From assembly GCF_002423035.1 (NCBI RefSeq), contig NZ_DIUM01000070.1, positions 48,056 through 112,055 on the forward strand: a stretch of 64,000 nucleotides of DNA, in the 5' to 3' direction. The DNA comes from Thiocapsa sp. UBA6158. Lineage in GTDB: Bacteria > Pseudomonadota > Gammaproteobacteria > Chromatiales > Chromatiaceae. Below, piece after piece: positions 1 to 64,000 of the stretch. The notes under the pieces were generated by a model. That model was not told the DNA's origin. It was given only the letters and a program-made list of their open reading frames with translations, and searched no databases. Position 1 is the first letter of the stretch, and each line of letters starts with the position of its first letter. Both the position numbers and the translations under genes were made by a program.

Positions 1-254
1 ATGACATGATCCCCTGGCTTCAGGCCCTTCACGCCCGGCCCGCACTCCACCACCTCGCATCCGCCCTCGTGACCGAGCACGCAGGGGAAGGCACCTTCCG
101 GATCTTGTCCGGACAGCGTAAAGGCATCCGTATGGCAGACGCCCGAGGCGATGACCTTGAGCAGGACCTCGCCCTCCTTCGGACCCTCGACATCGATCTC
201 TTCGATGGACAGGGGCTTTGCGGGCTCCCAGGCGACGGCGGCTCTTGCTTTCAT
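1..254 (-). CDS. adhC: S-(hydroxymethyl)glutathione dehydrogenase / class III alcohol dehydrogenase, N-terminal fragment (gene continues past the window start)
   Basis: Reverse translation from ATG at 254 gives [65 protein letters not shown].... This is nearly colinear with the E. coli FrmA/AdhC N-terminus, including the GVCHTD and GHEG zinc-ligand motifs. It is absent from the ORF track because it is open at the window edge. Confidence 0.85.
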
Positions 255-356
255 GGTTCTCTCCGGTGGTGATCGGCGCAAGGTGGCGCCGCGGGCGCGA
301 CGCACAATCGTTTGTTCCCAAAGAAGACCGATCGCGATGAACGACCGAATTTCGCA

Positions 357-1061
357 TCAGGCCGCGCCGATCCGACCCGCACGGAACCTGTGCTCCGCGG
401 GAGACGCGGTCCGAATCTCCTGCCAGGCCGGGTGCAGCTCGATCAGTGACAGCGCCCGTTCAAGCAGCGTCTTACCCGGTTCCATCTTGAACCAGGTCGA
501 GGCGCCCGAGGGATGCGGGAGCGGGATGAGGTCGGCCTCCAAACCGCTCGGGGAGCGATAGGGCCACTGGGCTCCGACGACATCATTCAGACGCTTGGAC
601 GCCATGAACTGGACGATGGCGAGCTTGCCGACCGGGATGATCAAGCGGGGCCGTGCCAGCTCGACCTCCGTTCGCCACCAGCCGCTGCATCGCTCGACCT
701 CCGCGGCGTCGGGAACCCGGTCGCCGCCTTTCGGGGCCTTGCCGGGAAAGCAGCGGCAGACGGCACTCATGAGGGCGCGACTGCGAAAGGTCGGCTCGTC
801 GATCCCGATGGACTCGAACCAACGAAAGAGCGTCTTGCCGGCGGTCCAGCAAAACGGAATGCCCTGCAGGATCTCGCGCGTGCCCGGGGCCTGACCGACC
901 ATCATGACCGGCGAGATGACCGCCTGACCGTGCACGGGCGGCCCCTGCATCCCGGAGCAGCGCCGACAGCCGACGAGATCGCGATACAGGTGCGCGAGCG
1001 CGTCGACGCCTTGCGTTCCCTGCCACGCCGTCATGGCCTCGCCGTCATGACCACCCGTCAT
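357..1061 (-). CDS. uracil-DNA glycosylase superfamily protein
   Basis: 234-aa ORF with the VGQAPG, FPGKAP and HPSGAS motifs typical of UDG-fold enzymes. Its start overlaps the stop of the upstream DinB-like gene by 4 nt. Confidence 0.8.
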   Translation of the reverse strand: MTGGHDGEAMTAWQGTQGVDALAHLYRDLVGCRRCSGMQGPPVHGQAVISPVMMVGQAPGTREILQGIPFCWTAGKTLFRWFESIGIDEPTFRSRALMSAVCRCFPGKAPKGGDRVPDAAEVERCSGWWRTEVELARPRLIIPVGKLAIVQFMASKRLNDVVGAQWPYRSPSGLEADLIPLPHPSGASTWFKMEPGKTLLERALSLIELHPAWQEIRTASPAEHRFRAGRIGAA

Positions 1062-1639
1062 GGTTGGAGACGCCGCAGGATCTTTTCGATCTGAGCGCGA
1101 TGCGTCCGATTATGGATCGCCGCCACGGCGTGCCATTGACGGGCATTGAGCGGACCGAACCAAGGATGCGGGTGCCGTTCGCGCGAGCGCAGCGTGCCCA
1201 GTCGCTGGACCACATCCGTATAGCGCTCGACCGCGGCTCCCAACGCGGTGATCCGGTCCGGTCCGGCGTCATCGTGCGGCCGGACGTCCTCCAGACCGAT
1301 CTCGGCGCCGTGATTGTGATCGGTGCAGATCGCGTGGATCAGGACCATGACGGCGGTGTTGACCATGACGAGATGGTCGAGCGTCATGTAGACGGACCAA
1401 TCGCGGCTGCTCTCCTCGATCCCCGGAAAGCGCGCGATCCGCACTCGAGCCCTCCCCTGCTCGTCCGAGAGACCTTGCGCGAGCGTTTTGGCCTGCAGAG
1501 CATCGCGTCGGAACGCCCGCAGGATCGCTGCCGGGGACACGAACGAGGCGTAGAGACGCAGCCCGAGATCCGCAGCGCGGCGCTCGTGCCAGGGGATCCC
1601 GGCAGGAGCGGCATCCAGATCGTCCCGCGCCTCGGTCAT
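1058..1639 (-). CDS. DinB-family (four-helix bundle) protein
   Basis: Internal ATG at 1639 (MTEARDDL...) overlaps the glnS stop as ATGA. The His-rich DinB-like pattern is present (LDHLVMVN...HAICTDHNH...NRTHRAQIE). The 290-aa track ORF upstream of this ATG is Arg-rich noise overlapping glnS. Confidence 0.7.
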
Positions 1640-3309
1640 GGCTGGCTCTTGCCCCAGGTGTCGCGGAGCCCGACGGTGAGATTGAAAACCGGGCGCTGGG
1701 GCGTCGAATCGGCATCGACGACGAAGTAACCCTCGCGCTCGAACTGAAAACGTGCGCCCGCTTCGGCACCCTGCAAGGCCGGCTCGAGGACGGCATCGGT
1801 GAGGATTTGTAGTGAATCGGGATTGATGTCGGAACGAAAATCGGCCCCGCCTGCGCCCGGCACCGGGACGCGGAACAGCCGATCGTAGAGCCTGATCTGC
1901 GCCCGCACGCCATGATCGGCCGACACCCAATGGACAACGCCCTTGACCTTGCGGCCTTGGGGATCGCGGCCGAGGGTGTCCAGATCGGCGCTGACCCGAA
2001 GCTCGACGATCCCGCCGTCGGCATCCTTCACAACCTCCTCGCAGCGGATCACGTAGGCATTGCGCAGACGCACCTCGCCGCCCGGGACCAGGCGCTTGAA
2101 GCCTTTGGGCGGGATCTCCTCGAAGTCGGCCCGATCGATATAGATTTCGCGTCCGAACGGTACGGCACGCAGACCCAGTGCCTCGTCCTTGGGATGATTG
2201 CGCGCCTCGATCGACTCCGTTCGGTCCTCCGGATAGTTTGTGATGACGACCTTCAGTGGACGCAGCACGGCCATCCGACGCGGCGCGGTCGCATCCAGGT
2301 CTTCACGGATGGTGCTCTCGAGCAGGGCCATCTCGACCAGGTTGTCCGACTTGGTGATCCCGACCCGCTCGCAGAAGTCGCGGATCGCACCCGGCGTGTA
2401 GCCACGGCGGCGCAGGCCGGCCACTGTCGGCATGCGCGGATCGTCCCAGCCGTGGACATGGTGCTCGCCGACCAGCTCGGTCAGGCGCCGCTTGCTCATC
2501 ACCGTATATTCGAGGTTCAGCCGGCTGAACTCGATCTGACGCGGCTTGCAGGGCACCGAGACGTTGTCCACGCACCAGTCGTAAAGCGGGCGATGGTCCT
2601 CGAACTCGAGCGTGCAGAGCGAGTGCGTGATGCCTTCGAGCGCATCGGAGATGGGATGGGTGTAGTCGTAGGTCGGATAGAGACACCAGGCGGAGCCGGT
2701 CTGATGATGGACGACACCGTGCTTGATGCGATAGAGCACCGGGTCTCGCAGGTTGATGTTCGGCGAGGCCATGTCGATGCGCGCGCGCAGGGTGCGGGCG
2801 CCGTCCGGGAACTCGCCGGCGCGCATCCGTTTGAAGAGGTCGAGATTCTCCTCGACCGTGCGATCGCGATAGGGGCTGTCCCGGCCCGGCTCGGTCAGGG
2901 TCCCGCGGTAGCTGCGGGTCTCCTCGGCGTTCAGGTCGCAGACGTAGGCCAGTCCCTTCTCGATCAGCTCGATGGCGAACGCGTAGAGCTGCTCGAAATA
3001 GTCGGATGCGAAATAGACCCGATCGCCCCAGTCGAATCCGAGCCAACGCACGTCGGCCTTGATGGAGTCGACGAACTCGACGTTCTCCTTGTGCGGATTG
3101 GTGTCGTCGAAGCGCAGATTGCAGGTGCCCCCGAACGCCCGCGCAAGACCGAAGTTCAGGACGATCGACTTGGCGTGCCCGATATGCAGATAACCGTTCG
3201 GCTCCGGCGGGAAGCGCGTGACGATGCGCGCGTGCTTGCCGGCAGCCAGATCGGCCTCGATGATCTGGCGGATAAAATTGGTGCGTGGCGTCTCGACGGT
3301 GTCGCTCAT
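1636..3309 (-). CDS. glnS: glutamine--tRNA ligase
   Basis: 557 aa from [18 protein letters not shown]. Class I HIGH motif (YLHIGHAKS) and VMSKR (KMSKS-type) motif are present. Length and sequence are colinear with E. coli GlnRS. Confidence 0.95.
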
Positions 3310-3520
3310 GATGCTCTTGCTGCGATTGGCGGGTGGGCCGTGCGCTCCCCGAAGCGGCCCCAAGCCCCGCATTCTAGCGCTTGCCGCCCGGATTGAAAGG
3401 GTCGCGGGCGGCTCGGGATCGCGTCCGAGGCCATCGCGTGAACGACCCGCTCGCCGCGGCAAGTTGCGCTATCCTGAATTGCCGTCCGTCCAGGACAGAC
3501 TCAACCCGGTCGAGGTCCTT

Positions 3521-3844
3521 ATGCTGGTCACATTTCGAACCAAGGCGTACGCCAACATCACCATGTTCGGGGACGTCGCCGTCGCGCTCCTCAAACTGAT
3601 GGGGCAAAGCGGCACGGTCCCGGGCGCACTCATGCCGGAGGACATCCCGGCGGCCTTGGCGAGATTGAAGGCCGCGGTGGAGGAGCACGCACAGGAGCCT
3701 CTGGACCCGGCGCCGAACAGCGCTCAACCTGCACCGCAGGACGGCAAAGAAGGTCAACACGTGAGCCTCGCACACCGGGCGCTGCCTTTGATCGAGCTGC
3801 TGACCGCTGCAGCGGCCGACGGCGAATTTGTGATGTGGGATTGA
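3521..3844 (+). CDS. DUF1840 domain-containing protein
   Basis: 107 aa starting MLVTFRTKAYANITMFGDVAVALLKLMGQSG, the characteristic N-terminus of the DUF1840 family. The ATG at 3521 lies inside a longer noisy track ORF. Confidence 0.7.
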   Translation: MLVTFRTKAYANITMFGDVAVALLKLMGQSGTVPGALMPEDIPAALARLKAAVEEHAQEPLDPAPNSAQPAPQDGKEGQHVSLAHRALPLIELLTAAAADGEFVMWD

Positions 3845-3995
3845 AGCGCGCCCGACGCAGGTTCTGGTTTCCATGAAAAGGACAGCGTTGAGTGGCGGTC
3901 CGGTTGAAACGATATCAGGTAGGCCGCGTGGCCCAATCGACCCAAGTTGGAGACCACGCGGCGACTCGATCATCCACCGCCGAACGAGACCACCG

Positions 3996-4184
3996 ATGGA
4001 ATACGCTACCTTCAAATCACTCCAGGCCCTCTTGTTCTTCGGCAGCGCTATGGGCTTTTGCCTGTGGCAGCTCGCCGTGATTCGCCGCATCCGGCGCGAG
4101 GACGCCGAGGCGCGCGAGAAGAAGCAGGCCGAGACGTCGGTCGCCGGACCGATGCTTGCCGAGCAATCCGTCGAGAGCCATTGA
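3996..4184 (+). CDS. small hypothetical membrane protein
   Basis: 62 aa, MEYATFKSLQALLFFGSAMGFCLWQLAVIRRIRREDAEAREKK. It has one clear TM helix followed by a basic tail. No family was recognised. Confidence 0.3.
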   Translation: MEYATFKSLQALLFFGSAMGFCLWQLAVIRRIRREDAEAREKKQAETSVAGPMLAEQSVESH

Positions 4185-4260
4185 AAGCCGCCCGGAGGCT
4201 CGTCGAGTGCGAATAGACGGAACCTCGCCCTCGGCCGGACTCGAATGGTGCAGCACCCGA

Positions 4261-4938
4261 TCAGGGGTTCGTTCCGGTCTCCGCCACCTCGACCATGACC
4301 TCGTTTCGCCGCATGAACCAGAGCGAGAAGGGCGAGTTGTAACGCGCATAGACGGGCGCGGCGACGGGCTTCAGGCCGGCCGATTCGACGGCACGCAGGA
4401 GTCCTCTCTCGTTTTCCCGATAGCTCTTTTCGGTCCAGCGTCCGGAATAGCGCCGCACCGCCATCAGCTTGCCGGGCTCTTCACGCAACCGCACCCGCGG
4501 GTCGACCGGCTCGGGCAGGGTGTCCAGCGTAAACCGATCCGGCATGACGAAGCTGACCACGAAGGTCTCGCCCTCGGTCCCGCTCGCCGGGCGCTGTACA
4601 ACGGGCGCGGTCATCTCGATGCGCTCGCCCTCGCCCGCCGCCGGCCGCTGGCTGACCGGCGCCGTCATCTCGATCTTGGTATCCGCGCGATTGTCTCCGA
4701 AGATGTAGCCGGCAAGGATGCGAAACGCCTGATTCCCGGCCTCGTCGAAGGGGCCGGCGACTTCGGTCTCGGCAACCGCATAGGACGGATAACGGCGTAG
4801 CTCGAAATCGGGAAAGGTTCGAACGACCGTGTAGTTGGGTTCCTCGACCGCCATCGCTTCGATCACTCCGAACGCCATGAGAAGGGCGCACACCAGGGTC
4901 GTGGTCGTGCGCAGGGTCTTGAATCTTGATCCGGTCAT
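4261..4938 (-). CDS. SOUL haem-binding family protein (secreted)
   Basis: Signal-like N-terminus (MTGSRFKTLRTTTTLVCALLMAFGVIEAMA). The EEPNYTVV..FELRRY start and the two IEMTAPV repeats are typical of SOUL/HEBP proteins. Confidence 0.8.
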   Translation of the reverse strand: MTGSRFKTLRTTTTLVCALLMAFGVIEAMAVEEPNYTVVRTFPDFELRRYPSYAVAETEVAGPFDEAGNQAFRILAGYIFGDNRADTKIEMTAPVSQRPAAGEGERIEMTAPVVQRPASGTEGETFVVSFVMPDRFTLDTLPEPVDPRVRLREEPGKLMAVRRYSGRWTEKSYRENERGLLRAVESAGLKPVAAPVYARYNSPFSLWFMRRNEVMVEVAETGTNP

Positions 4939-5016
4939 CGCAGGTGCCTCTTGTTCCCGGTATCGGGGGTTGACTGTTGGCACGGCCCGGTCTCGACATC
5001 GCCCGGACCAAGGTGT

Positions 5017-6090
5017 TCACCTTGTTTCTGAATCGTCGCTTTCGGCGGGTCGTTCGGGCAGATCCGGCGGATGGAGCTGGAAAGCCCGCCGGATCAATTC
5101 CGGATCATCGACCCGAATGACGAGCTGAAAGCGACCTCCCGGCCCGACGCGATAAGGGTGTCCGTAGAGGTCGATCAGCGTGCCGGGTGCGGCACAGCCG
5201 TTGATGCGCAGCTCGGCCTCGATCAACAGCTCGGTGCCGCCGGGCGTCGGCTGGCCGTAGCGCATCGGCGCGGTCGGCGATGGGCTCGCGCGCCGCTCGG
5301 CGGGATGAGCGGGCTCGGGGATGGTGTCTTCGCCCCATGGTGCAGAGACGTCCTCGCGTGGCGCCGGGGCTTCCGAATCGGGATCCGGCGACCTGATCGG
5401 CGATTGACCGACGCGATCGGGCTGTATCGGGATCTCGGCGACCAGCGTGACCTCGCGGTCCGGAACACGGCCGAACTCGTGACCGGGACCCAGATCAAGG
5501 CCCGCACGCAGTCGGGCCAAAACGTCGACGGCGCGGATTCCGGGCTGCTCGGCAACGACAGATCGCGTGCCGAGCGGCTCGCGTGCCGTTGAGGACGGCG
5601 TCGCTGCCGCTCCCGACTTCGGAGGATCGGTCCCCGGCGTCGCAGCCGGCGCCGGTGCCTCGATCAGCGCATCGGAGGGTGCCCTGATCCTCTCGACGGT
5701 CGGGAAGCGGACATCGACCCGCGCGCCGTGATCAAGGACGTTGGATCGGGCGAGCATCACCCAACCGCCCGACGCATCGCTCAGACCCAACTCGGCGTCG
5801 TAACGCGCCGGCCGCGCATCGACCGAAAAGACGTGCTCCCCGTGGCCACCCGGGCTGCGCAGCTGCAGGGCGATTTCTTCCACCTGCGTTGTGCCGTCGG
5901 CATGAAGGCGCCGCAGACGCAGCACGGGCGCCGCCTTGGCGCCGCCACGTCCGAAACCGGCTGCCGCGGGGATAAGATCGTCGCCCGAGAGGCGCCAGAA
6001 GGCGCAGAGTCCGCCCTCCCCTGCGCTCGCCAACACGAGATGCGTCCCGCGCTCGCGTAAGGGGAATCGTGGTACCAGCGTCCGTTTCAC
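5017..6090 (-). CDS. DUF4912 domain-containing protein
   Basis: 357 aa. The N-terminal 130 aa (LCAFWRLSGDD...VLRLRRL...ALQLRSPGG..YDAELGL) resembles the DUF4912 module usually found beside GH57 genes. It has a low-complexity Pro/Ala linker. The GTG start overlaps the GH57 stop (GTGA). Confidence 0.6.
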   Translation of the reverse strand: MKRTLVPRFPLRERGTHLVLASAGEGGLCAFWRLSGDDLIPAAAGFGRGGAKAAPVLRLRRLHADGTTQVEEIALQLRSPGGHGEHVFSVDARPARYDAELGLSDASGGWVMLARSNVLDHGARVDVRFPTVERIRAPSDALIEAPAPAATPGTDPPKSGAAATPSSTAREPLGTRSVVAEQPGIRAVDVLARLRAGLDLGPGHEFGRVPDREVTLVAEIPIQPDRVGQSPIRSPDPDSEAPAPREDVSAPWGEDTIPEPAHPAERRASPSPTAPMRYGQPTPGGTELLIEAELRINGCAAPGTLIDLYGHPYRVGPGGRFQLVIRVDDPELIRRAFQLHPPDLPERPAESDDSETR

Positions 6091-7322
6091 TGCGCGAGAC
6101 CGCCTGAACTAAGCCCGTTCGCATCCGCCCGGGACGCCTGCGTGAGCGTGAGCGCGATCTGCGCCTCGTCCAATGCGAGCGACGCGTCATGGGTCCGTGC
6201 GTGCAGATGCGGGATCCAGGAATCGCCCCAAAAGAGAAAACAGCTGGTTTCGGCCTCGAGGATCAAACGACGGGCGCGCGCGAGGTGCTCGCAGCACCGA
6301 GCGGTCGCGTCCGCAGATCCACGCTTGATCTGCCAGTAGCGGGCACTCAACTGCGCAACCTCCGCGACGGCTTCGCGTTGGCGCTCGCTGCCCGCCCACC
6401 GGGAGAGATCCTCCCCGGAGGTGGATCCGACGTTCCATGCGCCGGTCTGGACCTGCGCGTGGGCGGTCGGCGTCACCCGACCGAGATAGTCTGCCAGACG
6501 GACCGGGATGATCGGGCAGGTCCCGTCGCGCACCTGCTCCATATAAGGCGCGAAGAAATGGCCGAAGAATCCGGATGGCTCGTGGGTCTGGCGAAACCAG
6601 CCGCCGTTCTCGCCGTCCGACCAGGTCGTGACCAGTCGTCTCTCGTCCGGCCGCGGCGAGCCTGCGGTCCGCCACAAGACCTCGTCGCGAAACCAACGCG
6701 GATTCAGCCCGCTCTCTTGGGCGTTGGAGACCTCGCGATCGCGCGGGACGACGCTGATGCAGACACCCTCGTGGCAAGCGATATAAGGGCGAAAGATATC
6801 GCTGATGCCGTCCTCGGGGCGCACATGCACGCCGTCGACGACCACGTAGTCGTAGCCGGCCTGCACCAGCGCGGGGATCATGGCCATGGTGAAGGCCATC
6901 TCCGGGGGCCAAAAGCCGCGCGGGGCGCGACCGAAGACCTGCTCCATCCGTGTCCGCCCCAAGGCAAGCTGCTCGGACCAATCGGCATGCGGGATCAGGG
7001 GGAAGATGGGGTGGGAGTAGCCCATGCCGATCAGCTCGATATTATCGGCCTCGCGGTAGCGCGCGAGCATCTCCGGGATATCGACGATGTGACGATACCG
7101 ATCGACGATTTCGGGATCGAGGAGCTGCTCGAGCAAGACACCTGAGAAACCGACATGAAGCCGGGCGACGTCGCGATACTGCAGGGCATAGCACGGCACG
7201 CGCTCGTAGCACCTGATGATCTCCTCGGCCTCCCAAGGATTGGCATCGATCAGGAGGCGCAGGTTTCCGGGCGGCTGGTGCATGTGCAACCCGAGGGCGT
7301 GATGGATGTCGGTCCGAGTCAT
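6087..7322 (-). CDS. glycoside hydrolase family 57 protein
   Basis: 411 aa. N-terminal LGLHMHQPPGN (HxHQP) and the downstream IELIGMGYSHPIFPLIP and WPPEMAF motifs are characteristic of GH57 alpha-glucan enzymes. Confidence 0.85.
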   Translation of the reverse strand: MTRTDIHHALGLHMHQPPGNLRLLIDANPWEAEEIIRCYERVPCYALQYRDVARLHVGFSGVLLEQLLDPEIVDRYRHIVDIPEMLARYREADNIELIGMGYSHPIFPLIPHADWSEQLALGRTRMEQVFGRAPRGFWPPEMAFTMAMIPALVQAGYDYVVVDGVHVRPEDGISDIFRPYIACHEGVCISVVPRDREVSNAQESGLNPRWFRDEVLWRTAGSPRPDERRLVTTWSDGENGGWFRQTHEPSGFFGHFFAPYMEQVRDGTCPIIPVRLADYLGRVTPTAHAQVQTGAWNVGSTSGEDLSRWAGSERQREAVAEVAQLSARYWQIKRGSADATARCCEHLARARRLILEAETSCFLFWGDSWIPHLHARTHDASLALDEAQIALTLTQASRADANGLSSGGLAQ

Positions 7323-7447
7323 GAATCACCACAGTCAGGGGGATGCCTGTATGGATCGTCGGCGGTCGGCCTTCAGCGGGGGATGGGGTTCGTTCGCTCT
7401 ACCCATCCTACGCCCTCGGAGCGTCGGCGCTCTTCTCTTCTTTAGGC

Positions 7448-9538
7448 TCAGCGTCCCTCGAAGATCTGAATACTGCGCGAGCGCACCAGGACGGCGTCTG
7501 TTTCGAGCGCGACCTGATCCTCGGGCAGGATGAGATCGGTCGGGCTGGCCCGTCCGGTGTCGAGCGCGGTGTGCCAACGACACTGCTCGATCGCCGGGAT
7601 CTCGAAGCGCTTCGCCTCGGCATCCATGTTGATGAGGACGCACAGCAAGTCGTCGTCTTGGCGCGCGCGCGCCAAGGTGAAGGCGAGCACCCGCGCGTCC
7701 GGGTCATCCCAGGGCGGATCGCCCGGCGCGGTCCCGTGCCAGACCACATCCGGAAGATCGCTGCTGTTGCGCGGCTGGCCGGACAGGAAGTGACGGCGAC
7801 GCAGACTCGCGTGACGCTTGCGCAAGGCGATCAATCCGCGCACGAAGCGCAGCATATCGCCGTTGCGCTCGACCAACGACCAGTCGAACCACCCCAAGGG
7901 GTTGTCCTGGCACCAAGTGTTGTTGTTGCCCTGTTGGGTGCGCAGCACCTCGTCGCCGGCCAAGAGCATCGGGATACCCTGGCTCATGAACATCAGGGTC
8001 AAGAGGTTCTTGGCCTGACGCCTGCGCAGCGCGAGGATCTCGGGATTCTCGGTCTCGCCCTCCACACCGCAGTTCCAGCTCAGGTTGTTGTCGGTCCCGT
8101 CGCGATTCTCCTCACGGTTGGCGCGGTTGTATTTGCGCTCGTAGGAGACGAGGTCCCATAGGGTGAAGCCATCGTGGCAGGTGACGAAGTTCACGCTGTT
8201 GATGGGCTGGCGCAGGTTGGCCTGATAGAGATCGCTGCTGCCCGCAATCCGGGTGGCGATCTCCGGCACCAGCCCCGGGTCTCCGCGAACGAAACGGCGT
8301 ACGCTGTCGCGAAAGCAGCCGTTCCATTCCATCCAGCGATAGCCGGGAAAGCTGCCGACCTGATACAGGCCCGCAGCGTCCCAGGCCTCGGCGATGATCT
8401 TGGATGCGTTGAGCGTATCGGAGAGCTCGATCGCCCAGAGCACGGGCGGATTGGCCATCGGTCGGCCGTCCGAGTCACGCGCCATGGCGCTGGCGAGATC
8501 GAAACGGAACCCGTCCACATGCATCTCGCGCACCCAATACTCGAGTGCGTCGATGATGAAACGGGACACGACGGGGTGATTGGCGTTGACCGTATTGCCG
8601 CAGCCGGTGAAGTCCAGATAGATACGCTTGTCCAGACTGTCCAGGCAGTAGAAGGTCTCGTTGCCGAGTCCCTTGAAGCTCATGGTCGGACCGCCGGTGC
8701 CGCCTTCGCTGGTGTGGTTGAACACCACATCCAGGATGACGCCGATGCCGGCCTTGTGCAGGGCCTTGACCATGTCGCGGAACTCGCGCCGATGCGTGCC
8801 CTGCTCGGGCGTGACACAGTAACCGGGATGGGGCGAGAAGAAGCCGAAGCTGCTGTAGCCCCAGAAGTTGCGCAGCCCCGCCTCCCAGACGCCCGGCGGA
8901 ACGTCCTGCTCGTCGAAGGCCATGACCGGCATCAGCTCGACATGGGTGATGCCGAGGTCCTGCAGATAAGGAATCTTTTCGATCAGACCGAGGAAGGTCC
9001 CGGGATGATGCACGCCCGAGCTGGCATGCCGGGTAAAGCCGCCGACATGCAGCTCGTAGATGATGGTCTGCTCGGTGGGGCGGCGGATCGGCGTGTCGCC
9101 TTCCCAGTTGTACTCCTCGGCGAGAACCATGGCACGGGGCGAGTCATGGGGCTTCACACCCTTGTTCAGGCGACTCCAGCGATCCCAATGCGAGAGGTTG
9201 ACTGCACGCGCCCAGGGGTCGAGCAGCTCGGTGCCGGCATCGAAACGCCAACCGTGGGCACGGGGCTCGAACGGACCTTCCATACGCCAGGTGTAGTGGG
9301 TTCCCGGCGGCAGATCCACGACCAGAACATGCCAGTAGAAGAAGGTGTGGTTGACCTCCGGATCCAGCCGGATGATCTGGAAGGGCTCCGAGCTGTCCGC
9401 GCTGCGATAAAGCAGCAGCTCGGCCCCGCAGGCATGGCGGCTGAATACGGAGAAGTTGACCCCGTCGTCCTCGACGCTCGCCCCGTTGGGATAGCGACGA
9501 CCGGGAAGGATCTGAAAAGGACCTTGATCGACTGGCAT
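7448..9538 (-). CDS. glgX: glycogen debranching enzyme
   Basis: 696 aa from the ATG at 9538 (MPVDQGPFQILPG). CBM48-like GVNFSVFSRHA and GH13 catalytic motifs (VDGFRFDLAS, AEAWD, FVTCHDGFT) are present. Confidence 0.9.
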   Translation of the reverse strand: MPVDQGPFQILPGRRYPNGASVEDDGVNFSVFSRHACGAELLLYRSADSSEPFQIIRLDPEVNHTFFYWHVLVVDLPPGTHYTWRMEGPFEPRAHGWRFDAGTELLDPWARAVNLSHWDRWSRLNKGVKPHDSPRAMVLAEEYNWEGDTPIRRPTEQTIIYELHVGGFTRHASSGVHHPGTFLGLIEKIPYLQDLGITHVELMPVMAFDEQDVPPGVWEAGLRNFWGYSSFGFFSPHPGYCVTPEQGTHRREFRDMVKALHKAGIGVILDVVFNHTSEGGTGGPTMSFKGLGNETFYCLDSLDKRIYLDFTGCGNTVNANHPVVSRFIIDALEYWVREMHVDGFRFDLASAMARDSDGRPMANPPVLWAIELSDTLNASKIIAEAWDAAGLYQVGSFPGYRWMEWNGCFRDSVRRFVRGDPGLVPEIATRIAGSSDLYQANLRQPINSVNFVTCHDGFTLWDLVSYERKYNRANREENRDGTDNNLSWNCGVEGETENPEILALRRRQAKNLLTLMFMSQGIPMLLAGDEVLRTQQGNNNTWCQDNPLGWFDWSLVERNGDMLRFVRGLIALRKRHASLRRRHFLSGQPRNSSDLPDVVWHGTAPGDPPWDDPDARVLAFTLARARQDDDLLCVLINMDAEAKRFEIPAIEQCRWHTALDTGRASPTDLILPEDQVALETDAVLVRSRSIQIFEGR

Positions 9539-9715
9539 GGCGGTGATGCTTGATGTAGTAATGCCGAGCGAGCTCGGATGCGGTTGGCGCCGTCGGCCGA
9601 CCCGCGAAAGCAAATAGAATAACACGCGCCCCTTTAACCCGGATCCATGATGAGTCCCCGGATGCGCCCTGATTGGACCTCGGGATGGCTCTCGCGATGA
9701 GCAGGACCCATCCGA

Positions 9716-10918
9716 TCAACGCGCAGACCGGCGGCCGTGAACCGCCCTCGGGGGACGATCCACCCAACGCCAAGCCGCGAGCAGTCCAAGCGCCGCGGCA
9801 CCGGATGCGATCCCGAAGGTGACCCCGGCACCCTCGGCGCTCCAGAGCAACCCTCCGATCAGACTGCCGAGCGCACCGCCCGCGCCGAAGCTCAGGCTGT
9901 TGTAGAGCGCCTGTCCGCGCCCCTGGGTGCGTCCGCGGAAGTACTGATGGACGAGATGGATCGCCGCAGCGTGGAAGGTCCCGAAGGTGGCGGCGTGCAT
10001 GAGCTGGGCAAAGATCGCAACCGCCGGGATCGCGACGAAGGTGCCGATCAGAAGCCATCGCACGAGCGCGATCGCCAGACTCCAGATCAGAACATGACGC
10101 GCACCGAAACGCTCGAGCAGGTTGCGCATCACCAGAAACACCAGCACCTCGGCCACGACGCCGAGCGCCCAAAGCGCGCCGATCGCCGAGGTCGAGTATC
10201 CCACCGCCGCGAGATGAATCGAGTAAAAGGCGTAATAGATCCCGTGACTCGCCTGCATGAGAAAGCAGGCGGCGAGGAACGCCATGACCTCGGGTCGGGC
10301 CAAGAGCACGCGCAATCCGGGCGTAGCCTGATCACCCGTGACGGGCGCACTGTCCGGGACGGTGAGGGTCGAGAGCCAAATGCCGACGAAGAGGACCAGC
10401 ACCCAGATCGGTACCACGCCCATCGGCGCCGACTCCAACTGCACGCCCAGGATCGCCACCACCAGGATAAACCCGACCGAGCCCCACAGCCGAATCAGGG
10501 CATAGCCGGCGGGCCGATGTCCCAGATGATTGAAGGTCACCGCCTCCATCTGCGGAAGGGATGCGTTCCAGAAGAAGCTGAACAGGACCATCGCCACGGC
10601 GATGGTCCAGAAATCGTTGGCCGGAAAGACGCCGAGGAAGGTCACCGCCGAGACCAGCGAGGCGAGGCGCACGATCGGCATGCGCCGACCCGTGATGTCG
10701 ACGATATGACCCCAGAGCATCGGTGCGACGATCTTGGTGCCGACCAGGATCGCCATGAGCTGACCGATCGCCAGGGCGTCGAACCCTTTCGATTGCAGAT
10801 AAGGCCCCCAAAAGGGCACCAGTGCACCGAGCGCCGCGAAATAGAAGAAGTAGTAGCCGGAGAGTCGCCAGTAAGGCATCGCCTCTGGCCAGGCGCTGAA
10901 CCGCGTCCGCTTTGACAT
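9716..10918 (-). CDS. MFS transporter (PPP/HcaT-like)
   Basis: 400 aa from MSKRTRFSAWPEAMPYWRLSGYYFFYFAALGALVPFWGPYL. About 12 hydrophobic helices, with an N-terminus typical of the MFS_1_like/phenylpropionate permease group. Confidence 0.75.
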   Translation of the reverse strand: MSKRTRFSAWPEAMPYWRLSGYYFFYFAALGALVPFWGPYLQSKGFDALAIGQLMAILVGTKIVAPMLWGHIVDITGRRMPIVRLASLVSAVTFLGVFPANDFWTIAVAMVLFSFFWNASLPQMEAVTFNHLGHRPAGYALIRLWGSVGFILVVAILGVQLESAPMGVVPIWVLVLFVGIWLSTLTVPDSAPVTGDQATPGLRVLLARPEVMAFLAACFLMQASHGIYYAFYSIHLAAVGYSTSAIGALWALGVVAEVLVFLVMRNLLERFGARHVLIWSLAIALVRWLLIGTFVAIPAVAIFAQLMHAATFGTFHAAAIHLVHQYFRGRTQGRGQALYNSLSFGAGGALGSLIGGLLWSAEGAGVTFGIASGAAALGLLAAWRWVDRPPRAVHGRRSAR

Positions 10919-11079
10919 GCTTTCTTTGCGCCCCGGATCGACCTTACGCTGGCCCATCGAGGGCATCGTCGACGCGGTTCAGTTCATGAAATTCTTGACC
11001 GACCGGCATTGCGCAAACGTCGTGGGCGGGAATGACGCGGGACAGGCACCGAATCGGCTCCCGCCGCCGCGGAACCGGC

Positions 11080-12171
11080 TCAGGCGGCGATCGGCGGGGT
11101 GGGCGGCACCACGCCGGCGTTCTGGCCGCGGTGCCGCAGCAGGTGATCCATCAGGACCAATGCGAGCATGGCCTCGGCAATCGGCGTGGCCCGAATACCG
11201 ACGCAGGGGTCGTGTCGGCCCTTGGTGACCACCTCGATGGCCTGACCTGAGGTGTCGATGGTACGACCCGGCAGCCGGATGCTGGAGGTCGGCTTCAAGG
11301 CGATGCGCACCAGCACGTCTTGACCCGAGGAGATGCCACCGAGGATGCCGCCGGCGTGGTTGGAGAGAAAGCCCTCGGGGGTCATCTCGTCGCGGTGCTC
11401 GGTGCCCTTCTGCTCGACGCAGGCGAAACCGGCGCCGATCTCCACACCCTTCACGGCGTTGATGCTCATCATGGCGTGGGCGATGTCGGCATCGAGCCGA
11501 TCGAAGACCGGCTCGCCGAGACCCGTCGGCATGCCGCTCGCCACGACCGTGATGGCTGCGCCGATGGAGTTGCCCTCTTTGCGCAGGTCGTCCATGTACG
11601 CCTCGAGACGCGGCACCGTCTCGGCGCAGGGACAGAAGAAGGGGTTTTGCTCGACCTGATCCCAGTCGAGGCTTGCGGGACGGATCGGGCCGAGTTGGGA
11701 CAGATAACCGCGCACCGAGATGCCGGCGTGCTCGGCCAAGTATTTCTTGGCGATCGCCCCGGCCGCGACCCGCACGGCGGTCTCGCGCGCGGAGGATCGT
11801 CCGCCGCCGCGATAGTCGCGTCGGCCGTATTTCTGGTCGTAGGTGTAATCGGCGTGTCCGGGGCGATAACGCGCGGCGATCTCGGAGTAATCCTTCGAGC
11901 GCTGATCCTCATTTCGAATCAGCAGGCCGATCGGGGCGCCGGTGGTACGGCCCTCGAACACACCCGAGAGGATCTCCACCGTATCGGACTCGCGCCGCTG
12001 GGTGGTGTGACGCGACTGGCCGGGCTTGCGCCGATCCAGATCACGCTGCAGATCCGCGGCTTCAAGCGCGAGCCCCGGAGGACAGCCGTCGACAACACCG
12101 CCGATGGCCGGACCGTGACTCTCGCCGAAACTGGTGAAGACAAAGACCCGCCCGAAGCTGTTGCCGGACAT
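11080..12171 (-). CDS. aroC: chorismate synthase
   Basis: 363 aa. [22 protein letters not shown] and the downstream RSSARETA motif are present. Colinear with AroC. Confidence 0.95.
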
Positions 12172-12174
12172 GAT

Positions 12175-13527
12175 TCAGTACGCCAGCGGGGCAATCGTAT
12201 CGGCGGGGTTGAGCCAGGCATTGCCGCGCGCGAGGATCTCCCGCGTCAGGGTGCTGGTGGCTTGGTGCAGACGCACGCCGTTGAGGATGTAGTCGTAACG
12301 CGAGCTCAAGTAATCGAACTCGGCCTGGAACAACAGACGTTGCGCATTCAGGACATCGACCTGGGTGCGGGTACCGACCTCCTGACCTGCCTCGGTGGAT
12401 TCGAGCGACGACCTCGCCGAGACGACCGCGGCTTGACGAGCCTTCACGTCCTCGATGCTCGAGATGACGCCCCGAAAGGCGTCCTTGACCTGTTGATCGA
12501 CCTGTCGGCGTGTCGCGTCGAGCTGATCTTGCGAGGCGCGGAAGTTGAACCCGGCCTGACGCGTCCGCGAGGCGACCGCGCCGCCCTGATAGATGGGCAC
12601 GTTGAGCGTGAGTCCGACGAACCCGGTGTCCGAATCCGTGTTGAATTCGGCACCCGAGCGGGCAACGTCGTAGCCGGCCTGCAGGTTCACCGACGGGTAA
12701 TAGCCCGAGCGCTCGATCTGGATCCCCTTCTTGGCCGCGCTCACCGCCTCGCTGGCCGCGATGATGCCGTAGTTCGAGCGTCCGGCGGTTTCGGCCCAGA
12801 TCTCGATGTTGTTGGGCTCGGGCGGGGTCAGCGGCAGCGTGTCGCCGAGTCGCGCGAGCGGCACCTGGATCGGACCGACGATGGTCAGGAGCGCCTGCCA
12901 GGCATTGTCGAGATCGTTCTTTGCCGTGATCAGGTTGGCGCGCGAACGGTCGTATGCGGCCTGACTGTCGTTCACATCCGTGATGGCGACCAAGCCGACC
13001 TCGAAGCGCTGCCTGGATTGCTCGAGCTGACGCTCGTCTGCTCGAACCAGTGCTTCCTGCACAGTCACCGCATCGGCGGCACGCAAGACCCCGAAGTAGC
13101 GATCCGCCGTATTGACCATCAAGGTGATCTGGGCGTCGCGGTATTGGGCCTCGGCCTGCGCGATGATGTTGTCGGTCTGTTTCAGGGTCATCCAGTTGGC
13201 CCGGTTGTAGACCGTTTGGCTGACGACGGCTTGGGCACCCTGGGTGCCGAAGCTATCGTTCCTGCTGAAACTCGTCCCGAAACTGCTGGTTCCGCTCGAA
13301 TCGACGTTTTGATAGTCCACCGTTCCGACGACGCTCAGGTTCGGGAGCAGAAGAGAGCGGGCTTGGGGCATGACCTCGCGTGTTGCGAACAGCTCCTGCT
13401 CTGCTTGACGGATCTGGGGGTCGCTCTGAACCGCCAAGTCGTAGATCTGCAGGAGATCCTCGGCTTGGCTCGCCGATGCCAGACCGCAAAGCAATGCGGC
13501 GATCAGGGTCGAAAGGCGTGTTCGCAT
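12175..13527 (-). CDS. tolC: TolC family outer membrane channel
   Basis: 450 aa from MRTRLSTLIAALLCGLASASQA (signal peptide), then EDLLQIYDLAVQSDPQIRQAEQ and the repeated TolC helix/beta pattern. Confidence 0.85.
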   Translation of the reverse strand: MRTRLSTLIAALLCGLASASQAEDLLQIYDLAVQSDPQIRQAEQELFATREVMPQARSLLLPNLSVVGTVDYQNVDSSGTSSFGTSFSRNDSFGTQGAQAVVSQTVYNRANWMTLKQTDNIIAQAEAQYRDAQITLMVNTADRYFGVLRAADAVTVQEALVRADERQLEQSRQRFEVGLVAITDVNDSQAAYDRSRANLITAKNDLDNAWQALLTIVGPIQVPLARLGDTLPLTPPEPNNIEIWAETAGRSNYGIIAASEAVSAAKKGIQIERSGYYPSVNLQAGYDVARSGAEFNTDSDTGFVGLTLNVPIYQGGAVASRTRQAGFNFRASQDQLDATRRQVDQQVKDAFRGVISSIEDVKARQAAVVSARSSLESTEAGQEVGTRTQVDVLNAQRLLFQAEFDYLSSRYDYILNGVRLHQATSTLTREILARGNAWLNPADTIAPLAY

Positions 13528-13642
13528 GTTGGATTCCTTGGTCGGGCTCGCGGGGTCAGGTGATACCCTGAAGGCCTTCAGTATAGGGGACAACGGGGCC
13601 GGCTCTCAATCCGGGGCCCTCTGCACGCTCGATCAAACGGAG

Positions 13643-14632
13643 ATGTCGTCCACCATGGGCGCGATCATTCGCAGCACCTTCCGACCGGCCTGGTGGCTTC
13701 CCGGGGCGCATCTGCAGACGCTTTGGCCGAGTCTATCGCGACCGCGTCCGCGACCCGATCTCGCGCGCCGGCGCATCGAGCTGGCGGACGGGGACTTCAT
13801 CGATCTGGCTATCGGCCATGGCGCAGGGCCGCGGGTCATGGTAATCCACGGGCTGGAGGGCAGGCTCGAGTCGCACTATGCCGCAAGCCTGGTCGAACGC
13901 TTGGAGCGCGAGGGCTATCAACCCATCTTCATGTTTCTGCGGGGGTGCTCCGAGGAGGCGAATCGGCTCGACCGAGCCTACCACTCCGGCGCTACCGAAG
14001 ACCTCGCCGAAGTCCTCGCCGTCCTGCAAAACGACCCGCAGGGCCCACCCGGCGCCGCAGTAGGTTTCTCGCTCGGCGCCAACCTGCTGCTCAAATATCT
14101 CGGCGAGACCGCACAGCCGGCATTGGGCTGTGCTGTGGCGGTGTCCGTGCCCTTCGTCCTGCGCGATGCCATGCTCAGGCTGGATATTGGCTTCTCGAGG
14201 ATTTACCAAAGCTATCTCATTGATAAATTAAGAAAAAGCCTACGGCGCAAATTCGCGACCCGCGACTTTCCGCTGGACGTCGAGCTGGATGACATCGGGG
14301 ACTTCAACACATTCGACGACCGCATCACCGCGCCGCTGAACGGCTTCGCCGGCGTCTTTGATTACTACAGCCGGGCGAGCTGCCGCGGCTTTCTCCCGCA
14401 CATTACGACGCCGACGCTGATCATCCATGCGCTCGACGACCCCTTCATGTTCCCGACCACCGTGCCCCGGGAGCATGAGCTCGGAGCCGGCGTCACCCTG
14501 GAGCTTGCCGAGCATGGCGGGCATGTCGGCTTCATCGCGGGCAACTGGCCCGGCCGACCGCACTATTGGCTCGAAGAGCGGATCATCGTCGGACTCCGGG
14601 AGCTCGGCGCCGATACCGGGAGTCGTTGTTGA
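13643..14632 (+). CDS. YheT-like alpha/beta-fold hydrolase
   Basis: The N-terminus (WWLPGAHLQTLWPSL...IELADGDFIDLA) matches the YheT/YcfP-type hydrolase pattern. Start is ATG 13643, or alternatively 13655. Divergent from tolC. Confidence 0.75.
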   Translation: MSSTMGAIIRSTFRPAWWLPGAHLQTLWPSLSRPRPRPDLARRRIELADGDFIDLAIGHGAGPRVMVIHGLEGRLESHYAASLVERLEREGYQPIFMFLRGCSEEANRLDRAYHSGATEDLAEVLAVLQNDPQGPPGAAVGFSLGANLLLKYLGETAQPALGCAVAVSVPFVLRDAMLRLDIGFSRIYQSYLIDKLRKSLRRKFATRDFPLDVELDDIGDFNTFDDRITAPLNGFAGVFDYYSRASCRGFLPHITTPTLIIHALDDPFMFPTTVPREHELGAGVTLELAEHGGHVGFIAGNWPGRPHYWLEERIIVGLRELGADTGSRC

Positions 14633-14658
14633 CCGAAACCGGGTCCAGAGCGAGCAGC

Positions 14659-15519
14659 TCACTTGCGCGTGAGCTCGAGGTTTTTAGTTGTTGCCGTTAG
14701 CTCACGCAACACGGCAAGCCCAGGCGCTCGGTGTGCGCAGCGCAGAATCGCCGACCGTCCGGCCGTGTGTCGATCGAGATCCACCCGAACGCCGCGCCGG
14801 GCTGCGGCATCGATCTGCGCCTGGCTGATCGCAACCTCGCCGAAGACCGAGATCACAAAGCCGCCCGGAACGGGTGGCGGCGGGGCAAAGTCGGTCCCGT
14901 CCACCAGCGCAACCCAGGCCGGGATGAACTGCGGGCCATAAAAGTCGAAGAAGCCATTGGATCCGCGCAGATGCACCTCGATCGGTCGCCCGTCGATCAT
15001 CTCCAGGTTGCACAGCCCGCTGTAGCCGCGCAGATGCGCAGCAATCCAATCGGCGATCACAGGCTCCAGCTCGGGCAGATCGGCCCCGATCTCCCAGTAG
15101 ACCGGCCGCTCACGATCCTTCTCGTTCGCGCCTCGGGTATGCGCAAACCAGACCGCCCGGCCGTCCTGGACCAGGCAATCCGTGCTGGTGTGTGGACCTT
15201 CGAGCCGCTCGCACCAGAAGCTACCCGGCTCGCTCGGTACCGCATCGGCCGGCACGGCACGGGCGCGCACCGCCATTCCGGCGAGATTGATCATGGGTTT
15301 GACGAACACCTGAGTCGCCGGGTCGACACCGCAGTCGCGCGGGTCCACGCCGCAGGGCGCCGCGCGCAATCCGGCGCCCAGCGCGAGCGAGAGCTTGTCG
15401 TAAACCTGGCGATGCGCCGGGTTGAGCCGCCAGGCCGCCGCATCGTTCACGCCCACATCAGGCTTGGGCTGCGGCTGAAACAGCGACTCACGCTCGGGTA
15501 AAACACCGATAAAAGGCAA
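14659..15519 (-). CDS. hypothetical protein, possibly ATP-grasp fold
   Basis: Clean 286-aa ORF. The C-terminal half (GLCNLEMIDGRPIEVHLRGS) resembles the last strands of ATP-grasp enzymes. No confident family. Confidence 0.5.
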   Translation of the reverse strand: MPFIGVLPERESLFQPQPKPDVGVNDAAAWRLNPAHRQVYDKLSLALGAGLRAAPCGVDPRDCGVDPATQVFVKPMINLAGMAVRARAVPADAVPSEPGSFWCERLEGPHTSTDCLVQDGRAVWFAHTRGANEKDRERPVYWEIGADLPELEPVIADWIAAHLRGYSGLCNLEMIDGRPIEVHLRGSNGFFDFYGPQFIPAWVALVDGTDFAPPPPVPGGFVISVFGEVAISQAQIDAAARRGVRVDLDRHTAGRSAILRCAHRAPGLAVLRELTATTKNLELTRK

Positions 15520-16021
15520 GATACAGACTCCTGGTGTCAGGGACGGGTGCGCCGGGCAGACGCCGGAACAACAGCTCTTATCTCAAGCTTCGAGCGCAAA
15601 GGCCAGTTCTCGGGTCGACCGGAAAAACCCGTCTTCATTCCGGAGCGTTTGGGCAACCTGCGGCGGCGCGAGACGATGGCTCAACTGCCCGGCGTGCCGC
15701 TTGGTGACTCCAGCCCCGGCAAAGGCGACACGCCAACTCCAGAGCGACTTTGGGCCGGATCCGAAAGCCGGCGTCGATATACCCCAGTAGGGGGATCGCT
15801 TAAACTTCAGCATTATCGCTGGAGATTCCCAACCGGAACTGAGTTTCATCCATGACAGTCGCGGTTCTTCCCCCCTTCGTGCAGGCAGACGGTGTTGACC
15901 GCCTGCAATGGCGGCTGGTTCTGCCACTGCTCGCGCCCACGCGCCTGATCGGTGCCGGCGGCGCCCCGATCGACCAAGACCCGGGCGAAAAGATCAGGCG
16001 GACACGCGACTGGGGAGTGCG

Positions 16022-18331
16022 TTGAGCGTGACGCGGGAATCCGCCGCAGTGCGCGAGAGCGAACAACGTTTCCGTGACCTCTTCGAGTATCTGCCCATTC
16101 CCTATCAATCTCTGGACATCCATGGCTACTGGCTCGACGCGAATCCGGCCATGGCCAGGCTCCTTGGCTTCGATCATCCCGACGAGCTGCTGGGTCTGGA
16201 TTTCGGGGATTATTGGGATGACGCGTCGCGCCAGTATTTTCCGGCCACCTTCTCGGCCTTCAAGAACACCGGCGCAACCCGCGGAGAATTGCGGTTGCGC
16301 CGCCGCGATGGCTCATCGATCACCGTCATCCTCACCGGGCGCATCCAGCACGATGCGGACGGTCGCTTCCAACGCACCCATTGCATCCTCACCGACATCA
16401 GCGAGCGGCGGGCGATGGAGCAGGAGATCCGTGCGCTCAACGCCGACCTGGAACGCAAGGTCGAAGAACGCACCGCCGAGGCGCTGGCCGCCAATGCGGC
16501 CAAGAGTGAGTTCCTGGCACACATGAGCCACGAGCTTCGCACCCCCATGAGCGGGATTATCGGCATGGCCGAGCTGACCCTGCGCACCGATTTGAACGAG
16601 CAGCAGCTCGGCTATGTGCAAAAGATCGCAAGCTCGGCCAACTCCCTGCTCGGCATCCTCAACGATATCCTTGATTTGTCCAAGATCGAGGCCGAGAAAT
16701 TACAGATCGAAAAGGCTGGATTCGATCTGCGACAACTGATCGAGAAGGTCATCTACCTGGTCGAAATCACGGCGCATGGCAAGAACCTCGCGCTCACCGT
16801 CGACTACGCGCCCGACTTGAGCCGCTGGTTTGTGGGCGACAGCCTGCGGATCACGCAGGTTCTCACCAATCTGTTGGGTAACGCCGTGAAGTTTACCGCG
16901 GCCGGCACGGTCAGCCTCGGCATCCGCCAACCGGTAGCGGGGCGGTTGTGTTTCGCGGTCCGCGACACCGGCATCGGGATGACCACCGAGCAGCGACAAC
17001 GGCTTTTCCAAGCCTTTACCCAGGCCGACAGCAGCACCACCCGCACATTCGGCGGCACCGGTCTCGGATTGGTCATCAGCAAGCGCCTGGTGGAACTGAT
17101 GGGGGGCACCATCGAGGTCACCAGTGCGCCGGGCCAGGGGAGCTGCTTCAGTGTCGAGATCGATGCCCCGGAGTGCGACGCGCCGGACTCCGGTCTGCTC
17201 GCGGGAAGGGCGGTGCGCATCTCGCCGGAGGGCATGGGCGACCAGAGCATCCCGGCGGGGTTCGCCGGGCGCCGCATCCTGCTCGTCGATGACTCCGCCA
17301 TCAATCGCGAGATCGTCATCGGCCTGCTCAAGGGAAGCGATCTGCTCGTTGAAGTGGCCGAGAATGGCCAGCAGGCGGTGGAGCGCAGCCAGGAGACGCC
17401 CTGGGACCTGATCCTGATGGACATCCAGATGCCGGTCATGGACGGTCTGGAGGCCACCCGGTGCATTCGCGCCTTTGATCCCGAGGTTCCCATCATCGCC
17501 CTGACGGCCAACGCGTACAAAGAAGACATCGACGCTACCCTGTCGGCCGGCATGAACGAGCACCTCACCAAGCCCATCAGCAGGCAACAGCTCCTTGCGG
17601 CGCTGCGCAGATACCTCAAGCCGATGCCCGATCGCAAACCGCAGGAGCATCTGTCGTCGTCCACGACGCCATCCATCGTCCCGGCGCCGACCGACGACTT
17701 TCCGGAGATAGCGGGCATTGACCGGGTGCGCGCCACCCAGTTTTTTGAAGGCATACGTGCCTTGTTTCTCCGCTTATTGGCAGGCTTCGCGGACGACTAC
17801 GCCGACGTAGCGAGGCAGACCGGGCGCGATCTGGCCGCCGGTGATCGGCCGAGTGCCGCCATGCGGATGCATAGCTTGCGCGGCATCGCCGGCCAGCTTG
17901 GTGCGCTTGAAATCGCCGCGTCGGCCGGAGCGCTGGAGAGGGCCATTCAACAGGACGCGTCGGCATTGGATGCGTCGATTGCGGCCCTCGACGATCAGGT
18001 CAGCGCATTGATCGCGGCCATTGCATCCTGGCGCAGAGGTAGCGCGGCCGATTCCACGTCGGCGGCGCCTGTATCCGCGCTGGCGGACGCACTGACGCTG
18101 CTCGATGCCGCGGAGTTGGCCGGGTTACGCGATGCACTGCGTGCGCAGAACCTCAATGCCTTAAGGCGTTACGAGGCGCTGCAGCCCGCACTCCTCACCG
18201 TCCTGGGTGAGGCCAGGACAGCAGAGATCGGGCGCGCCATCCATGGCTTGCGCATCGACGAGGCGCTGTCCCTGCTGGATGCCTGTGGCGAGACCGAGGA
18301 CCGTGCGACCGGGCCTGGATCGAGCGCATGA
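16022..18331 (+). CDS. hybrid sensor histidine kinase/response regulator (PAS-HisKA-HATPase-REC-Hpt)
   Basis: PAS ([20 protein letters not shown]), H-box ([10 protein letters not shown]), N/G boxes (GNAVKFT, DTGIGM, GGTGLGL), REC ([26 protein letters not shown]) and Hpt ([13 protein letters not shown]) are all present. The track ORF starts at 15908, but its first 38 aa look non-coding. The likely start is TTG 16022 or GTG 16028. Confidence 0.85.
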
Positions 18332-20103
18332 CACCTCCACCGAGAATCCTGATCGTCGATGACGATCCACTGGTCATCGCGTCGTTGCACGGCGCGCTGG
18401 AGGGCCTCGGCGACCTGTTCTTTGCGACTGGCGGCGCCCAAGCCCTGACTTTGGCGGCGGAGCGCCCGTTCGATCTGATCCTGCTTGATGCCTGGATGCC
18501 CGGCATGGACGGTTACGCCACCTGTCGGGCCCTGCACGCCGACTACCCCGAGATGCCAATCATCTTTGTGACGGAGGACAACAGCATCGGCGGCGAGATG
18601 CAGGCACTGGAGGCCGGCGCGCGGGACCTCATCAGCAAGCCGATCAATCCGCCCGTGGTCCGCGCGCGGGTCAGCGTCTATCTCATGCTCAAGGAGCAGA
18701 CCGACAAGTTGCACCGCAGCGAGGAGCGACACCGCCTGCTGGCCGACAATGCATCCGACGTGATCTGGACCATGAATCTCGATGGCCAAATGACCTATAC
18801 GAGTCCATCCGTCGAGCGGCTGACTGGATTCACGCCGTCCGAGCGCATCCTGCAATCACTATCCGAGATTTTCACCCCCGCATCCCTGGCCATCGTACTC
18901 GAAGGGCTGGCCGAGATGATCGAGGCAGTCAAGGCCAGGCGCCCGACGGACCATTTCCGTGCCGAGCTGGAGGAGTACTGCAAAGACGGCTCGACCATCT
19001 GGACTGAGATCACCGCGAACGGCGCCTACGATCCCGGGGGCCGATTCATCGAGATACTCGGCATCACCCGCGACATCAGTGAGCGCAAACGCCACGATCG
19101 TGATCTGCGCCAAGCCCGTGATGACGCCGAAACGGCCAACCGGGCGCTGCACATCGCCAACGCCGAGCTGCGTCAGCTTGCCAGCACGGACGCGCTCACC
19201 GGGGCCTGGAACCGGCGGCATTTCGAGCAGACCGCTGCGGCCGAGATCGCCCGCATCCAACGCTACGGCGAGCCGTTGTCGTTAATCCTGTTCGACATCG
19301 ACCATTTCAAGTCGATCAACGACAACTGCGGTCACCAGATGGGGGATCAGGTACTCGCCGAGCTGACGCAACGGGTGCGCAGCACGCTGCGAGCGAGCGA
19401 TCTGCTGGCCCGCTGGGGCGGAGAGGAATTCGTGGTGATGATGCCGCACTGCGGGGAGACCGAGGCCATGCACCTGGCGGAGAGGATCCGCACCCTGGTT
19501 GGGACCAGGCCGTTCGGCACGATCGGAACCGTCACCGCCAGTTTCGGGGTGGCGCAATTCGCACCGGGCCAAACGCTGGATGCCTGGTTCAAACGGGTCG
19601 ACGACGCCCTCTATCGGGCAAAGGAAGGGGGACGTAACCGTGTGGTCGCCGGCGCGGACACCATACCCGGCGCTGGAACCGTCAGTCTAAATCTGCGCTG
19701 GCGGGCCGGTTATCGCTGCGGCGACCCGGTCATTGACACCGAGCATCACGAGCTCTTTCGGTTGGCCAATGCGCTCCTCGACCTCGCGATCATTGAGCCG
19801 CCGCCCGACGCCCTGCTCCCGTCCATGGATGCCCTGCTGGCCCACGTCACGGATCATTTCGCCCACGAAGAGGAGATTCTCCGCCGCCGAGGCTATGCCG
19901 ACCTCGCTCGCCATGCCGAGCTGCACGAAAACCTGATCACTCGCGCCCGGGACCTGCGCAGTCAGGTCGCGGCTGGCCTCCTGGAATTCGGCACGCTGGC
20001 GGAGTTTCTTTGCAAGGACGTGGTCGCGCGCCACATGTTGCAGGATGACCGCGTCTTCTTCCGGGTGTTTGACCGGTCGGACGCTGCTCTGCCCTGCACC
20101 TGA
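18328..20103 (+). CDS. response-regulator diguanylate cyclase with C-terminal hemerythrin domain (REC-PAS-GGDEF-Hr)
   Basis: REC (ILIVDDDP...DLILLDAWMPGMDG), PAS (LLADNASDVIWTMNLDG), and GGDEF with an intact GGEEF plus an RASD I-site 5 aa upstream. The hemerythrin ligand pattern is complete: DTEHHELF, HFAHEEE, HAELHENL, ARHMLQDD. The ATGA overlaps the kinase stop. Confidence 0.9.
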   Translation: MTPPPRILIVDDDPLVIASLHGALEGLGDLFFATGGAQALTLAAERPFDLILLDAWMPGMDGYATCRALHADYPEMPIIFVTEDNSIGGEMQALEAGARDLISKPINPPVVRARVSVYLMLKEQTDKLHRSEERHRLLADNASDVIWTMNLDGQMTYTSPSVERLTGFTPSERILQSLSEIFTPASLAIVLEGLAEMIEAVKARRPTDHFRAELEEYCKDGSTIWTEITANGAYDPGGRFIEILGITRDISERKRHDRDLRQARDDAETANRALHIANAELRQLASTDALTGAWNRRHFEQTAAAEIARIQRYGEPLSLILFDIDHFKSINDNCGHQMGDQVLAELTQRVRSTLRASDLLARWGGEEFVVMMPHCGETEAMHLAERIRTLVGTRPFGTIGTVTASFGVAQFAPGQTLDAWFKRVDDALYRAKEGGRNRVVAGADTIPGAGTVSLNLRWRAGYRCGDPVIDTEHHELFRLANALLDLAIIEPPPDALLPSMDALLAHVTDHFAHEEEILRRRGYADLARHAELHENLITRARDLRSQVAAGLLEFGTLAEFLCKDVVARHMLQDDRVFFRVFDRSDAALPCT

Positions 20104-20293
20104 GCAGCCCGGAAGACGGAGGGCGGATACCGGCGGCGGGGGCAAATCGCTTCCCGCGCCGAGCACCCCGGTTCGGTCCAGTGGGCCACCGGGGCCGTCG
20201 ATACGCCGGTTTTCTCCAGTCGTTGTCGTCATCGATCACCGATACGACAACGATCATGATCTCCGAGGCTCTCGCATGCTCTGTACTGCTCCG

Positions 20294-22381
20294 TTAGGTG
20301 CTCGGCGCTACCCGTTCCACCTCGCACAGCAACGACTTGAACGGCGGAAACCCGCTGATCGGATCCAGGTGACGGTCGTCGGTCAGCTCGTTGATGTTGG
20401 CGTCGTTCCGGCCGTGGGTGCAGTGCACGACGCCCGGCTTGATCCGGTCGGTCACCTTGGCGAGGAAGCGCACCGCCCCGCGCGGTGAGCTGACCATGAC
20501 GTGATCCCCGTTCTCGATGCCGCGCGGCGCCGCGTCGTCCGGATGGATCTCGGCCAAGGGGTGGGGGATCGCGCGGCGCATCCGCTCGATGGTGTTGTGC
20601 TGTGAATGGGTATCGAACTTGGTGCGTGCCCCGCTGGTCAGGACCAGCGGGTAATCGACCGCCAGCGCGGGTGTGGAGATCGGGCTCTCGGCCGGCTCGC
20701 GATAGATCGGCAGTCCGTCGTGACCGGCCTCGCGCAGCTCGATCGAGTCGAACTCGACCTTGCCGGACCGCGTGCGGAAACCGCGCAGCCGATAAAGCCG
20801 ATCCGCGTCCATGAAGCCGTTCTCGACCAGATCCTCGATCGCCTCGGCATAGACGACCACGCCGTCCGGGTTGTCGTAGACCTCCCGGCGGATCTCTTCC
20901 GGGATGCCCTCGGCCGCCTCGGCCCAGGAGGCCGCCAGATCGCCGTTCCAGAATTGGTCGGCCATGCCGAGACGCACGCCGAGCTGCAGGAAGATCTCGC
21001 CGTCGGGCCGGGCCTCGCCCTTGGGCGCGACGATCGGCCGGCGATAGCGTAGCTCGCCCTGATAGGCGCAGCCGGGATAGGCGATCAGTGCGGGACGCTC
21101 CAGACTGGTCGCCGCGGGGAGCACGAAGTCCGCCATGCGCGTGGCCGGGTTGTGGAAGAAGTCGGTCGCGACGAAGAAGTCGAGCGCGCCGAGCGCGCGC
21201 TCCATCCGCTTGGAGTTGGGCCACATGGCGGTGTTGATGCCCATCGCCAGCAGGGCGCGGATGCGCTGCGGGCGCCCGTCCAGGATGCAGTCGGGCAACA
21301 GCATGCTCTGGGCCGCCGGCCAATAGCGGGTCCAGACCGGATAGACCTCGTCGCCGACGCGCGGCGGCAAATGGGTGCGGCAGTAGTCGAACAGCTCGAT
21401 CGGCTTCGGCGCAGCCTTGTCGTTGAAGAAACGGTTGCCGCCCTCGCGATCCAGGTTGCCGGTCACCGCCGAGAGCAGGATGACCGCCCGATGGTTCTGG
21501 AAGCCGTTGCTGTGCTGGACCGTCGCGGTCGGCGAGAGCGTGATCTGGGCCGGCGGGGTGGTCGCGAACAGCTCCGCGGCGGTACGCAGATCCTGCTCCG
21601 CGATCCCGCAGATCTCGGCAACACGCGCGGGCGTGAAGTCGCGGACATAGTCACGGAAGCCCTCGACGCCGTTGCCCCATTCGTCCAGAAAGGCTTGGTC
21701 CTGCCAGCCGTTCTCGAAGATCAGATGATGGAAGCCCAAGGCGAGCGCACCGTCGGTGCCGGGGCGGATCGCCAGGTGGATATCGGCCTCCTCGGCGAGC
21801 GGCGTGCGGCGCGGGTCGACCACGATGAGGGTCTTGCCCGGCCGGCGCAGCACGAGCGGGTGCGTATCGAAGGGCGGGATCGAGCCGCGCGGGTTGGTCG
21901 ACCAGATCAGATGACAGCGGGTCTTGGGCGAGACGACCGTGGACGTGGTCTTGATCTTGTAGCCGAAGGTCACCTTCTCGGCCACCATGGTCGCGGAGAA
22001 GCAGCAACCGCTCTCGGTCAGGTAGTTCGGCGAGCCGAAGGCATGTGCCAGACGCTGCAGCTGAGGGCGCGCCTCTTTGGTGTAGCCGGCGAAAAAGCCC
22101 ACGGCCGGTGCACCGTGCTCGGCCTTCGCGGCGCTCAGGCGCTCGGCGATGGTGTCGAGCGCCTCGTCCCAAGAGACGCGCTCGAACTCGCCGCTCCCGC
22201 GCGGCCCGATGCGCTTGAGCGGATAGAGGATGCGCTCGGGATGGTTGCGCCGATCCAGCTGTACATAGCAGCGAGGACAATCGGGGCCTTGGACGCGGAT
22301 CGGCTCGCCGTCGTCGTCGAGCTCGACCTGAATCCCGCAGTTGGCATCACACTCGTAACAGGTACTGGTTTTCCACGACAT
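20294..22381 (-). CDS. molybdopterin (bis-MGD) oxidoreductase, cytoplasmic, unknown substrate
   Basis: 695 aa. N-terminal FeS Cys cluster (CYECDANC...C), followed by the layout typical of DMSO-reductase-superfamily catalytic subunits. No Tat signal. No adjacent electron-transfer subunit genes. Confidence 0.8.
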   Translation of the reverse strand: MSWKTSTCYECDANCGIQVELDDDGEPIRVQGPDCPRCYVQLDRRNHPERILYPLKRIGPRGSGEFERVSWDEALDTIAERLSAAKAEHGAPAVGFFAGYTKEARPQLQRLAHAFGSPNYLTESGCCFSATMVAEKVTFGYKIKTTSTVVSPKTRCHLIWSTNPRGSIPPFDTHPLVLRRPGKTLIVVDPRRTPLAEEADIHLAIRPGTDGALALGFHHLIFENGWQDQAFLDEWGNGVEGFRDYVRDFTPARVAEICGIAEQDLRTAAELFATTPPAQITLSPTATVQHSNGFQNHRAVILLSAVTGNLDREGGNRFFNDKAAPKPIELFDYCRTHLPPRVGDEVYPVWTRYWPAAQSMLLPDCILDGRPQRIRALLAMGINTAMWPNSKRMERALGALDFFVATDFFHNPATRMADFVLPAATSLERPALIAYPGCAYQGELRYRRPIVAPKGEARPDGEIFLQLGVRLGMADQFWNGDLAASWAEAAEGIPEEIRREVYDNPDGVVVYAEAIEDLVENGFMDADRLYRLRGFRTRSGKVEFDSIELREAGHDGLPIYREPAESPISTPALAVDYPLVLTSGARTKFDTHSQHNTIERMRRAIPHPLAEIHPDDAAPRGIENGDHVMVSSPRGAVRFLAKVTDRIKPGVVHCTHGRNDANINELTDDRHLDPISGFPPFKSLLCEVERVAPST

Positions 22382-22479
22382 ACGACGGTGATCCTGAAGC
22401 TCCTTTTAGCGATGCACTGGAATTCGAGCCAATAGGCACGAATTCAAGCGGCTCATGCATGACCCGGCAGGAGTGAGCG

Positions 22480-23229
22480 ATGCTGCGATTCGAAGGGATC
22501 TTCAAGGAGTATGGCGGGACACCGGCGCTGGCGGGTGTCGACCTCGAGGTGTCGGAGGCGCAGACCACCGTCCTGATCGGCCCGAGCGGTTGCGGAAAAT
22601 CCACGCTGCTGCGCCTCGCCGCCGGCCTGATCCGGCCCGACCTCGGCCAAGTCTGGTTCGAGGGCGCCCGGCTGGCGGGCAACCTGCGCCCTGCCCGTCT
22701 GCGCATGGGTTACATGATCCAGGACGGCGGACTGTTTCCCCATCTGAGCGTACGCGACAATGTCACCCTGATGGCACGCCGGCTGGACTGGCCGCGCGAG
22801 CGTCGCGAGCAGCGTCTCGCCGCGCTTGCGGACCTGGTGCAACTCCCGACTGCGATGCTGGCGCGCTATCCGATCGAACTCTCCGGCGGACAGCGCCAGC
22901 GCGTCGCACTGATGCGCGCGCTCATGCTCGACCCGGATCTGCTGCTGCTCGACGAGCCGCTCGGGGCGCTGGACCCCATGATCCGCTTCGAGCTGCAACG
23001 CGAGCTCAAGGCGATCTTCGCCCGACTCGGCAAGACGGTGCTGATGGTGACACATGACTTAGCCGAGGCGGTCTTTTTCGGGCATCGGATCGTCCTGCTG
23101 CGTGCCGGTCGGATCGTCCAGCAGGCCGAGCCGCGGGTGCTCCTGGACAGCCCCGCCGAGCCCTTTGTCGCACAGTTCGTGGCGGCGCAACGCGAGCCGC
23201 AGCGGGTTTTGTCGGGAGCGGGAGGGTGA
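22480..23229 (+). CDS. osmoprotectant (glycine betaine/choline-type) ABC transporter ATP-binding protein
   Basis: Walker A (GPSGCGKST), signature (LSGGQRQR) and Walker B (LLLLDEP). Overlaps the next gene by 4 nt. Confidence 0.85.
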   Translation: MLRFEGIFKEYGGTPALAGVDLEVSEAQTTVLIGPSGCGKSTLLRLAAGLIRPDLGQVWFEGARLAGNLRPARLRMGYMIQDGGLFPHLSVRDNVTLMARRLDWPRERREQRLAALADLVQLPTAMLARYPIELSGGQRQRVALMRALMLDPDLLLLDEPLGALDPMIRFELQRELKAIFARLGKTVLMVTHDLAEAVFFGHRIVLLRAGRIVQQAEPRVLLDSPAEPFVAQFVAAQREPQRVLSGAGG

Positions 23230-24842
23230 GGCGCGGCATCTTACGAAGGGCCTCCAGCCGCCGGGCTCCAGCCACCGGGCTTGCGCTTGTGACGCTCGTT
23301 GCCTTGCTGCTCGCGCTCGGACTCGTCGCTTGGTCGGCCGAGTCGTCTGCCGAAGAATCCACACCCCGCCCCGTCACTATCGGGTCGAAGAAGTTCACCG
23401 AGTCGGTCATCCTCGGCGAGACGCTGCGCCTGCTCGCACTCGACGCCGGCCACCCGGCGCGTCATCGCGCCGAGCTGGGCGGGACGCGCATCCTCTGGGG
23501 TGCGCTGCTGAGCGGCGAGATCGACATCTATCCGGAATACAGCGGCACGCTGGTTCGAGAGATCCTCTCCGGCGAGGACGTGTCCTCGCCGGAGAGGATG
23601 GAAGCGACACTGGCGGCCCGCGGAGTGCGATCCTCGGCGTCCTTGGGCTTCGAGAACACCTACGCAATCGCAGTCCCCGAGCCCTTGGCGGAGCAGCTCG
23701 GCCTGCAACGCATCTCCGATCTGCGTGAGCATCCGGATCTGCGGCTCGGCTTCAGCAGCGAATTCCTGGAGCGCGCCGACGGTTGGCCGGGGCTACGCCA
23801 GCGCTACCGACTCCCCCAGACCCGCGTGCAGGGTCTGGATCACGACCTGGTCTATCGCGGGGTCGACGCCGGGCATCTCGACGTGACGGTGGTCTACACC
23901 ACGGATGCCGAGATCGCGCGCTACGGGCTGCGAATGCTCGACGACGATCTGGGCTATTTCGAGGACTACCAAGCAATCCTGCTCTATCGCGCGGAGCTGG
24001 CCGAGGAGGCGCCGGCCGCCGTCGCTGCCTTTCGCCGTCTCGAAGGCGCGATCGACGAATCCACCATGGCGGGCATGAACGGGGCGGTGAAGCTCGAGGG
24101 CGATTCCGAGCAGACGGTTGCCGCTCGCCTCTTGTCGGAAGGACTCGGGCTCGAGGTTACGCTCTCCGGTCAAGGCTTTTGGAGCCAACTCGGCCAGCGC
24201 ACGCTGGAGCATCTGGGTTTGGTCGGGGTCTCGCTCGGTGCGGCCATCCTCTTCGCCGTACCGCTCGGCGTGCTGGCTGCACAAAACGCTCGGCTCGGTC
24301 ATCTGATCCTCGGCATCACCGGGGTGATCCAGACCATCCCCTCGCTCGCACTCTTCGTCTTCCTCATCCCTTGGCTCGGGATCGGCTGGCTGCCGACGGT
24401 GGTCGCGCTCTTTCTCTACAGCCTGTTGCCGATCGTACGCAACACCCACGCCGGTCTGATGGACATCCCGGTGCCGATCCGCGAATCGGCCGACGTCCTC
24501 GGGCTGACCTGCTGGGCACGCCTGCGCCTGATCGAGCTGCCGCTCGCCGCCAACACCATCCTGGCCGGGATCAAGACCTCGGCCGTGCTCAATGTCGGCA
24601 CCGCCACCGTCGCGGCACTCATCGGCGCCGGCGGTTACGGACAGCCAATCCTCACCGGGATTCGCCTTGACGACACCGCACTCATCATGCAGGGTGCCGT
24701 CCCGGCTGCACTGCTCGCGCTCGGACTCCAAGGGCTTTTCGAGTTTGCCGAACGCTGGGTGGTGCCACGCGGGCTGCGCTTGAAACCGACGGACGGGGTC
24801 AGGGCCGAGGCGGATCCCGATCACGAAAGACCCGGGCCTTGA
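23226..24842 (+). CDS. fused substrate-binding protein / permease of an osmoprotectant ABC transporter
   Basis: The N-terminal 300 aa are an OpuBC/OpuCC-type binding domain (TIGSKKFTESVILGE...IDIYPEYSGT). The C-terminal 220 aa are a permease (IQTIPSLALFVFLIPWLGIG...LYSLLPIVRNT). Confidence 0.85.
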   Translation: MRRGILRRASSRRAPATGLALVTLVALLLALGLVAWSAESSAEESTPRPVTIGSKKFTESVILGETLRLLALDAGHPARHRAELGGTRILWGALLSGEIDIYPEYSGTLVREILSGEDVSSPERMEATLAARGVRSSASLGFENTYAIAVPEPLAEQLGLQRISDLREHPDLRLGFSSEFLERADGWPGLRQRYRLPQTRVQGLDHDLVYRGVDAGHLDVTVVYTTDAEIARYGLRMLDDDLGYFEDYQAILLYRAELAEEAPAAVAAFRRLEGAIDESTMAGMNGAVKLEGDSEQTVAARLLSEGLGLEVTLSGQGFWSQLGQRTLEHLGLVGVSLGAAILFAVPLGVLAAQNARLGHLILGITGVIQTIPSLALFVFLIPWLGIGWLPTVVALFLYSLLPIVRNTHAGLMDIPVPIRESADVLGLTCWARLRLIELPLAANTILAGIKTSAVLNVGTATVAALIGAGGYGQPILTGIRLDDTALIMQGAVPAALLALGLQGLFEFAERWVVPRGLRLKPTDGVRAEADPDHERPGP

Positions 24843-24942
24843 GCGTGCCGAGTCTCCTTGCCGCGGCTCGGGCCGGCGACTAACCTTCGAATCGACAACG
24901 GCTCGAGCACCCCATGCGATCTCACCGAGAGCGACCACAGCC

Positions 24943-25578
24943 ATGATGCCCGCCCACCATCCTTCGGCCGTCTGCGATACCGACCATGTCGATCAGCGTG
25001 TCTTTCTGCGCGACGTCGGGTGGGACGACTATGAGGCCATCCTCTCCGCCCGCGGGGACGACGGCGGAGTCCGCATTACCTATTTCAACGGCGAGCTGGA
25101 GCTGATGACACCTTCGGTCGATCACGAATCACTCAAGAAGCGGCTTGCCCGTCTGCTCGAGACCTATGCAGAGGTTAGGAACATCGAGCTCGAAGGCTAC
25201 GGCTCCTGGACCCTGAAGGAAAAGGCCAAGCGGCTCGGTGCCGAGGCCGACGAGTGTTATCTGGTGGGCCCGGTCCGTCGGACGCCGAAGGTCCCGGATA
25301 TCGCGATCGAGGTGATCTGGACCAGCGGCGGTGTGGACAAACTCGCGGTCTATCGCGGACTCGGAGTCCCCGAGGTCTGGTTCTGGGAGGACGGCACGTT
25401 GCGCTTCTTCGTCCTGCAGGACGAGACCTATCTCGCCGCGACGCGCAGTCGCGCACTGCCTGAGCTCGATCCCGCGCTCATCGTGCGCTGCATGGGTGAG
25501 CCGACCCAGACACGCGCGATCCGGGCGTTGCGCACCGCGCTGCTCGGTACCCCGGCGGCGCCGGATTCCGGCCAATGA
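24943..25578 (+). CDS. Uma2 family (DUF820) endonuclease
   Basis: Pattern RITYFNGELELMTPS...EADECYLV...VPDIAIEV...KLAVYRGLGVPEVWFWE is typical of Uma2/PD-(D/E)XK proteins. Confidence 0.75.
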   Translation: MMPAHHPSAVCDTDHVDQRVFLRDVGWDDYEAILSARGDDGGVRITYFNGELELMTPSVDHESLKKRLARLLETYAEVRNIELEGYGSWTLKEKAKRLGAEADECYLVGPVRRTPKVPDIAIEVIWTSGGVDKLAVYRGLGVPEVWFWEDGTLRFFVLQDETYLAATRSRALPELDPALIVRCMGEPTQTRAIRALRTALLGTPAAPDSGQ

Positions 25579-26009
25579 GCCGATTCCAGACCCCCGACGA
25601 GGTCGAAGCCGCCTTCTACGGCGCCTTCCAGACACTCGACATCGCCCTGATGGGAGCGGTCTGGGCGGAGCAACCAAGCCCGGTCTGCGTCCACCCCGGC
25701 GGCGATCTCCTGCAGGGTCGCAGCGAGGTCCTGAACAGTTGGCGCGAGGTCCTGACCGGGGCCGAGCGCCCCGACCTGCAGTACCGCGTCATCCAACGCA
25801 CGGCGGCCGACGGGCTTGCCGTGCATCTGGTCGAGGAGCTGATCCGCCCGAGCCGCTCGCGCGAAGAGCCCAACCGAATCCTGGCGATGAATGTCTACCG
25901 TCAAACGGGCGAGGGCTGGCGGCTGACGGCCCATCACGCCTCCCTGCCGCTCATGCGCAGGCGACCCGAGACAACGCCGTCCGAGGCTCCGAAGGCGCGG
26001 ATGCATTGA
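25575..26009 (+). CDS. NTF2-like (SnoaL/DUF4440) domain protein
   Basis: 144 aa. The EVEAAFYGAFQTLDIALMGAVWAE...GWRLTAHHASL layout is typical of SnoaL-like cones. 4-nt overlap with the Uma2 gene. Confidence 0.65.
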   Translation: MSRFQTPDEVEAAFYGAFQTLDIALMGAVWAEQPSPVCVHPGGDLLQGRSEVLNSWREVLTGAERPDLQYRVIQRTAADGLAVHLVEELIRPSRSREEPNRILAMNVYRQTGEGWRLTAHHASLPLMRRRPETTPSEAPKARMH

Positions 26010-26074
26010 AACTAAACCGCGCCCCTCGTGGTATGTGGTGTTTTTGGATGGGATCGGCCCCGGCGGACTCGACT

Positions 26075-26755
26075 TTACTCAAGCTGACTTCGCCCGGAGA
26101 CCCACGGCCAAACGATGACACCCAAATAGAGCACAACGGCAAGCGGCATGACCGGCCAGGTCGGAACGCTCAGCACCCAAAGCGTCGCCCCGCTGATCAA
26201 GCACCAGGCGAGCGGGATGATCGACAGCAGCCAGCGCAGCGGATGACGGATCATCAGAAGCAGACCCAGTGTTGCAAGAGCCGTCGGATCCGGTGCGCTG
26301 CCGAAGACCTCCAGACCATACCAGGGGCGGCCTGAAAGGAGCCCGAGCAGGGGTTGCAGCGCCAGGGCGAAGAGAAGGATCCAGAGCCCCGGACCGTGAT
26401 TCCGATCCGTAGCCTCCGGCGAGCCCAAGATCGGACCCCACCCGAGCACGACCGCCATGAGGACGCCCTGCAACACGAAGCCCATCCCGAAATAGATCCC
26501 CGGCCAGCTCAAGGGCGCGTACCAGTGGATCTGAAAGACCCAGCCGACCCAGATCCAGCAGGCCGCGGTCAGAAGAAACGGTGCCCGGAGCACCCATCCG
26601 TCTGCCCGCCGTGCCGTGAACAAGGCCGTGAGCCCCATCGCCAGCCCGATGATCGGCGCCGGCCAGACCCCGATGTTGTAGCGCTCGAACAGCCTGAAAT
26701 AGGTCTCGCGCGAAAACGGAATCAGGTCGACGAGGGAATAGCTCAAGAGGTCCAT
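26075..26755 (-). CDS. integral membrane protein (DUF6064-like)
   Basis: 226 aa from MDLLSYSLVDLIPFSRETYFRLFERYNIGVWPAP. Six or seven TM helices. The start overlaps the stop of the upstream reductase (TGATG). Confidence 0.6.
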   Translation of the reverse strand: MDLLSYSLVDLIPFSRETYFRLFERYNIGVWPAPIIGLAMGLTALFTARRADGWVLRAPFLLTAACWIWVGWVFQIHWYAPLSWPGIYFGMGFVLQGVLMAVVLGWGPILGSPEATDRNHGPGLWILLFALALQPLLGLLSGRPWYGLEVFGSAPDPTALATLGLLLMIRHPLRWLLSIIPLAWCLISGATLWVLSVPTWPVMPLAVVLYLGVIVWPWVSGRSQLE

Positions 26756-27693
26756 CAGAGTGCGGCGACATCGGCGGCCATCCGACGGCGCAGCGCCGCA
26801 TCCGGCATGTCGCCGCGCGCGGCCGCCATGTTCTGCTCCATATGGTCCACGCGGCTGGTCGCCGGGATGGCACAGGTCACGGCCGGGTGCGAGACGATGA
26901 ACTTCAGCAGGACCTGCGACCAGTCGGTGCAGTCGATCTCGCGCGCCCACCCCGGCAAGGGATGACGCTTGACACGATCGATCAGCGAACCGCCTTGGAA
27001 GGGCCGATTGGCGATCACCGCGATCCCCCGCTCCGCGGCCAGCGGAAGCAGGCGGGCCTCGACGTCGCGATCGGCGATGTTGTAGGTCAACTGCACGAAA
27101 TCAATCGGCTGCGTCTCCAGAATCTGCGCAAGCTCGGCATGACGGCGCCCGTGCGAGGTGGTGACGCCGATAGTGCGCACCGTCCCGTCGGCCTTCATCG
27201 CCGAGAGGGTCTGCAGATGGCCCTGCCAGTTCAGCAGGTTATGGACCTGCAGCAAATCCAGACGCTGCAGGCCCCAGAGGCGCTCGGAGGTGGCGATCTG
27301 CTCGAGCCCCTCTGCGGTCGAGGAGGTCCAGACCTTGGTCGCCGAGAATAGACCCTCGGGGCGATCGAGCCGCGCCAAGCAACTGCCGACGACCGCCTCG
27401 GCCGTGCCGTACATGGGCGAGGAGTCGATCATGCCGCCGCCTGCCGCGAAGAAGGCACGCAGGACATCGGTGCGCGCATCGCGCGCCACCGGGTCACCGC
27501 CGACGTTGAAGCTAATCCAGGTTCCCATGCCGACGACGGGCAAGGGCTCGCCGGTCGAGGGGATGGGCTTGGTGATGGGCTGCCCGTCCGCCGCCCACGC
27601 CTTGTCCGGCTGCACCAGAAAGGACAAAGGCGCAACCGCGAGGGCCGCAAGGAAGGCGCGCCGACTCGATACGCAAGATCGATCCATAGACAT
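26755..27693 (-). CDS. aldo/keto reductase with Tat signal peptide
   Basis: MSMDRSCVSSRRAFLAALAVAPL (twin-arginine motif) followed by the AKR core (GMGTW...IDSSPMYGTAE...VHNLLNW). Confidence 0.8.
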   Translation of the reverse strand: MSMDRSCVSSRRAFLAALAVAPLSFLVQPDKAWAADGQPITKPIPSTGEPLPVVGMGTWISFNVGGDPVARDARTDVLRAFFAAGGGMIDSSPMYGTAEAVVGSCLARLDRPEGLFSATKVWTSSTAEGLEQIATSERLWGLQRLDLLQVHNLLNWQGHLQTLSAMKADGTVRTIGVTTSHGRRHAELAQILETQPIDFVQLTYNIADRDVEARLLPLAAERGIAVIANRPFQGGSLIDRVKRHPLPGWAREIDCTDWSQVLLKFIVSHPAVTCAIPATSRVDHMEQNMAAARGDMPDAALRRRMAADVAAL

Positions 27694-27941
27694 CCTCCAG
27701 GTACTGTCCGCCGAGCGGACTCGAGCATTCCGCAGTTTGACCATGATCGTGGGGATGGTTGCACAGAGGACATCGATGAGGGTGCCGGTATCGGGGCGCG
27801 CACGTACACTACCCGCCAGGCTAGACCAGTGCGTTGACAAGGCGGACACTCACGGAGCGAGGCGCGATCGCATCCCCTCCAAAGAGCAAAACCCTTTCCG
27901 GTCCTTTATGCCCTTCATGGTTCGCATTAAAAGGCATCGGT

Positions 27942-28939
27942 ATGACCAAAACCGAACTGCTCGAATTGATCGAGAACGGCGAGAGTTCCGGCGTGGAGCT
28001 CAAGCGCGTCGACGTGCGCCCGAAGCAGCTCGCCAAGGAGAGCGTGGCGCTGGCCAACTTTCAGGCGGCGTGATCCTCCTCGGTGTGGAAGACGACGGGG
28101 CCATCACCGGCATCCGGCGTGAGCATCTCGAGGAGTGGGTGATGGATACGGTCTTCGGGCGTTAGGTGCATCCGACGATCCTGCCGTTCTTCGAGACGGT
28201 GCAGACGGACGCCAGTCGCCGGGTGGCCGTGATCTCGCTCACGCAGGGCACGGCCAAGCCCTACGTGGTGCGCGATAAGGGCCGGGATGAGATTGACGTG
28301 CGCGCCCGGAGCACGTCGCGCAAGGCATCGCGCGAGCAGCAGGCGGGGCTCTTTGCACTCGGGGCATGCTCCACGCGGAGCTGCTGCCGGTGTCCGGAAC
28401 GGCGCTTCAGGATCTCGACCTGGATCGACTGCACGACTGTCCCGGGTGCTCAATGACCCGGAGATGCCCCCGCTGATCCGGCCGCCTGGACGAAACGCCT
28501 CACGGGCCTGGGCTTCATGACGGAGCGAGCGGGCGGCGAGGCGGTGTGCACCATCGCCGGTACCCTGCTTTTCGGGCGTCGGCCCCGCTGGGCGCTGCGT
28601 CAGACCGGGGTGCGCTGAGATCCGCAGCCCGGGCGCTCTGCAGAACCCCATGACCGTGGAGAAGATGCTGGCCGGACAGCGCTCGCCCGCAACCCCCTGA
28701 TCGTCGACGTGCTGCGTGACTACGGCTATGTCGATGCACGCGGCATGGGGGTACGATGCAAGATCGTCCCGCTATTGCGGCAACACAGCGGAGTGGATCC
28801 GGAGTTCGAGGCGACCGAGGACTATCTCCTGGTGCGGTTCTGGCGGGATGTCGAGGCCCGAGCGAGGGCATCCGGGCGACGGCCGACGGAATCCATGCCG
28901 ATCCGGTCCAGAACCGCGGGCCCGTTCCTGCGGACCTGA
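27942..28939 (+). pseudogene. decayed AlbA_2/Schlafen-type putative DNA-binding ATPase (RecG-like transcriptional regulator family)
   Basis: The N-terminus MTKTELLELIENGESSGVELKRV...LAKESVALANF continues in another frame as GGVILLGVEDDGAITGI. There is an in-frame TAG at 28163-28165 and further frame changes near 28370 and 28620. The recognisable C-terminal piece is VLRDYGYVDARGMGVR..IVPLL. The total is much shorter than intact homologues. Confidence 0.7.
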
Positions 28940-28959
28940 CGGCGATCCCGATCTAGCCT

Positions 28960-29470
28960 TTATGAGGCGATGCCTGTGCTGTCGAGCAGACCCGACGTCC
29001 CGGCCGTCCCGAGATTCAAGGCATAACGGCTATGCTTGCGCTGCCCGGTGCGCACGAGCGCGCCCTTGGCGACCAGGTTCTGGAGGTCGCGGGTCGCGGT
29101 AGCGCGCGACGTACGGGCGATGGCGATATCGCTTTCGGCGCTCAAGCCCCCGACGAAGCCCTCGGGCCCCGCCCGGAACACCCGGGCGAGCCCCTTATCC
29201 CGGCGTGCGTTCATCTGATCCCGAAGCCGGTCGTAGAGCTTGGCTTTGCCGATCAGAGCGATGACCCGCGCGCGTGTAATCCAGCGCATCCAGGACGGCA
29301 TGGGAGAAATAGCCCAGCCAATCGTCGATGCGATTGACCTTGTTCGCCCGCTCCAGTGCGGCGTAATACGCCTTTTTGTACCGCTCGACCCGACCGTTGC
29401 CGTCCTCGAACGGGTGAATCGGGGCGAAATAGAGGTGGGCAATACCCGCACGTGTCAGGGTCGGCAGCGA
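28960..29470 (-). pseudogene. Fic family protein remnant
   Basis: The Fic motif HPFEDGNGR reads in one frame (about 29395-29420). It is followed directly by RYKKAYYAALE, which implies an internal deletion. A frameshift near 29270 leads into the winged-helix tail (ARTSRATATRDLQNLVAKGALVRTG). The N-terminal half is missing. Confidence 0.7.
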
Positions 29471-29654
29471 GCGCTTGCCGGTCGGGGCGCTTGCTGATGC
29501 CGAGCAGGCGCTCGCGCCCGCCGGTGGCGTGCTGTCGCGGCACCAAGCCGAGCCAGGCGGCCAGCGCGCGCCCGTTGCCGAACAGCGTCGGATCCTCTCC
29601 CACCGCCGCCGACAAGGCCGTCGCGCACTGCGCGACGATGCCCCGGATCGTCAT
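29471..29654 (-). mobile_element. IS110-family transposase C-terminal fragment
   Basis: The translation ...ALSAAVGEDPTLFGNGRALAAWLGLVPRQHATGGRERLLGISKR matches the conserved Transposase_20 block of IS110 transposases. There is no N-terminal catalytic part and no inverted repeats. It abuts the truncated Fic gene. Confidence 0.65.
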
Positions 29655-29772
29655 CAGGCGCTGTGCTGCTCCGTGACCTCGGTTGACGATGTTCGATCAC
29701 ATCGCTCATGGTGCCCGCTCAGGGCTCGTTGGGGGAGCGGGGCGGACCATCCCAATACCCTACCGGCCGAGC

Positions 29773-29961
29773 TTATGAATAACGCCGGACGATGCTGTCG
29801 CCCTCGCGGCGCATCAAAACCCCGTCGGCATCGATCTCGAGGTCACGGGGCAACCGCACGGCCTGATTTCTCCCGTTGCGGAAGAACCGGGCAGTCCCTG
29901 ACTGAACAGGGTCCGATTCAGATGCTGAAGGTTGGCGGTCACTTATGGATGCCTCTTGCAC
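29773..29961 (-). pseudogene. VapB/AbrB-type antitoxin remnant (no cognate toxin)
   Basis: ARFFRNGRNQAVRLPRDLEIDADGVLMRREGDSIV matches the SpoVT/AbrB antitoxin core (FxNGxSQAVRLP). It has an aberrant N-terminal extension and no PIN toxin ORF downstream. Confidence 0.55.
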
Positions 29962-30099
29962 CTATGCGAGACGCATAGGTTTACGTCCAGCGCCTCCGCG
30001 GCGCGGACGCGACCTTTCTGTTCTCAGCCACATCTCGCCTCTCCTCAAGGCCCGATCGCCGAGGATTCCGGGCGCGATTTGGGCGCCGTTCAGCCACAC

Positions 30100-30131
30100 A
30101 AACAAAAGCCGGCACAAGGCCGGCTTTTGAG
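30100..30131. terminator. bidirectional intrinsic terminator (ancestral terminator downstream of tRNA-Gly)
   Basis: The GCCGGC-ACAAG-GCCGGC hairpin (30108-30124) is flanked by an A-tract (ACAAACAAAA) and a T-tract (TTTTGA). Confidence 0.6.
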
Positions 30132-30210
30132 CTTTTGAGCTTTTGAGCTTTTGAGCTTTTGAGCTTTTGAGCTTTTGAGCTTTTGAGCTTTTGAGCTTTT
30201 GAGCTTTTGA
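30123..30210. repeat. perfect tandem octamer (GCTTTTGA) x 11
   Basis: Counted directly: 88 nt with no mismatch. The first unit is the 3' stem end plus T-tract of the terminator hairpin. The array ends 6 nt from the tRNA-Gly fragment. Confidence 0.95.
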
Positions 30211-30216
30211 TAAATT

Positions 30217-30263
30217 TGGAGCGGGAAACGAGATTCGAACTCGCGACCCCAACCTTGGCAAGG
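30217..30263 (-). repeat. att site: duplicated 3' 47 nt of tRNA-Gly (distal island junction)
   Basis: tggagcgggaaacgagattcgaactcgcgaccccaaccttggcaagg is identical at all 47 positions to 42000-42046. Identity ends abruptly at 30264. Confidence 0.9.
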
Positions 30264-30356
30264 AGATTGCTACCTTATTGACCACGGCGATACACGGAAA
30301 GATTAGCACGCGAGCGGCTCGGAGCAACACGGAATTACGCGGACCCTCCGCGAATG

Positions 30357-30488
30357 TGCGCAGAAAACTAAGCCCCTCTCTCCCTGGAAATGTCGGGAAG
30401 TCGGGAAGGTAGGGTTAACCCATTGCCTTGATTGAGAAAATACCTTCCCGACAGGGCTTTTCGGGTCGGGAGGATAAGTCGGGAAGGT
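30357..30488. repeat. iteron cluster A; about 130-bp copy of 36767-36896
   Basis: Near-identical to the segment downstream of the replicase gene, with a handful of mismatches. GTCGGGAAG cores at 30392, 30401 and 30478 (forward) and 30443-30452 (reverse), plus a degenerate copy at 30465. Confidence 0.85.
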
Positions 30489-30497
30489 TGGCGACCT

Positions 30498-30599
30498 GAT
30501 CGGAACCTGAAGGCAGCCTGTCCCAAAACGGAAGCGCTTCCGTTTTGGGACAGATCAGAACCTGAAGGAGGTGTTGACCGAAACTCACGTGAGTTTCGG
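30498..30599. repeat. palindrome / direct-repeat block at the island end
   Basis: A 16-nt direct repeat GATCRGAACCTGAAGG (30498-30513 and 30553-30568) flanks a perfect 36-bp palindrome, CTGTCCCAAAACGGAAGC|GCTTCCGTTTTGGGACAG (30518-30553). A perfect 22-bp palindrome, CCGAAACTCACGTGAGTTTCGG, follows at 30578-30599. Confidence 0.9.
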
Positions 30600-30624
30600 C
30601 GGAGGGCTAACTACAGGGGTGTGG

Positions 30625-30906
30625 TCAGCTCGGGTCGAGTTGGGCGGTTTGATCTTTTAGGCGATCTTCGAGCGCGTCTAAGTGTTGGCGCTCGTTGGAT
30701 GAAATCGCGTCCATCAACCGCGCCACGGCCGCCAATGACAAGCTCTCATCGCTGGCGATAACGCCTCGTTCCCGAAGAGCAGACTCGAACGCAGAGACCA
30801 GTTCCAAGGGACTATCTATGTCATCAAACCGGCCTGAATCCGACATCGGAATCAGTACGCTTAACATCCGCGGGACTGCATCGGGGTCGTTGACCTTGTT
30901 ACTCAT
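30625..30906 (-). CDS. hypothetical protein (island cargo)
   Basis: 93 aa from MSNKVNDPDAV. A GGAG lies 9 nt upstream of the ATG at 30906. Acidic. No family recognised. Confidence 0.5.
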   Translation of the reverse strand: MSNKVNDPDAVPRMLSVLIPMSDSGRFDDIDSPLELVSAFESALRERGVIASDESLSLAAVARLMDAISSNERQHLDALEDRLKDQTAQLDPS

Positions 30907-31031
30907 CGATCGGGCTCCGGGTGTGCCCGGGCATGCCGGGCGGGTTGGCGTGCGTCTGGATCCGAACCACGCAAGGGACTGGATCGGCAGACCCGCCACG
31001 CGGGCGGGTCTCGGGTTGAGCTCGAATCAGC

Positions 31032-31271
31032 TCAGACCAGGACGGCGACCCCGAAAGCGTCGGGGCCTTCAGCGTTGGCGATGTGTCCGCAGTCGAACCC
31101 CTCGCCTTCCGGTGCGACCCGGTAGCCAGATTCGGACACCAGCAGGACGGCGGATCGCCAGTCGAGCGCGGATCCGATCCGCTGCAAATCGCCCATATTG
31201 CCCTCCGCGTCGAACGGGACGGCGACCACGTCGCGCGGGGTGCCGTCGAGATAGGATTGATCGTTGCTCAT
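31032..31271 (-). CDS. hypothetical protein (island cargo)
   Basis: 79 aa, MSNDQSYLDGTPRDV.... Strong SD (AAGGAG) upstream of the ATG at 31271. Confidence 0.55.
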   Translation of the reverse strand: MSNDQSYLDGTPRDVVAVPFDAEGNMGDLQRIGSALDWRSAVLLVSESGYRVAPEGEGFDCGHIANAEGPDAFGVAVLV

Positions 31272-31319
31272 TCGTCCTTGCTCCTTGAGGTTGCGCCCGG
31301 CCGATGCCGGGCGGGTTGG

Positions 31320-31544
31320 TCAGTCTTGCAGGTCCAGCGGATCGAAGTCTTCTGCTCCGCCCTCGAATCGCGCGAAGGCGATGCACTGCTCGTCGGTCGC
31401 GTCATGCCCTCCCGGCCTGAAGAAGTTGCCCGCGAAGACGAACGCCCGGCCGTTGCGCTCGAACATTTTGAAGGATGTCGCAGGCTTGCCCCGCAGATTC
31501 ACGCGGGTCTTGTCCTCGATCCTGTAGTTCTCCACGTCGGTCAT
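31320..31544 (-). CDS. hypothetical protein (island cargo)
   Basis: 74 aa, MTDVENYRIEDKTRVNLRGKPATSFKMFERNGRAFVFAGNFF. SD GAGGG. ATGA overlap with the upstream ORF. Confidence 0.55.
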   Translation of the reverse strand: MTDVENYRIEDKTRVNLRGKPATSFKMFERNGRAFVFAGNFFRPGGHDATDEQCIAFARFEGGAEDFDPLDLQD

Positions 31545-31726
31545 GACCTTGCCCTCATTGCTCCGATCTGCGAAAGAAACTCGATGTCTTCCCGTGCCGG
31601 GTGATCCGGTGCGCAGAAAATAAGCGCGATGCTTGCTGAAAACAGCCGATCCGCTACCTCGTTCCACCGTTCCAGGTGCCATACCCCGCCGACGATCGCA
31701 TCTATCATGTGCTCGCTGTCGCTCAT
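31541..31726 (-). CDS. hypothetical protein (island cargo)
   Basis: 61 aa. SD GAGGAG 8 nt upstream. ATGA overlaps at both ends. Confidence 0.5.
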   Translation of the reverse strand: MSDSEHMIDAIVGGVWHLERWNEVADRLFSASIALIFCAPDHPAREDIEFLSQIGAMRARS

Positions 31727-32160
31727 GCCGCCTGCTCCTCAGCGGCGAGCTGGTCGACGGCCGTGATGATTGCCGCCTTCGCCTTCAGTCGGGCGGCGGC
31801 GATGCGCTCCTCCCGAGCCAGCGCGGCGGCTTGCTCGGCTTCGCGTTCGGCGATGCTGGCGTCCAGTGCGATGCTCAACAGACCGGCGGCGACTTCCGCG
31901 GCCGTCTCCCCCGTATCGGCGGCGATGCGGGCCAGGGTCGTTTCGCGTTCGGCGGTCGCAACCTCGTTGAAGGCGTCGGCGAACTCGAGTAAGCGGCTCG
32001 ACAGCAGGTGTGCCGCAGTCGCGATGCCTGACAGGCGATCGCGCTCGAAAGGTGTGTCGTCCAGCCCGCTTTCTTCGATGTCGAGCGTCCGGTTCAAGCC
32101 TTGCAGCGCCCACGCCAGTTGCCAAAGCTCACTCATGCCGCTGAATTGTGTTGCGCTCAT
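31723..32160 (-). CDS. hypothetical protein, Ala/Glu-rich helical (island cargo)
   Basis: 145 aa. SD GGAGG 7 nt upstream. ATGA overlap with the upstream ORF. Confidence 0.55.
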   Translation of the reverse strand: MSATQFSGMSELWQLAWALQGLNRTLDIEESGLDDTPFERDRLSGIATAAHLLSSRLLEFADAFNEVATAERETTLARIAADTGETAAEVAAGLLSIALDASIAEREAEQAAALAREERIAAARLKAKAAIITAVDQLAAEEQAA

Positions 32161-32477
32161 GAGCTCGCCTCCATCGGGGTCAATCCTGCATGGGCTCGGG
32201 TCGCCAAGCGGGTCAGTTCGGCGGCGCGACCGTCCGGGGCGGTCGTGACCATGTGCAGGATAGCGTCATGCCATCGGTGCGCGGCGACGACATCGGCGGC
32301 GCGCACGGGGTCACAGCGTAAGCCGTAGCGCACGACTCCGAAGAGTTGATGTGACAGGGCGATGCCCTTGTGAGCGAAGTCATCGCCGTCGATCGGCTTG
32401 CCGCAGCGCTGCATCTCGCCGACGAGATCGCGCGCGAGGAGGATGATGGATCGGCTCGGCTGGCGTTTACCTTCCAT
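32157..32477 (-). CDS. hypothetical protein (island cargo)
   Basis: 106 aa from MEGKRQPSRSIILLARDLVGEMQRCG. SD GGGAGG. The longer track ORF (to 32651) lacks coding character. Confidence 0.5.
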   Translation of the reverse strand: MEGKRQPSRSIILLARDLVGEMQRCGKPIDGDDFAHKGIALSHQLFGVVRYGLRCDPVRAADVVAAHRWHDAILHMVTTAPDGRAAELTRLATRAHAGLTPMEASS

Positions 32478-32715
32478 GTCGGCGACCTCCCAAGATCGAA
32501 CGGCGGCGGCGAACGCCGATAAACCGCAGCGCGGCTTCGATGCGAGCCAGTAGGGCCCGGGCCTCGGACAGCTCCCGGCCTTGCATGCCGGACAGGCACC
32601 AGGCGACGGACGCGCGAAGAGTGCGCAGTGTGCGATGGTCTCGACGCGCAAGGGCGTCTGATGTCATGCGGTGCCAAGTCGGCACGCGCAGTGATATATC
32701 ATGGCTGGTAGCCAT
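32467..32715 (-). CDS. hypothetical basic protein (island cargo)
   Basis: 82 aa. SD GGAGG 7 nt upstream of the ATG at 32715. 11-nt overlap with the next ORF. Confidence 0.45.
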   Translation of the reverse strand: MATSHDISLRVPTWHRMTSDALARRDHRTLRTLRASVAWCLSGMQGRELSEARALLARIEAALRFIGVRRRRSILGGRRHGR

Positions 32716-32795
32716 TGCCGAACCTCCGTTACAGGTTGGTGATGGTCAGGCATCCTCGGGCGTTGGCGCGCCCCTGGATGCCGATCTCCTCTACT

Positions 32796-32981
32796 TCACT
32801 TCGTCTTCGCGGTTCTCTTCCCCTCCCTCAGTTTCTTGCAGATGTCTCGGACCAGCGGTCTCGACTCCGCAGGCACCCACTCCGTAACCGACACGAACCC
32901 TTCGGCTCGCATCCGATCCCGCCATTCAGCCATGCGGACGCGGGTCGGTTTCCGTTTCTCGGTATCGGTAACATGTGACAT
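32796..32981 (-). CDS. DUF3018-like (MazE-family antitoxin-like) small protein
   Basis: KPTRVRMAEWRDRMRAEGFVSVTEWVPAESRPLV resembles the DUF3018 pattern (RVRxxRxRxRAxGLRPVQIWVPD). No MazF-like partner is adjacent. Confidence 0.5.
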   Translation of the reverse strand: MSHVTDTEKRKPTRVRMAEWRDRMRAEGFVSVTEWVPAESRPLVRDICKKLREGKRTAKTK

Positions 32982-33334
32982 ATGCCGAGTGTAACAGCGT
33001 GCGGACGGAAGTCTACATACCGTTCGTCGGTTTTTGCGCTCGGCGATGGATCCTCAAGGGTGCGCGCAAGGTGGCGTCGGCGCTGGTGATTTCTGCGGGT
33101 GCAGTCGGAAGGCATGACCCGATCCAGGTTGGGTTCGGTCTCTCCCTGAATCTCGCTTTCCGCTTCGGTCTCGACAGGCGATTCAGTGGATTCAGGCGTT
33201 GCTTCCTGGGTGTTTTGGGGTTCAGGTACTTCTTCAGTGTCGGTTTCTTTGATGTAAGAAACCTCATCAAAGTACCGATCGCCCCATGACTTAACGTCAA
33301 GACGGAAGCGCTGTGGGCTGCGGCTGTCGCACAT
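32828..33334 (-). CDS. hypothetical acidic protein (uncertain; conflicts with 32796-32981)
   Basis: From MCDSRSPQRFRLDVKSWGDRYFDEVSYIKETDTEEVPEPQNTQEATPESTESPVETEAESEIQGETEP. Locally low GC. The 3' third overlaps the DUF3018-like ORF in another frame and looks non-coding. Confidence 0.3.
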   Translation of the reverse strand: MCDSRSPQRFRLDVKSWGDRYFDEVSYIKETDTEEVPEPQNTQEATPESTESPVETEAESEIQGETEPNLDRVMPSDCTRRNHQRRRHLARTLEDPSPSAKTDERYVDFRPHAVTLGICHMLPIPRNGNRPASAWLNGGIGCEPKGSCRLRSGCLRSRDRWSETSARN

Positions 33335-33654
33335 GTCCAAGGCGTCGGAAGGCGTGACCTGATCCAGGAGGGGTTCGGGTCTCCTTGCGGATAAGGAGAG
33401 CGGACATCGGCGAACCCATGCGCAGATGTCGCGGCTCAAGGTTGAGCCGTGAGATTGCCCGGGCTCACTGCGCAGCGCTGCGCAGTGAGCGCAACCGGGG
33501 CACGGCACGGGTCAAGCGGGCGGTGCGGTCATCCTGAAGCGCGTAGAGCGGGCGCGCTTCGCGTTGACGGCCGCGGGCGGGGGCGGTGGGTCCAACATGC
33601 CGGCCAGGACCGTTGCGCGCTGCAGCGGCTTCCGGGTGGTCGCAGGCTTGCGGA

Positions 33655-33897
33655 TCAAGGCGGCGTATCGGGGCATCGGTCAATCCTCTCGGCTCGGCGG
33701 GGCGGTGGGACCAGGCGCAGATGTGACCGGCGGGCGGCGGCGCGGGCCTCCCGGTCGAGCCGGGCCTGCTCCGCTCGGAACCAGGACCGGAACAGCTCGA
33801 CGGCGGTGTCTTCGTCGGTCATGCGCACGTCGAACCCGCCCGAGTCGTTGGCGGCGAGCAGCAGCCCGTCAAGGTGCAGGGTCAGGGCGGGGTTCAT
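33655..33897 (-). CDS. hypothetical protein (island cargo)
   Basis: 80 aa from MNPALTLHLDGLLLAANDSGGFDVRMTDEDTAVELFRSWF. Weak SD. 29-nt overlap with the upstream ORF. Confidence 0.35.
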   Translation of the reverse strand: MNPALTLHLDGLLLAANDSGGFDVRMTDEDTAVELFRSWFRAEQARLDREARAAARRSHLRLVPPPRRAERIDRCPDTPP

Positions 33898-34189
33898 CGG
33901 CGTCTGTTCGTCGTGCGCGGTGCGCGGCGGCCTCGATGGCGGCCGCTCGGGTGATGGTCTCGAGTGTGCTGTAACGGAATCGACATCCAAGGCACTTGCG
34001 GCGGCGCCTGATGGCGTCGGCGCCGGCTTGGCGGGTCTCCAGTACTGCCGTGTGTTCAGACCCGCAGAGGGGGCAAGATGCGCTCAATGTACGGCCTCGG
34101 TGGTGGGTGCCGACTTTGCGACCGGGTCGGCGCCGGGAGGCCGCGGAGGAAGTCGCGACCTCGCAGCCGTCCAAAACTGCCCGCGCCAA
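33869..34189 (-). CDS. NrdR-type zinc-ribbon protein lacking the ATP-cone (Ogr/Delta-like size)
   Basis: CPLCGSEHTAVLETRQAGADAIRRRRKCLGCRFRYSTLE parallels the NrdR N-terminus (CPFCxxxDTKVIDSRxxxxGxxIRRRRxCxxCxxRFTTFE). A more likely start is TTG 34087, which has a GAGG SD and gives 72 aa beginning MSASCPLCG. Confidence 0.55.
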   Translation of the reverse strand: MARAVLDGCEVATSSAASRRRPGRKVGTHHRGRTLSASCPLCGSEHTAVLETRQAGADAIRRRRKCLGCRFRYSTLETITRAAAIEAAAHRARRTDADEPRPDPAP

Positions 34190-34192
34190 GAA

Positions 34193-34660
34193 TCAGGCAG
34201 CGATCCGGCCGAGATCGGGCGCCAAAACAACAGTAGGATCCGCATCGCCGCGTCGAACGATCGGCGTCGGCGAGCTGCGAATCGCGCGCTCTTCCTCGAT
34301 TTCCAGGCTACGCAGCTCCGCGTCGAGCTCGGCGAGGCGGCGGCGCCGGTCTGCGGCGCTGATGCCGGGCTCGGGATGTGCCTCGAAGGCAATCGCGGCG
34401 AGCCGTGCGGCGGTGCGCTCGAAGTCCAGCGCGGCGACGATCGAAAGCACGTCGATCCTGGATGCGGCGTGACTCGTCAAGTCGGTTTTGCCTTTGCGCA
34501 GCCGGGAGGGGTTAAGGATGTCCCGGCCGCGCTCGGCAAGGTGCTCGACCTCGGCGGCGATGCTTTCGGCCGCTTCGGCTTGGGCGGGCCACTCGCGTTC
34601 CACGGCTTTGCGCTCGGCTTGCAGGGCGGTGATGCGGTCGCGGATTTTCTCAATGGTCAT
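34193..34660 (-). CDS. hypothetical coiled-coil protein (island cargo)
   Basis: 155 aa from MTIEKIRDRITALQAERKAVEREW. ATGA overlap with the upstream ORF. Confidence 0.5.
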   Translation of the reverse strand: MTIEKIRDRITALQAERKAVEREWPAQAEAAESIAAEVEHLAERGRDILNPSRLRKGKTDLTSHAASRIDVLSIVAALDFERTAARLAAIAFEAHPEPGISAADRRRRLAELDAELRSLEIEEERAIRSSPTPIVRRGDADPTVVLAPDLGRIAA

Positions 34661-34917
34661 GCGATGGTTCCGATGATGTAGATGTTGCTGTTGTCGCTGC
34701 GGCGCTTCGCCGGCAGGCGTGCCCACGCGCGACCTCGCAGCCCGTCGCGGCGGAAGATGTCGCCTCCGCGCACCCATAGCCCACGCGCTGTCGGCGCCGG
34801 TTCGCTGTCGCTGAAAATCACCTCGAAGCCGTCCACGCCATCGCACTGACACGCGAAATCGAGCGAGGCGCCGGCGATCTCCGTATAAGCCGCAGTCAGG
34901 GGCACGGGGTCAGCCAT
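34657..34917 (-). CDS. hypothetical protein (island cargo)
   Basis: 86 aa, MADPVPLTAAYTEIAGASLDFACQCDGVDGFEVIF. 8-nt overlap upstream and ATGA downstream. Confidence 0.45.
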   Translation of the reverse strand: MADPVPLTAAYTEIAGASLDFACQCDGVDGFEVIFSDSEPAPTARGLWVRGGDIFRRDGLRGRAWARLPAKRRSDNSNIYIIGTIA

Positions 34918-35314
34918 TGGCGATGCGCCCGGTGTTGTCCTCCAGCCATTCCTCGCACGCGGTCAGCAGCTTGATTTGCGGCTTCCAGGCGGCTTGCGCG
35001 GACTCGATCGCCGTTTCCAGCTCGGCTAGGCGCTGCTCGACCATCTTCAGGTCAATTCGGGCGCCGGCTAGCTTCGGGTCTTCGGGCGTGCCGGGCACAC
35101 GAGGATTGCGCTGCAGGTCCACTCCCCATTGGGCGATGTACCGCGCAAGGTCTTGGCGCTCTTGGTGCAGCGCGAGGCGTTCGCCGATCAGCCCGGACAG
35201 GGCAGCGTGCGCGCCCTTGGCGGCGCGTCGCAGCTCCCGCAAGCGCATCTCGTAGGGCTCGAGCTTGGCGGCTCGGGCTTGCTTCTGAGCAAGCGTCAAT
35301 GGTGCCGAGATCAT
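34910..35314 (-). CDS. hypothetical helical protein (island cargo)
   Basis: 134 aa. SD GGAGG 9 nt upstream. ATGA overlap with the upstream ORF. Confidence 0.5.
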   Translation of the reverse strand: MISAPLTLAQKQARAAKLEPYEMRLRELRRAAKGAHAALSGLIGERLALHQERQDLARYIAQWGVDLQRNPRVPGTPEDPKLAGARIDLKMVEQRLAELETAIESAQAAWKPQIKLLTACEEWLEDNTGRIANG

Positions 35315-35703
35315 CGCTGAAAGCCTCCGCGATCCGGCCGCACAATCCGCGATCGCGGCGCGCTCATGTCCACGTCGCGCGCGGGTCCACCGGTGCGGCC
35401 TGACGACAGGGCTTTTTCGAGTGCTTCCATCGCGCGCATTTGCGCGTCAGTAGTCCCGGACGCAGAGGGGCCGGCCTGGTTGGCGCGGTGCGGCTCGTTG
35501 GCGGCGATCTGCGCGAGGGCTTCGTCCATCTCGGCTTGCTGCTCGGCGGACATCTTGCGCGGCGTTGGATAGTGGCCTGCGGTGATCTCGGGGCCGATCG
35601 CTGCGCCGACGGCGAGCGCGACCGGCCGATGTTTGATGATGCTGTTGTCGATCATGTTCGTGTCCGGTGTTTGGAGTGCGGACATTTTCAGCCGACGAAT
35701 CAA
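35311..35703 (-). CDS. hypothetical protein (island cargo)
   Basis: Up to 130 aa. The TTG at 35703 overlaps the upstream stop (TTGA). Alternative ATG starts at 35685 and 35655. Confidence 0.45.
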   Translation of the reverse strand: MIRRLKMSALQTPDTNMIDNSIIKHRPVALAVGAAIGPEITAGHYPTPRKMSAEQQAEMDEALAQIAANEPHRANQAGPSASGTTDAQMRAMEALEKALSSGRTGGPARDVDMSAPRSRIVRPDRGGFQR

Positions 35704-36293
35704 CCATCAAAACCGGGTGTTTGGTGTTCGGCGATAATGCGCTTCAGGTGCGTCGCGGATGTCGGAGCCGGTGCGCTGCTCAAGGCGAACCACAGCTCGC
35801 ACTGCAGAGGGCTAAGGCGTGCCGGTGGTTGTGCATGGTGCCGGGACCATCGCCAGGTGGACGCCTCGAACATCCCGATCTCGCTCGCCAGCTCACGGAT
35901 GCGCGCGGGGGTAGACGTGTCTTCGTTGAACGGGACCAGGGCGAAGGCGCGGCGGAGGTGCCGATCTCGACGGGAAAGGCGCTCGCGGGTCGCAAGGCTC
36001 GCGATGCCGCGGCCGCGGATGCCGAGACCCTCATCCAAGGTCGCCACAGCTCCGGTGGCCGCTAGGCGCAGCCCATCGGCGAGGAAAGCCGCGGCCTCCG
36101 GGTCGGTCCGGGCGGTCGCGGTGATCGCGCGGCGCAGCATGGCGAGCCCTTCATTCTGTTTCATATCGACAATCTCGATCCATAGCCAGTTGACATCGAA
36201 CATATCTGCTGCCGAGACCCTAAGCGACTGAAATCCTGTCGAAAACCGGGGCTCGAATTCCCCGCGGTTACGGCGGGGGTGCCGGGGTCCCAT
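35700..36293 (-). CDS. hypothetical protein (island cargo)
   Basis: Up to 197 aa. The start is uncertain (ATG 36293, 36203 or 36164). The coding-like part begins around MKQNEGLAMLRRAITATART. Confidence 0.45.
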   Translation of the reverse strand: MGPRHPRRNRGEFEPRFSTGFQSLRVSAADMFDVNWLWIEIVDMKQNEGLAMLRRAITATARTDPEAAAFLADGLRLAATGAVATLDEGLGIRGRGIASLATRERLSRRDRHLRRAFALVPFNEDTSTPARIRELASEIGMFEASTWRWSRHHAQPPARLSPLQCELWFALSSAPAPTSATHLKRIIAEHQTPGFDG

Positions 36294-36372
36294 CGCTGCT
36301 GAATCTTCCGAGAGAACATGCGGTTGCGAAACTCAGCCGAGCCCGTTGGATGCTGCATCGAAAGCATGACCC

Positions 36373-36747
36373 TCAAAACGCGGAAGTCAGCAGCCGGCCG
36401 ACGTGGTTCATGGTGTCGAGATCCACGTCGGCGGCGAACCGAACGGCCGCCCTACCCTGCTCATCTACGGCGACCTCCGTAACCGCGTCGGCGAGATCCT
36501 CCACCTCTAAGCAGAACCTCAGCTCGTCCACCGTCCACGGTTCCCGGCGCGTCACGGATCCAGGGCGAGCCTCACGCGGGTTTCGCGTCTGCTCGCTCTT
36601 GGCCCACTTCCGCGCGAACTTCATGCAGGTGGTTGCCTTCCCGATGACGAAGACCTTCCGAGCGGTCACACAGTAGTTCGTCGCGCTGGTGAAGGACTGA
36701 CAGTCGCAACAGCGGACCTGAGGGCGGTCATCATCCTTGCGGGCCAT
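36373..36747 (-). CDS. hypothetical Cys-containing protein, first gene after the iteron region
   Basis: 124 aa, MARKDDDRPQVRCCDCQSFTSATNYCV...TTCMKF. Strong SD GGGAGGG upstream of the ATG at 36747. Confidence 0.55.
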   Translation of the reverse strand: MARKDDDRPQVRCCDCQSFTSATNYCVTARKVFVIGKATTCMKFARKWAKSEQTRNPREARPGSVTRREPWTVDELRFCLEVEDLADAVTEVAVDEQGRAAVRFAADVDLDTMNHVGRLLTSAF

Positions 36748-36766
36748 GCCAAGCCCTCCCGGTGTG

Positions 36767-37011
36767 TGTGCAGAAAACTAAGCCCCTCTCTCCCTGGAAA
36801 TGTCGGGAAGTCGGGAAGGTATGGTTAACCCATTGCCTTGATTGATAAAACGCCTTCCCGACAGGGCTTTTCGGGTCGGGAAGGCAAGTCGGGAAGCGTG
36901 CCGTTACCCTTCCCGACTTTTGCAGCCTTCCCGACTTCCGAAAAACCATGTCGGGAAGGTCTAACCCCACGCCAGCCTTGAGCAAAACAGCAACCTTCCC
37001 GACTTCCCGAC
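36767..37011. promoter_or_regulatory. iteron cluster B (candidate replication origin) immediately 3' of the replicase gene
   Basis: Ten perfect GTCGGGAAG cores. Forward copies are at 36802, 36810, 36875, 36888 and 36950. Reverse copies are at 36854, 36909, 36927, 36995 and 37003. An 18-nt inverted pair, GTCGGGAAGTCGGGAAGG (36802-36819) and its complement (36994-37011), brackets an AT-richer core (TTAACCCATTGCCTTGATTGATAAAA). Confidence 0.7.
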
Positions 37012-37030
37012 TTTTCACAGATAACACCTA

Positions 37031-39883
37031 TTAACTTTCATGGAGAGCGGGGGAGGCTTCGTGTTCAGGCGATCCGCTCGGAAGCAACTGCCCTAGAGGC
37101 ATCCGCCACACACGATCGGGGGAGATGTTGGCCCGGTTATGCTTGTGCCCGATGTCGCGCCCCGAGCCCCGCTGCAGGAATCCGCGTTCGGCGAGCGCTT
37201 TCGCCAGCCGGTGTTGCGAACGCGGCGCCCCTGCTCCCTGGTCTCTGGCGAGCTTGGCAATCGCCGTATACGCGGCGGCTGGACTGAGCCAAAGCTGCGG
37301 GCCTAGGTCGTTGGCTTGGTCGACGAAGTAGCCGATCGGCTCCCCGAGTGCCTCGAATCGCTGCTCTACGCGCGGCTCCCCGTCTGGTCCCTCATTGCGG
37401 TGCATGTGAATGGTTGTTTTCCAGCCCAAGAGGTGTGATCGGGATACGGGCGGTTTCGACGCCGGCACTTGTGCTGCGTCGATGACGTGGACGCGACCGA
37501 GAGAGAATGCCGCCCTGAGTAGTTCCATCGCGCGAACGGCATCCTCCGAGGTTTCCTGCAGGTCGGCTTGAACCCTCGCTTGGTCCAGCAAGGCGCTTTT
37601 GCACCGCGATTCGAGATCGGCGGCGCGCTCCCGAGACAGCGCCCCGATGTCGAGCGCGAAGCGAAAGAAGACTTCGATCGAGAGACGCATTCCCGCCAAG
37701 TTGGCCGGGATGCGCTCATGGTCCCGAAGCTCCGAGCCGACTTCGGCGCGAAGCTCTTCGTAGCGGATCGGCAGTTCGGCTTCGAGCTGCTCCGCACGGG
37801 AGGCGATCCACCGCAGATATCCGGACATCGCGGCGGCGTAGATTCCCGCTCTGGCGTGACGCTGGCACTCGGTAAGGATGTCCAGCTCCATCGTCCCCGG
37901 GGTCAAGCTGAGAATCCACATTCGCGCCCGCAACGAACGCCCGGCCGGTAGGTCTTCACCGGATGCCGAGACCATGCCTCTCGGGTAGTAGGTCCGACGC
38001 AAGCGGGTGTCGGCGGTCATGCGCCCCCGGCCGGCTTGGTTGGCGGCGCCACGAAAGACGCGATCGGCCTTGATGCTCATGGCCTGTTGATCGCTCGCGG
38101 TCCCTTGAGGGTTGTAGTCGTCGATCTCGAACAAGGCATCCTTGATGCCGAACGCCTTTTTCATCATGGCGTTTTCGGTACTGGACCAGCTTTCGGGGAA
38201 GGACCGCGCATTCCAGCCCTGCCCATAGTGGGCCATCGCCAGGGCGGCGATCTCGGACTTGAAGGTCCCCGACCGGCCGTCTACGAAAACCCCGCAATCC
38301 TGCCGATACCATCCGCCGAGCGGCGGGCCGTAGATCCGCGCCAACTGGACGGCGCCCACGCCGTCGTTAACGAGCCGCATCTGGAGCAGCGATTTCCGCA
38401 CCGCGTCAACCAATGCCGGCGGTTCCGGTGGGTGCGGGAGGTGGTAGTTCATCAGGTTGTCTTCGAGCTCGACATCAATGTCGTCTCGGGCTCCATTCGC
38501 CGTGATCGCGCCTCCCGCGTGCAGGTAAACAAGCTCGCCGCCGATCTTCCTCCATCCCGTGTGGGTGTAGATTTGGCGTGTCACCATGTCTCGGCTGTAG
38601 GTCTGGATCGCCGCCCGCAGATGGTCACGGACGGATGACCCGGCCGTGACGACGTATTGATGACCGAGCTTGTTCGTGACCCACGCCATCCCGCTGAACT
38701 GTGCGGTCAGGATCTCCACGTCCACCGTTGAGACGCCACCCGCGGAGGGCCGATAAACCTTGAGCTGCGTTCGATGCTCGGTCTCCACGCCGTCGTCATA
38801 CAGGCGCTGCTCGGCGACCACGGCCGAAAAGTTGGCGAGCGGTATCCGCTTCTCGGTCGTCTCCCTGGATTCGCCGCGGCCTGTCGTGATGGTCCGCAAC
38901 TGGTAGAAAACCCCTTTAGACCAGACGTAGGGGCCGATCTGTTCATCCTCCGGGACCTCTTCGGGCTCGGGCTCCGGCTCCGCTGCGGGTGGCGGTCGTT
39001 CCTCCGCGTGACGGGCGCGCGGGTTCGCCCATCCGCACTTTTGCGCCTCAGCGAAGACAGCGCGGTAATCCAGCTCCGAGCCCTGGAAGCTGCGCCACTT
39101 GGCGGCGGCTTGTGCCGCGTCGAACTTCTCGGATGTCGCGCTCCAAGCGAGCCACAAGCCCCGGCCGATGTTGCCGTAAGCCGAGAGCGCGAGCCCCATC
39201 CGAACCCACGTTTCATAGGGGTCGGCGTCGATGGTAAAGAGGGCTTCGCGTAGCTCGGAGATTTGGCGCGGCTCAAGGGCATGCCGAGGTGTTGCTGTGG
39301 GCTCCGCTTCGCGACCCGATTCATGGCCGCGATGCAAAGGCGTCAGGGTGTCGCGAACAAAAGGGGCAAGGTCCTCAAGGTCGCCCCCGAGGGCCTCGCC
39401 GGTAACGGTGAAGTAGCGACCCCTGCAATACGCCTCGATCCCGGTCTTGTTTGAGCCCAAGCCCTCGAACGCGGAACCGTGGCCGATCGCGTGCACTCCC
39501 TTACCGGACGGCGACCGCTCCACGTAGCCCGGTAGGATGTCGATCAAAGCTGCAAGCTCGGACCGCTCCGCCGTGTTGTCTAGGTCGATCCCTTGCCAGA
39601 CGAGTCCGTCATCATCCGGACCGAGCGCAAATCCGAGCCCAGCGTATCCGCCACGCGCGACGGCGTGGACGGCTTCGTCCATCGTCACCAGGCAAGCCAG
39701 ATCCTCCGGACTGTCGAGCTTTCCGGATCGCTTCTTACCGTTGGCGTAGTACGGGACCTTTCGCGGCTTCGGTTTGGCCGGTATCAGCTTCCACACCAGC
39801 CAGCGCCGCGCGGCCTGCATGGTGGTGGGAATCTCAAGCTGGAGTGTTTCCAGGGGTGGCGGTGTCGGGGCGTCGTCACGCAT
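37031..39883 (-). CDS. replicase: bifunctional Prim-Pol + PriCT-2 + C-terminal P-loop (helicase-like) protein
   Basis: Prim-Pol motifs are present: RRWLVWK...KVPY, GIDLDN, SPSGKGVH, IEAYCRGRYFTVTG. A PriCT-2 block follows (WVRMGLALSAYGNIGRGLWLAWSATSEKFDAAQAAAKWRSF), then a Walker-A-like GRSGTFKS at about residue 570. Confidence 0.85.
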   Translation of the reverse strand: MRDDAPTPPPLETLQLEIPTTMQAARRWLVWKLIPAKPKPRKVPYYANGKKRSGKLDSPEDLACLVTMDEAVHAVARGGYAGLGFALGPDDDGLVWQGIDLDNTAERSELAALIDILPGYVERSPSGKGVHAIGHGSAFEGLGSNKTGIEAYCRGRYFTVTGEALGGDLEDLAPFVRDTLTPLHRGHESGREAEPTATPRHALEPRQISELREALFTIDADPYETWVRMGLALSAYGNIGRGLWLAWSATSEKFDAAQAAAKWRSFQGSELDYRAVFAEAQKCGWANPRARHAEERPPPAAEPEPEPEEVPEDEQIGPYVWSKGVFYQLRTITTGRGESRETTEKRIPLANFSAVVAEQRLYDDGVETEHRTQLKVYRPSAGGVSTVDVEILTAQFSGMAWVTNKLGHQYVVTAGSSVRDHLRAAIQTYSRDMVTRQIYTHTGWRKIGGELVYLHAGGAITANGARDDIDVELEDNLMNYHLPHPPEPPALVDAVRKSLLQMRLVNDGVGAVQLARIYGPPLGGWYRQDCGVFVDGRSGTFKSEIAALAMAHYGQGWNARSFPESWSSTENAMMKKAFGIKDALFEIDDYNPQGTASDQQAMSIKADRVFRGAANQAGRGRMTADTRLRRTYYPRGMVSASGEDLPAGRSLRARMWILSLTPGTMELDILTECQRHARAGIYAAAMSGYLRWIASRAEQLEAELPIRYEELRAEVGSELRDHERIPANLAGMRLSIEVFFRFALDIGALSRERAADLESRCKSALLDQARVQADLQETSEDAVRAMELLRAAFSLGRVHVIDAAQVPASKPPVSRSHLLGWKTTIHMHRNEGPDGEPRVEQRFEALGEPIGYFVDQANDLGPQLWLSPAAAYTAIAKLARDQGAGAPRSQHRLAKALAERGFLQRGSGRDIGHKHNRANISPDRVWRMPLGQLLPSGSPEHEASPALHES

Positions 39884-40094
39884 GGGTGAAGAACTCCCGC
39901 GTCACCGTAACGCTGTACCGGGCTCGCCGGCCGTCGCGCAGACGCACCGTAACGCCAGACACGGCGACGGTCTCGGGGAGAACGCCGGTCGTCTCGGCGT
40001 ATTTCATGAGGGCATTCTGCAGCCCGGATCCGAGCGATTGCCTCAGCGGCGCGTGTCGGTTCCGGGGCGGTTTTGGCAAGGTTGGGGTGGGCAT
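39876..40094 (-). CDS. hypothetical small basic protein upstream of the replicase
   Basis: 72 aa from MPTPTLPKPPRNRHAPL. SD GGAGG. 8-nt overlap with the replicase start. Confidence 0.45.
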   Translation of the reverse strand: MPTPTLPKPPRNRHAPLRQSLGSGLQNALMKYAETTGVLPETVAVSGVTVRLRDGRRARYSVTVTREFFTHA

Positions 40095-40290
40095 GTGATC
40101 GGCCTCCAAGCATGTGGACGGCCAACCGCGCAAAGACGGGAGCAGACACGACAGATGCACCGCGGGCGCGGTATCATCATCATGCCGGTGCACCTTTGGC
40201 TTTGATCGGTCGGTGCTTAAACGTCGCGGTCGGACTTGCAGGTCCTCCGCGAACGGCTCACAACATAATTGATCGAGGCGATAACATCCA

Positions 40291-40331
40291 GACCGACCGG
40301 GGCGCAATCCCGGCCGGTCTTTCTGTTTCCG
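40291..40331 (+). terminator. terminator-like hairpin oriented on the plus strand inside an all-minus-strand island
   Basis: GACCGACCGGGG-CGCAAT-CCCGGCCGGTC (one mismatch) followed by TTTCTGTTTCC. It lies in a 268-bp ORF-free gap (40095-40362). Confidence 0.4.
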
Positions 40332-40362
40332 CTCCATCGGTCGCTCGTCTTGGCGCGCCGGC

Positions 40363-40869
40363 TCATAGCTGGCCACCTTCCCTGATCCGCTCGAGCGCAT
40401 CCCGAACAAGCTCTTCCGCCAGGTCGTTCGCGGCGGATCCGCGCGCGCTGGCCATGGCTCGAAGGGCGTCCGCCTCGCTGGGCTTCATCCACACACTCAG
40501 CTCTACAACGCCTTCAGGATCCGCTACAGCTTCCGGCGGAACCGCCGGAACCGTTTCTTTTTTGCCACCCAACTCGACAACGCCATCGGGCTCGGTCGCG
40601 GGGGCAGGTGCGTTTTGCAGATCCTCCGCTTTCTGCGCTTCGTCGCGGATGATCTCCAGGACCTTCGTGGCGAGCCCGGGACCGCACAGAGAGCCGCTCG
40701 CCCCGGGACGAGGGATATATTCGCCGCTGGCTACAAGTTCCGCGCGATGCTTCCGAATGAACCACTCGAACGACGAGTAGCTCTTGAAGATCGAGCCGCC
40801 TTTCTCGGCGACCCATTGGCGCATCGTTCGCCAATCTGACAAATCGACGTGAACGGGTTGGGATTGCAT
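40363..40869 (-). CDS. hypothetical protein with C-terminal ribbon-helix-helix-like segment
   Basis: 168 aa. SD GGAGG 7 nt upstream. The C-terminus LSVWMKPSEADALRAMASARGSAANDLAEELVRDALERI looks CopG/Arc-like. There is an internal repeat EPDGVVEL / DPEGVVEL. Confidence 0.55.
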   Translation of the reverse strand: MQSQPVHVDLSDWRTMRQWVAEKGGSIFKSYSSFEWFIRKHRAELVASGEYIPRPGASGSLCGPGLATKVLEIIRDEAQKAEDLQNAPAPATEPDGVVELGGKKETVPAVPPEAVADPEGVVELSVWMKPSEADALRAMASARGSAANDLAEELVRDALERIREGGQL

Positions 40870-41024
40870 GAACTGGCCTCCGAAAGTTCGCCACCACGGC
40901 GTGTTTCAGCAGGCTAAGTTGTTTTTCATACTGTTCAAGCTGCTTTTGCTGAAACCGACCCGAAGCGTCGTGGAACCCCTCACTTCGTCGGTCGGTTTCT
41001 TGTCGGGCGGGTGTTGCGATGTCT

Positions 41025-41906
41025 CTAGCCGAACACGCGATCCACCACGTCGAGCTTGTCGGATGCGTTGGCGTGCATGTAGCGCGCGCTCGCGCTCAAG
41101 GTGCGGTGTCCCATGACGGCCATGATGGCGGCCTGATTGACCCCGGAGGTTGCCATCGCATGCCCGCAGCCGTGGCGCAGTTGATGGAAGTTGCGACCCG
41201 GCAGACCCGCCTCGGTGCAGACGCGAATCCAGAGACGGCGGAACCCGAACGGGCGCCCCTCGCTACCCTCGAAGACCAGGGCATCCGGTTGCTTCCCCGG
41301 CAGCAGGCGCAGTGCATCGGCCGCACGCGCGGAGAGTGCGGAGACCTGGGGCCGGCCGTTCTTGGTCTTCAGTACGGTGATGGTGCGGCGCTCAAGGTCC
41401 ACGTCGCCCCATCGAAGGGTCATGAGATTGCCGACGCGCAACCCGGTGTGAAAGGCAACCAGGACCAGGGCAGACAGCTTGCCCCATCGGGTGTCGAGTA
41501 GACGGGTGACGGCAAGGATACGCTCGACCTCCTCCGCGCGAAGGTATCGGTTCGGGTCGGCGGGCTCGGGGGATTTCTCCACGCCGCGCGTCGGGGGCAC
41601 ATGGGCACGGGGCAGCAGACGCAGGCGTCGAGCGTATTTGAAGACGGAGGCGAGTTGCGAGACGTAGCGGTTATAGGTGGCGCCGGACATGGGCGCGCCG
41701 GCCGGCTCGGTGGCTTGACCGCGGCGGGGCACCAGGCGCCCGCGTTCGGCGAGCCGAACAAGCGCAAGGTCCACGTCGTCGGCGGTGATCTCGGCGAGAT
41801 CCCGAGAGCCGAGCGACTCATCCCAAAACGCGAGACGGGCCAGGGTTCCCCGGTCGAATTCGCGCGACGCGACGAACGCGTCAATGGTCACGGAAAGTGT
41901 AGGCAT
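41025..41906 (-). CDS. int: tyrosine-type site-specific integrase
   Basis: 293 aa. The catalytic pattern is present: AFHTGLRVGN (R), HQLRHGCG (HxxR), MGHRTLSASARYMH (H...Y). It lies 93 bp from the tRNA-Gly 3' end. Confidence 0.9.
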   Translation of the reverse strand: MPTLSVTIDAFVASREFDRGTLARLAFWDESLGSRDLAEITADDVDLALVRLAERGRLVPRRGQATEPAGAPMSGATYNRYVSQLASVFKYARRLRLLPRAHVPPTRGVEKSPEPADPNRYLRAEEVERILAVTRLLDTRWGKLSALVLVAFHTGLRVGNLMTLRWGDVDLERRTITVLKTKNGRPQVSALSARAADALRLLPGKQPDALVFEGSEGRPFGFRRLWIRVCTEAGLPGRNFHQLRHGCGHAMATSGVNQAAIMAVMGHRTLSASARYMHANASDKLDVVDRVFG

Positions 41907-41999
41907 AAAACTTGCTCCGAGTGCAAAACGATCAGAACCGTGAACTGATCGCCGTGGCGGCGCACTTTCGGAAGCAATTTCAAGCGCTTAGGGTTGAAT

Positions 42000-42046
42000 T
42001 GGAGCGGGAAACGAGATTCGAACTCGCGACCCCAACCTTGGCAAGG
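42000..42046 (-). repeat. att site: 47-nt core within the intact tRNA-Gly (proximal island junction)
   Basis: Identical to 30217-30263. Confidence 0.9.
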
Positions 42047-42074
42047 TTGTGCTCTACCACTGAGCTATTCCCGC
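42000..42074 (-). tRNA. tRNA-Gly (anticodon GCC)
   Basis: The reverse complement is GCGGGAATAGCTCAGTGGTAGAGCACAACCTTGCCAAGGTTGGGGTCGCGAGTTCGAATCTCGTTTCCCGCTCCA. It has a 7-bp acceptor stem, D loop, anticodon loop CTTGCCAAG, T arm GTTCGAATC and an encoded CCA. Confidence 0.95.
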
Positions 42075-42203
42075 TTTGGAGCCGTGCATTTTAAGGCCTT
42101 TTGCGATGCTGTCAACCCCTGGATTGCATCCGATCTCGCGGCTCGCAGGGGCGGTGTGGACAAGGCTCCGCTGACGGCTTCGCGCCATCGCTCGGAGCCG
42201 GGC

Positions 42204-42779
42204 TCAACCACGCCCCTCGATATCGACCTGACCGGACAGGCTCGGCCAAGCGGCGTGCAGATAGAGCACCATCGACCAGAGTGTCAGGACGGCAGCGACG
42301 TACAGAAGAACGACACCCAACCCGTAGACCCAGGGTCCGAAGACTGTATCGTGCAGGATCATGAGCACGATCGAGATCATCTGGGCCGTGGTCTTGATCT
42401 TGCCGGTCATGGAGACCGCGACCTTGGCGCGCGCACCGATCTCGGCCATCCACTCGCGCAGCGCAGAGACCGTGATCTCGCGTCCGATGATGACCATCGC
42501 CGGGAGCGCCAAGAACGTGCGAGGGTCGTACTGAACGAGCAGGACGAGCGCGACCGCAACCATCAGCTTGTCGGCGACCGGATCGAGGAAGGCGCCGAGC
42601 GGCGAGGTCTGCTCCCAGAGACGCGCAAGATAGCCGTCAAGCCAATCCGTCAGGGCGGCCGCACCGAAGACCGCGGCGGCGACGTAGGGCGCCCAGGGTG
42701 CGCCCATGTAAAAGACGACGACAAACACCGGAATCAAGACAATCCGGAGCATCGTCAGAATGTTGGGGATATTCCACAT
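42204..42779 (-). CDS. pgsA: CDP-diacylglycerol--glycerol-3-phosphate 3-phosphatidyltransferase
   Basis: MWNIPNILTMLRIVLIPVF...DWLDGYLAR...DPVADK is the CDP-alcohol phosphatidyltransferase motif. The uvrC-pgsA-tRNA-Gly order matches enterobacteria. Confidence 0.95.
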   Translation of the reverse strand: MWNIPNILTMLRIVLIPVFVVVFYMGAPWAPYVAAAVFGAAALTDWLDGYLARLWEQTSPLGAFLDPVADKLMVAVALVLLVQYDPRTFLALPAMVIIGREITVSALREWMAEIGARAKVAVSMTGKIKTTAQMISIVLMILHDTVFGPWVYGLGVVLLYVAAVLTLWSMVLYLHAAWPSLSGQVDIEGRG

Positions 42780-42782
42780 ACG

Positions 42783-44636
42783 TCAGGGCCCAGTGGCCTC
42801 CTCGTGAAAGGCATCGTAGATCTGTTGGGCCAACTGCCGGCCGATGCCGTCGACGCAGGCAATGTCCTCGACCCCTGCGTGGGCCAGGCCACGGATGCCG
42901 CCGAACTGCTTCAAGAGACGTTGGCGGCGCCGCGGTCCGATCCCGGCGAGCCCTTCCAGCGTGGAGGTGGTGCGTGCCTTGGCACGACGCTGGCGATGAC
43001 CGGTGATCGCGAAGCGATGGGCCTCGTCGCGGATCTGCTCGATCAGATGCATGGCGGGGGAGTCGCTTGCCAGTATAAGCGGCGACTCGACGCCCAACAA
43101 CCAAAGCAGCTCGGTGCCCGGACGCCGATCAGGCCCCTTCGAAATACCCACCACCTGCAGGGCGGCGATACCGAGCTCTTGGAGCGCATCGCCGACCGCG
43201 CGGATCTGTCCCCGTCCGCCGTCGATGAAGAGGATATCGGGGATCGGATACTCGCCCTGCATCACTCGGGTGTAGCGCCGGGTCAGGGCCTGATGCAGGG
43301 CCGCGTAGTCGTCGCCGGGGGTGATGCCCTCGATGTTGAAGCGGCGGTAATCCGACTTGCGCGGCCCCTCGCCGTCGAAGACCACACAGGAGGCGACGGT
43401 GCGCTCGCCTTGGGTGTGGCTGATGTCGAAGCACTCCATACGCTGCGGCCGCTCGGGGAGCTCCAGGGCATCGCGCAGCGCCTCGATACGGCGTCCGTAG
43501 CCGGCCTGGCTGCCGAGCCTGGACTTGAGCGCGACCTCGGCATTGCCGCGGGCCATCTCGAGCCAGCGCGCACGCTCGGCGCGCACCCGCCATTTGATGT
43601 GCACACGCCGCTCGGCGCGTTGCGAAAGCGCCGTCTCCAAGAGCACACGCTCCTCCGGCTCGACGCTGACGACCAGCTCGGGCGGGATCTGCTTGTCGGC
43701 GTAGAATTGGGCGAGAAAGCCGGCCAGAAGGGTCGCGTCGTCGGTGTCCTCCGGCGTCCTCGGAAAGAATGCCTTGTTGCCGAGGTTGCGCCCGGCGCGG
43801 ACGAAGAAGACCTGCACGCAGCTCGTCCCGCCCTCCTGCGCGCAGGCGATGATGTCCAGGTCGCCGCCCTCCCCGCTCACGTATTGGCGTTGCTGGATCC
43901 GGCTCAGGGTCGCGATCTGATCACGCAGCACGGCGGCGCGTTCGAACTCGAGCGCGGCGGCGGCCTGCTCCATGCCGCGACCCAGATCCGCGATCACCTC
44001 TTCGGCGCGCCCGTCGAGGAACTGGATGGTGTGGGCGACATCCTCGGCATAAGCCTCGCGGCTGACGAGTCCGACACAGGGGCCGCTGCAGCGCTTGATC
44101 TGATACTGCAGACAGGGTCGCGAGCGGTTGTTGAAGAAGCTGTCTTCGCACTGACGCACCGGGAAGAGCTTCTGCAGCAACTGAAGGGTCTCGCGCACCG
44201 CCCAGGCGCTTGGATAGGGGCCGAAGAGGCGCCCTTTGGATTTGCGCGGACCCCGATAGAAGGCGAGTCTCGGGAACGCGTCCTGGGTGCTGAGATAGAT
44301 GAAGGGATAGCTCTTGTCGTCGCGCAGCAGGACATTGAAGCGCGGACGCAGTGACTTGATGAGGTTGCTCTCGAGCAGCAACGCCTCGCCCTCGGTGCGA
44401 GTCACCGTCACCTCGATGTCGGCGATCTGGCTCACCATCACCTGAAGACGACGTGTCAGGGCCCGGCTGAAATAGCTCGACACCCGGCGCTTGAGGTTCT
44501 TCGCCTTGCCGACATAGAGCACGGCGGCCTCGGCATCGAGCATGCGATAGACGCCGGGGCTTTGGGGGATGCGCTCGAGGAGGGCTCGCGCGGGCTGGCT
44601 GCACTCGGCATCCGGATCTGCAGGGGTGTCGTTCAT
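42783..44636 (-). CDS. uvrC: excinuclease ABC subunit C
   Basis: 617 aa from MNDTPADPD. GIY-YIG (GVYRMLDAEAAVLYVGKAKNLKRRVSSYF), a UVR domain and a C-terminal HhH are present. Confidence 0.95.
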   Translation of the reverse strand: MNDTPADPDAECSQPARALLERIPQSPGVYRMLDAEAAVLYVGKAKNLKRRVSSYFSRALTRRLQVMVSQIADIEVTVTRTEGEALLLESNLIKSLRPRFNVLLRDDKSYPFIYLSTQDAFPRLAFYRGPRKSKGRLFGPYPSAWAVRETLQLLQKLFPVRQCEDSFFNNRSRPCLQYQIKRCSGPCVGLVSREAYAEDVAHTIQFLDGRAEEVIADLGRGMEQAAAALEFERAAVLRDQIATLSRIQQRQYVSGEGGDLDIIACAQEGGTSCVQVFFVRAGRNLGNKAFFPRTPEDTDDATLLAGFLAQFYADKQIPPELVVSVEPEERVLLETALSQRAERRVHIKWRVRAERARWLEMARGNAEVALKSRLGSQAGYGRRIEALRDALELPERPQRMECFDISHTQGERTVASCVVFDGEGPRKSDYRRFNIEGITPGDDYAALHQALTRRYTRVMQGEYPIPDILFIDGGRGQIRAVGDALQELGIAALQVVGISKGPDRRPGTELLWLLGVESPLILASDSPAMHLIEQIRDEAHRFAITGHRQRRAKARTTSTLEGLAGIGPRRRQRLLKQFGGIRGLAHAGVEDIACVDGIGRQLAQQIYDAFHEEATGP

Positions 44637-44748
44637 GTGCGGATTAGAGCGCAAACGACCGATGCCGATCCAGACCAAACCTCAATGCAACACGAGGCGC
44701 TGTCATGCCGAACCGATCTTTCGCTTCGCCCCGGACCGCCCTCTCCTT

Positions 44749-44762
44749 TTGATCCACGTCAA
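44749..44762. promoter_or_regulatory. FNR/Dnr/NnrR-type box upstream of nnrS
   Basis: TTGATccacGTCAA has 9 of 10 matches to TTGAT-N4-ATCAA. It is centred about 196 nt upstream of the nnrS ATG. Confidence 0.5.
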
Positions 44763-44951
44763 GGCTGCATCCTTACGCCATCGCTAGGGTAAGTCGCTGC
44801 GACAGCGCACCCCGACCCCGCGAGGTCCGGCCACCTCAGCGCAAGACGACCTGCGCGATCCGGCTCGACCGCCTCCGACACCAACTCCCGACGCTCGGGA
44901 GCCGGCCCTGCTCGGGCTCGCTCCCGACCACCGATAAGGACAAGCACACAG

Positions 44952-46133
44952 ATGCGCGTCGACCCGCTCACCAAGACCAAAAGACCGATCAGCGTCCTTG
45001 CGCTCGGCTTCCGGCCCTTCTTCCTGGCCGCAGGGATCGCCGCCATCCTCTCCGTCTTGATCTGGCTCGCGATGCTGACGGGGCATGTCCCGCAGCCCGG
45101 CTATCTCGCCGGGCCGGCTTGGCACGCCCATGAGATGCTCTTCGGTTATCTGGCGGCCGTCATCGCAGGGTTCCTGCTGACAGCCGTGCGCAACTGGAGC
45201 AGCATGGACACGCCGACGGGTCCGGCACTGGCGGGATTGGTCGCACTCTGGTTGGCTGCGCGTCTGATGCCCTGGCTCGGGCTGCCGCCGCTGCTGGTCG
45301 CCCTCACCGATGTCGCCTTCTTCCCGGTTCTGGCGTTCGCATTGCGACGGCCGCTCTGGTTCGGTCCCAACCCGGTGAACCGCGTCTTCCTGCTGCTGTT
45401 CGCCGGCATGATGCTCGCGAGTGCTTCGGTGCATCTGGATGTGCTCGGCGTCCTTCCGGGCGGGGTGGCGCGGGGTCACCGTCTGATGCTGGACCTGGCC
45501 ATCCTGACGATGCTTTTGGTCTCGGGCCGCGTGATGCCCTTCTTCATCGAGCGCGGAATTGCCGGCGCCAAGCCGCGAAGCTTTCAGTTCCTCGAGCGTC
45601 TGAGCTTCCTCCTCGCCGCAGCACTCCTGGTCGCGGACCTCATGCAGCCCTATGGATCTCAGTCAGGCGCTTTTGCGATTGCGTTGGGTCTGGTGCTCTT
45701 GATACGGATCCTCGGTTGGCACGATCGACGTCTCTGGACAACACCCATGTTGACCGTACTCTATGTCGGGCTGCTCTGGCTTGCGCTTGGCCTGATCCTG
45801 GACGGTGTCCCCGCCTTTACCGACCTACCCGCCCGCGGCGCGCTGCACACCCTGACCATCGGGGCCATCGGTGTGGTGACGCTCGGGATGATGGCCCGGG
45901 TCGCCGTCGGCCATACGGGTCGCGCGATGCAGGCCGCTCGCCTGACCATCCTCGCCTTCGTCCTGATCAACTGCGCCGCGGCTTTGCGCGGTCTCGCACC
46001 TCTGATCTACCCGGCCGGTTACCACGCCTGGCTGATGAGCGCCGGGATCTGCTGGATCCTCGCCTTCGGACTCTTCCTCTGGGTTCATGCACCTATGCTG
46101 GTCGCGCCCCGACCGGACGGGCGATCCGGCTGA
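44952..46133 (+). CDS. nnrS: NnrS family membrane protein
   Basis: 393 aa. LALGFRPFFLAAGIAAIL...WHAHEMLFGY...NWS and 12 TM segments are typical of NnrS. Confidence 0.9.
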   Translation: MRVDPLTKTKRPISVLALGFRPFFLAAGIAAILSVLIWLAMLTGHVPQPGYLAGPAWHAHEMLFGYLAAVIAGFLLTAVRNWSSMDTPTGPALAGLVALWLAARLMPWLGLPPLLVALTDVAFFPVLAFALRRPLWFGPNPVNRVFLLLFAGMMLASASVHLDVLGVLPGGVARGHRLMLDLAILTMLLVSGRVMPFFIERGIAGAKPRSFQFLERLSFLLAAALLVADLMQPYGSQSGAFAIALGLVLLIRILGWHDRRLWTTPMLTVLYVGLLWLALGLILDGVPAFTDLPARGALHTLTIGAIGVVTLGMMARVAVGHTGRAMQAARLTILAFVLINCAAALRGLAPLIYPAGYHAWLMSAGICWILAFGLFLWVHAPMLVAPRPDGRSG

Positions 46134-46151
46134 CGCCTCATCGGGCCGCGG

Positions 46152-46511
46152 TTACCTGCGCGTCTTGGCCGACTGCGCCCGAGCCTGCAGCTTCGGCGCC
46201 GGACGGAGTTTATCGAGGATATGACCGAGACTCAGGATCGGATGAGGTCGGAGCATGCGCGGGCCGGCATAGCGCATGACATCGCGCACGCGCTCGCGCA
46301 TCACGGCGCTGTAGCAGTGCACCTCGCAGAGATTGCAGGCCGGCTTTTCGTCCTGGAAGGGACAGGTGTCGAGACGGCGATGCGAATAGTCCAGCAAGGA
46401 CACGCACTCGGCGCAGAGTCCCTTGTGACCGGGATGATGGTCCCGGCAGTAGATGGCCATCATGGCGGTGATGGTCTTCTTCTCGCGCCTTATGCGTCGG
46501 CCGAACGGCAT
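46152..46511 (-). CDS. nitrous-oxide-stimulated-promoter (YgbA-like) family protein
   Basis: 119 aa from MPFGRRIRREKKTITAMMAIYCRDHH...LCAECVSLLDYSHRRLDTCPF..KPACNLCEVHCY..MRERVRDVMRYAGPRML. This is the family's conserved Cys pattern. Confidence 0.8.
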   Translation of the reverse strand: MPFGRRIRREKKTITAMMAIYCRDHHPGHKGLCAECVSLLDYSHRRLDTCPFQDEKPACNLCEVHCYSAVMRERVRDVMRYAGPRMLRPHPILSLGHILDKLRPAPKLQARAQSAKTRR

Positions 46512-46554
46512 GGGGTGTCCTCGGATTCGGATCGGAAGCGGGTCTCCTCGACGA

Positions 46555-47271
46555 TCAGTCGTCGAGGATCGAGATGTAGGCGAAGATGTCGCGCAGCTCC
46601 TCGGCGCTGAAGGCGGCAAGCAGCTCCTCGGCATCCGGGTCGGAGGGATCATGCACACGCCGCTTGTCGATGTATTTCTCGACCTGACGATGCAGATAGC
46701 CGGTGTACTGACCGGCCAACATGGGCACGGCATCGCGCTCGCGGCCCAGACCATCGCGACCGTGGCAGGAGGCGCACTCCTTAGCGTAGAGGCGCTCGCC
46801 GGCAATCGTATCGCCCTCCGCGCGCGGGATCTGAACCATCCGCTTCGTGGCCATCAGCCGCTCGTAGGCGTTGAAATCCGCCGCGGTCTCGTCGACCGGC
46901 GGCAGTCGACTCGGCAGCTCGATCGCCGCCAGAAAGGCGGAGATATCGCGGACATCCGAATCCGGCATCTGTCGGTGATCGGTGTGCTCGACCATGGCCA
47001 GATTCTCGCGCTCGCGACCTCGGAACAGCTCGAGCTGCCGTGCGATGAAGGCCGCCGGGAGACCGGCAAGCCGGGGATATTCGCCGTCTTTTCCGCCTTG
47101 GCCGTACTCGCCGTGGCAGCCGGCACAGACCTCGTTGATCTCGGTGGCGTTGTCCATGTCCGCGTCGGCGAACGGATCCGCGACCTCCTCGGCGAGCGTA
47201 CAGGGCGCGGCGAGCAGGCAGCCGAGGAGGAGGGCAAAGCCTCGATTGACATGCCGCCAGGACCGGCTCAT
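46555..47271 (-). CDS. dihaem cytochrome c (c4-like), secreted
   Basis: 238 aa from MSRSWRHVNRGFALLLGCLLAAPCTLA. Two CxxCH motifs (CAGCH, CASCH). ATGA overlap with the HPP gene. Confidence 0.85.
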   Translation of the reverse strand: MSRSWRHVNRGFALLLGCLLAAPCTLAEEVADPFADADMDNATEINEVCAGCHGEYGQGGKDGEYPRLAGLPAAFIARQLELFRGRERENLAMVEHTDHRQMPDSDVRDISAFLAAIELPSRLPPVDETAADFNAYERLMATKRMVQIPRAEGDTIAGERLYAKECASCHGRDGLGRERDAVPMLAGQYTGYLHRQVEKYIDKRRVHDPSDPDAEELLAAFSAEELRDIFAYISILDD

Positions 47272-47816
47272 CTCCAGTTCTCCGGATAACGTCTGGTTGC
47301 CGGGATATTGTTGACGATCAGGGCCACCCCCAACAGGATCAGCGGCCCGAGCGTCGCCGGAATCAGCACATAGAAATAGCCCATCGCGTGAATCTCCTCC
47401 GATCCGATGACCGCGATCAGTGCGGTTGCCCCGCCCGGCGGGTGCAGTGTCTTGCTTAGGTGCATCAACGCGATGGCCGTCGCCACGGCCACCGCTTGGG
47501 CCAGCCAGGGGTCTGCCGAAAGCAGCTTCCAGCTGGTCACGCCGACCAGCGCCGAGATGAGGTGACCGCCGACCAGATTGCGGGGTTGAGCCAATGGACT
47601 GCGCGCCGCCCCGTAGAGCAAGACTGCGGACGCACCGAGCGAACCGATGGCGAGCGTGAGATCGGTCCCCGAGAAGAACGCCTGATTGACCCAACCCACC
47701 AAGCCGATCCCGATGAATGCGCCTATCCACGACCAGAAGACCTCCTGATTGCTGACCCGCGGCGGACTTCCGCGGGTCGTCCCGCGCATCTTTCGGACGT
47801 AGGCCATCAGGCTCAA
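47268..47816 (-). CDS. HPP family membrane protein
   Basis: 182 aa. The signature LHPPGGATALI and four TM helices are present. Confidence 0.85.
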   Translation of the reverse strand: MSLMAYVRKMRGTTRGSPPRVSNQEVFWSWIGAFIGIGLVGWVNQAFFSGTDLTLAIGSLGASAVLLYGAARSPLAQPRNLVGGHLISALVGVTSWKLLSADPWLAQAVAVATAIALMHLSKTLHPPGGATALIAVIGSEEIHAMGYFYVLIPATLGPLILLGVALIVNNIPATRRYPENWR

Positions 47817-48109
47817 GACATTGCCTCCAACTGGCGTGCGTATCGGTTTTCCGGCGCGACTTCGGGGCGATTCGGGGGCACCTCCGCACGGTCATACTTC
47901 CAAGGCCGGTCGCTGCGATGATTTTACGTTGCAGTACTGGTGGACAAGCGCAGCGCGGTTCACCAGTGCCGGCGCGGGGTTCGGTGGACTTCGCTCTCGC
48001 TCGTCCCTACCGGTCGGTCTTATGAACGACTGAACGACGCCGTCCGAACCGTCCCGCAACCGTCCTGAACCCTCGACCTGGATTTGAATCTTGCGGCTCG
48101 ATCGGAACC

Positions 48110-48123
48110 TTGACCCATATCAA
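48110..48123. promoter_or_regulatory. FNR/Dnr/NnrR-type box in the divergent HPP-operon / CBS-gene intergenic region
   Basis: TTGACccatATCAA has 9 of 10 matches to TTGAT-N4-ATCAA. Confidence 0.45.
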
Positions 48124-48326
48124 GCCGGGCATACAAATCGAGAGCCCGAGGGCGCGCGCCGAGCGGTCGGCGGCGCGCACCTGTTCGAGATGATCCCGAA
48201 GGATGTGACCCTGCTCGCTGGGCGCACGGCATGAACGGATTGATTTGCCTCAAGGCGCTCTGCGGATAATCCACGCCTAATGGGATAGGCCAGCGGCGAT
48301 ATCGCCGCTTATTCGAGGGTCATCAG

Positions 48327-48983
48327 GTGACAGAGAACAATCTTCATCTCTTTCAGGAACCGGACCACACCAGCATCGACGAGATCCGGGAGCTCGAGCT
48401 CTCCGACGCCGACATCATCGACGCGATGCGGGAGATTCCCGGTTATATCGACATCACGACGACTGACTTCAGAACCATCTATCACCTCGCCCATGCCCAT
48501 GCTGTCGAGCGCATGAACAGCCGAATGTGTGCGAGGAATCTCATGCGCTCGCCGATCCAACCGCTGCATCCGAAAACACCGCTTTACCAAGCGGCAGGAC
48601 TCTTCGTGCGCCAAGGTGTCAAGGCCCTGCCGGTGGTCGTGGGCGGCGGGCTGGTGAGCGGAATCCTGACCGAGACGGATATTCTCAAGCGACTCGGCGC
48701 GGATAGTTTCTTGGAGCTACTTCCGCGATTGCTCGAGCACTGCGACCAGCTCGCCGAATGCTGTCACGAGACAGCGACAAGCATGATGATGACGTCTCCG
48801 GCGGTGACCGTGACCGAGCAGGCCGGTTTCTCGGAGATCATGTCCGCGTTCAGGAATCACGGCGGGCGTAGCATGCCGGTCGTGGACGGCCGCAGCCGTC
48901 TGGTGGGGCTTCTGATGCGCAAGGATTTTCTCGCTTCCTGTCAACTCGACCTGCAGTCGCTCGACGAAGAAGCGCTCGATTGA
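48327..48983 (+). CDS. CBS domain pair protein
   Basis: 218 aa with a GTG start. Two CBS motifs are present (ARNLMRSPIQPL...ALPVV..G.LVGILTETDILK and MMMTSPAVTV...SMPVVDGRSRLVGLLMRKDFL). Confidence 0.75.
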   Translation: MTENNLHLFQEPDHTSIDEIRELELSDADIIDAMREIPGYIDITTTDFRTIYHLAHAHAVERMNSRMCARNLMRSPIQPLHPKTPLYQAAGLFVRQGVKALPVVVGGGLVSGILTETDILKRLGADSFLELLPRLLEHCDQLAECCHETATSMMMTSPAVTVTEQAGFSEIMSAFRNHGGRSMPVVDGRSRLVGLLMRKDFLASCQLDLQSLDEEALD

Positions 48984-49488
48984 GGGGCGCTTCGCAGCAG
49001 ACTCGCTCCAAAACTATTTGCAGCCAGGTGAAGAGCCGCGGGCGCTCTTCCAGCTTCTGCGCCTCGGCAAGATGACCTCGATCCAAGCTGGCGCCAATCG
49101 AGATCTCGGCAATGCGGCCTATTCAGCCAAACGGGCCGCCTACGCCCAAAGCGGCGTCGCAATCATCCGCCGGATCGGGCCGAGGCCATGCCGAATGGAC
49201 GCCCGAGCGCGTCGCCTCGCGCCGGATGCGGACGGCGACTCAAGCAACATCGATCCGGCGTCACGCCCGACTGGCCTCGCGCAGCGATCGGCGTGATGAG
49301 CACCATCCGCGGTCTGACTGGAATCGCGGCTGCAGCCGTCATCCGGATACAATGCATGACGACCGGCAACAGGGCGATCAGGAACAATCCGAAATCCATG
49401 AACATGTAAGTTGATGCCGTTCACGGATCTGTACGCCTTGTTGTTGAGTCGTCAATCACCGCGGCACGCCTCAGCACAGGACAACACC

Positions 49489-50019
49489 ATGCCCGAGCAT
49501 TTCAAAGACCAAGACTTTCTGTCCTTGCGGATCGCTGTCCTGACCGTCTCGGACAGTCGTACCGAGGAGGACGACACCTCGGGGCGCCTGCTGGTGGAGC
49601 GCGCCGAGGCGGCCGGACACCGGGTCAAGACCAAACGCATCGTCCCGGACGACATCTACCGGATGCGCGCGGTCTTCTCCGCATGGATCGCCGACCCCGA
49701 AATCCAGGTCATCCTGAGTACCGGCGGCACCGGCGTGACCGGTCGAGACAGTACCCCGGAGGCCGTGACCCCCCTGCTCGACAAGCCACTCGAGGGTTTC
49801 GGCGAGCTGTTTCGGAGCTTTTCGCTCGAAGAGATCGGCACCTCCACCCTGCAGTCACGCGCGCTCGGAGGACTGGCCAACGGGACCTTCATCTTCTGCC
49901 TGCCGGGCTCGAGCGGGGCTTGCCGTACCGCCTGGGATCGCATCCTGCTGGCGCAGCTGGACAGCCGCACGCGACCGTGCAATTTCGCGCAGCTCATTCC
50001 GCGTTTGCTGGAGCGTTGA
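49489..50019 (+). CDS. moaB: molybdenum cofactor biosynthesis protein B
   Basis: 176 aa. [20 protein letters not shown]...[11 protein letters not shown]...[13 protein letters not shown]...RPCNF is nearly colinear with E. coli MoaB. Confidence 0.9.
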
Positions 50020-50021
50020 GC

Positions 50022-51272
50022 ATGGCAACCGATCCTTGCCGCTGCGACGCGCCCGGCCGTGCGACGCTGACCAAAGAGCAGGCGCTCGAGCGCCTGCTCG
50101 CGCGTGTGGAGCCCGTCGACGGGACCGAAACCGTTTCGATCGCCGAGGGACTCGGACGCGTCCTGGCCGAACCGGTCACGAGCGCGATCAACGTCCCCGC
50201 CTGGGACAACAGCGCGATGGACGGCTATGCGATCCGTCATGCGGATCTGGCGGCCGACGCCGGGCGCCTGCGCGTGGCTCAGCGAATCCCCGCCGGCTCC
50301 AGCGGGAGCGCACTGGAACCCGGCACGGCGGCGCGCATCTTCACGGGTGCCCCGGTGCCGGAAGGCTGCGATACGGTGGTCGTCCAGGAGATCTGCGAGG
50401 TCGCGGGGGACTGGGTCCAGATTCCGCTTGACTGCGGGACGGACGCGAACATCCGCCGTCTCGGCGAGGACATCCGGGCCGGTGCCGAGGTCATCGCCGC
50501 GGGTACCCGTCTCACGCCTCAGCATCTGGGACTGGCCGCCTCGGTCGGTGCCGCACGGATCCGCGTGCATCGGCGTCTGCGCGTCGCGGTCTTCTCCAGC
50601 GGCGACGAGCTGGTGATGCCGGGCGAGCCACTCGGCCCCGGACAGATCTACAACTCGAACCGTTTCATGCTCTTCGGGTTGCTCGAGCAGCTCGGCTGCG
50701 AGCTGGTGGATCTAGGAATCGTGGAGGACAGCCTCGCGGCGACCGAGCAGACATTGCTGCGCGGCGCGGCACAGGCCGATCTGATCGTCGGCAGCGGCGG
50801 CGTCTCGGTCGGCGAAGAGGATCACATCAAGAGCGCGCTCGAACGCGTCGGCACACTCGAGCTCTGGACGATCGCCATCCGCCCCGGCAAGCCGCTGGCC
50901 TTCGGTCGGATCGGCACGACACCCTTCATCGGTAATCCGGGTAATCCGGTCTCGCTGTTCGTGACCTTCTGTCTGTTCGGCATCCCGGTGATCAGACGGC
51001 AGCAGGGTGTCGCCGGGGACCTGCGTCCCCCGAGTCTCAGGATCCGTGCGGGTTTCGATTGGACACGTCCCGACAAACGTCGTGAATTTCACCGCGCGCG
51101 CATTCAAATCGGCGAAGACGGCGCGCAGGAGCTGGCGGTCTTCCCCAGCCGCTCATCCGCCGTGCTCTCTTCGGTCGCTTGGGCGGACGGTCTGGTGGAG
51201 ATTCCCGAGAACCAAGTCATCCACAAAGGCGACTTCGTTGATTTCATCCCGTTCCGGGGTCTCTTCGGCTGA
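50022..51272 (+). CDS. moeA: molybdopterin molybdenumtransferase
   Basis: 416 aa from [24 protein letters not shown] and the remaining sequence follow the MoeA layout. Confidence 0.9.
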
Positions 51273-51476
51273 ACCGCGTCCGTTGAAACATGAATGTGGC
51301 GGGGTCGGATCCATCTTGCCTTGGTCAAGTGCCATGGGAAGACGCAGTTTAGAGTTCTGATTTGTCATTATCCTAAAGCGCGTCAGCTCCGGCATGTATG
51401 GTTTCAGCTGTAGCCGATCCAATCCAACAACAGCCCATGCCACTCCGGACGCCGGTGAGCATCGGAAGGAAATAAT

Positions 51477-51731
51477 ATGATCGATATCCTGTACTTCGCT
51501 CGGCTCAGAGAGAGTCTTGGACTGGCGCGGGAGCAAATGGATGTCTCGCAAAGCATCGACTCCATCGCGGATCTCCTCGCGCACCTGCGTATTCGTGGAG
51601 AGCCCTGGTCAACGACATTGGCCGAAGGCGAATCCGTCCTGGCGGCAGTGAATCAAGAGATTGCCCGACTGGACACGCGAATCAAAGACGGCGACGAGAT
51701 CGCATTCTTCCCGCCGGTTACCGGCGGATAG
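51477..51731 (+). CDS. moaD: molybdopterin synthase sulfur-carrier subunit
   Basis: 84 aa. MIDILYFARLRE...DGDEIAFFPPVTGG has the C-terminal GG. SD GGAAGGA. Confidence 0.9.
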   Translation: MIDILYFARLRESLGLAREQMDVSQSIDSIADLLAHLRIRGEPWSTTLAEGESVLAAVNQEIARLDTRIKDGDEIAFFPPVTGG

Positions 51732-51991
51732 AGCATGCGGGCCATCAATATGAGCTGGTCGGCTGGGCAACCGGAGGCGGCGATCGATCTGGTCATGACC
51801 TGCCTGCAGATTCCCGAGCGACTCTGGATGGATTATTTCGCCCTCGAGCTCTCCAAGCGTCATGGCTGGGCCGGCTTCGTGCATTGGCATGCACAGGAAA
51901 AGGACTACTACCGGCAGGACCTTAATCCGGCGGACCAGGTCGATTTCAGACAGACGAACACTCGATACACAGGGAAAAACAAGGCCGATGC

Positions 51992-52030
51992 GAAACAAAA
52001 GGCCATGCACCCCTTCGGTTGCATGGCCTT
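51992..52030 (-). terminator. intrinsic terminator downstream of ilvC
   Basis: On the minus strand: GGCCATGCA-ACCGAAGGGG-TGCATGGCC followed by TTTTGTTTC. It lies about 60 nt after the ilvC stop. Confidence 0.75.
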
Positions 52031-52087
52031 TCATGTCTCACGGGATCCGAGAGATCGAATCCCGCGAAGACGCTGGGTCGCCGCCGA

Positions 52088-53173
<1,086 letters not shown>

Positions 53174-53340
53174 TCACTCAGGCCCGACTCGGGACTGTGA
53201 ACCGCAACCGCGCAAGCAGCTCAATCCGAAAAAAGAGTGAAGACTTCAACCGCGCCCGCCGCCGAGGTCACGGACAGGCGCCCTACCGAGCGAACAGGAA
53301 AACGCTTCCTGTCTCACGGAGGGCCACTCACGGAAGCGGT

Positions 53341-53832
53341 TTAAATGGTGAGACCCTTGTCGCCGCGCGAGATGCCGGTGGGCCCCGAGCGGACGACCTC
53401 GACGATCAGCCCTTCCGGCACGGCACCGATGAAGGCGTCCAGTTTCTTCGACGCGCCGGTCAACTCGATGACATAACTGGTGTCGGTCACGTCGATGATC
53501 TTGGCGCGGAAGATCTCGGTCAGGCGCTTGAGCTCCTCGCGGTCCTGCCGCTCGGCGCGCACCTTGATCAACATCATCTCGCGCTCGATGTGCGGACCCT
53601 CTGAGAGATCGAGAAGCTTCACGGTATCGATCAGCTTGTTCAGCTGCTTCTTGATCTGCTCGACCACATCGTCGTTGCCGGTGGTGACCAGGGTCATCCG
53701 CGAGAGGGTCGGATCATCCGTCGGGGCGACGGTCAGTGATTCGATGTTGTAGCCACGGGCCGAGAAGAGCCCGGCGACGCGCGAGAGCGCACCCGCCTCG
53801 TTCTCCAGCAGCACGGCAATGATATGTCTCAT
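53341..53832 (-). CDS. ilvN: acetolactate synthase small (regulatory) subunit
   Basis: 163 aa. MRHIIAVLLENEAGALSRVAGLFSARGYNIESLTV is the ACT domain. Confidence 0.95.
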   Translation of the reverse strand: MRHIIAVLLENEAGALSRVAGLFSARGYNIESLTVAPTDDPTLSRMTLVTTGNDDVVEQIKKQLNKLIDTVKLLDLSEGPHIEREMMLIKVRAERQDREELKRLTEIFRAKIIDVTDTSYVIELTGASKKLDAFIGAVPEGLIVEVVRSGPTGISRGDKGLTI

Positions 53833-53863
53833 GTCTTAAGATCTCTTTCGCTCGGGACGCGGT

Positions 53864-55651
53864 CTAGGCCAGCTCACGATCCGACAGACTCGGTGCAAGC
53901 TGCATCTCGTGGTGGCCCTTGCCGGCGGCGATCATCGGGTAGACGTTTTCAGTCGGATCCACGATGACGTCCATGAACACGAGGCGATTCTTCATCGCGA
54001 ACGCCTCGGTCATCGCGGCCTCCAGATCGGCCGGCTGGTCGACGCGCATGCCGACATGTCCGAAGCTCTCGGCGAGCTTCACGAAGTCCGGCAGGGCATC
54101 GACATAGGAGTTCGAGTAGCGGCTCTCATAGAAGAACTCCTGCCACTGACGCACCATGCCCATATAGCCGTTATTGAGCAGGATTATCTTCACGGGCAGC
54201 CCGTACTGAAGGCAGGTGGCCAGCTCCTGGATGCACATGAGGATGCTCGCCTCTCCCGAGATGCAGGCGACCTGCGCATCCGGAAACGCGAGTTGTACCC
54301 CCATCGCCGCCGGGAGGCCGAAGCCCATGGTCCCCAAGCCACCCGAATTGATCCAACGCCGCGGCTTGTCGAACGGATAGAACTGGGCGGCAAACATCTG
54401 ATGCTGACCCACATCCGAGGTCAGATAGAGATCGCCGCCGGTCACCTTGTAGAGCGTCTCGACCGCGAACTGCGGCTTGATGGCCGTGCTGTTGCGGTCG
54501 TAGCGCATGCAGTCCACCGCACGCCACTCGGCGATCTTGGACCACCAGTCGGCAACCGGATGCTCGTCGCGCCGCGGGGCCAGCTCGCGATAGAGCTTGA
54601 TCATGTCGGAGAGCACGTTGGCCACCTGTCCCACGATCGGGACATGCACCTTCACGTTCTTGGAGATCGAGGAGGGATCCACGTCGACGTGGATGATCTT
54701 CGCATGCGGGCAGAAGTGCTCGATCTTGCCGGTGACCCGATCGTCGAAGCGCGCGCCGATGGCGATCAAGACATCGGTCTCGTGCATCGCCATGTTCGCC
54801 TCGTAGGTCCCGTGCATCCCGAGCATGCCGATGAACTGCGGATCGGTCATCGGATAGGCACCGAGTCCCATCAGGGTGCTGGTGACGGGAAACCCGGTCA
54901 TGCGGACGAAGTCCGTCAACTGCGCCGATGCCTCGCCGAGCACCACGCCGCCGCCGGTGTAGAAGACCGGCCGCTTGGCTTGGATGATCAGATCCACGGC
55001 CTTGCGGATCTGCCCCGGATGCCCTTTGAGTACCGGGTTGTACGAGCGCATCTTCACATCGCGCGGATAGTCGTACGGGATCTTGATGTTCGGATCCGTC
55101 ACGTCCTTCGGGATATCGACCACCACGGGGCCGGGTCGACCGCTCATCGCGATATAGAACGCCTTGCGGATCGTCACCGCGAGGTCGCGCACGTCCTTGA
55201 CCAGGAAGTTGTGCTTCACGCAAGGCCGGGTGATGCCGACCGTGTCGACCTCTTGGAAGGCATCGCTGCCGATGACCGGAGTGGGCACCTGGCCGGTCAG
55301 GACCACCATCGGGATGGAATCCATGTAGGCGGTCGCGATCCCGGTGACCGCGTTCGTCGCACCCGGACCGGACGTCACCAGACAGACGCCGCACTTGCCG
55401 GTTGCACGCGCATAGCCGTCCGCGGCGTGCGAGGCACCCTGCTCGTGACGTACCAGGATGTGCTTGACGGACTCCTGCCGAAACAGGGCGTCGTAGATGT
55501 GCAGCACGGCGCCGCCGGGATAGCCGAAGACGAACTCGACGCCCTCGTCGGCGAGCGCCTGAACGACGATTTCGGCCCCGCTCAGCTCGACACCACTCCG
55601 CTCCGGCCGCTCCGGCTCGGCCCCATCGAGTTGCGCTTCAGACAGTGCCAC
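53864..55651 (-). CDS. ilvB: acetolactate synthase large (catalytic) subunit
   Basis: 595 aa with a GTG start and GGAGG SD. ThDP motifs are present (GYPGGAV, GGLGTMGFGLPAAMG...LNNG.MGMVRQWQ). Confidence 0.95.
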   Translation of the reverse strand: MALSEAQLDGAEPERPERSGVELSGAEIVVQALADEGVEFVFGYPGGAVLHIYDALFRQESVKHILVRHEQGASHAADGYARATGKCGVCLVTSGPGATNAVTGIATAYMDSIPMVVLTGQVPTPVIGSDAFQEVDTVGITRPCVKHNFLVKDVRDLAVTIRKAFYIAMSGRPGPVVVDIPKDVTDPNIKIPYDYPRDVKMRSYNPVLKGHPGQIRKAVDLIIQAKRPVFYTGGGVVLGEASAQLTDFVRMTGFPVTSTLMGLGAYPMTDPQFIGMLGMHGTYEANMAMHETDVLIAIGARFDDRVTGKIEHFCPHAKIIHVDVDPSSISKNVKVHVPIVGQVANVLSDMIKLYRELAPRRDEHPVADWWSKIAEWRAVDCMRYDRNSTAIKPQFAVETLYKVTGGDLYLTSDVGQHQMFAAQFYPFDKPRRWINSGGLGTMGFGLPAAMGVQLAFPDAQVACISGEASILMCIQELATCLQYGLPVKIILLNNGYMGMVRQWQEFFYESRYSNSYVDALPDFVKLAESFGHVGMRVDQPADLEAAMTEAFAMKNRLVFMDVIVDPTENVYPMIAAGKGHHEMQLAPSLSDRELA

Positions 55652-55781
55652 CTCGGTGACCTCCGATCAGTCCCAAAAGGGTTCAAAAGCGATCGAAATT
55701 ACCGCGATCGGCGCAGCCGGTCAAGCGAGCTGCGGATTCGATCCGCGGGCGTCACCGAGCCGCCGGACCCACGACGCCGAT

Positions 55782-56837
55782 TCAACGGCAACGCGTCGGG
55801 CGTAATCGGCTCATTCTGGCTGCAGGGAGACCGTAGGCGCAGTCATGAACGTCTTGGAGAAGGCCCAGCTCGTCCCAGGCATCCTTCGGCCAGCCTCCCG
55901 GCTCGACCCGATCACCCAGGGTCAGGTCCTGGAACACGAGGTCGAACGCCTCCGGGTCTCCCCACACGAAGCGCAGACTTCTCAAGGCATCGGGAAAGCG
56001 CGACTCCAAGAGCGAAGCGTCGCCATGGTCACCGAGCGTGTGGTCTTCCGTCTGCCGAGCGAGATGCATCGCGCGCAGCCAATTCGGAGCACCCGCAAAA
56101 CTGGACTCGGGGTCTTTCCACACCGGCGGAAGCTGCGCGATCAAGAGGTCGACAAATGTCTTGATCGCCGGTATCGGATGCTCGAATCCCAGCTCGAGAC
56201 CGAAGAGCTCAGATTGAGCAAATCCATCCAGCTTGACCCGCTCGACCGCGCGCACCCGTGCCCGCAACAAAAAGCCGGGTAGAGCATCCGCCCCGCGAAT
56301 GGAGAGACGGATGCTCTGACCAGCCTCGTAAGCCTCGAAGACGGTGATGTTCAAACGTCCGGCCGCGATCTGCTCGAGCATCTCGCGCATCGCTGCGGCA
56401 TCCTCGACCACAACCTCGAGCTCGCGCGCCAGCGCACCTGCGTCTCGGTCCTTCGAGTCGTCCGCCGCATCGAGCATCCTCAGAAGTTTTTCCAACCGGG
56501 CTTGGCTTCGTGGCGAGAGGCTCGCGAACCGCACCGCGACCTGGTGATGCCCGGACCCCAGCCGCTGCGCCCGCACGACCTCCGCGTCGATTGAAACCTT
56601 TTCACTTCCTCTCCAGGGAAACATCAAACGGAGCGTCCCGGTCAAGGAGTCGAGCGGCACATCGGCGACGAACTGCGCGCCGCCCCAGGAGATGTCCTGG
56701 TTCATCGCAGTGATCGGTTCGGAGAGTGTCGGCAAGAAGACCTGGATCGGGATGCGCACGCAAATGCGGCGCTGGGTCCGCCGGTTCGCAACCGAGGCCG
56801 GACTGTTTGGACTGGAATCCTCTGATCGCTTTGTCAT
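55782..56837 (-). CDS. PilZ domain protein with an uncharacterised C-terminal domain
   Basis: The N-terminal [12 protein letters not shown]...[11 protein letters not shown] matches the RxxxR / D-x-S-x-x-G c-di-GMP-binding PilZ motifs. The remaining 230 aa are unassigned. Confidence 0.7.
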
Positions 56838-56920
56838 TTTACACTCGAATCACAGCGCGGTTGTTTCGATACTGGTTGAACAATACACTTCGCGACTTTA
56901 CGCTGCCGATAGTCCTGCCG

Positions 56921-58642
<1,722 letters not shown>

Positions 58643-58817
58643 TTCAGGCCGCCAGCCGCCAGCGATCCTCGCGCGCTCGCGCGGGCCACGCAACACCGAA
58701 CGCCTCGCGTGCAATCCATACCGCCCCGCCGCCTCGAACGAAGCCGGAGGCAGGTGGCTGGAGGCTGGAGGCTCTCGAATCCCTGGAACCGCAAGACACA
58801 CAGGACCTCACCCGAAA

Positions 58818-59333
58818 ATGACTAAAGAAGCCTCCTTCGACCGCGATGCGCTCCTCGCCTGCGGACACGGCGAGATGTTCGGTCCCGGCAATGCCCAACT
58901 GCCCGTGCCGAATATGCTGATGATGGATCGCGTGCTGCGCATCGCCGATTTCGGCGGCGCCTACGGCAAGGGAGAGATCCTGGCCGAGCTGGATATCAAA
59001 CCCGAACTCTGGTTCTTTCAGTGCCATTTTCCCGGCGACCCGGTCATGCCAGGCTGTCTCGGACTCGATGCACTCTGGCAGCTCGTCGGCTTCTATCTCG
59101 CCTGGATCGGCAATCCGGGGCACGGCCGTGCGCTCGGCGTGGGCGAGGTCAAGTTCACCGGTCAGGTGCTCCCGACCGCAAGCAAGGTCACCTATCACAT
59201 CGACATGAAACGGGTCATCTCGCGCAAGCTGGTGCTCGGCATCGGCGACGGCGTGGTGCAGGTGGACGGGCGCACCATCTACACGGCCAAGGATCTGCGG
59301 GTGGGGCTCTTTACCTCGACCGAGGGCTTCTAA
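58818..59333 (+). CDS. fabA: 3-hydroxydecanoyl-ACP dehydratase/isomerase
   Basis: 171 aa. [12 protein letters not shown]...[25 protein letters not shown] contains the FabA active-site region. Confidence 0.95.
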
Positions 59334-59335
59334 GG

Positions 59336-59424
59336 CTAAACCGCGTCTCGAGCGATATTCGCTCTCTCGCAGCGAGAGTAAAGGCTCAGCGGAGCCAATC
59401 CGCTCAGTGGTGGGCGCGGTTTAG
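59336..59424. repeat. 89-nt structured inverted-repeat element downstream of fabA
   Basis: A 10-bp closing stem pairs CTAAACCGCG (59336-59345) with CGCGGTTTAG (59415-59424). It encloses three short hairpins: GAGCGA-TAT-TCGCTC, TCTCG-CAG-CGAGA and GCGGA-GCCAA-TCCGC. Confidence 0.5.
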
Positions 59425-59784
59425 GATTTGAAAAGCATTTTCGGGGTCTTGGGTGCCCGCGATTTGCCTAGGGCATTTCGCGTCCGCGACCGCTTCGTAG
59501 AAGCGGCTCCGTCGCAGACGCGCCTCGTCGCCGGGATCCGCGAATACCCGCATCAGGCAGTAAGCACCGACCACCCACCCGGAGCGGGTGCGCCATGAGA
59601 TTTCCTTATGGATTGAGCGACTTCGGCAACGAGCTGCTGCTGAAGACCGCCTTCCTCGTGTTCCTGTTCAACAACCGGCTGTCCATGATGGTTTCGGAGC
59701 TGGAGACCGAGCGCGCATCTGTGGATCTCGCCCTGTGCCTGGTTTGGCGGGCGGTCGATGTCCCGGTGCGCCGATAGCCCCGGG

Positions 59785-62700
59785 TCAAAGATCCAGCCGC
59801 ATCTCCTCGGTCTCGGGCGTGCGCCTCGCCTTTGGCCGCTTCGGCTCGGCCGCGGGCAGATCCTGCCAGATCAAAGGCTTGGAAAGCCCCTCCCAGCCCC
59901 AGCGCAGCCAGTCCAGCAGACGCATCGCAAGCCAGAGTGCCCAGGCGAGCATGAGTGCGCGGTAGACCCACATGGGCACCGAGAGCACCCACACCTCCGG
60001 CAGCATCGGTCCACTGCGGTCTTGATACCAGTTGAGCGTGGTCGCGGTCGAGCCGTTCCCCATGATCTGCATCTCGGGCGTGCCGAGCAGACCCTGTTGG
60101 ACGGCACCGAGCAGGCCGGCAAGGGCGACGAGCGTCAGGACCACGAGCCCGATCTGAATGAGGTTGAAACGCCAGGCCGGACGGGCAAGCGGATCCAGGC
60201 GATGCCGAAGGCCGAGCGCGAAGAGCCATCCGATGACCAACAACACCACCAAGACCTGAGCCAGGATGAGGCCGATGCCGAGCAGGAGCCAATCGTGCAC
60301 GCGCAAGGGCGTGAGGCGGCTGCGACCCAGACCTGCGGCCAGGCCGATCAGCACCAGCAGGATGCCCCAGAAGAGCACGGCCGGCCCGATCCGCGGACCC
60401 CAGGTCCAGAGCACCCAGCGATCCTCCGGCAGGCTCAGCGAGAGATTCAGGTTGACCGCCGGGCTGCGCAGATCCGGCAGGCTTGGCCGGTAGCCGAACG
60501 TCAGCGGTCGCGCCTCGCGCCAGGTCAACTCGACACGCGTCGAGCCGGGTGTCAGCGGCAGCTCGACCTCCGGCGCCGTGTCGGGCAGCGGAAGGCTGCG
60601 GCCGTCCAGGCTGAAGGCGATCGGCTCGGCGGCGTCCGGCAGCCGAATGACATGGCTGCCGCCTTGGCTGCTGCGGATCGTCAGGGTCAGGGTCGAAAGG
60701 GTCCCGCGCTGCCCCGGCTCGACCCGCGTGTCGACGCGATCGATGGTCAAGGTCGGCCCCGGGACGCCCGGGGGTCGACTGAGGGTCAGGACAAGTGTCT
60801 CGCCCGGCAGAGGGCGCCAGTTGGGCAGCCGGCGATCGTCCGGACCCAGCCGATGGATCGGAGCAACGCCCGCGTACTCCAGATGCCAGAGCGGGCCCAC
60901 GTCGAGACGCCAATCCTCGCTGAGTCGCGGATCCATCGGGGCGATCAGGCTCAACTCGCGGGTCGGCTCCAGGCGCGACGACCAGGTCACCTCCGATCGC
61001 CCCGCGGGTAGGTCCGCGAGAACCGCTGCACCCTCGACTTGGACCCCGGGCGTTTGCACCGACTCGCCCGGCAGCAAAGGCACCGGGATCAAGACCGGAA
61101 ACGCGCTCGGCGAGAGACGCACCACACGGGTCTCCACGCGCCAGTCGATCCCCATCCGCAGGGTCCGCTCGACGCGCAGCAGCGGGGGCAGCGCGCCTTG
61201 GGCGAGCGACGCCTCATGCGGGGCGCCGGTGTCGGAGAGACGCACCAAGCGAATCTGAGCACCGGCACGCCCGCCCGCGTCCAGCCCTTCGAGGTTCCAG
61301 CCCTCGACGCTCGCACGGATCAGACGCGGCGGCAGCGGAAGCGGGATCTCGACCTGATCGCGGCTCGCCAGCGGGCCGACGAGCATGACCTCATGTCGGC
61401 CGGCAGGGAGCATGAGCAGGAGCCGACCGGCCGCGTCTTGGCGCAGTCCGTCCGAGGGCTCGCCGTCCACGCGGATCTCGGTCGGCAGCCAGCCCCCTGC
61501 CCCGCCCGGAACGGGTGCCGCGACTGCAACTGCAGCATCCAGGATCAGATCCAGGACCAGCCGATCCGGATCCGCCGCGAGGACCATGAGCGACAGATCG
61601 ACACAGTGCGGCAAACAGTCCGGCGGGGCGAGCAGACGGGTGCGCAGCTCCCCAAGCAGCTCGGCGCTCGGCAGATCCTCGGCCGAGGCAGGCTCGGTGG
61701 CGAGCGTCGTCCCCAGCCCCAGGGCGACCAGGAGGGCGAGGCTTGCGCCGTGGGTCACGCGGGCGCCGACGAGTCCGGCTAGACGTGCACCGAGCAGCAC
61801 CAGGAGAACGGCACCGAGGATCGAGAGCACCAGGTTTAAGGTCGGGGTCAGCAACCAAAGTCGTGCCGATTCCTGCTCGCCGACGGGTCCGCTCCAACGC
61901 AGCTCCACGCTGTTCCAGCGCCAGTCCGGGATGCCGGGTCCGGTTTGGAGGCGCGCATCGGGATCCATGAGATCGATGGGCTCGGGAATCGGGGTGGCGG
62001 GTTCGGACAAGGCACCGGAAAGCCGCTCGCGTTTCGACGTCGCCTCCATGTCCATCGCGCTGCGCAGCGCGAACGCAGGCGCGGGCACTGCGCTCATCCC
62101 GGTGCCCGATTCCGCGTCGCCCAAGGCCATCCAGGGACGCTCCAGGTGCGGAAAGAGCCCGTCGCGGACCTCGGTCACCAAGAACGGCAGCCCGATCACC
62201 AGCAGCCCCAGCAACGCCAGTCTGAAATAGAGTGTCGCCAGGGTCCGCAAGCGCCGCAGACCGGTGCGGACCGGAGCCTCCGGGATCAACCGCAGCAGGG
62301 CCGCGGCGGCGAGCAGGTGCAGCCAGATCAGCCGCGGCGCGCCGGGCGCCTGCCAGGTCAGACCCAACGTGAGCAGGGCAAGCAGCGCCCAACCCCAGCC
62401 CCAAATTCGACCGATACCGAGCGTCGTGATCAGCACCAGAAAAAGATCCAACAGACTCCAGCGGCCGACCCAGGTGCTCGGCAGGTTGTCGACGCCTTGG
62501 ACTGTCAAGAGATCCCAACCCGGCGGCAGATAGAGACGCGCGTCGACCTTCTCGAATTCGGTCGCCCAGCCGGAGGCCGGAACACGCCCGGGTGCGGACT
62601 CAAGCCGAGCATCGGCGATCACGTCCAGGCTGCCCCGTCTGACCTCCACCCCGGGCGATGCGGCATCGTTCAGACGTGTGATGAGCACCGGTCGACCGTC

Positions 62701-63930
62701 GACGCTCACCGCACCCAGCGCGAGTGCCGGGCCGGCGTCCAGGCGCCACCCGCGCGACAATTGACCGCCGATGCGATCCTGCACGCTGTAGCCCTTGCCG
62801 TCGAAGTCGAGCCAAAGCTCGCGATCCAGGCGCAGACGCTCCGGCCCGGGATCCGGATCCCCGCGCACCTGCTCGGTCAGACGCAGAACGCCACCCGGCT
62901 CGGCCCGATAGACCGGCAGACGCGACCACTCATCGGGGATCCCGGTCTGACGCGGATCCACGGCATCGAGTCCGGACGGCTCGACCCGCCGCAGCGCGGG
63001 TTCAGCCGCGAAGGCCCAGATCTCACGCTCCGGCCAGGGTGCGCCGGCGTCGGGGCGCGACAGCTCGGAGACATCGCCTTGGTGATGCTCCACGACATCC
63101 AGAGCCCAACGCCCGGGACGCACCTGCACCCGCAGCATCCCGTCCTCTTCGAGTCGCGCCGGCAAGGGGCTGTCGATCCGCATGGGGATCCCGCCGGGCA
63201 AGAGCACGGGGCCCAGCCGCACCTCGCGCGCGCCGCCGGACACCTCCAGTCGAAGCCGGGTCAGGACCTCGAGGGGCAGACTGTCTTGGATGCGTCGGTA
63301 GACCTCCAGGCTCAGGGGATCGCCCGAGCGCTCGGTCTGGGATCCGGTCGGGTCACCGAGCCAGAGCCGGTTGGTCCGGTCCAATCGAGGCGTCGGCACC
63401 GCACGGCCATCGCGTATCAACGCGACCAAACCGATGATGGGCGGGATCAGGAGCACGTCGGGCGAACGGTCCCAGACGAAGCGCCCGGTCACCCGGTGGA
63501 CCCCGGCGGCGAGCGTCACGGTCGGCCGGCCGTCGCGCTGAACCACCGGCAGCGCCGCCCCGTCCGCCTCGACCCCGAGCGGCCAGGCATCCGCGTCGCC
63601 CGGTAGCGGGACCGAGGACTCGGCAAGGATCTGCCAGACCTGAGAGAATGTGCCGCCCTCCCCGCTCAGCGCCAGATCCAGACGTCCGGGCCAGGCGCAG
63701 AGGCGTGCGCCGTCGGCGGGGTCGATCGGGCAGGCGCGTTGATCCTGGCCCTCCGGACCGCCTTCCAGGACCCAGTGGATCCAAGGTCGCAAGGCCGTGG
63801 GGACGGTCGGTACGGAAGGTGTTTCGGAGCCGAGCAGCCCGGAAGCGACCGGAACGGCATCGATCTGCGCCCGCAAAGGCGCCGACAGGATCAGGAGAAG
63901 CAGCAGCAGTCGTCGCGGAATGTTCGGCAT
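59785..63930 (-). CDS. 1381-aa secreted/membrane protein of unknown function with internal duplication
   Basis: Signal peptide (MPNIPRRLLLLLLILSAPLRA). It contains two copies of a module of about 500 aa soluble region followed by a TM cluster. Coding character is clean over 4.1 kb. No family recognised. Confidence 0.75.
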   Translation of the reverse strand: MPNIPRRLLLLLLILSAPLRAQIDAVPVASGLLGSETPSVPTVPTALRPWIHWVLEGGPEGQDQRACPIDPADGARLCAWPGRLDLALSGEGGTFSQVWQILAESSVPLPGDADAWPLGVEADGAALPVVQRDGRPTVTLAAGVHRVTGRFVWDRSPDVLLIPPIIGLVALIRDGRAVPTPRLDRTNRLWLGDPTGSQTERSGDPLSLEVYRRIQDSLPLEVLTRLRLEVSGGAREVRLGPVLLPGGIPMRIDSPLPARLEEDGMLRVQVRPGRWALDVVEHHQGDVSELSRPDAGAPWPEREIWAFAAEPALRRVEPSGLDAVDPRQTGIPDEWSRLPVYRAEPGGVLRLTEQVRGDPDPGPERLRLDRELWLDFDGKGYSVQDRIGGQLSRGWRLDAGPALALGAVSVDGRPVLITRLNDAASPGVEVRRGSLDVIADARLESAPGRVPASGWATEFEKVDARLYLPPGWDLLTVQGVDNLPSTWVGRWSLLDLFLVLITTLGIGRIWGWGWALLALLTLGLTWQAPGAPRLIWLHLLAAAALLRLIPEAPVRTGLRRLRTLATLYFRLALLGLLVIGLPFLVTEVRDGLFPHLERPWMALGDAESGTGMSAVPAPAFALRSAMDMEATSKRERLSGALSEPATPIPEPIDLMDPDARLQTGPGIPDWRWNSVELRWSGPVGEQESARLWLLTPTLNLVLSILGAVLLVLLGARLAGLVGARVTHGASLALLVALGLGTTLATEPASAEDLPSAELLGELRTRLLAPPDCLPHCVDLSLMVLAADPDRLVLDLILDAAVAVAAPVPGGAGGWLPTEIRVDGEPSDGLRQDAAGRLLLMLPAGRHEVMLVGPLASRDQVEIPLPLPPRLIRASVEGWNLEGLDAGGRAGAQIRLVRLSDTGAPHEASLAQGALPPLLRVERTLRMGIDWRVETRVVRLSPSAFPVLIPVPLLPGESVQTPGVQVEGAAVLADLPAGRSEVTWSSRLEPTRELSLIAPMDPRLSEDWRLDVGPLWHLEYAGVAPIHRLGPDDRRLPNWRPLPGETLVLTLSRPPGVPGPTLTIDRVDTRVEPGQRGTLSTLTLTIRSSQGGSHVIRLPDAAEPIAFSLDGRSLPLPDTAPEVELPLTPGSTRVELTWREARPLTFGYRPSLPDLRSPAVNLNLSLSLPEDRWVLWTWGPRIGPAVLFWGILLVLIGLAAGLGRSRLTPLRVHDWLLLGIGLILAQVLVVLLVIGWLFALGLRHRLDPLARPAWRFNLIQIGLVVLTLVALAGLLGAVQQGLLGTPEMQIMGNGSTATTLNWYQDRSGPMLPEVWVLSVPMWVYRALMLAWALWLAMRLLDWLRWGWEGLSKPLIWQDLPAAEPKRPKARRTPETEEMRLDL

Positions 63931-64000
63931 ATTGTTACAAGAAAGTAAGGGTCTTTCTGTAGATTGCGCCGTGCCGTTCGGAAAGTACCCGACACCTCTG

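Follow-up and report, generated by a model that had tools for sequence, protein, structure and literature searches.

P4 integrates at a tRNA 3' end, has an 11.6-kb genome and carries its iterons in two separate regions, ori and crr. The origins of SaPIs consist of 6-12 iterons just downstream of rep, with at least two on each side in opposite directions (PMC9371898). The tycheposons of Prochlorococcus are defined by a shared cyanobacterial hallmark gene pool, and their cargo comprises nutrient-acquisition genes or terS/MCP (bioRxiv 10.1101/2020.12.28.424599).

We analysed a 64-kb stretch (hereafter the window) of chromosomal DNA from the purple sulfur bacterium Thiocapsa sp. UBA6158, a member of the Chromatiaceae. 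The host was identified through exact matches to RefSeq proteins of this bacterium. Positions 30264-41998 very probably constitute an 11,735-bp integrative, self-replicating island (Table 1). It is an ordinary, classical tRNA-integrated island. With generic tRNA islands it shares a tRNA-adjoining integrase, a duplicated 3' end, the regeneration of the tRNA and a presence that varies between strains. It differs from them in its compactness, in a replicon of its own and in the lack of any identifiable fitness, virulence or defence cargo.

Site-specific integration by an integrase, flanking direct repeats, a size of roughly 11-15 kb and a downstream operon of small proteins are common to the island and to PICIs (SaPI1, SaPI5, SaPIbov1, EcCICFT073). 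As in SaPIs, a gene for a (Pri-)Rep initiator-helicase is directly followed at its 3' side by a predicted iteron origin with opposite iteron orientations on either side (PMC9371898), and the N-terminal primase-polymerase domain resembles that of SaPI5 PriRep5 (7OLA, E 1.7e-7). Unlike PICIs, the island lacks recognisable terS, cpm/pti, rpp and capsid genes as well as a divergent Stl-type repressor, its genes are one-stranded and its integrase is short (293 aa); its host is a purple sulfur gammaproteobacterium with no known helper.

The island resembles P4 in its integration at a tRNA 3' end, in a single large primase-helicase with presumed origin binding and in two separated iteron regions (36802-37011 and 30392-30487). 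However, Arm-DNA-bind_3 and Phage_int_M, the domains of P4-type integrases, are missing from its integrase, its primase belongs to the archaeo-eukaryotic primase-polymerase and not the Toprim type, the genes are unidirectional, and the island gave no Psu, Delta or Sid matches. Tycheposons have in common with it a tyrosine recombinase, flanks with one full and one partial tRNA, a replication module with primase/helicase, the exchange of genes for integration and replication, and a PICI-like size, but neither nutrient-acquisition cargo nor terS/MCP genes were found in the island (bioRxiv 10.1101/2020.12.28.424599).

Table 1. Positions of features in and around the island (window coordinates; L028, L156 and L158 are relatives)
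Feature	Positions	Strand	Basis or comparison
Chromosomal flank outside island	30103-30210	-	native tRNA-Gly terminator hairpin and octamer array
Native tRNA-Gly terminator hairpin	30103-30129	-	terminator scan
8-bp tandem array, (GCTTTTGA)x11	30123-30210	-	repeat search
Distal att core, 48 bp, partial tRNA 3' end without 5' half	30216-30263	.	
Partial ori duplicate, 150 nt, four iterons	30344-30493	.	90% identical to 36754-36903 (repeat search)
Distal gene, 93 aa	30625-30906	-	gene calls
Distal gene, 79 aa	31032-31271	-	gene calls
Distal gene, 74 aa	31320-31544	-	63% identical in L156
Distal gene, 61 aa	31541-31726	-	gene calls
Distal gene, 145 aa	31723-32160	-	gene calls
Distal gene, 106 aa	32157-32477	-	94% identical in L156
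Distal gene, 82 aa	32467-32715	-	90% identical in L156
Full-length sub-threshold RF00043 match (R1162-like plasmid antisense RNA)	32708-32783	-	Rfam
61-aa basic protein, first of distal operon	32796-32981	-	79% identical ORF, same place, L156
54-aa gene	33512-33676	-	kept in L156
80-aa gene	33655-33897	-	52% and 62% identity in L156 (80- and 54-aa genes)
Accessory gene E, 155 aa	34193-34660	-	63% in L156, 52% in L158
Accessory gene D, 86 aa	34657-34917	-	38-40% in L156 and L158
Accessory gene C, 134 aa, coiled-coil-like	34910-35314	-	47-48% in L156 and L158; weak in L028
Accessory gene B, 114 aa	35311-35655	-	43% identical to L158
Accessory gene A, 167 aa as called, conserved start M14	35700-36203	-	
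124-aa protein, N-terminal Cys cluster (CCDC...C...C)	36373-36747	-	gene calls
Predicted replication origin, ten iterons	36802-37011	.	motif count, relatives, SaPI layout
950-aa replication protein, primase-polymerase/PriCT-2/helicase fusion	37031-39883	-	
72-aa protein, overlaps primase start	39876-40094	-	77% identical in L028
168-aa protein	40363-40869	-	gene calls; N-terminal 80 aa 69% conserved in L028 (blastp)
Tyrosine recombinase/integrase (int), 293 aa	41025-41906	-	PF00589 1.2e-24; phrog_1 1e-45
36-nt inverted repeat bracketing int, 83% complementary	41950-41985 and 40866-40901	.	repeat search
tRNA-side att core, 48 bp, junction next to int	41999-42046	.	exact match to 30216-30263
Intact tRNA-Gly(GCC)	42000-42074	-	ARAGORN; Rfam RF00005 71.9 bits
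pgsA	42204-42779		
uvrC	42783-44678		

Integration into the tRNA-Gly gene

The sole tRNA that ARAGORN detected in the window is tRNA-Gly(GCC), whose 3' 47 nt form the tRNA-side att core together with one downstream base. The initial annotation had described a perfect direct repeat of 47 bp. Its exactness held, while its length had to be corrected to 48 bp, since the base after the CCA end matches too. Such a match cannot have arisen by chance, and the 64-kb window contains no third copy of the core. Identity is lost abruptly at 30264/42047, with scattered matches only on the opposite side. The tyrosine recombinase gene indeed begins 93 bp away from the 3' end of the tRNA, and pgsA and uvrC lie directly outside the island as proposed. 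That all ORFs share one strand is true of the island genes called in public assemblies, which all lie on the minus strand except for one doubtful plus-strand call (96-104 aa, about 32975-33289) within a low-GC spacer.

At the other end, the insertion displaced the terminator hairpin and the octamer array 11.8 kb from the tRNA. The GC content of the island (64.0%) is not distinct from that of its flanks (66.0% and 63.7%); thus, the donor was probably a close relative, or residence has been long.

An empty site, which the initial annotation had suggested seeking in close relatives, was present in metagenome assemblies. Two contigs, L003 (ENA ERZ27315072, 66 kb) and L005 (JGI 3300038536), join 30263 directly to 41999 via one 48-bp core and represent the empty attB. 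They match both flanks with 99.97-99.99% identity over about 20 kb and encode an identical PgsA. In these contigs AAATTTATC comes directly after the intact tRNA-Gly, and the octamer array and terminator hairpin come next. L008 has the same empty-type junction. The island itself was found in at least 13 other assemblies with 99.8-100% identity, and in sample 3300038536 an empty contig (L005) and an occupied one (L019) occur together. The 75-nt tRNA-Gly gene is identical between empty and occupied contigs, and the island junctions are identical across independent assemblies from ENA, JGI, Logan and NCBI. Since near-identical wild genomes lack the island, the insertion is real and recent. Two cores bound the island and empty genomes have exactly one, which supports site-specific integration into the tRNA 3' end with regeneration of the tRNA.

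According to established tyrosine-recombinase biology, a circular attP form (the core and its flanks) would have recombined with the tRNA gene. For excision, the same integrase would run the reaction backwards, possibly with one small upstream protein. Polymorphism in the population is what suggests that the island is mobile at present. The attP pattern had 0 matches in the JGI contig collection, as did a control with a known JGI contig, this collection being one without these samples.

Integrase, replicase and predicted origin

The integrase comprises core-binding and catalytic domains only, without an arm-binding domain, and carries the motifs GLRVGN (155), HQLRH (241), GH (266) and ARY (274). 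Against NCBIfam it obtained weak Xer-like scores only, far under the cut-offs, and it shares 88% identity with the integrase of L028. The inverted repeat around int is a candidate operator or recombinase-accessory site; its partner arm lies at the start of the 168-aa gene, and its GTGCGCCGCCACGGCG core is kept upstream of int in L028. No excisionase was recognised among the island genes. The 168-aa protein, which like the 124-aa protein had no Pfam, PHROG, NCBIfam or PADLOC match, may be a regulator or an excision factor.

In the replicase, an archaeo-eukaryotic-type primase-polymerase (about residues 15-170) precedes PriCT-2 (212-280; PF08707 at 9e-12) and a C-terminal helicase/initiator region (about 320-940) akin to DUF927-bearing proteins, with homologues that carry PF06048. 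The protein matched PHROG DNA primase families and, in the PDB, the NrS-1 primase-polymerase (6a9w, 1.9e-11) besides PriRep5.

The iterons begin 20 bp past the replicase stop codon, and each end of the cluster has an inward-pointing tandem pair (36802/36810 forward, 36995/37003 reverse). The GTCGGGAAG motif occurs 18 times in the window versus 7.65 expected, and 14 of the 18 copies fall within two island clusters. In each relative, iterons cluster at this position too, but with differing repeat sequences (GTCGGGAAG, GTCGGAAG, AGTGGGAA or GGTCCGGG), and the iteron sequence switches along with the replicase (L028, L029, L026, L022, L156). From different iterons at the same place, in a SaPI-like layout, we infer that the cluster is the replication origin. 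After excision, the 950-aa replicase would bind the ten GTCGGGAAG iterons downstream of its own gene and would then melt and prime the origin, like SaPI Pri-Rep proteins.

The partial duplicate of the origin lies 80-230 bp inside the distal att core and, in the circle, would sit about 270 bp upstream of int. Among the islands compared it is restricted to this one, while L026 has one stray site. The duplicate may serve as a second cis site for replication.

Accessory block and distal genes

Homologues of accessory gene A occur in L156 (64%), L158 (55%), L029, L028 and L031. Its predicted structure is all-helical (AF2 pLDDT 75), and Foldseek returned nothing with E<1. Gene E was also found in L026 (two copies), L028, L029 and L161. 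It has a conserved C-terminal motif, PI-RR-DADP-VL, and was modelled as helical hairpins (AF2 pLDDT 83) for which Foldseek gave no match. The E family is large and unannotated, with 2,314 representative clusters at E<=1e-3; 46 members analysed had no Pfam or NCBIfam match.

The 61-aa basic protein at the head of the distal operon is absent from most public gene calls, yet real. Its weak similarity to MazE-like/DUF3018 proteins (PF11455 7.7e-4, under the gathering score) and to KorA makes it a candidate small repressor. The RF00043 match (37.5 bits versus a gathering score of 55, E 0.0017) recurs at the same place in L156 and covers the ribosome-binding site and the start of the 82-aa gene. This segment is a candidate regulatory RNA or leader, not an established one. 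For the seven distal genes (30625-32715) there were no family matches.

Mode of transfer and the island family

Pfam, PHROG, NCBIfam and PADLOC profiles detected no capsid, terminase, portal, relaxase, secretion or defence genes. Given that recognisable capsid, terminase, relaxase and secretion genes are missing, cell-to-cell transfer is most likely helper-dependent, and by analogy the hijacking of phage particles, satellite-style, would be our leading guess for the route.

A phage satellite following the logic of PICIs and P4 is possible, and we put it forward tentatively: a helper phage would induce excision and replication, and one or more of the A-E proteins would redirect capsid assembly or packaging towards ~11-kb genomes. 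Integrase, small genes, fused primase-helicase, adjoining iteron origin and small-protein operon follow the SaPI/PICI plan, and the presence of two iteron regions within 11.7 kb is reminiscent of P4 ori and crr. The complete islands with accessory-block genes measure 10.9-11.8 kb despite module swaps, a clustering based on n=4. Proteins C and E are coiled-coil-like, like scaffold-type proteins, and the gene for a distant E-family member was found 1 kb upstream of a genuine tape-measure gene. However, Pfam/PHROG profiles revealed no terS, capsid, portal, Sid/Psu/Delta or Cpm/Rpp family, and 0 of the 46 E-family members had a convincing PHROG match (a single match, E 0.0089, lay at the search threshold). 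The family had 0 matches in 50,697 phage records, close relatives of the island are absent from IMG/VR viral contigs and from phage and plasmid collections, and no helper was identified.

An integrative mobilisable element or integrated plasmid, which would excise, replicate as a plasmid by means of its replicase and ori, and move via conjugative mobilisation from an unrecognised oriT, vesicles or transformation, is unlikely. Such an element would account for the autonomous replication module with iterons, for the MazE-like/KorA-like protein and an RNA motif with sub-threshold similarity to R1162 (an IncQ plasmid), and for homologues of the C-terminal helicase region on actinobacterial and archaeal plasmids. 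But the island gave no family match for a relaxase, a coupling protein, partition or type IV secretion, the candidate plasmid-like region had no nucleotide or protein match in 72,556 plasmids, and none of about 40 assemblies contained a free circular contig.

The tRNA site beside a phage-type integrase and the mostly small genes of no known function could also be read as the remains of a decayed prophage that has lost its mobility and stays fixed at the tRNA. This is very improbable: the site is polymorphic among >99.9% identical genomes, even within one sample, the catalytic motifs of the integrase are intact, copies of the island from many samples share 99.8-100% identity, phage structural remnants are absent, and relatives share the compact plan and size. 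Finally, an independent degenerate tRNA, a local duplication or an assembly artefact at 30216-30263, for which nothing speaks except the repeat itself, is refuted, since no tRNA 5' half adjoins 30263 (best local alignment 6.0 versus 5.3 +/- 1.2 for shuffles), the junctions recur in independent assemblies and the empty site has one core.

The relatives of the island are bounded by tRNA 3'-end direct repeats too: L156 at tRNA-Leu (30-bp repeat, 11.74 kb), L158/L159 at tRNA-Arg (16 bp, 10.9 kb), L026 at tRNA-Thr (at least 40 bp, 10.95 kb) and L031 at tRNA-Gln (58 bp, 14.4 kb). L022, L026 and L158 carry P4-type integrases and AlpA. The five-gene accessory block recurs in the tRNA-Leu and tRNA-Arg islands with unrelated integrases and replicases, and across such islands accessory genes share 38-94% identity. 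The Thiocapsa island belongs to a modular Chromatiaceae family whose members exchange replicase modules and integrase/att modules (tRNA-Gly, -Leu, -Arg, -Thr, -Gln) but retain block A-E.

Insertion at the tRNA-Gly gene and empty sites in nature

The tRNA-Gly(GCC) gene is the single tRNA of the window (ARAGORN; Rfam 71.9 bits), and its 3' part recurs exactly at the far end of the island. The initial annotation had reported this as a perfect 47-bp direct repeat; the exact duplication is real, and its length is 48 bp, one base longer, made up of the 3'-terminal 47 nt of the tRNA, including the encoded CCA, and one downstream base. Identity is lost abruptly at 30264/42047, and beyond the other end of the repeat matches are scattered. 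The 64-kb window holds no further copy of the core. The ORF proposed as a tyrosine recombinase matches PF00589 (1.2e-24) and phrog_1 (1e-45), and 93 bp separate its start from the tRNA 3' end. Similarly, pgsA and uvrC do lie directly outside the island, and the gene calls of public assemblies place every island gene on the minus strand, one doubtful plus-strand call excepted, in agreement with the proposed same-strand arrangement. The GC content of the island (64.0%) is indistinguishable from that of its flanks (66.0% and 63.7%), so composition is uninformative on its origin. PgsA, the integrase and the replicase of the window are identical to RefSeq proteins of Thiocapsa sp. UBA6158.

Empty sites were sought among contigs encoding exactly the window PgsA, which were then compared with the window by blastn. 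Two contigs, L003 (ENA ERZ27315072, 66 kb) and L005 (JGI 3300038536), join 30263 to 41999 through one 48-bp core, with flanks 99.97-99.99% identical to the window over ~10 kb per side. Both carry an intact tRNA-Gly followed by AAATTTATC, an octamer array and the terminator hairpin, and a third contig (L008) has the same empty-type junction. The occupied state, with the island at 99.8-100% identity, was found in at least 13 other assemblies (ENA, JGI, Logan, NCBI). Sample JGI 3300038536 contains both states: L005 is empty, and L019 is occupied and spans the island with both junctions. The 75-nt tRNA gene is identical in the two states. These comparisons show that the insertion lies at the 48-bp core in the tRNA 3' end with the tRNA regenerated, and that the site is polymorphic in wild populations. 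The empty-site test suggested in the initial annotation thus backs its reading of site-specific integration into the tRNA 3' half.

A circular form was looked for as well. An exact 72-nt attP (excised-circle junction) pattern gave 0 matches in JGI metagenome contigs; the control, a pattern copied from L012, a known JGI contig, gave 0 as well, indicating that the collection does not hold these samples, so the negative carries no weight. No circular contigs were seen among the compared assemblies. Two contigs of ~12 kb that look island-only, L019 and L020, were rejected as free circles, since blastn identified them as integrated forms with chromosomal flank. An assembly artefact was rejected on the recurrence of the island in other assemblies and on the empty sites with their single core. 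The distal core could also be read as an independent tRNA pseudogene, for which a tRNA 5' half beside 30263 is the expected sign; no such half is present (best local alignment 6.0 versus 5.3 +/- 1.2 for shuffles), and this reading was rejected.

Three side observations concern the surroundings. Contig L012 (JGI 3300001605 Draft_10000160, 92 kb) has a whole tRNA-Gly and an island copy 100% identical over 11,054 bp, preceded (1-229) by 225 nt of AT-rich sequence absent from the window, the first 80 nt of which encode the PgsA C-terminus (...LTLWSMYEYLRAAWADLAARS*) of a different, lower-GC organism. An assembly chimera through the identical 75-nt tRNA is the more likely explanation, and the same island in a second host the less likely one. 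The octamer array, (GCTTTTGA)n, sits between the empty-site core with tRNA-Gly and the tRNA terminator hairpin and is also present in L003, L005 and L017-L021. It has 3, 6, 9, 11 or 12 units among near-identical contigs (one of two 6-unit counts comes from a contig ending inside the array), whether or not the island is present. The array is a hypervariable micro-repeat within the 3' trailer of the tRNA. Past uvrC, the right flank is ordinary chromosome with no more mobile-element signs.

Features of the island and its surroundings (window coordinates)
Feature	Position	Strand	Description
Native tRNA terminator	30103-30129		terminator scan
Octamer array	30123-30210		(GCTTTTGA)n
Distal att core	30216-30263		48 bp, exact
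Island	30264-41998		11,735 bp; 11,783 bp repeat to repeat
Partial origin copy	30344-30493		150 nt, 90% identical to predicted origin, four iterons, just inside distal att core
Palindrome	30518-30553		perfect, 18-bp arms
Palindrome	about 30578-30599		perfect, 11-bp arms
RF00043 match	32708-32783	minus	full-length, sub-threshold, 37.5 bits (gathering score 55)
61-aa gene	32796-32981		basic protein
Spacer	32982-33511		~530 bp, GC about 57%
Direct repeats in spacer	33104-33138, 33344-33378		35 nt, 240 bp apart, 89% identical
E	34193-34660	minus	155 aa
D	34657-34917	minus	86 aa
C	34910-35314	minus	134 aa
B	35311-35655	minus	114 aa
A	35700-36203	minus	167 aa
Predicted origin	36802-37011		ten GTCGGGAAG iterons, first 20 bp past replicase stop codon
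Replicase	37031-39883	minus	950 aa; N-terminal primase-polymerase, PriCT-2, ~600-aa C-terminal region
Inverted repeat around int	40866-40901, 41950-41985		36 nt, 83% complementary
int	41025-41906	minus	293 aa; core-binding and catalytic domains only; PF00589, phrog_1
Proximal att core	41999-42046		48 bp, exact
tRNA-Gly(GCC)	42000-42074	minus	75 nt
Promoter-like site	42115-42088		TTGACA-16-TAAAAT
pgsA	42204-42779
uvrC	42783-44678
Right flank	44952-52800		nnrS, YgbA_NO-domain gene, cytochrome c, HPP-family, moeA, MoCF_biosynth, ThiS-like (gene calls on L001-L004)

Integrase, replicase and predicted origin

The PF00589 match of the integrase spans 2-170 of 172 profile positions, and the motifs GLRVGN, HQLRH, GH and ARY supply the catalytic R, HxxR, H and Y; NCBIfam gave weak Xer-like scores only. 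As the protein has no arm-binding domain, a simple attP is probable, and small upstream proteins may confer directionality. An inverted repeat brackets int: one arm occupies the gap that separates int from the att core, and the second falls where the following gene begins. The core of the repeat, GTGCGCCGCCACGGCG, is preserved in L028, a Logan contig with a related island. The repeat is possibly an operator or accessory-protein site. The insertion has moved the native tRNA terminator 11.8 kb away from the tRNA, and both the tRNA and a strong promoter-like site are directed towards int. Transcription continuing past the tRNA could therefore add to int expression, which is speculation; the interval contains a conserved hairpin with GTTTTG after it.

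The replicase begins with a primase-polymerase of archaeo-eukaryotic type, matching the NrS-1 primase-polymerase in the PDB (6a9w, 1.9e-11) and 7OLA (1.7e-7), followed by PriCT-2 (PF08707, 9e-12) and a C-terminal region annotated as DUF927 in homologues. Entry 7OLA corresponds to PriRep5, a fusion of primase and self-loading initiator-helicase encoded by the staphylococcal satellite SaPI5 (PMC9371898). Directly downstream lies a cluster of GTCGGGAAG iterons with one inward-facing tandem pair at each end. The window contains 18 copies of the motif (7.65 expected), and two clusters in the island account for 14 of these. Every fetched replicase relative has an iteron cluster at the same position, its repeat sequence shifting with the protein. 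SaPI origins have 6-12 iterons immediately downstream of rep, at least two per side in opposite orientation (PMC9371898). Because position and layout are those of a SaPI origin and clusters occur in all fetched relatives, we regard this segment as the predicted replication origin, by comparative inference.

A partial copy of the predicted origin would lie ~270 bp upstream of int if the island were circular. This second cluster is absent from the relatives examined; our guess is that it is perhaps P4 crr-like. Beyond the last gene of the island are two perfect palindromes, at a distance of 255-340 bp from the distal att core. Both are without a T-tract; instead of terminators, they could be sites bound by proteins of packaging or recombination. 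In addition, the spacer between the two accessory operons is lower in GC and contains two direct repeats, each opening with an iteron-like GTCGGAAGG; the equivalent spacer of L156, a tRNA-Leu island, measures about 230 bp only.

The helicase/initiator region (residues about 347-903) has homologues 25-40% identical in MAGs of many phyla, among them Planctomycetota, Acidobacteriota, Chloroflexota and Armatimonadota, and in some viral contigs (genome loci L032-L109, IMG/VR L110-L155). The distant homologues are fused to varied primase types (PriCT-2, Toprim, DUF3854). Scans of genomes and IMG/VR with the replicase alignment recovered mostly this helicase domain in unrelated elements, and phage and plasmid collections gave partial matches only, below 33% identity. 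The region is a widespread modular replicase of mobile elements.

Related islands and the accessory block

From the tRNA, the gene order is int, genes for 168 and 72 aa, the replicase, a 124-aa Cys-rich protein, the five-gene block A-E, genes for 80 and 54 aa, the spacer and a distal operon, in which a 61-aa basic protein comes first and seven small genes follow. In two relatives, L156 and L158, integrases and replicases are unrelated to those of the window island and the accessory genes are common, with identities of 55-64% for A, 43% for B, 47-48% for C, 38-40% for D and 52-63% for E. L156 also has the 80-, 54-, 61-, 82-, 106- and 74-aa genes, 52-94% identical. Integration and replication modules are swapped around a conserved accessory block, a mosaicism of the PICI and tycheposon kind. 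The literature searched contained no paper tying Chromatiaceae to such islands.

The window island and its relatives (identities are to the window island)
Island	Source	tRNA	Repeat	Size	Integrase	Replicase	Iteron
Window	Thiocapsa sp. UBA6158	Gly(GCC)	48 bp	11.78 kb	293 aa	primase-polymerase/PriCT-2/helicase, 950 aa	GTCGGGAAG
L028	Logan contig	starts inside same Gly core	incomplete	incomplete	88% identical	77% identical	GTCGGGAAG
L029						58-61% identical (with L026)	GTCGGAAG
L026	Thiohalocapsa marina	Thr	at least 40 bp	10.95 kb	P4-type	58% identical	GTCGGAAG
L022						47% identical	AGTGGGAA
L156	ENA contig	Leu(TAA)	30 bp	11.74 kb	353 aa	RepB_primase/PriCT-2/DUF5906, non-homologous	GGTCCGGG, downstream of replicase
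L158/L159	Thiocapsa sp. CP073760	Arg(CCT)	16 bp	10.9 kb	P4-type, with AlpA	Toprim_3 primase, separate DUF927 helicase
L031	Allochromatium humboldtianum	Gln	58 bp	14.4 kb	short, about 30% identical	52% identical over residues 307-937

The 61-aa gene is skipped by most gene callers, and we take it as real because L156 has a 79% identical ORF. Its product gave a sub-threshold MazE-like/KorA-like match (7.7e-4); apart from this weak match, the accessory proteins have no match in Pfam, PHROG, NCBIfam or PADLOC. Just after this gene, a match to RF00043 (R1162/IncQ plasmid antisense RNA) spans the ribosome-binding site of the 82-aa gene together with its start codon, and it recurs at the same place in the tRNA-Leu island (L156, 11803-11878, plus strand). 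It may be a regulatory leader or an antisense cassette. Neither blastn nor tblastn found a plasmid match for the region of the RNA and the 61-aa gene.

AlphaFold2 predicts all-helical structures for both E (pLDDT 83) and A (pLDDT 75). Foldseek searches with both models against PDB and BFVD returned nothing at E<1, the matches being non-significant coiled coils, and a profile search of PDB sequences gave no match. Searching 1.84 billion proteins with a profile of E recovered 2,314 representative clusters (E<=1e-3). Among 46 family members scanned, there were 0 Pfam matches, and the PHROG and NCBIfam matches were isolated to single members at the search threshold (E 0.006-0.009). E and its relatives have no match in 50,697 phage records, and a search of 72,556 plasmid records with one family member as query likewise gave none. 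E homologues are likewise absent at the loci of the distant helicase homologues.

The family has a single, weak link to tailed-phage morphogenesis. On a 7.8-kb Logan contig (L161, SRR31358558_567, 479-5135), a distant E-family protein (P0126, 169 aa, 34%) is encoded 1 kb ahead of the gene for a genuine tape-measure protein of 1,049 aa (phrog_12706, 2e-118). Where tail-tip genes would be expected after it, there are an 81-aa ORF and a gene for a RelA/SpoT-domain protein (phrog_4773); in this odd context, the locus might be another kind of phage-derived island.

Class membership, proposed life cycle and significance

The island is a tRNA-integrated tyrosine-recombinase island. It has all the defining features examined, the circle itself not being among those detected. 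In the life cycle we propose, the integrase would recombine attP with attB, the empty chromosomal site, and reverse the same reaction, possibly with small upstream proteins needed for directionality; after excision, the PriRep-like protein would bind the iterons and replicate the circle. Transfer would need a helper, because genes for capsid, terminase, relaxase and secretion are all missing from the island.

Given how little the islands vary in size and how closely their plan follows that of SaPIs, hijacking of particles is our leading guess for transfer, a tentative one that we hold to be rather unlikely. The island resembles PICIs in integration and replication, with int and pri/rep next to an iteron origin in 11.7 kb (PICI range about 10-15 kb). 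In contrast to PICIs, it has no recognized packaging or capsid-hijack gene (terS, cpm/pti, rpp, cfPICI capsid) by Pfam, PHROG and NCBIfam, nor by Foldseek at E<1 for A and E; novel analogues are possible. Its architecture is also similar to that of tycheposons as judged by the description in that paper alone (bioRxiv 10.1101/2020.12.28.424599). More specifically, the island and its relatives at tRNA-Leu, -Arg, -Thr and possibly -Gln might form an undescribed phage-satellite family of purple sulfur bacteria, with A-E as a new capsid- or packaging-hijack module and the coiled-coil E (C-terminal PI-RR-DADP motif) as an alternative scaffold or adaptor; we consider this reading doubtful.

The main alternative to particle hijacking is mobilisation or a plasmid-like lifestyle. 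Compared with IMEs and ICEs, the island proteins include no relaxase, coupling protein or type IV secretion family (Pfam, NCBIfam); an oriT is not recognisable from sequence. It also differs from P4-like satellites: its integrase has PF00589 only and is not P4-type, its replicase is a primase-polymerase with PriCT-2 and not a Toprim plus D5-type alpha protein, and the P4 core families Psu, Delta and Sid had no match (Pfam, PHROGs). A prophage was rejected on the lack of capsid, portal, terminase, tail and lysis genes (Pfam, PHROGs) and on 11.7 kb being too small for a tailed phage, and a prophage remnant on the lack of any phage structural gene and on the empty/occupied polymorphism. A defence island was rejected as well, PADLOC recognizing no known anti-phage system among ten island proteins.

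A tRNA-integrated island is textbook biology, and the value of this one lies mainly in being a clean, fully documented case from the little-studied Chromatiaceae: the att cores are exact, wild populations supply an empty site, and the origin is predicted by comparison. The wider interest is the family: compact islands of ~11 kb that exchange integrases, tRNA targets and replicases and retain an unannotated accessory block, one protein of which, E, belongs to a very large family without any annotation. If the satellite reading were true, the E family (>2,300 sequence clusters, no Pfam and no convincing PHROG match) would flag numerous further elements of this kind across bacteria, and A-E as a helper-exploitation module would define a new satellite lineage together with a marker to find more. 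If A-E is not such a module, the island would still be a self-replicating integrative replicon and a possible genetic tool for purple sulfur bacteria, to which its gammaproteobacterial host, Thiocapsa sp. UBA6158, belongs.

Follow-up and report, generated by a model that had tools for sequence, protein, structure and literature searches.

A tRNA-borne island of 11,783 bp in Thiocapsa sp. UBA6158 is an intact integrative, self-replicating element, organised as three modules read in one direction: integration, replication and a conserved small-gene operon. Its best reading, to which we give a probability of about 0.45, is that of a satellite dependent on a helper phage and belonging to a new family. 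In that case, its host, a purple sulfur bacterium, would harbour a phage parasite of a new family.

Boundaries and integration module

The window, that is the whole 64-kb stretch of DNA analysed, contains the island between two attachment repeats, attL and attR, that are identical at 48/48 bp and occur in two copies only, with no third copy across the 64 kb (Table 1). The integration target is tRNA-Gly(GCC), whose terminator hairpin, at 30103-30129, is now 11.8 kb off its tRNA. In all of 24 metagenome contigs, the island is integrated at the same site and essentially identical across samples; no attP junction, empty site or excised form was seen among them. A preliminary description of this DNA had placed the element at 30264-41999, which matches the interior between the perfect repeats, and had rightly compared its size with that of P4 (NC_001609, 11,624 bp), which also targets the 3' end of a tRNA gene.

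Table 1. Positions of the island features in the window.
Feature	Position	Strand	Remarks
attL	30216-30263	.	48-bp exact copy of tRNA-Gly 3' part
Distal half-copy of iteron array	30355-30486	.	94% identical to 36765-36896
Two perfect palindromes after last gene	30518-30553 (18+18 nt), 30579-30600	.
Distal small ORFs (145/61/74/79/93 aa)	30625-32160	-	gene calls of identical contigs
orf82, orf106	32157-32715	-	90% and 94% identical in L090
RHH61, putative RHH/MazE-like DNA-binding protein	32796-32981	-	PF11455 7.7e-4, below cut-off
Conserved non-coding block	32982-33511	.	palindrome and two 22-mers
orf80, orf54	33512-33897	-	52% and 62% identical in L090
Stand-alone NrdR-type zinc-ribbon protein (ZnR), last module gene	33869-34189	-	PF22811 Zn_ribbon_NrdR 3.1e-13
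orf155, module, helical	34193-34660	-	C-terminal motif RRGDADP
orf86, module, overlaps both neighbours	34657-34917	-	40% identical in L088, 38% in L090
orf134, module	34910-35314	-	48% identical in L088, 47% in L090
orf114, module	35311-35655	-	43% identical in L088
orf167, first module gene	35700-36203	-	family of about 140-190 aa proteins
orf124, Cys-rich	36373-36747	-	no counterpart conserved in relatives
Main iteron array, putative ori	36802-37011	.	10 exact copies of 9-bp GTCGGGAAG, directly downstream of rep
Rep, 950 aa (PrimPol + PriCT-2 + DUF927-like P-loop helicase/origin-binding region)	37031-39883	-	PriCT_2 9e-12
orf72, small ORF overlapping rep start codon	39876-40094	-	part of rep-ori core
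orf168	40363-40869	-	no family match; position hints at regulator or excision factor
Tyrosine integrase, 293 aa, Xer-like	41025-41906	-	PF00589 Phage_integrase 1.2e-24; phrog_1 1e-45
attR	41999-42046		3' part of tRNA-Gly(GCC)
tRNA-Gly(GCC), integration target	42000-42074	-	ARAGORN; Rfam tRNA 71.9 bits

All island genes lie on the minus strand and encode at most 226 aa, the integrase and the replicase (Rep) excepted. Besides these two, the island encodes a zinc-ribbon protein of the NrdR type, a candidate RHH protein with a weak match and some 15 small ORFs. The inventory first proposed (integrase, Prim-Pol/PriCT-2/P-loop replicase, iterons, zinc ribbon, small ORFs) stands.

The integrase, 88% identical to its counterpart in the related locus L005, would recombine the 48-bp att core. 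The NCBIfam search returns Xer-type models only, all sub-threshold, and no arm-binding domain is found with Pfam, PHROG or NCBIfam, in agreement with the short Xer-like enzyme described at the outset. The N-terminal 80 aa of orf168 are 69% identical in L005, its Pfam, PHROG and NCBIfam searches are empty, and an AlpA + RHH pair sits at its place in another relative, L057. Its position suggests a regulator or an excision factor, which may assist or regulate the integration step. By eye, the orf168 C-terminus looks RHH-like, with no profile backing.

Searches of the island with Pfam, PHROGs, NCBIfam and PADLOC gave no match to capsid, portal, terminase, tail or lysis genes, nor to relaxase, T4SS or defence genes. 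The preliminary description had reported the phage and conjugation genes as missing, and had named capsid or terminase homologues as the signs of a degraded prophage and a relaxase as that of an integrative mobilisable element; none was found among the island ORFs. A prophage remnant would agree with an integrase adjoining a tRNA gene and with primase matches in PHROGs, but the island has perfect att repeats and intact, closely packed ORFs, its compact architecture recurs in several genomes, and structural, lysis and terminase remnants are absent. This origin is exceedingly improbable and can be regarded as effectively ruled out.

Replication module and iterons

Rep (WP_296700366.1) starts with a PrimPol domain matching NrS-1 primase-polymerase structures (1e-24 to 5e-29). 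Its ATPase core is alignable with a DUF927 protein, and residues G536, G539, K542, D588 and D589 are invariant. Proteins from actinobacterial and archaeal plasmids are relatives of the C-terminal region; in a search of 72,556 plasmids, matches are at most 30% identical and cover the C-terminal half only. No Rep relative was found in IMG/VR.

The main iteron array is dyad-symmetric (+ + - + + in one half, - - + - - in the other). Its distal half-copy carries five iterons at 30392-30486, four of them exact and one with one mismatch, about 90 bp from attL and 6.3 kb from the main array; outside both arrays, one further exact copy occurs in the 64 kb. Islands with related Reps also have iterons directly after rep, the iteron sequences differing from island to island. 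The rep-ori core moves as a unit: L057 shares 93% DNA identity over 40259-36890 only (orf72-rep-ori), with different flanks. For orf72, identity reaches 83% in L057 and 77% in L005.

Rep would bind the 9-bp iterons that adjoin its gene on the 3' side and melt the origin at the dyad-symmetric array, then prime and unwind. By analogy, the half-copy beside attL may be a second Rep-binding site following the ori/crr logic of P4. The iteron layout mirrors that of P4, where crr sits between alpha, which it follows directly, and the adjoining attP, with ori 4.7 kb away: in both elements, one of two separated iteron sites is just 3' of the replicase gene and one array is beside att. P4 and the island also share a multidomain primase-helicase serving its own iteron origin and a small zinc-ribbon protein, and relatives of the island carry AlpA and P4-type integrases. 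Unlike P4, the island has an AEP PrimPol primase instead of the alpha type, a short Xer-like integrase, co-oriented genes only, and no Sid, Psu, Delta, epsilon, cI or alpha homologue (for Sid, Psu, Delta, epsilon and alpha, blastp against the island proteins reached E 0.11 at best and phmmer gave nothing). The hosts differ as well, a Chromatiaceae with no known helper vs. an enterobacterium. The absence of Sid, Psu, Delta and Cpm homologues noted earlier is upheld, as is the suggestion that the family is a distinct one.

Iteron plasmids, too, have arrays at two sites as a classic layout for copy control. The island could be a cryptic integrative plasmid (“class iii cryptic integrated MGE”; Kazlauskas et al., 2018), alternating between integrated and plasmid states via int and Rep/iterons, spreading vertically or by generalised means with no dedicated helper, its small genes serving maintenance or regulation. 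Cryptic integrated elements with PrimPol-PV1-type AEP primases fused to PriCT-2 and DUF927/DUF3987/VirE ATPases, fusions typical of integrated MGEs, are indeed on record, many without phage or conjugation genes (PMC5862659). They have exactly the replicase architecture found here and integrate at tRNA genes with att repeats. The kinship of the Rep C-terminal region, a sub-threshold IncQ-type antisense-RNA match inside the island and an island that is always seen integrated and is near-identical between samples are consistent with such a plasmid. However, no partition, toxin-antitoxin or plasmid-maintenance gene is recognised (Pfam, PHROGs, NCBIfam), the 72,556 plasmids hold no close relative, and a plasmid leaves unexplained why six genes are kept while int and rep swap, the narrow size range and the capsid-coupled relatives of orf167 described below. 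We consider this origin rather unlikely. The class of Kazlauskas et al. is a catch-all with no defined lifestyle, within which the present family is delimited by its non-replicative module and its orf167 marker.

Conserved small-gene module

Judged by sequence comparison, orf167-orf114-orf134-orf86-orf155-ZnR is a conserved module, not variable cargo. It is syntenic, at 38-77% identity, in L088 and L090, tRNA-borne islands of 10.9 and 11.7 kb. L088 (Thiocapsa sp. CP073760) has a Toprim + DUF927 replicase, a P4-type integrase and AlpA, and L090 a RepB_primase/PriCT_2/DUF5906 replicase and a 353-aa integrase. Since islands with unrelated integrases and replicases keep the operon, it is the operon that defines the family. 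The earlier expectation of variable cargo is contradicted; of the int-replicase-iteron core to be sought in related genomes, the rep-ori part was recovered in L057, but the small-gene block is not variable.

The module genes are small and tightly packed, orf134 and orf114 overlapping by 4 nt. orf167 is 64% identical in L090, 55% in L088 and 31% in L054 and L005; its AF2 model (pLDDT 91.3) has seven helices and no structural match in PDB or BFVD. Relatives were absent from IMG/VR and from 50,697 phage records, and the 72,556 plasmids gave zero matches. orf155 (63% in L090, 52% in L088, 31% in L001) has an AF2 model of pLDDT 83 with no PDB match beyond generic coiled coils, and no relatives in IMG/VR; orf134 has weak sub-threshold coiled-coil-type matches in Pfam only. 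The zinc-ribbon protein (77% in L090, 47% in L088) also matches the N-terminus of TIGR00244 (1.8e-8) and is a probable DNA-binding regulator. Of its initial label, “NrdR/Ogr-sized”, the NrdR half holds but Ogr_Delta (0.0085) is below cut-off.

The module might instead be an unrecognised anti-phage system on a mobile int-rep chassis, a reading compatible with a satellite lifestyle. Defence genes are often carried by satellites and by tRNA- or tmRNA-borne islands (PMC10085698, PMC12595487), and in one context the neighbours of a related Rep gene encode a Schlafen-like protein and a subunit of a type I restriction system. Yet PADLOC gave zero matches for the 17 unknown ORFs and Rep, the module proteins are small and helical with no enzymatic domain, and the module sits and is oriented as a core operon, not as a variable hotspot. 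A defence island is quite improbable.

Capsid link and possible lifestyle

The orf167 family comprises 137 cluster representatives. In eight contexts with six replicase architectures, its genes always come directly behind the replication genes of integrase(-AlpA)-replicase islands. In L092 and L094, two island types whose orf167 relatives are about 30% identical, the family gene runs into the 5' end of a gene for a fused ClpP protease and capsid protein (Phage_capsid_4 4e-52 and 2e-58), which shares 33-35% identity with the fusion proteins of LESphi2-type phages. Because the module is conserved across islands and orf167 relatives are coupled to capsid genes, we lean, on these sequence data, towards a phage-linked lifestyle. 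Ends were mapped for four islands, on which any size argument is based; despite swapped modules, these measure 11,783, 11,737, 10,949 and 10,884 bp.

In the satellite model, a helper phage would trigger excision and replication of the island, the conserved module would then act on helper gene expression or head assembly, and the island DNA of about 11 kb would leave in helper-made particles. The lack of relaxase and T4SS genes and of any ORF big enough for capsid, portal or TerL argues for a satellite, as do the P4-like iteron layout, island sizes close to that of P4, the AlpA and P4-type integrases of relatives and the capsid-coupled orf167 family members. On the other side, hijack markers, viral relatives and an excised form were not found, no prophage or helper lies within the 64-kb window, and the capsid link comes from only two island types. 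The suggested search for satellite markers returned no known one, either by sequence for the island proteins or by fold for the orf167 and orf155 models, which lack informative matches.

Gram-negative PICIs, including the “Type C” elements of SatelliteFinder, likewise have int, a regulator, a primase-replicase and a small-gene operon in this order, in about 10-15 kb with site-specific integration. According to De Sousa et al., sets of int, AlpA and primase are possible undescribed satellites or other MGEs (PMC10085698). Unlike PICIs, the island has neither capsid-morphogenesis nor small-terminase genes (Pfam, PHROGs), and this copy has no AlpA, MerR or Stl regulator; it would fail the Type A or Type B criteria of SatelliteFinder. 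cfPICIs and VEIMEs (PMC9618062) are also small and integrative, with integrase, primase/helicase and AlpA, and encode a phage capsid protein, as the distant L092 and L094 do. In contrast, the island has no capsid, portal, protease or terminase, and the island, Rep, orf167 and orf155 were not found in IMG/VR.

DUF927-type proteins are kept in conjugation-mobilised islands as well, which speaks against a satellite. As for MGIVchHai6 and MGIVflInd1, a co-resident conjugative plasmid or ICE could move the excised island via an oriT that mimics that of the helper. The conserved repeats or palindromes outside the genes would then form the oriT, and the module would encode factors for mobilisation or regulation. 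Indeed, islands moved by IncC plasmids and SXT/R391 ICEs syntenically keep DUF927-type proteins and have no relaxase (PMC7449626), the Rep ATPase core aligns with such a protein, conserved non-coding repeats and perfect palindromes are present, and phage hijack markers are not found. MGIVchHai6 and MGIVflInd1 are small, integrase-bearing and relaxase-free in the same way; unlike the island, they have helper-activator binding sites, oriT and mobI, and transfer does not require their DUF927 protein, which is separate from any primase. An iteron origin is not described for them. Relaxase, MobI-like, coupling-protein and T4SS matches are absent from every island of the family, conjugative mobilisation can do without a complete primase-helicase and its iteron origin, the genes coupled to orf167 relatives are for capsid rather than transfer, and orf167 and orf106 have no match in the 72,556 plasmids. 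Such mobilisation seems doubtful.

The conserved non-coding block contains a 28-nt perfect palindrome (33463-33490) and two copies of the 22-mer GGATCGGGTCAYGCCTTCCGAC (33104-33125 and 33344-33365), also found twice in L090, with near-copies where L005 ends. The block may serve as an operator or as another kind of cis site. For RHH61, the MazE-like match agrees with the RHH-like protein first announced, as does 79% identity in L090, but the score is below cut-off. The distal small ORFs have no family matches, orf74 (63% identical) being the only one shared with L090, and the palindromes at 30518-30600 may terminate transcription in both directions or act as a cis site. Finally, the leader at 32708-32783 gives a sub-threshold Rfam match to the R1162 antisense RNA (RF00043; 37.5 bits vs. 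a gathering score of 55).

Boundaries and gene content of the tRNA-Gly island

The element is delimited by an exact 48-bp repeat that occurs at both ends, with no third copy in the 64-kb window, and whose right copy corresponds to the 3' part of a tRNA-Gly(GCC) gene (see the table). These repeats give the element a length of 11,783 bp, and the island coordinates of the preliminary description agree with the interior between them. The terminator-like hairpin of tRNA-Gly is now found outside the island. GC content is the same in the island and in its flanks, except for a dip at 30-31 kb. The genes of the right flank, read from their translations, are presumably pgsA, uvrC, ilvC, ilvI, and proS, and those of the left flank are taken to be glnS, glgX-like, aroC, and tolC-like genes. 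The flanks are ordinary chromosome, and neither a prophage nor a conjugative element was found in the 64-kb window.

Just outside attL, 11 tandem copies of GCTTTTGA extend from the 3' arm of the displaced terminator hairpin. Their number varies among otherwise identical metagenome contigs, one of which (L082) is devoid of 40 nt, corresponding to five units. The region located left of attL (27800-30100) carries no long intact gene. A fragment of an IS110-family transposase was confirmed there, and other fragments, read by eye as AlbA_2, Fic, and VapB remnants, were not supported by Pfam. This stretch is probably made up of the debris of older insertions at tRNA-Gly.

The candidate island genes all lie on the minus strand, in several cases with overlapping start and stop codons. 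The integrase matches only Xer-type models in NCBIfam, all below threshold, and lacks the arm-binding domain present in P4 Int, in line with its earlier reading as a short Xer-like enzyme. The zinc-ribbon protein (ZnR) had been described as NrdR- or Ogr-sized; the NrdR relationship holds, but the Ogr_Delta match is below the cut-off. Its ORF, which starts with TTG and whose GC content varies little with codon position, was missed by the gene callers of identical metagenome contigs. It is nevertheless considered a real gene because of the Pfam match and of 77% identity with its counterpart in L090, a related island. The RHH-like protein proposed earlier (RHH61) is retained as a candidate, but its MazE-like match is sub-threshold; the C-terminus of orf168, also read by eye as RHH, was not confirmed by Pfam. 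The remaining ORFs matched nothing in Pfam, PHROGs, NCBIfam, or PADLOC, even at relaxed thresholds. A defence island, which would be compatible with a phage satellite, is a quite improbable reading. Besides the integrase and the replicase, the largest ORF does not exceed 226 aa, hence the others are too small for a capsid, a portal, or a large terminase.

A sub-threshold Rfam match to the antisense RNA of plasmid R1162/IncQ spans the ribosome-binding site and the start codon of orf82. It is also present in L090 (11803-11878), which is not independent support because the sequence is the same as in the window. A link with IncQ was not retained, since no IncQ-like DNA or protein similarity was found, including in plasmids.

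Features of the island and of its immediate surroundings
Feature	Coordinates	Strand	Evidence or remark
IS110-family transposase fragment	29253-29654		Pfam Transposase_20 2.9e-11
tRNA-Gly terminator-like hairpin, displaced	30103-30129
GCTTTTGA tandem array	30103-30210		11 copies
Left 48-bp repeat (attL)	30216-30263		identical to right repeat
Distal iteron half-array	30392-30486		five iterons
R1162/IncQ antisense RNA match	32708-32783	-	RF00043, 37.5 bits, E 0.0017; gathering score 55
RHH61, RHH candidate	32796-32981	-	MazE-like, sub-threshold
Zinc-ribbon protein (ZnR)	33869-34189	-	NrdR zinc ribbon 3.1e-13; Ogr_Delta 0.0085, below cut-off
Main iteron array	36802-37011		ten exact copies of GTCGGGAAG
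Rep, 950 aa, WP_296700366.1	37031-39883	-	PrimPol + PriCT-2 + DUF927-like core
Integrase, 293 aa	41025-41906	-	Pfam Phage_integrase PF00589 1.2e-24; phrog_1
Right 48-bp repeat (attR)	41999-42046		3' part of tRNA-Gly(GCC)
tRNA-Gly(GCC)	42000-42074	-

The replicase, its iterons, and their exchange between islands

The Prim-Pol/PriCT-2/P-loop replicase recognized in the preliminary description was recovered in all its parts. The N-terminal PrimPol domain of Rep resembles NrS-1 primase-polymerase structures in the PDB (1e-24 to 5e-29) and is followed by PriCT_2 (9e-12). The ATPase core lies in a C-terminal region of about 560 aa and can be aligned with a bona fide DUF927 protein, with G536, G539, K542, D588, and D589 invariant. 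The DUF927 family, to which the Cch helicase of SCCmec belongs, is among the ATPases that integrated elements carry as fusions with AEP primases (PMC5862659). Residues about 389-944 (37031-38720) also show about 29% identity to proteins of Rhodococcus linear plasmids that are annotated as “telomere-binding protein” and located 8-10 kb from the plasmid ends, and the similarity of this helicase-like region extends to proteins of small plasmids from Streptomyces and haloarchaea.

The 9-mer GTCGGGAAG is repeated immediately after rep with a mirror-symmetric orientation (+ + - + + | - - + - -). A 132-bp copy of the left half of this array, 94% identical, is found about 90 bp from attL, and beyond the two arrays the 64 kb contain a single exact copy of the 9-mer. 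Islands with a related Rep carry iterons at the same position, with GTCGGGAAG in L057 and L005, GTCGGAAG in L001 and L054, and GAAGTGGGAAAT in L003. Such a constant place with an island-specific sequence is expected of a cognate Rep-origin pair. The two-site layout is analogous to that of P4, in the annotated genome of which crr, with ten type-1 iterons, is directly after alpha and beside attP, and ori, with six more, is 4.7 kb away. Thiocapsa sp. CP073760 carries a related island (L088) in which an iteron of its own, GACGCTACCG, forms three arrays, including one within the start of the DUF927 gene; the repeat sites of L088 are at 2026-2100, 4873-4947, 6849-7103, and 11055-11377, and a tandem array with a 95-nt period adjoins the distal att site. 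Arrays of repeats at several sites are thus a recurrent trait of the island family. Very likely, the window island is an intact element that integrates and replicates itself, with a replicon logic like that of P4.

Apart from Thiohalocapsa marina, full-length relatives of Rep (47-96% identity) come only from metagenome assemblies. Scans of genomes and metagenomes with Rep otherwise gave only relatives of the C-terminal domain, spread over many phyla and 30-40% identical, and no more islands of the window type. In contig L057 (1-5054), 93% DNA identity with window positions 36890-40259 is limited to orf72, rep, and the first part of ori, between unrelated flanks that encode AlpA and an RHH protein upstream and a different ORF downstream. 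Because identity is confined in this way, the rep-ori cassette recombines between islands. The L005 island carries an integrase 88% identical to that of the window, uses the same att site, and shares the rep-ori core, which is followed by different genes downstream, and the T. marina island carries a P4-type integrase and is located in tRNA-Thr. From these three patterns, the rep-ori core and the integrase behave as exchangeable cassettes.

A conserved small-gene module after the replicase

A search with orf155 led to two further islands. That of Thiocapsa sp. CP073760 (L088; tRNA-Arg; 10,884 bp) combines an integrase of the P4 type and AlpA with a primase (Toprim) and a helicase (DUF927) that are encoded separately, and L090 (tRNA-Leu; 11,737 bp) encodes a 353-aa integrase and a RepB_primase/PriCT_2/DUF5906 replicase. 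In both, orf167, orf134, orf86, orf155, and ZnR are found in the same order as in the window, with 38-77% identity; orf114 is also retained in L088, and L090 additionally has orf80, orf54, RHH61 (79%), orf82 (90%), orf106 (94%), and orf74. Upstream of RHH61, a non-coding block with a palindrome and two copies of GGATCGGGTCAYGCCTTCCGAC is likewise conserved in L090 and in the terminal part of L005. Ends were mapped for four islands, whose lengths are all within 10.9-11.8 kb even if their integrases and replicases differ. The preliminary description had led us to expect variable cargo around an integrase-replicase-iteron core. Instead, the genes after rep form an ordered module kept with other integrases and replicases and, judged from these sequences, are not cargo. 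That the island belongs to a family defined by this module follows directly from the sequence comparisons.

The orf167 family contains at least 137 cluster representatives of about 140-190 aa (full HMMER scan) and corresponds to no Pfam family. The predicted model of orf167 (85-sequence alignment, pLDDT 91.3) is confident, has seven helices, and gave no match with E below 1 in the PDB or BFVD. For orf155 (pLDDT 83), only generic coiled-coil matches were obtained, none with E below 1 in the PDB. In every readable context (the window, L005, L054, L088, L090, L092/L093, L094, and L095, representing six replicase architectures), the orf167-family gene directly follows the replication module in an island of the integrase(-AlpA)-replicase type.

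Satellite criteria, mobilization, and capsid-linked relatives

The P4-like criteria (SatelliteFinder core) comprise Int, Psu, Delta, Sid, an AlpA-type regulator, epsilon/Ash, and alpha; the PICI criteria comprise Int, a regulator, a primase-replicase, capsid morphogenesis, and TerS. The island has an integrase with a site-specific att in tRNA-Gly, and Int and the primase-replicase are in the canonical PICI order. The capsid-hijack, regulator, and packaging markers are missing. No island protein is similar to any P4 protein and, as anticipated, all are unlike Sid, Delta, and Psu (blastp best E 0.23; nothing with phmmer). No AlpA, MerR, or Stl match and no epsilon similarity were found in the window; AlpA is found in the relatives L057, L003, and L088. 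Rep with its two iteron sites is analogous in function and layout to P4 alpha with its bipartite origin (ori plus crr), but Rep and alpha are not homologous (best E 0.2). For a PICI capsid-morphogenesis gene or a small terminase, there was no Pfam or PHROG match, nor a fold match for the two modelled proteins, orf167 and orf155. By the membership criteria (PMC10085698), the island does not qualify as P4-like or as a Type A or B PICI.

The lack of capsid, portal, terminase, tail, and lysis genes, already reported from the sequence, was borne out with Pfam and PHROGs. The island is bounded by att repeats and has an integrase but no conjugation or virion genes, and its AEP primase is joined to PriCT and to a helicase-like P-loop ATPase. 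These traits correspond to class iii of the cryptic integrated MGE (Kazlauskas 2018), and the island fits this catch-all class of elements with AEP replicases. A cryptic integrative plasmid is an unlikely reading; orf167 matched neither phage nor plasmid records. We give a similarly low probability to an island mobilized by conjugation. Its proteins include no relaxase match, as noted before, and no Mob match. It does contain candidate cis sites (repeats and palindromes), although an oriT that mimics the one of a conjugative helper would be recognizable only once that helper is known. In favor of such mobilization, DUF927-type proteins are conserved in relaxase-less islands mobilized by IncC plasmids and SXT ICEs (PMC7449626).

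We infer that, among single readings, a phage satellite fits best, with a probability of roughly 0.45. Several observations argue against it: sequence and fold searches detected none of the known hijack proteins, Rep, orf155, and orf167 are not in IMG/VR, the island is always integrated, and DUF927-type proteins are also conserved in the conjugation-mobilized islands mentioned above. Indeed, IMG/VR scans with the Rep and orf155 alignments and with orf167 gave nothing. The island is carried by roughly 39 metagenomes, and at least 24 metagenome contigs contain no excised form and no attP junction, the nearly identical island being always integrated at the same site. One contig of 11,898 nt (L084), considered as an excised circle, is colinear with the chromosome. 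No helper phage was found within the 64-kb window, and no LexA-box pattern (CTGT-N8-ACAG) indicative of SOS control. The 22-mer GGATCGGGTCAYGCCTTCCGAC of the non-coding block was also considered as a helper cos/pac site and rejected: its 16-nt core occurs in IMG/VR at about the estimated chance level (54 single matches), and none of these matches reached the full motif.

Phage satellites are known mostly from enterobacteria, Firmicutes, and vibrios and, to our knowledge, satellite search tools recover only relatives of these groups. The island provides an intact, well-delimited case from an environmental phototroph, with a conserved module in which orf167 and orf155 are possible search handles. 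If the satellite reading is confirmed, it would represent a new family with new hijack proteins, and it would be the hijack module, with neither the integrase nor the replicase, that forms the stable core of such elements. If the island is conjugation-mobilized or plasmid-like instead, the module still marks a family of cryptic islands.

We tentatively propose that orf167-orf114-orf134-orf86-orf155-ZnR might be the helper-hijack module of an undescribed satellite family, present in Chromatiaceae and probably beyond. The module proteins would be unlike any viral structure, solved or predicted. In that case, orf167 would serve as the marker family linking capsid-less satellites, including the window island, to capsid-encoding relatives of the L092/L094 type, a link that can be tested, and integrases and at least six replicase architectures would be exchanged freely around orf167. 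In L092 and L094, the orf167-family gene overlaps the start of a gene encoding a ClpP-protease and capsid fusion (Phage_capsid_4 4e-52 and 2e-58), 33-35% identical to the fusions of LESphi2-type Pseudomonas phages and followed by tape-measure-like genes; portal and terminase are absent from both islands. No other direct link connects the module with phage morphogenesis, and this one is made at the sequence level through relatives about 30% identical. L092 and L094 may represent a capsid-encoding satellite type distinct from cfPICIs. Both (L092, 2630-15800; L094, 5900-16300) are of the small integrase(-AlpA)-replicase type.

Follow-up and report, generated by a model that had tools for sequence, protein, structure and literature searches.

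A two-part block of small genes in a satellite-like island of Thiocapsa: a conserved cassette behind the replicase and an exchangeable distal unit

The interval 30625-36747 of the window (the whole analysed stretch of 64,000 nucleotides) from the purple sulfur bacterium Thiocapsa sp. UBA6158 is best explained as the non-replicative half of a mobile island and is composed of two parts: a proximal unit A (o01 to o09), which includes a cassette of six genes (o02 to o07), and a distal unit B (o11 to o18). The borders and iterons of the island, the reality of its genes and the purifying selection acting on them, the synteny and modularity of the cassette and the lack of known families were established. 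The single uniform cargo block proposed in an earlier note did not hold: judged from the comparison of islands, the cassette looks like core machinery rather than random cargo, and exchangeable-cargo behavior within the block appears confined to the distal half, o11 to o18. The observation behind that note is confirmed, and its interpretation is partly supported.

The block sits in an island of 11,783 bp at a tRNA-Gly gene. This tRNA-Gly(GCC) (41999..42074, minus strand; ARAGORN and Rfam) carries attL within its 3' end, and a 48-nt direct repeat of this end, identical to 41999-42046, forms attR and the right border of the island (30216..30263). Encoded on the minus strand are a tyrosine integrase (41025..41906; PF00589 at 1e-24) and, according to Pfam, a 950-aa primase/helicase (37031..39883; PriCT-2, with a weak DUF927 match), of which full-length homologues (47-77%) are located at the head of related islands. 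No capsid, terminase, portal, relaxase, conjugation or defence family was detected in any ORF by Pfam, PHROGs, PADLOC and NCBIfam. With an integrase and a primase at a tRNA gene and no capsid or conjugation genes, the element reads as an integrative, self-replicating and satellite-like island, the setting which the earlier note had assumed. Several metagenome contigs stop at the att repeats, as expected if only some of the cells carry the island, the others lacking it or having excised it.

A 150-nt repeat with many GTCGGGAAG iterons occurs twice, once on either side of the gene block. The proximal iteron cluster (36754..37016), a candidate ori directly after the primase gene, comprises 10 copies of GTCGGGAAG in both orientations, and the distal, crr-like copy of the repeat (30344..30493; 90-94% identical to 36754-36903) has four. 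Altogether 15 copies were counted in the window versus 0.95 expected, 14 of them in the two clusters. Iteron clusters directly 3' of the replicase gene were also found in three related islands (L033, L039 and L045 in our numbering).

Where about 16 small co-directional ORFs had been described, we counted 17 genes between 36747 and 30625, all on the minus strand and encoding proteins of 54-167 aa, with 83% of the interval coding. The gene models are based on the ORF listing, a GC3 frame plot, inspection of starts and Shine-Dalgarno sequences and independent calls on identical metagenome contigs. All of the ATGA junctions listed previously are present as 4-nt overlaps (o03/o04 at 35311-35314, o05/o06 at 34657, o13/o14 at 32157, o14/o15 at 31723 and o15/o16 at 31541); an 8-nt overlap of o04/o05 (34910-34917) brings these short junctions to six. 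Longer overlaps connect o07/o08 (29 nt), o08/o09 (22 nt) and o12/o13 (11 nt). Shine-Dalgarno motifs (GGAGG, GAGG or AGGAG) precede approximately 10 of the 17 starts, in line with the earlier estimate of about half. A long acidic ORF at 32828-33508 and a long form of o13 (start 32651) were rejected as genes, since their substitutions relative to L041 fall in the wrong codon positions.

Homologues in other islands were found for 14 of the 17 genes. Compared with diverged copies in related islands, 13 genes gave dN/dS values of 0.12-0.57 rather than about 1, with frames preserved and substitutions mostly at the third codon position, and this codon comparison demonstrates purifying selection on them. 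The expectation of real and tightly coupled genes was borne out, with o09 (54 aa, 33512..33676; 62% identical in L041; GC3 0.86) regarded as doubtful because of its dN/dS of 0.89 and the absence of codon periodicity. That many of the ORFs are spurious frames of GC-rich (65%) DNA, or what is left of a decayed prophage early region, is very improbable and, at the level of codons and gene order, largely refuted. High GC does yield long shadow ORFs (the segment 29000-38500 is overlapped by 122 ORFs of 30 aa or more), o09 lacks a signal of selection, and no homologue was found for o01, o15 and o18; against this stand the selection on 13 genes, GC3 peaks in the called frames, the start-stop overlaps and Shine-Dalgarno motifs, and a gene order kept across islands.

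For 15 of the 17 genes there was not a single match in Pfam, PHROGs, PADLOC and NCBIfam, which agrees with the earlier failure to place them. The only family matches are the zinc ribbon of o07 and, below threshold, the MazE-like o11; apart from the zinc ribbon, none of the 17 genes matched ordinary phage replication or regulation proteins. Acidic and coiled-coil proteins had also been noticed before: seven proteins are acidic (o05, o06 and o14 to o18, the latter five at pI 4.1-4.9), and helical hairpins or coiled coils are seen in o04 and o06, a shape which by itself carries no specific functional information.

Unit A starts with o01 (36373..36747; 124 aa, six Cys), the island-specific first gene after the ori, which has a GGGAGGG Shine-Dalgarno motif, a GC3 of 0.80 and no homologue in related islands. 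The hallmark gene of the cassette is o02 (35700..36293; ORF open to 36293, 167 aa from ATG 36203; dN/dS 0.48), with homologues in nine islands and a family of 2,038 clusters (50% identity, E<=1e-3). Its AF2 model is all-helical (pLDDT 82) and found no structural match in PDB or BFVD, nor did any of 150 members belong to a Pfam family; as modelled, the fold appears to be without known counterpart. It is followed by o03 (35311..35655; 114 aa, 45% identical, in L039 only; dN/dS 0.45), o04 (34910..35314; 134 aa, dN/dS 0.53), a coiled-coil hairpin with homologues in L039, L041, L032, L033 and L045 whose PDB matches are designed antiparallel coiled coils only, and o05 (34657..34917; 86 aa, dN/dS 0.57), which is not helix-rich in composition and has homologues in L039, L041, L035 and L043. 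The helical-hairpin protein o06 (34193..34660; 155 aa, dN/dS 0.36) is a core cassette gene: profile matches were obtained in all 11 sampled islands, with 52-63% identity in L039 and L041. Its AF2 model (pLDDT 81) gave generic coiled-coil matches only.

The last gene of the conserved cassette, o07 (33869..34189; 72 aa from TTG 34087 or 106 aa from TTG 34189; dN/dS 0.38), was skipped by automatic callers, yet is conserved. Homologues are located directly 3' of an o06 homologue in L041 (77%), L039 (47%) and L048; the o06-o07 adjacency is seen in four islands. The zinc ribbon noticed earlier was verified here as a C4 ribbon of the NrdR/Ogr-Delta type: o07 matches PF22811 (Zn_ribbon_NrdR) at 3e-13 and shows the CxxC...RRRRxCxxCxxRFxTxE pattern of the N-terminal zinc ribbon of the NrdR repressor, whereas Ogr_Delta (0.0085; 16.4 bits versus 26.3) stays below threshold. 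Unlike NrdR, however, the short o07 lacks the ATP-cone, reaches only 34.6 bits in TIGR00244 (cutoff 124.65) and is encoded in a mobile island beside o06 instead of at an nrd locus. Behind the cassette lies o08 (33655..33897; 80 aa, 58% identical in L041; GC3 >0.9; dN/dS 0.49).

At least 10 further islands, representing seven replicase architectures between them, carry the cassette (36293-33869) or its o02/o06 core 3' of the replicase. Thiocapsa sp. CP073760, whose integrase is unrelated and whose replicase combines Toprim_3 and DUF927, has all six genes in order, and L041 has five of the six behind a RepB_primase/PriCT_2/DUF5906 replicase. In L032, L035, L043, L045, L048 and L050 the o02 + o06 core occurs, each time one to four genes past the replicase, and in L045 and L046 a Mor-family activator is encoded directly 5' of o02. 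By this distribution the cassette travels as a unit whose constant core is formed by o02 and o06, and its synteny behind the replicase in islands with unrelated backbones, which differ in integrase, tRNA target and replicase, points to core machinery of the element and not to swappable cargo. No relative of the cassette was detected in IMG/VR by a pattern scan or in GenBank phages and plasmids by tblastn.

Unit B begins with o11 (32796..32981; 61 aa, dN/dS 0.12), in which the DUF3018-like peptide of the earlier note can be recognized: it resembles PF11455 (MazE-like, ex-DUF3018) at 7.7e-4, but with 19.8 bits versus a cutoff of 22 the match is below threshold. It is likely a ribbon-helix-helix (RHH) regulator; homologues occur in L041 (79%), L045 (53%) and L047 (84%, partial), with 8/4/24 substitutions by codon position. 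The very basic o12 (32467..32715; 82 aa, pI 12; substitutions 8/3/16, dN/dS 0.30) has a 90% identical counterpart in L041 and a weak match in L045, and o13 (32157..32477; 106 aa, dN/dS 0.18) is about 88-94% identical in L041, the lower value deriving from tblastn on the longer ORF and the higher one from 106 aligned codons. For o14 (31723..32160; 145 aa, pI 4.4, Ala/Glu-rich and helical, dN/dS 0.32) a 67% homologue ends island L045. The next gene, o15 (31541..31726; 61 aa, pI 4.8), overlaps each of its neighbors by 4 nt, has a GAGGAG Shine-Dalgarno motif and, like the last gene o18 (30625..30906; 93 aa, pI 4.3, GGAG motif), was called on identical contigs. Between them lie o16 (31320..31544; 74 aa, pI 4.9), with a 60% homologue in L041 (substitutions 15/9/28, dN/dS 0.16), and the mosaic cargo gene o17 (31032..31271; 79 aa, pI 4.1, dN/dS 0.14), which shares 91% identity with the final gene of an island in Thiocapsa bogorovii whose backbone is different. 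Since the genes of unit B are common one by one to different islands (o11 to o13 and o16 with L041, o11 and o14 with L045, o17 with T. bogorovii), they behave like mosaic, exchangeable cargo.

Several non-coding features accompany the genes. The leader 5' of o02 (36204..36320, minus strand) exceeds the coding regions in nucleotide conservation in a three-island alignment; its frame differs in L039 and its RNA consensus structure is weak. The leader of the distal unit (32982..33128, minus strand), about 88% identical to L041 without ORF support, is a candidate promoter or operator. A 240-nt insertion or duplication between 35-nt direct repeats carrying the near-iteron GTCGGAAGG (33104..33378; repeat family D12) is missing from L041, and the ORFs inside fail coding tests. 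After the last gene, two strong hairpins (30518..30600, minus strand; RNA fold z = -6.6) were read directly from the sequence, one with a 17-bp perfect stem; they are a candidate terminator or recognition site, and the adjoining segment 30553-30634 shows 78% identity with the terminal part of L041.

We propose tentatively, at somewhat less than an even chance, that the island belongs to a satellite family not described so far and that the cassette serves it to exploit a helper phage; the dependence on such a phage, like each molecular function, is inferred. The cassette, starting just 3' of the iteron origin, would constitute the 'late' module of the element, and the zinc ribbon o07 would act as a DNA-binding transcription factor like P4 Delta and P2 Ogr. 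Unit B would be the true accessory cargo, in which a conserved leader of its own precedes a small regulator, MazE-like and likely RHH, followed by freely exchanged small genes and, at the close, five acidic proteins, the candidates including anti-defence or interference factors. We count in favor the island anatomy, the lack of other transfer genes, the reality of the genes, the synteny of the cassette, the Mor-family activator in two islands, the o06-o07 adjacency, the population polymorphism and the mosaicism of unit B, as well as island size: four islands differing in integrase, tRNA target and replicase span 10.9-11.8 kb, a narrow range compatible with a packaging limit.

Satellite phage P4 has a genome of 11.6 kb, and the P4-like layout consists of int, an alpha primase with ori and crr iterons and a sid-delta-psu late operon. 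The present island of about 11.8 kb is similar in its tyrosine integrase at a tRNA gene, its one large primase/helicase and its co-directional operon for small helical proteins including a C4 zinc ribbon; its iterons, too, form two separated clusters about 6.4 kb apart, like ori and crr of P4. In contrast to P4, its primase is of the PriCT-2 type, the zinc ribbon passes the Pfam cutoff only as NrdR-type, a cos site or P2-like helper is not known, and homology to Sid, Psu, Delta, Eps or P4 alpha could not be detected; PHROGs gave no matches and neither did tblastn against GenBank phages, a set in which the presence of the P4 record is unconfirmed. The island resembles Gram-negative PICIs and the minimalist PICMIs in the order integrase, small regulators, primase/replicase with origin and small-gene operon, in site-specific integration without structural genes and in the AlpA carried by its relatives, but itself encodes no AlpA, TerS, Ppi, Rpp or Cpm homologue, and the families of o02, o04 and o06 are absent from PHROGs and Pfam.

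Against the helper-phage reading we count that the analysis turned up no helper phage, no cos or pac site and no encapsidated copy, that the IMG/VR and GenBank scans gave no relative of the cassette, that neither sequence nor fold comparison linked the proteins to Sid, Psu, Delta, CpmA/B, Ppi, Rpp or TerS and that the zinc ribbon, by profile, scores higher as NrdR-type than as Ogr/Delta-type. The position next to the ori fits a role in replication or maintenance equally well, and the cassette could be the island's own replication, maintenance or regulatory accessory module, which might load or organize the replisome at the iterons, set the copy number or control excision and immunity, with no helper phage involved. 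This is rather unlikely in our estimation. It would explain why the cassette always lies immediately 3' of the replicase gene and iteron origin, why one of its proteins is a DNA-binding zinc ribbon of the kind that NrdR employs as repressor, the conserved leaders 5' of o02 and o11 and the missing phage link in IMG/VR and GenBank; yet the cassette is paired with no fewer than seven unrelated replicase architectures, which speaks against a dedicated link to a single replicase or origin. Proteins forming coiled-coil hairpins are also atypical as origin-accessory factors, and the narrow size range suggests a packaging limit.

Slightly less probable again is that an undescribed system for anti-phage defence, anti-defence or interference, carried as cargo of a satellite, makes up the block or at least part of it, as the earlier note had suspected. 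Positive evidence for an anti-phage system was not obtained: PADLOC remained empty, no enzymatic domain (nuclease, ATPase, NTase, TIR or protease) was recognized in proteins of at most 167 aa, and no toxin partner was seen beside the antitoxin-like o11 in Pfam, PHROGs and NCBIfam. The conserved and syntenic proximal half also differs from the variable hotspots for defence and anti-defence genes in P4-like satellites and other integrative islands, and no known defence family is present. Unit B is closer to such hotspots: its genes are swapped singly between islands, and o14 to o18 are small and acidic, as are many anti-restriction or DNA-mimic proteins. The position after the primase serves as a cargo site in one relative at least, where it is occupied by HsdR and a Schlafen/AlbA_2 gene.

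For the determination of the gene content of the block at window positions 30625-36747, a gene model was established from the ORF list, the per-frame GC3, the start-codon and Shine-Dalgarno context and the independent gene calls on identical contigs. It comprises 17 genes on the minus strand, designated o01-o09 and o11-o18, and 83% of the interval is coding. Overlaps of 4 nt are located at 35311, 34657, 32157, 31723 and 31541 and one of 8 nt at 34910-34917; the pairs o07/o08, o08/o09 and o12/o13 overlap further than this, and GGAGG, GAGG or AGGAG was found upstream of about ten starts. Two candidates were rejected by the codon-position test, namely the acidic ORF at 32828-33508 and the extended version of o13.

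Metagenome copies with 100% identity carry no selection signal and are thus uninformative, so diverged islands were sought: their contigs were reached via full-length primase homologs and then via homologs of o06 and o02. Homologs at the protein level were present in diverged islands for 14 of the 17 genes, and compared with these copies 13 genes show a dN/dS of 0.12-0.57 (Nei-Gojobori). Substitutions relative to L041, a diverged island, fall mostly on the third codon position (o11 8/4/24, o12 8/3/16, o06 36/30/67, o16 15/9/28). With a dN/dS of 0.89, o09 is doubtful as a gene, and for o01, o15 and o18, which have no homolog in the diverged islands, the assignment draws on GC3, Shine-Dalgarno motifs and coupling. 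The assumption of real, co-directional and coupled genes made in the earlier note is borne out, with all junctions named there present, and the lack of protein-level conservation (dN/dS about 1) that it had set against this assumption is not what the diverged islands display. A reading of the block as spurious ORFs is essentially excluded.

The block is part of an integrated island. Within the window, which has a G+C content of about 65%, a tRNA-Gly(GCC) is encoded on the minus strand at about 42000-42074, and 48 nt of its 3' end (41999-42046) recur exactly at 30216-30263. These att repeats delimit the island and are spaced 11,783 bp apart. Along the minus strand follow a tyrosine integrase (41025-41906, minus; PF00589 at 1e-24), two or three short ORFs that match no family, a primase/helicase of 950 aa (37031-39883, minus; PriCT_2 at 9e-12 and a weak DUF927) and then the block. 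Ordinary host genes flank the island, with uvrC and pgsA at one border and an aldo-keto reductase at the opposite one, and in NCBI the island proteins are annotated as hypothetical and assigned to Thiocapsa sp. UBA6158. Genes for capsid, terminase, portal, tail, relaxase or secretion were not found in the island. At least nine contigs, drawn from several metagenomes, carry copies with 99.9-100% identity; several of them end at or near the att repeats, as is expected if the island is carried by only part of the population. Four islands, those of the window, L041, L033 and L039 (Thiocapsa sp. CP073760), measure 11,783, 11,737, 10,949 and 10,884 bp (in order of length, the window first) between their att repeats and differ in integrase, tRNA target (Gly, Leu, Thr, and Arg) and replicase. 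A size range as narrow as 10.9-11.8 kb is expected under a packaging limit; the genome of phage satellite P4 has 11.6 kb.

The putative replication region is marked by iterons. The motif GTCGGGAAG is present in 15 copies in the window compared to 0.95 expected, 15 copies being reached in none of 100 shuffles. Ten of them, pointing in either direction, are found at 36802-37011 between the stop codon of the primase and o01, four are located between o18 and attR (30392-30486), and both clusters fall into a pair of 150-nt repeats (36754-36903 and 30344-30493) which are 90-94% identical. Clustered repeats beside an initiator gene and far above chance are characteristic of an iteron-controlled replicon, and this arrangement is found here. 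A similar motif, CTTCCGACA, directly follows the replicase gene in L033, whose primase is 58% identical, and L039 as well as the related island L045 have iteron motifs of their own at the same place. Further repeat clusters, iteron or tandem, were noticed in L039 (2011-2120, 4858-4967, 6843-7106, and 11055-11300) and L033 (11212-11714); one cluster in a related island lies at the end distal to the integrase and echoes the distal repeat copy of the window. In P4, ori and crr are both bound by the alpha primase, and the two iteron clusters of the window are similar to them in arrangement. We read the proximal cluster as a candidate ori and the distal copy as a candidate second cis-site.

Comparison of the islands enabled a division of the block into two parts. 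The first one, the cassette o02-o03-o04-o05-o06-o07 (36293-33869, minus), is defined by its synteny in other islands. In L039 all six genes are present in the same order with 40-55% amino acid identity, behind a backbone of an unrelated 404-aa integrase, AlpA and a split Toprim_3 and DUF927 replicase; this island is located at a tRNA-Arg and ends directly after the zinc ribbon. L041, at a tRNA-Leu and with a RepB_primase/PriCT_2/DUF5906 replicase, carries five of the six genes. Profile searches detected o06 in all 11 sampled islands and o02 in nine of them, o04 and o05 in five and four, respectively, besides the window; the o07 ribbon directly follows o06 in four islands. In all sampled cases the cassette lies one to four genes downstream of the replicase, which occurs in seven forms: PriCT_2 only, Toprim_3 with DUF927, RepB_primase/PriCT_2/DUF5906, AAA_25, Prim-Pol/PriCT_1/VapE, D5_N/DUF5906 and a 1011-aa protein without family match.

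The o02 family is large, with 2,038 clusters (50% identity) at E ≤ 1e-3 and 759 at E ≤ 1e-10. Among 150 members no Pfam family matched more than one, those single matches being weak, and o02 had no sequence match in the PDB. The AF2 models of o02 (pLDDT 82, confident, eight helices) and o06 (pLDDT 81, two long helical hairpins) had no significant neighbor in PDB or BFVD (best E about 1-2, TM below 0.4), and for o06 only generic coiled coils were matched. The sole matches of o04 in the PDB are designed antiparallel coiled coils; paralogy of o04 and o06 was rejected (hhalign probability 5%). Upstream of o02, a leader of some 120 nt (window 36204-36320; L041 9845-9975; L039 8325-8455) is more conserved at the nucleotide level than the cassette coding regions, its reading frame not being conserved, and could be a promoter/operator or an RNA element. 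Its RNAalifold consensus fold is weak at -8 kcal/mol, with no covariation support. In two related islands, L045 (6609-7082) and L046 (882-1166), a transcription activator of the Mor family (PF08765) is encoded immediately upstream of the o02 homolog. In L032 and L033 the ORF next after the primase appeared Nu1/TerS-like by eye; its assignment as a TerS was dropped since Pfam returned only a weak HTH_17.

The zinc ribbon o07 matches Zn_ribbon_NrdR (PF22811) at 3e-13 and Ogr_Delta with 16.4 bits (E 0.0085), below the cutoff of 26.3; its homolog in L039 reaches 22.6 bits against the same Ogr_Delta cutoff, and both proteins score higher on the NrdR ribbon than on Ogr_Delta. The protein o07 is not an NrdR, because it has no ATP-cone and stays far under the cutoff of TIGR00244 (34.6 bits versus 124.65).

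The second part, the mosaic tail o11-o18 (32981-30625, minus), consists of genes which different islands have in common singly. The window shares o11, o12, o13 and o16 with L041 (60-90%), o11 and o14 with L045 (53 and 67%), and o17 (91%) together with a partial o11 with an island of Thiocapsa bogorovii that has a DEAD-helicase backbone. The latter (L047, CP089309) also encodes at 7263-7766 a DUF1441 protein with a faint match to Phage_Nu1, a family like the terminase small subunit. All proteins from o14 to o18 are acidic (pI 4.1-4.9). The peptide o11 reaches 19.8 bits on the MazE-like family PF11455 (cutoff 22), and its neighbors o12 and o13 match no toxin family in Pfam, PHROGs, PADLOC or NCBIfam. 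A spacer of 530 nt precedes the tail; its last 150 nt are non-coding and 88% identical to L041, and it contains a 240-nt insertion between 35-nt repeats. The conserved non-coding stretch upstream of o11 (32982-33378) carries the repeated near-iteron GGATCGGGTCAYGCCTTCCGAC, and the 240 nt that the window has in addition to L041 lie between two 35-nt copies of the repeat bearing it. In the spacer between o11 and o12 (32708-32783, minus) Rfam gave a sub-threshold match to an R1162-like plasmid antisense RNA (37.5 bits versus a gathering threshold of 55, E 0.0017); the tRNA alone scored above threshold. After the last gene two strong hairpins follow at 30518-30600 (minus), one with a perfect 17-bp stem and no U-tract (z = -6.6), which could be a terminator, a recognition site or a packaging site; next to them, 30553-30634 shows 78% identity with the end of the L041 island.

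Searches for known families corroborated that, apart from a zinc ribbon and a DUF3018-like peptide, nothing in the block can be placed: 15 of the 17 genes had no match in Pfam, PHROGs, PADLOC and NCBIfam, and o11 remained sub-threshold. A tblastn search with all 18 candidate ORFs, concatenated, against GenBank phages and PLSDB plasmids gave no match, and in PDB sequences the profile searches hit nothing but designed coiled coils or noise. Distant primase relatives in GTDB genomes and IMG/VR had only the N-terminal primase domain in common and none of the small genes; pattern scans of IMG/VR and JGI metagenomes detected no relatives of o02 or o06. One IMG/VR contig contains a double-iteron match of 18 nt, which was attributed to chance, as no further similarity was present. 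Within the block no sigma-70 consensus promoter was found, and terminator-like sites are no more common than in shuffled sequence.

The layout of the island resembles both P4-like satellites and Gram-negative PICIs, and the element is outside both. Like P4-like satellites, it encodes a tyrosine integrase and is integrated at a specific site, tRNA-Gly, where att repeats are present. The window primase, with PriCT_2 and a weak DUF927 only and with PriCT-2 homologs, is a functional analog and not a homolog of P4 alpha. For Sid and Psu there was no match in PHROGs, Pfam or NCBIfam and none by tblastn against GenBank phages, and PDB profile and fold searches returned only generic coiled coils; an Eps homolog is missing from the island, and the sole candidate for a cos site in the window are the hairpins at 30518-30600. 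Membership among P4-like satellites therefore fails for want of Sid, Psu, Eps and P4-alpha homologs, Delta/Ogr being sub-threshold. Among Gram-negative PICIs it fails because, next to int and pri, the island has no AlpA, TerS, Ppi, Rpp or Cpm family. We classify the element as a satellite-like integrase-replicase island with a conserved accessory cassette of undescribed protein families. Its building blocks are an integrase/att module, a replicon with iterons, a conserved cassette that is portable, and a tail of mosaic composition.

The cassette may, as we tentatively propose, be a helper-exploitation ("late") module of a phage satellite, which would make it a functional analog of sid-delta-psu of P4. 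This model fits best because of the helical-hairpin proteins, the C4 zinc-ribbon DNA-binding protein and the Mor-family activator beside o02 in L045 and L046, and the absence of structural and transfer genes and the narrow island sizes are in keeping with it. The main rival, which we consider rather unlikely, regards the cassette as an accessory for replication, maintenance or regulation of the island; against a replication or maintenance accessory stands its pairing with seven unrelated replicases. Less probable again is a role in defense or anti-defense, plausible for the tail only. The earlier note had read the block as cargo of undescribed function in a region type known for anti-phage systems, and this was sustained in part: the genes are real and of undescribed function, but PADLOC gave no match among 20 proteins, no known defense system was found and nothing specific to defense is present. 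Such islands can take up defense cargo on the block side, as seen in the contig of one primase relative (P0007), where HsdR (type I restriction) and a Schlafen/AlbA_2-HATPase gene directly follow the primase on the opposite strand. The term cargo itself applies to the tail o11-o18, which is exchanged gene by gene, but not to the half o02-o07, which is conserved core machinery.

Good descriptions of phage satellites come mainly from enterobacteria, staphylococci and vibrios; phototrophic sulfur bacteria and the majority of environmental lineages are poorly covered. A cassette that exploits a helper would represent a solution to capsid or packaging piracy reached independently; if it serves replication or maintenance, iteron replicons would have in it an accessory that does not depend on the backbone. 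It is conceivable, if doubtful, that Chromatiaceae and other metagenomic bacteria harbor a widespread, undescribed family of phage satellites (or of other helper-dependent islands) marked by the o02...o06-o07 cassette, with a hijacking module that has no ancestry in common with P4, PICI, cfPICI, PLE or PICMI, is portable across at least seven replicase/integrase backbones and is accompanied by a new anti-defense or interference set in o14-o18. The o02 family (about 2,000 clusters, no Pfam model, a confident unmatched fold), the o06 family and an NrdR-type ribbon after a replicase and origin could serve as a marker set for finding and sorting a whole class of small integrase-replicase islands in metagenomes. 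The class of environmental islands bearing these markers is probably large, and the mosaic acidic tail is a reasonable search ground for new anti-defense proteins.

Directly outside attR, at 30123-30210, lies a tandem repeat of about 11 copies of the 8-nt unit GCTTTTGA, whose copy number varies among otherwise identical metagenome copies of the locus. Beyond it, also just outside attR, ORF fragments at 29253-29961 (minus) resemble, by eye, the C-terminus of an IS110-family transposase (29253-29654) and an AbrB/VapB-type antitoxin (29773-29961). At the other border, positions 1-225 of the metagenome contig L028 differ wholly from window 42079-42300, the sequence beyond tRNA-Gly, with tRNA and island identical; the difference reflects either a rearrangement at strain level or a second context on the upstream side of the tRNA.
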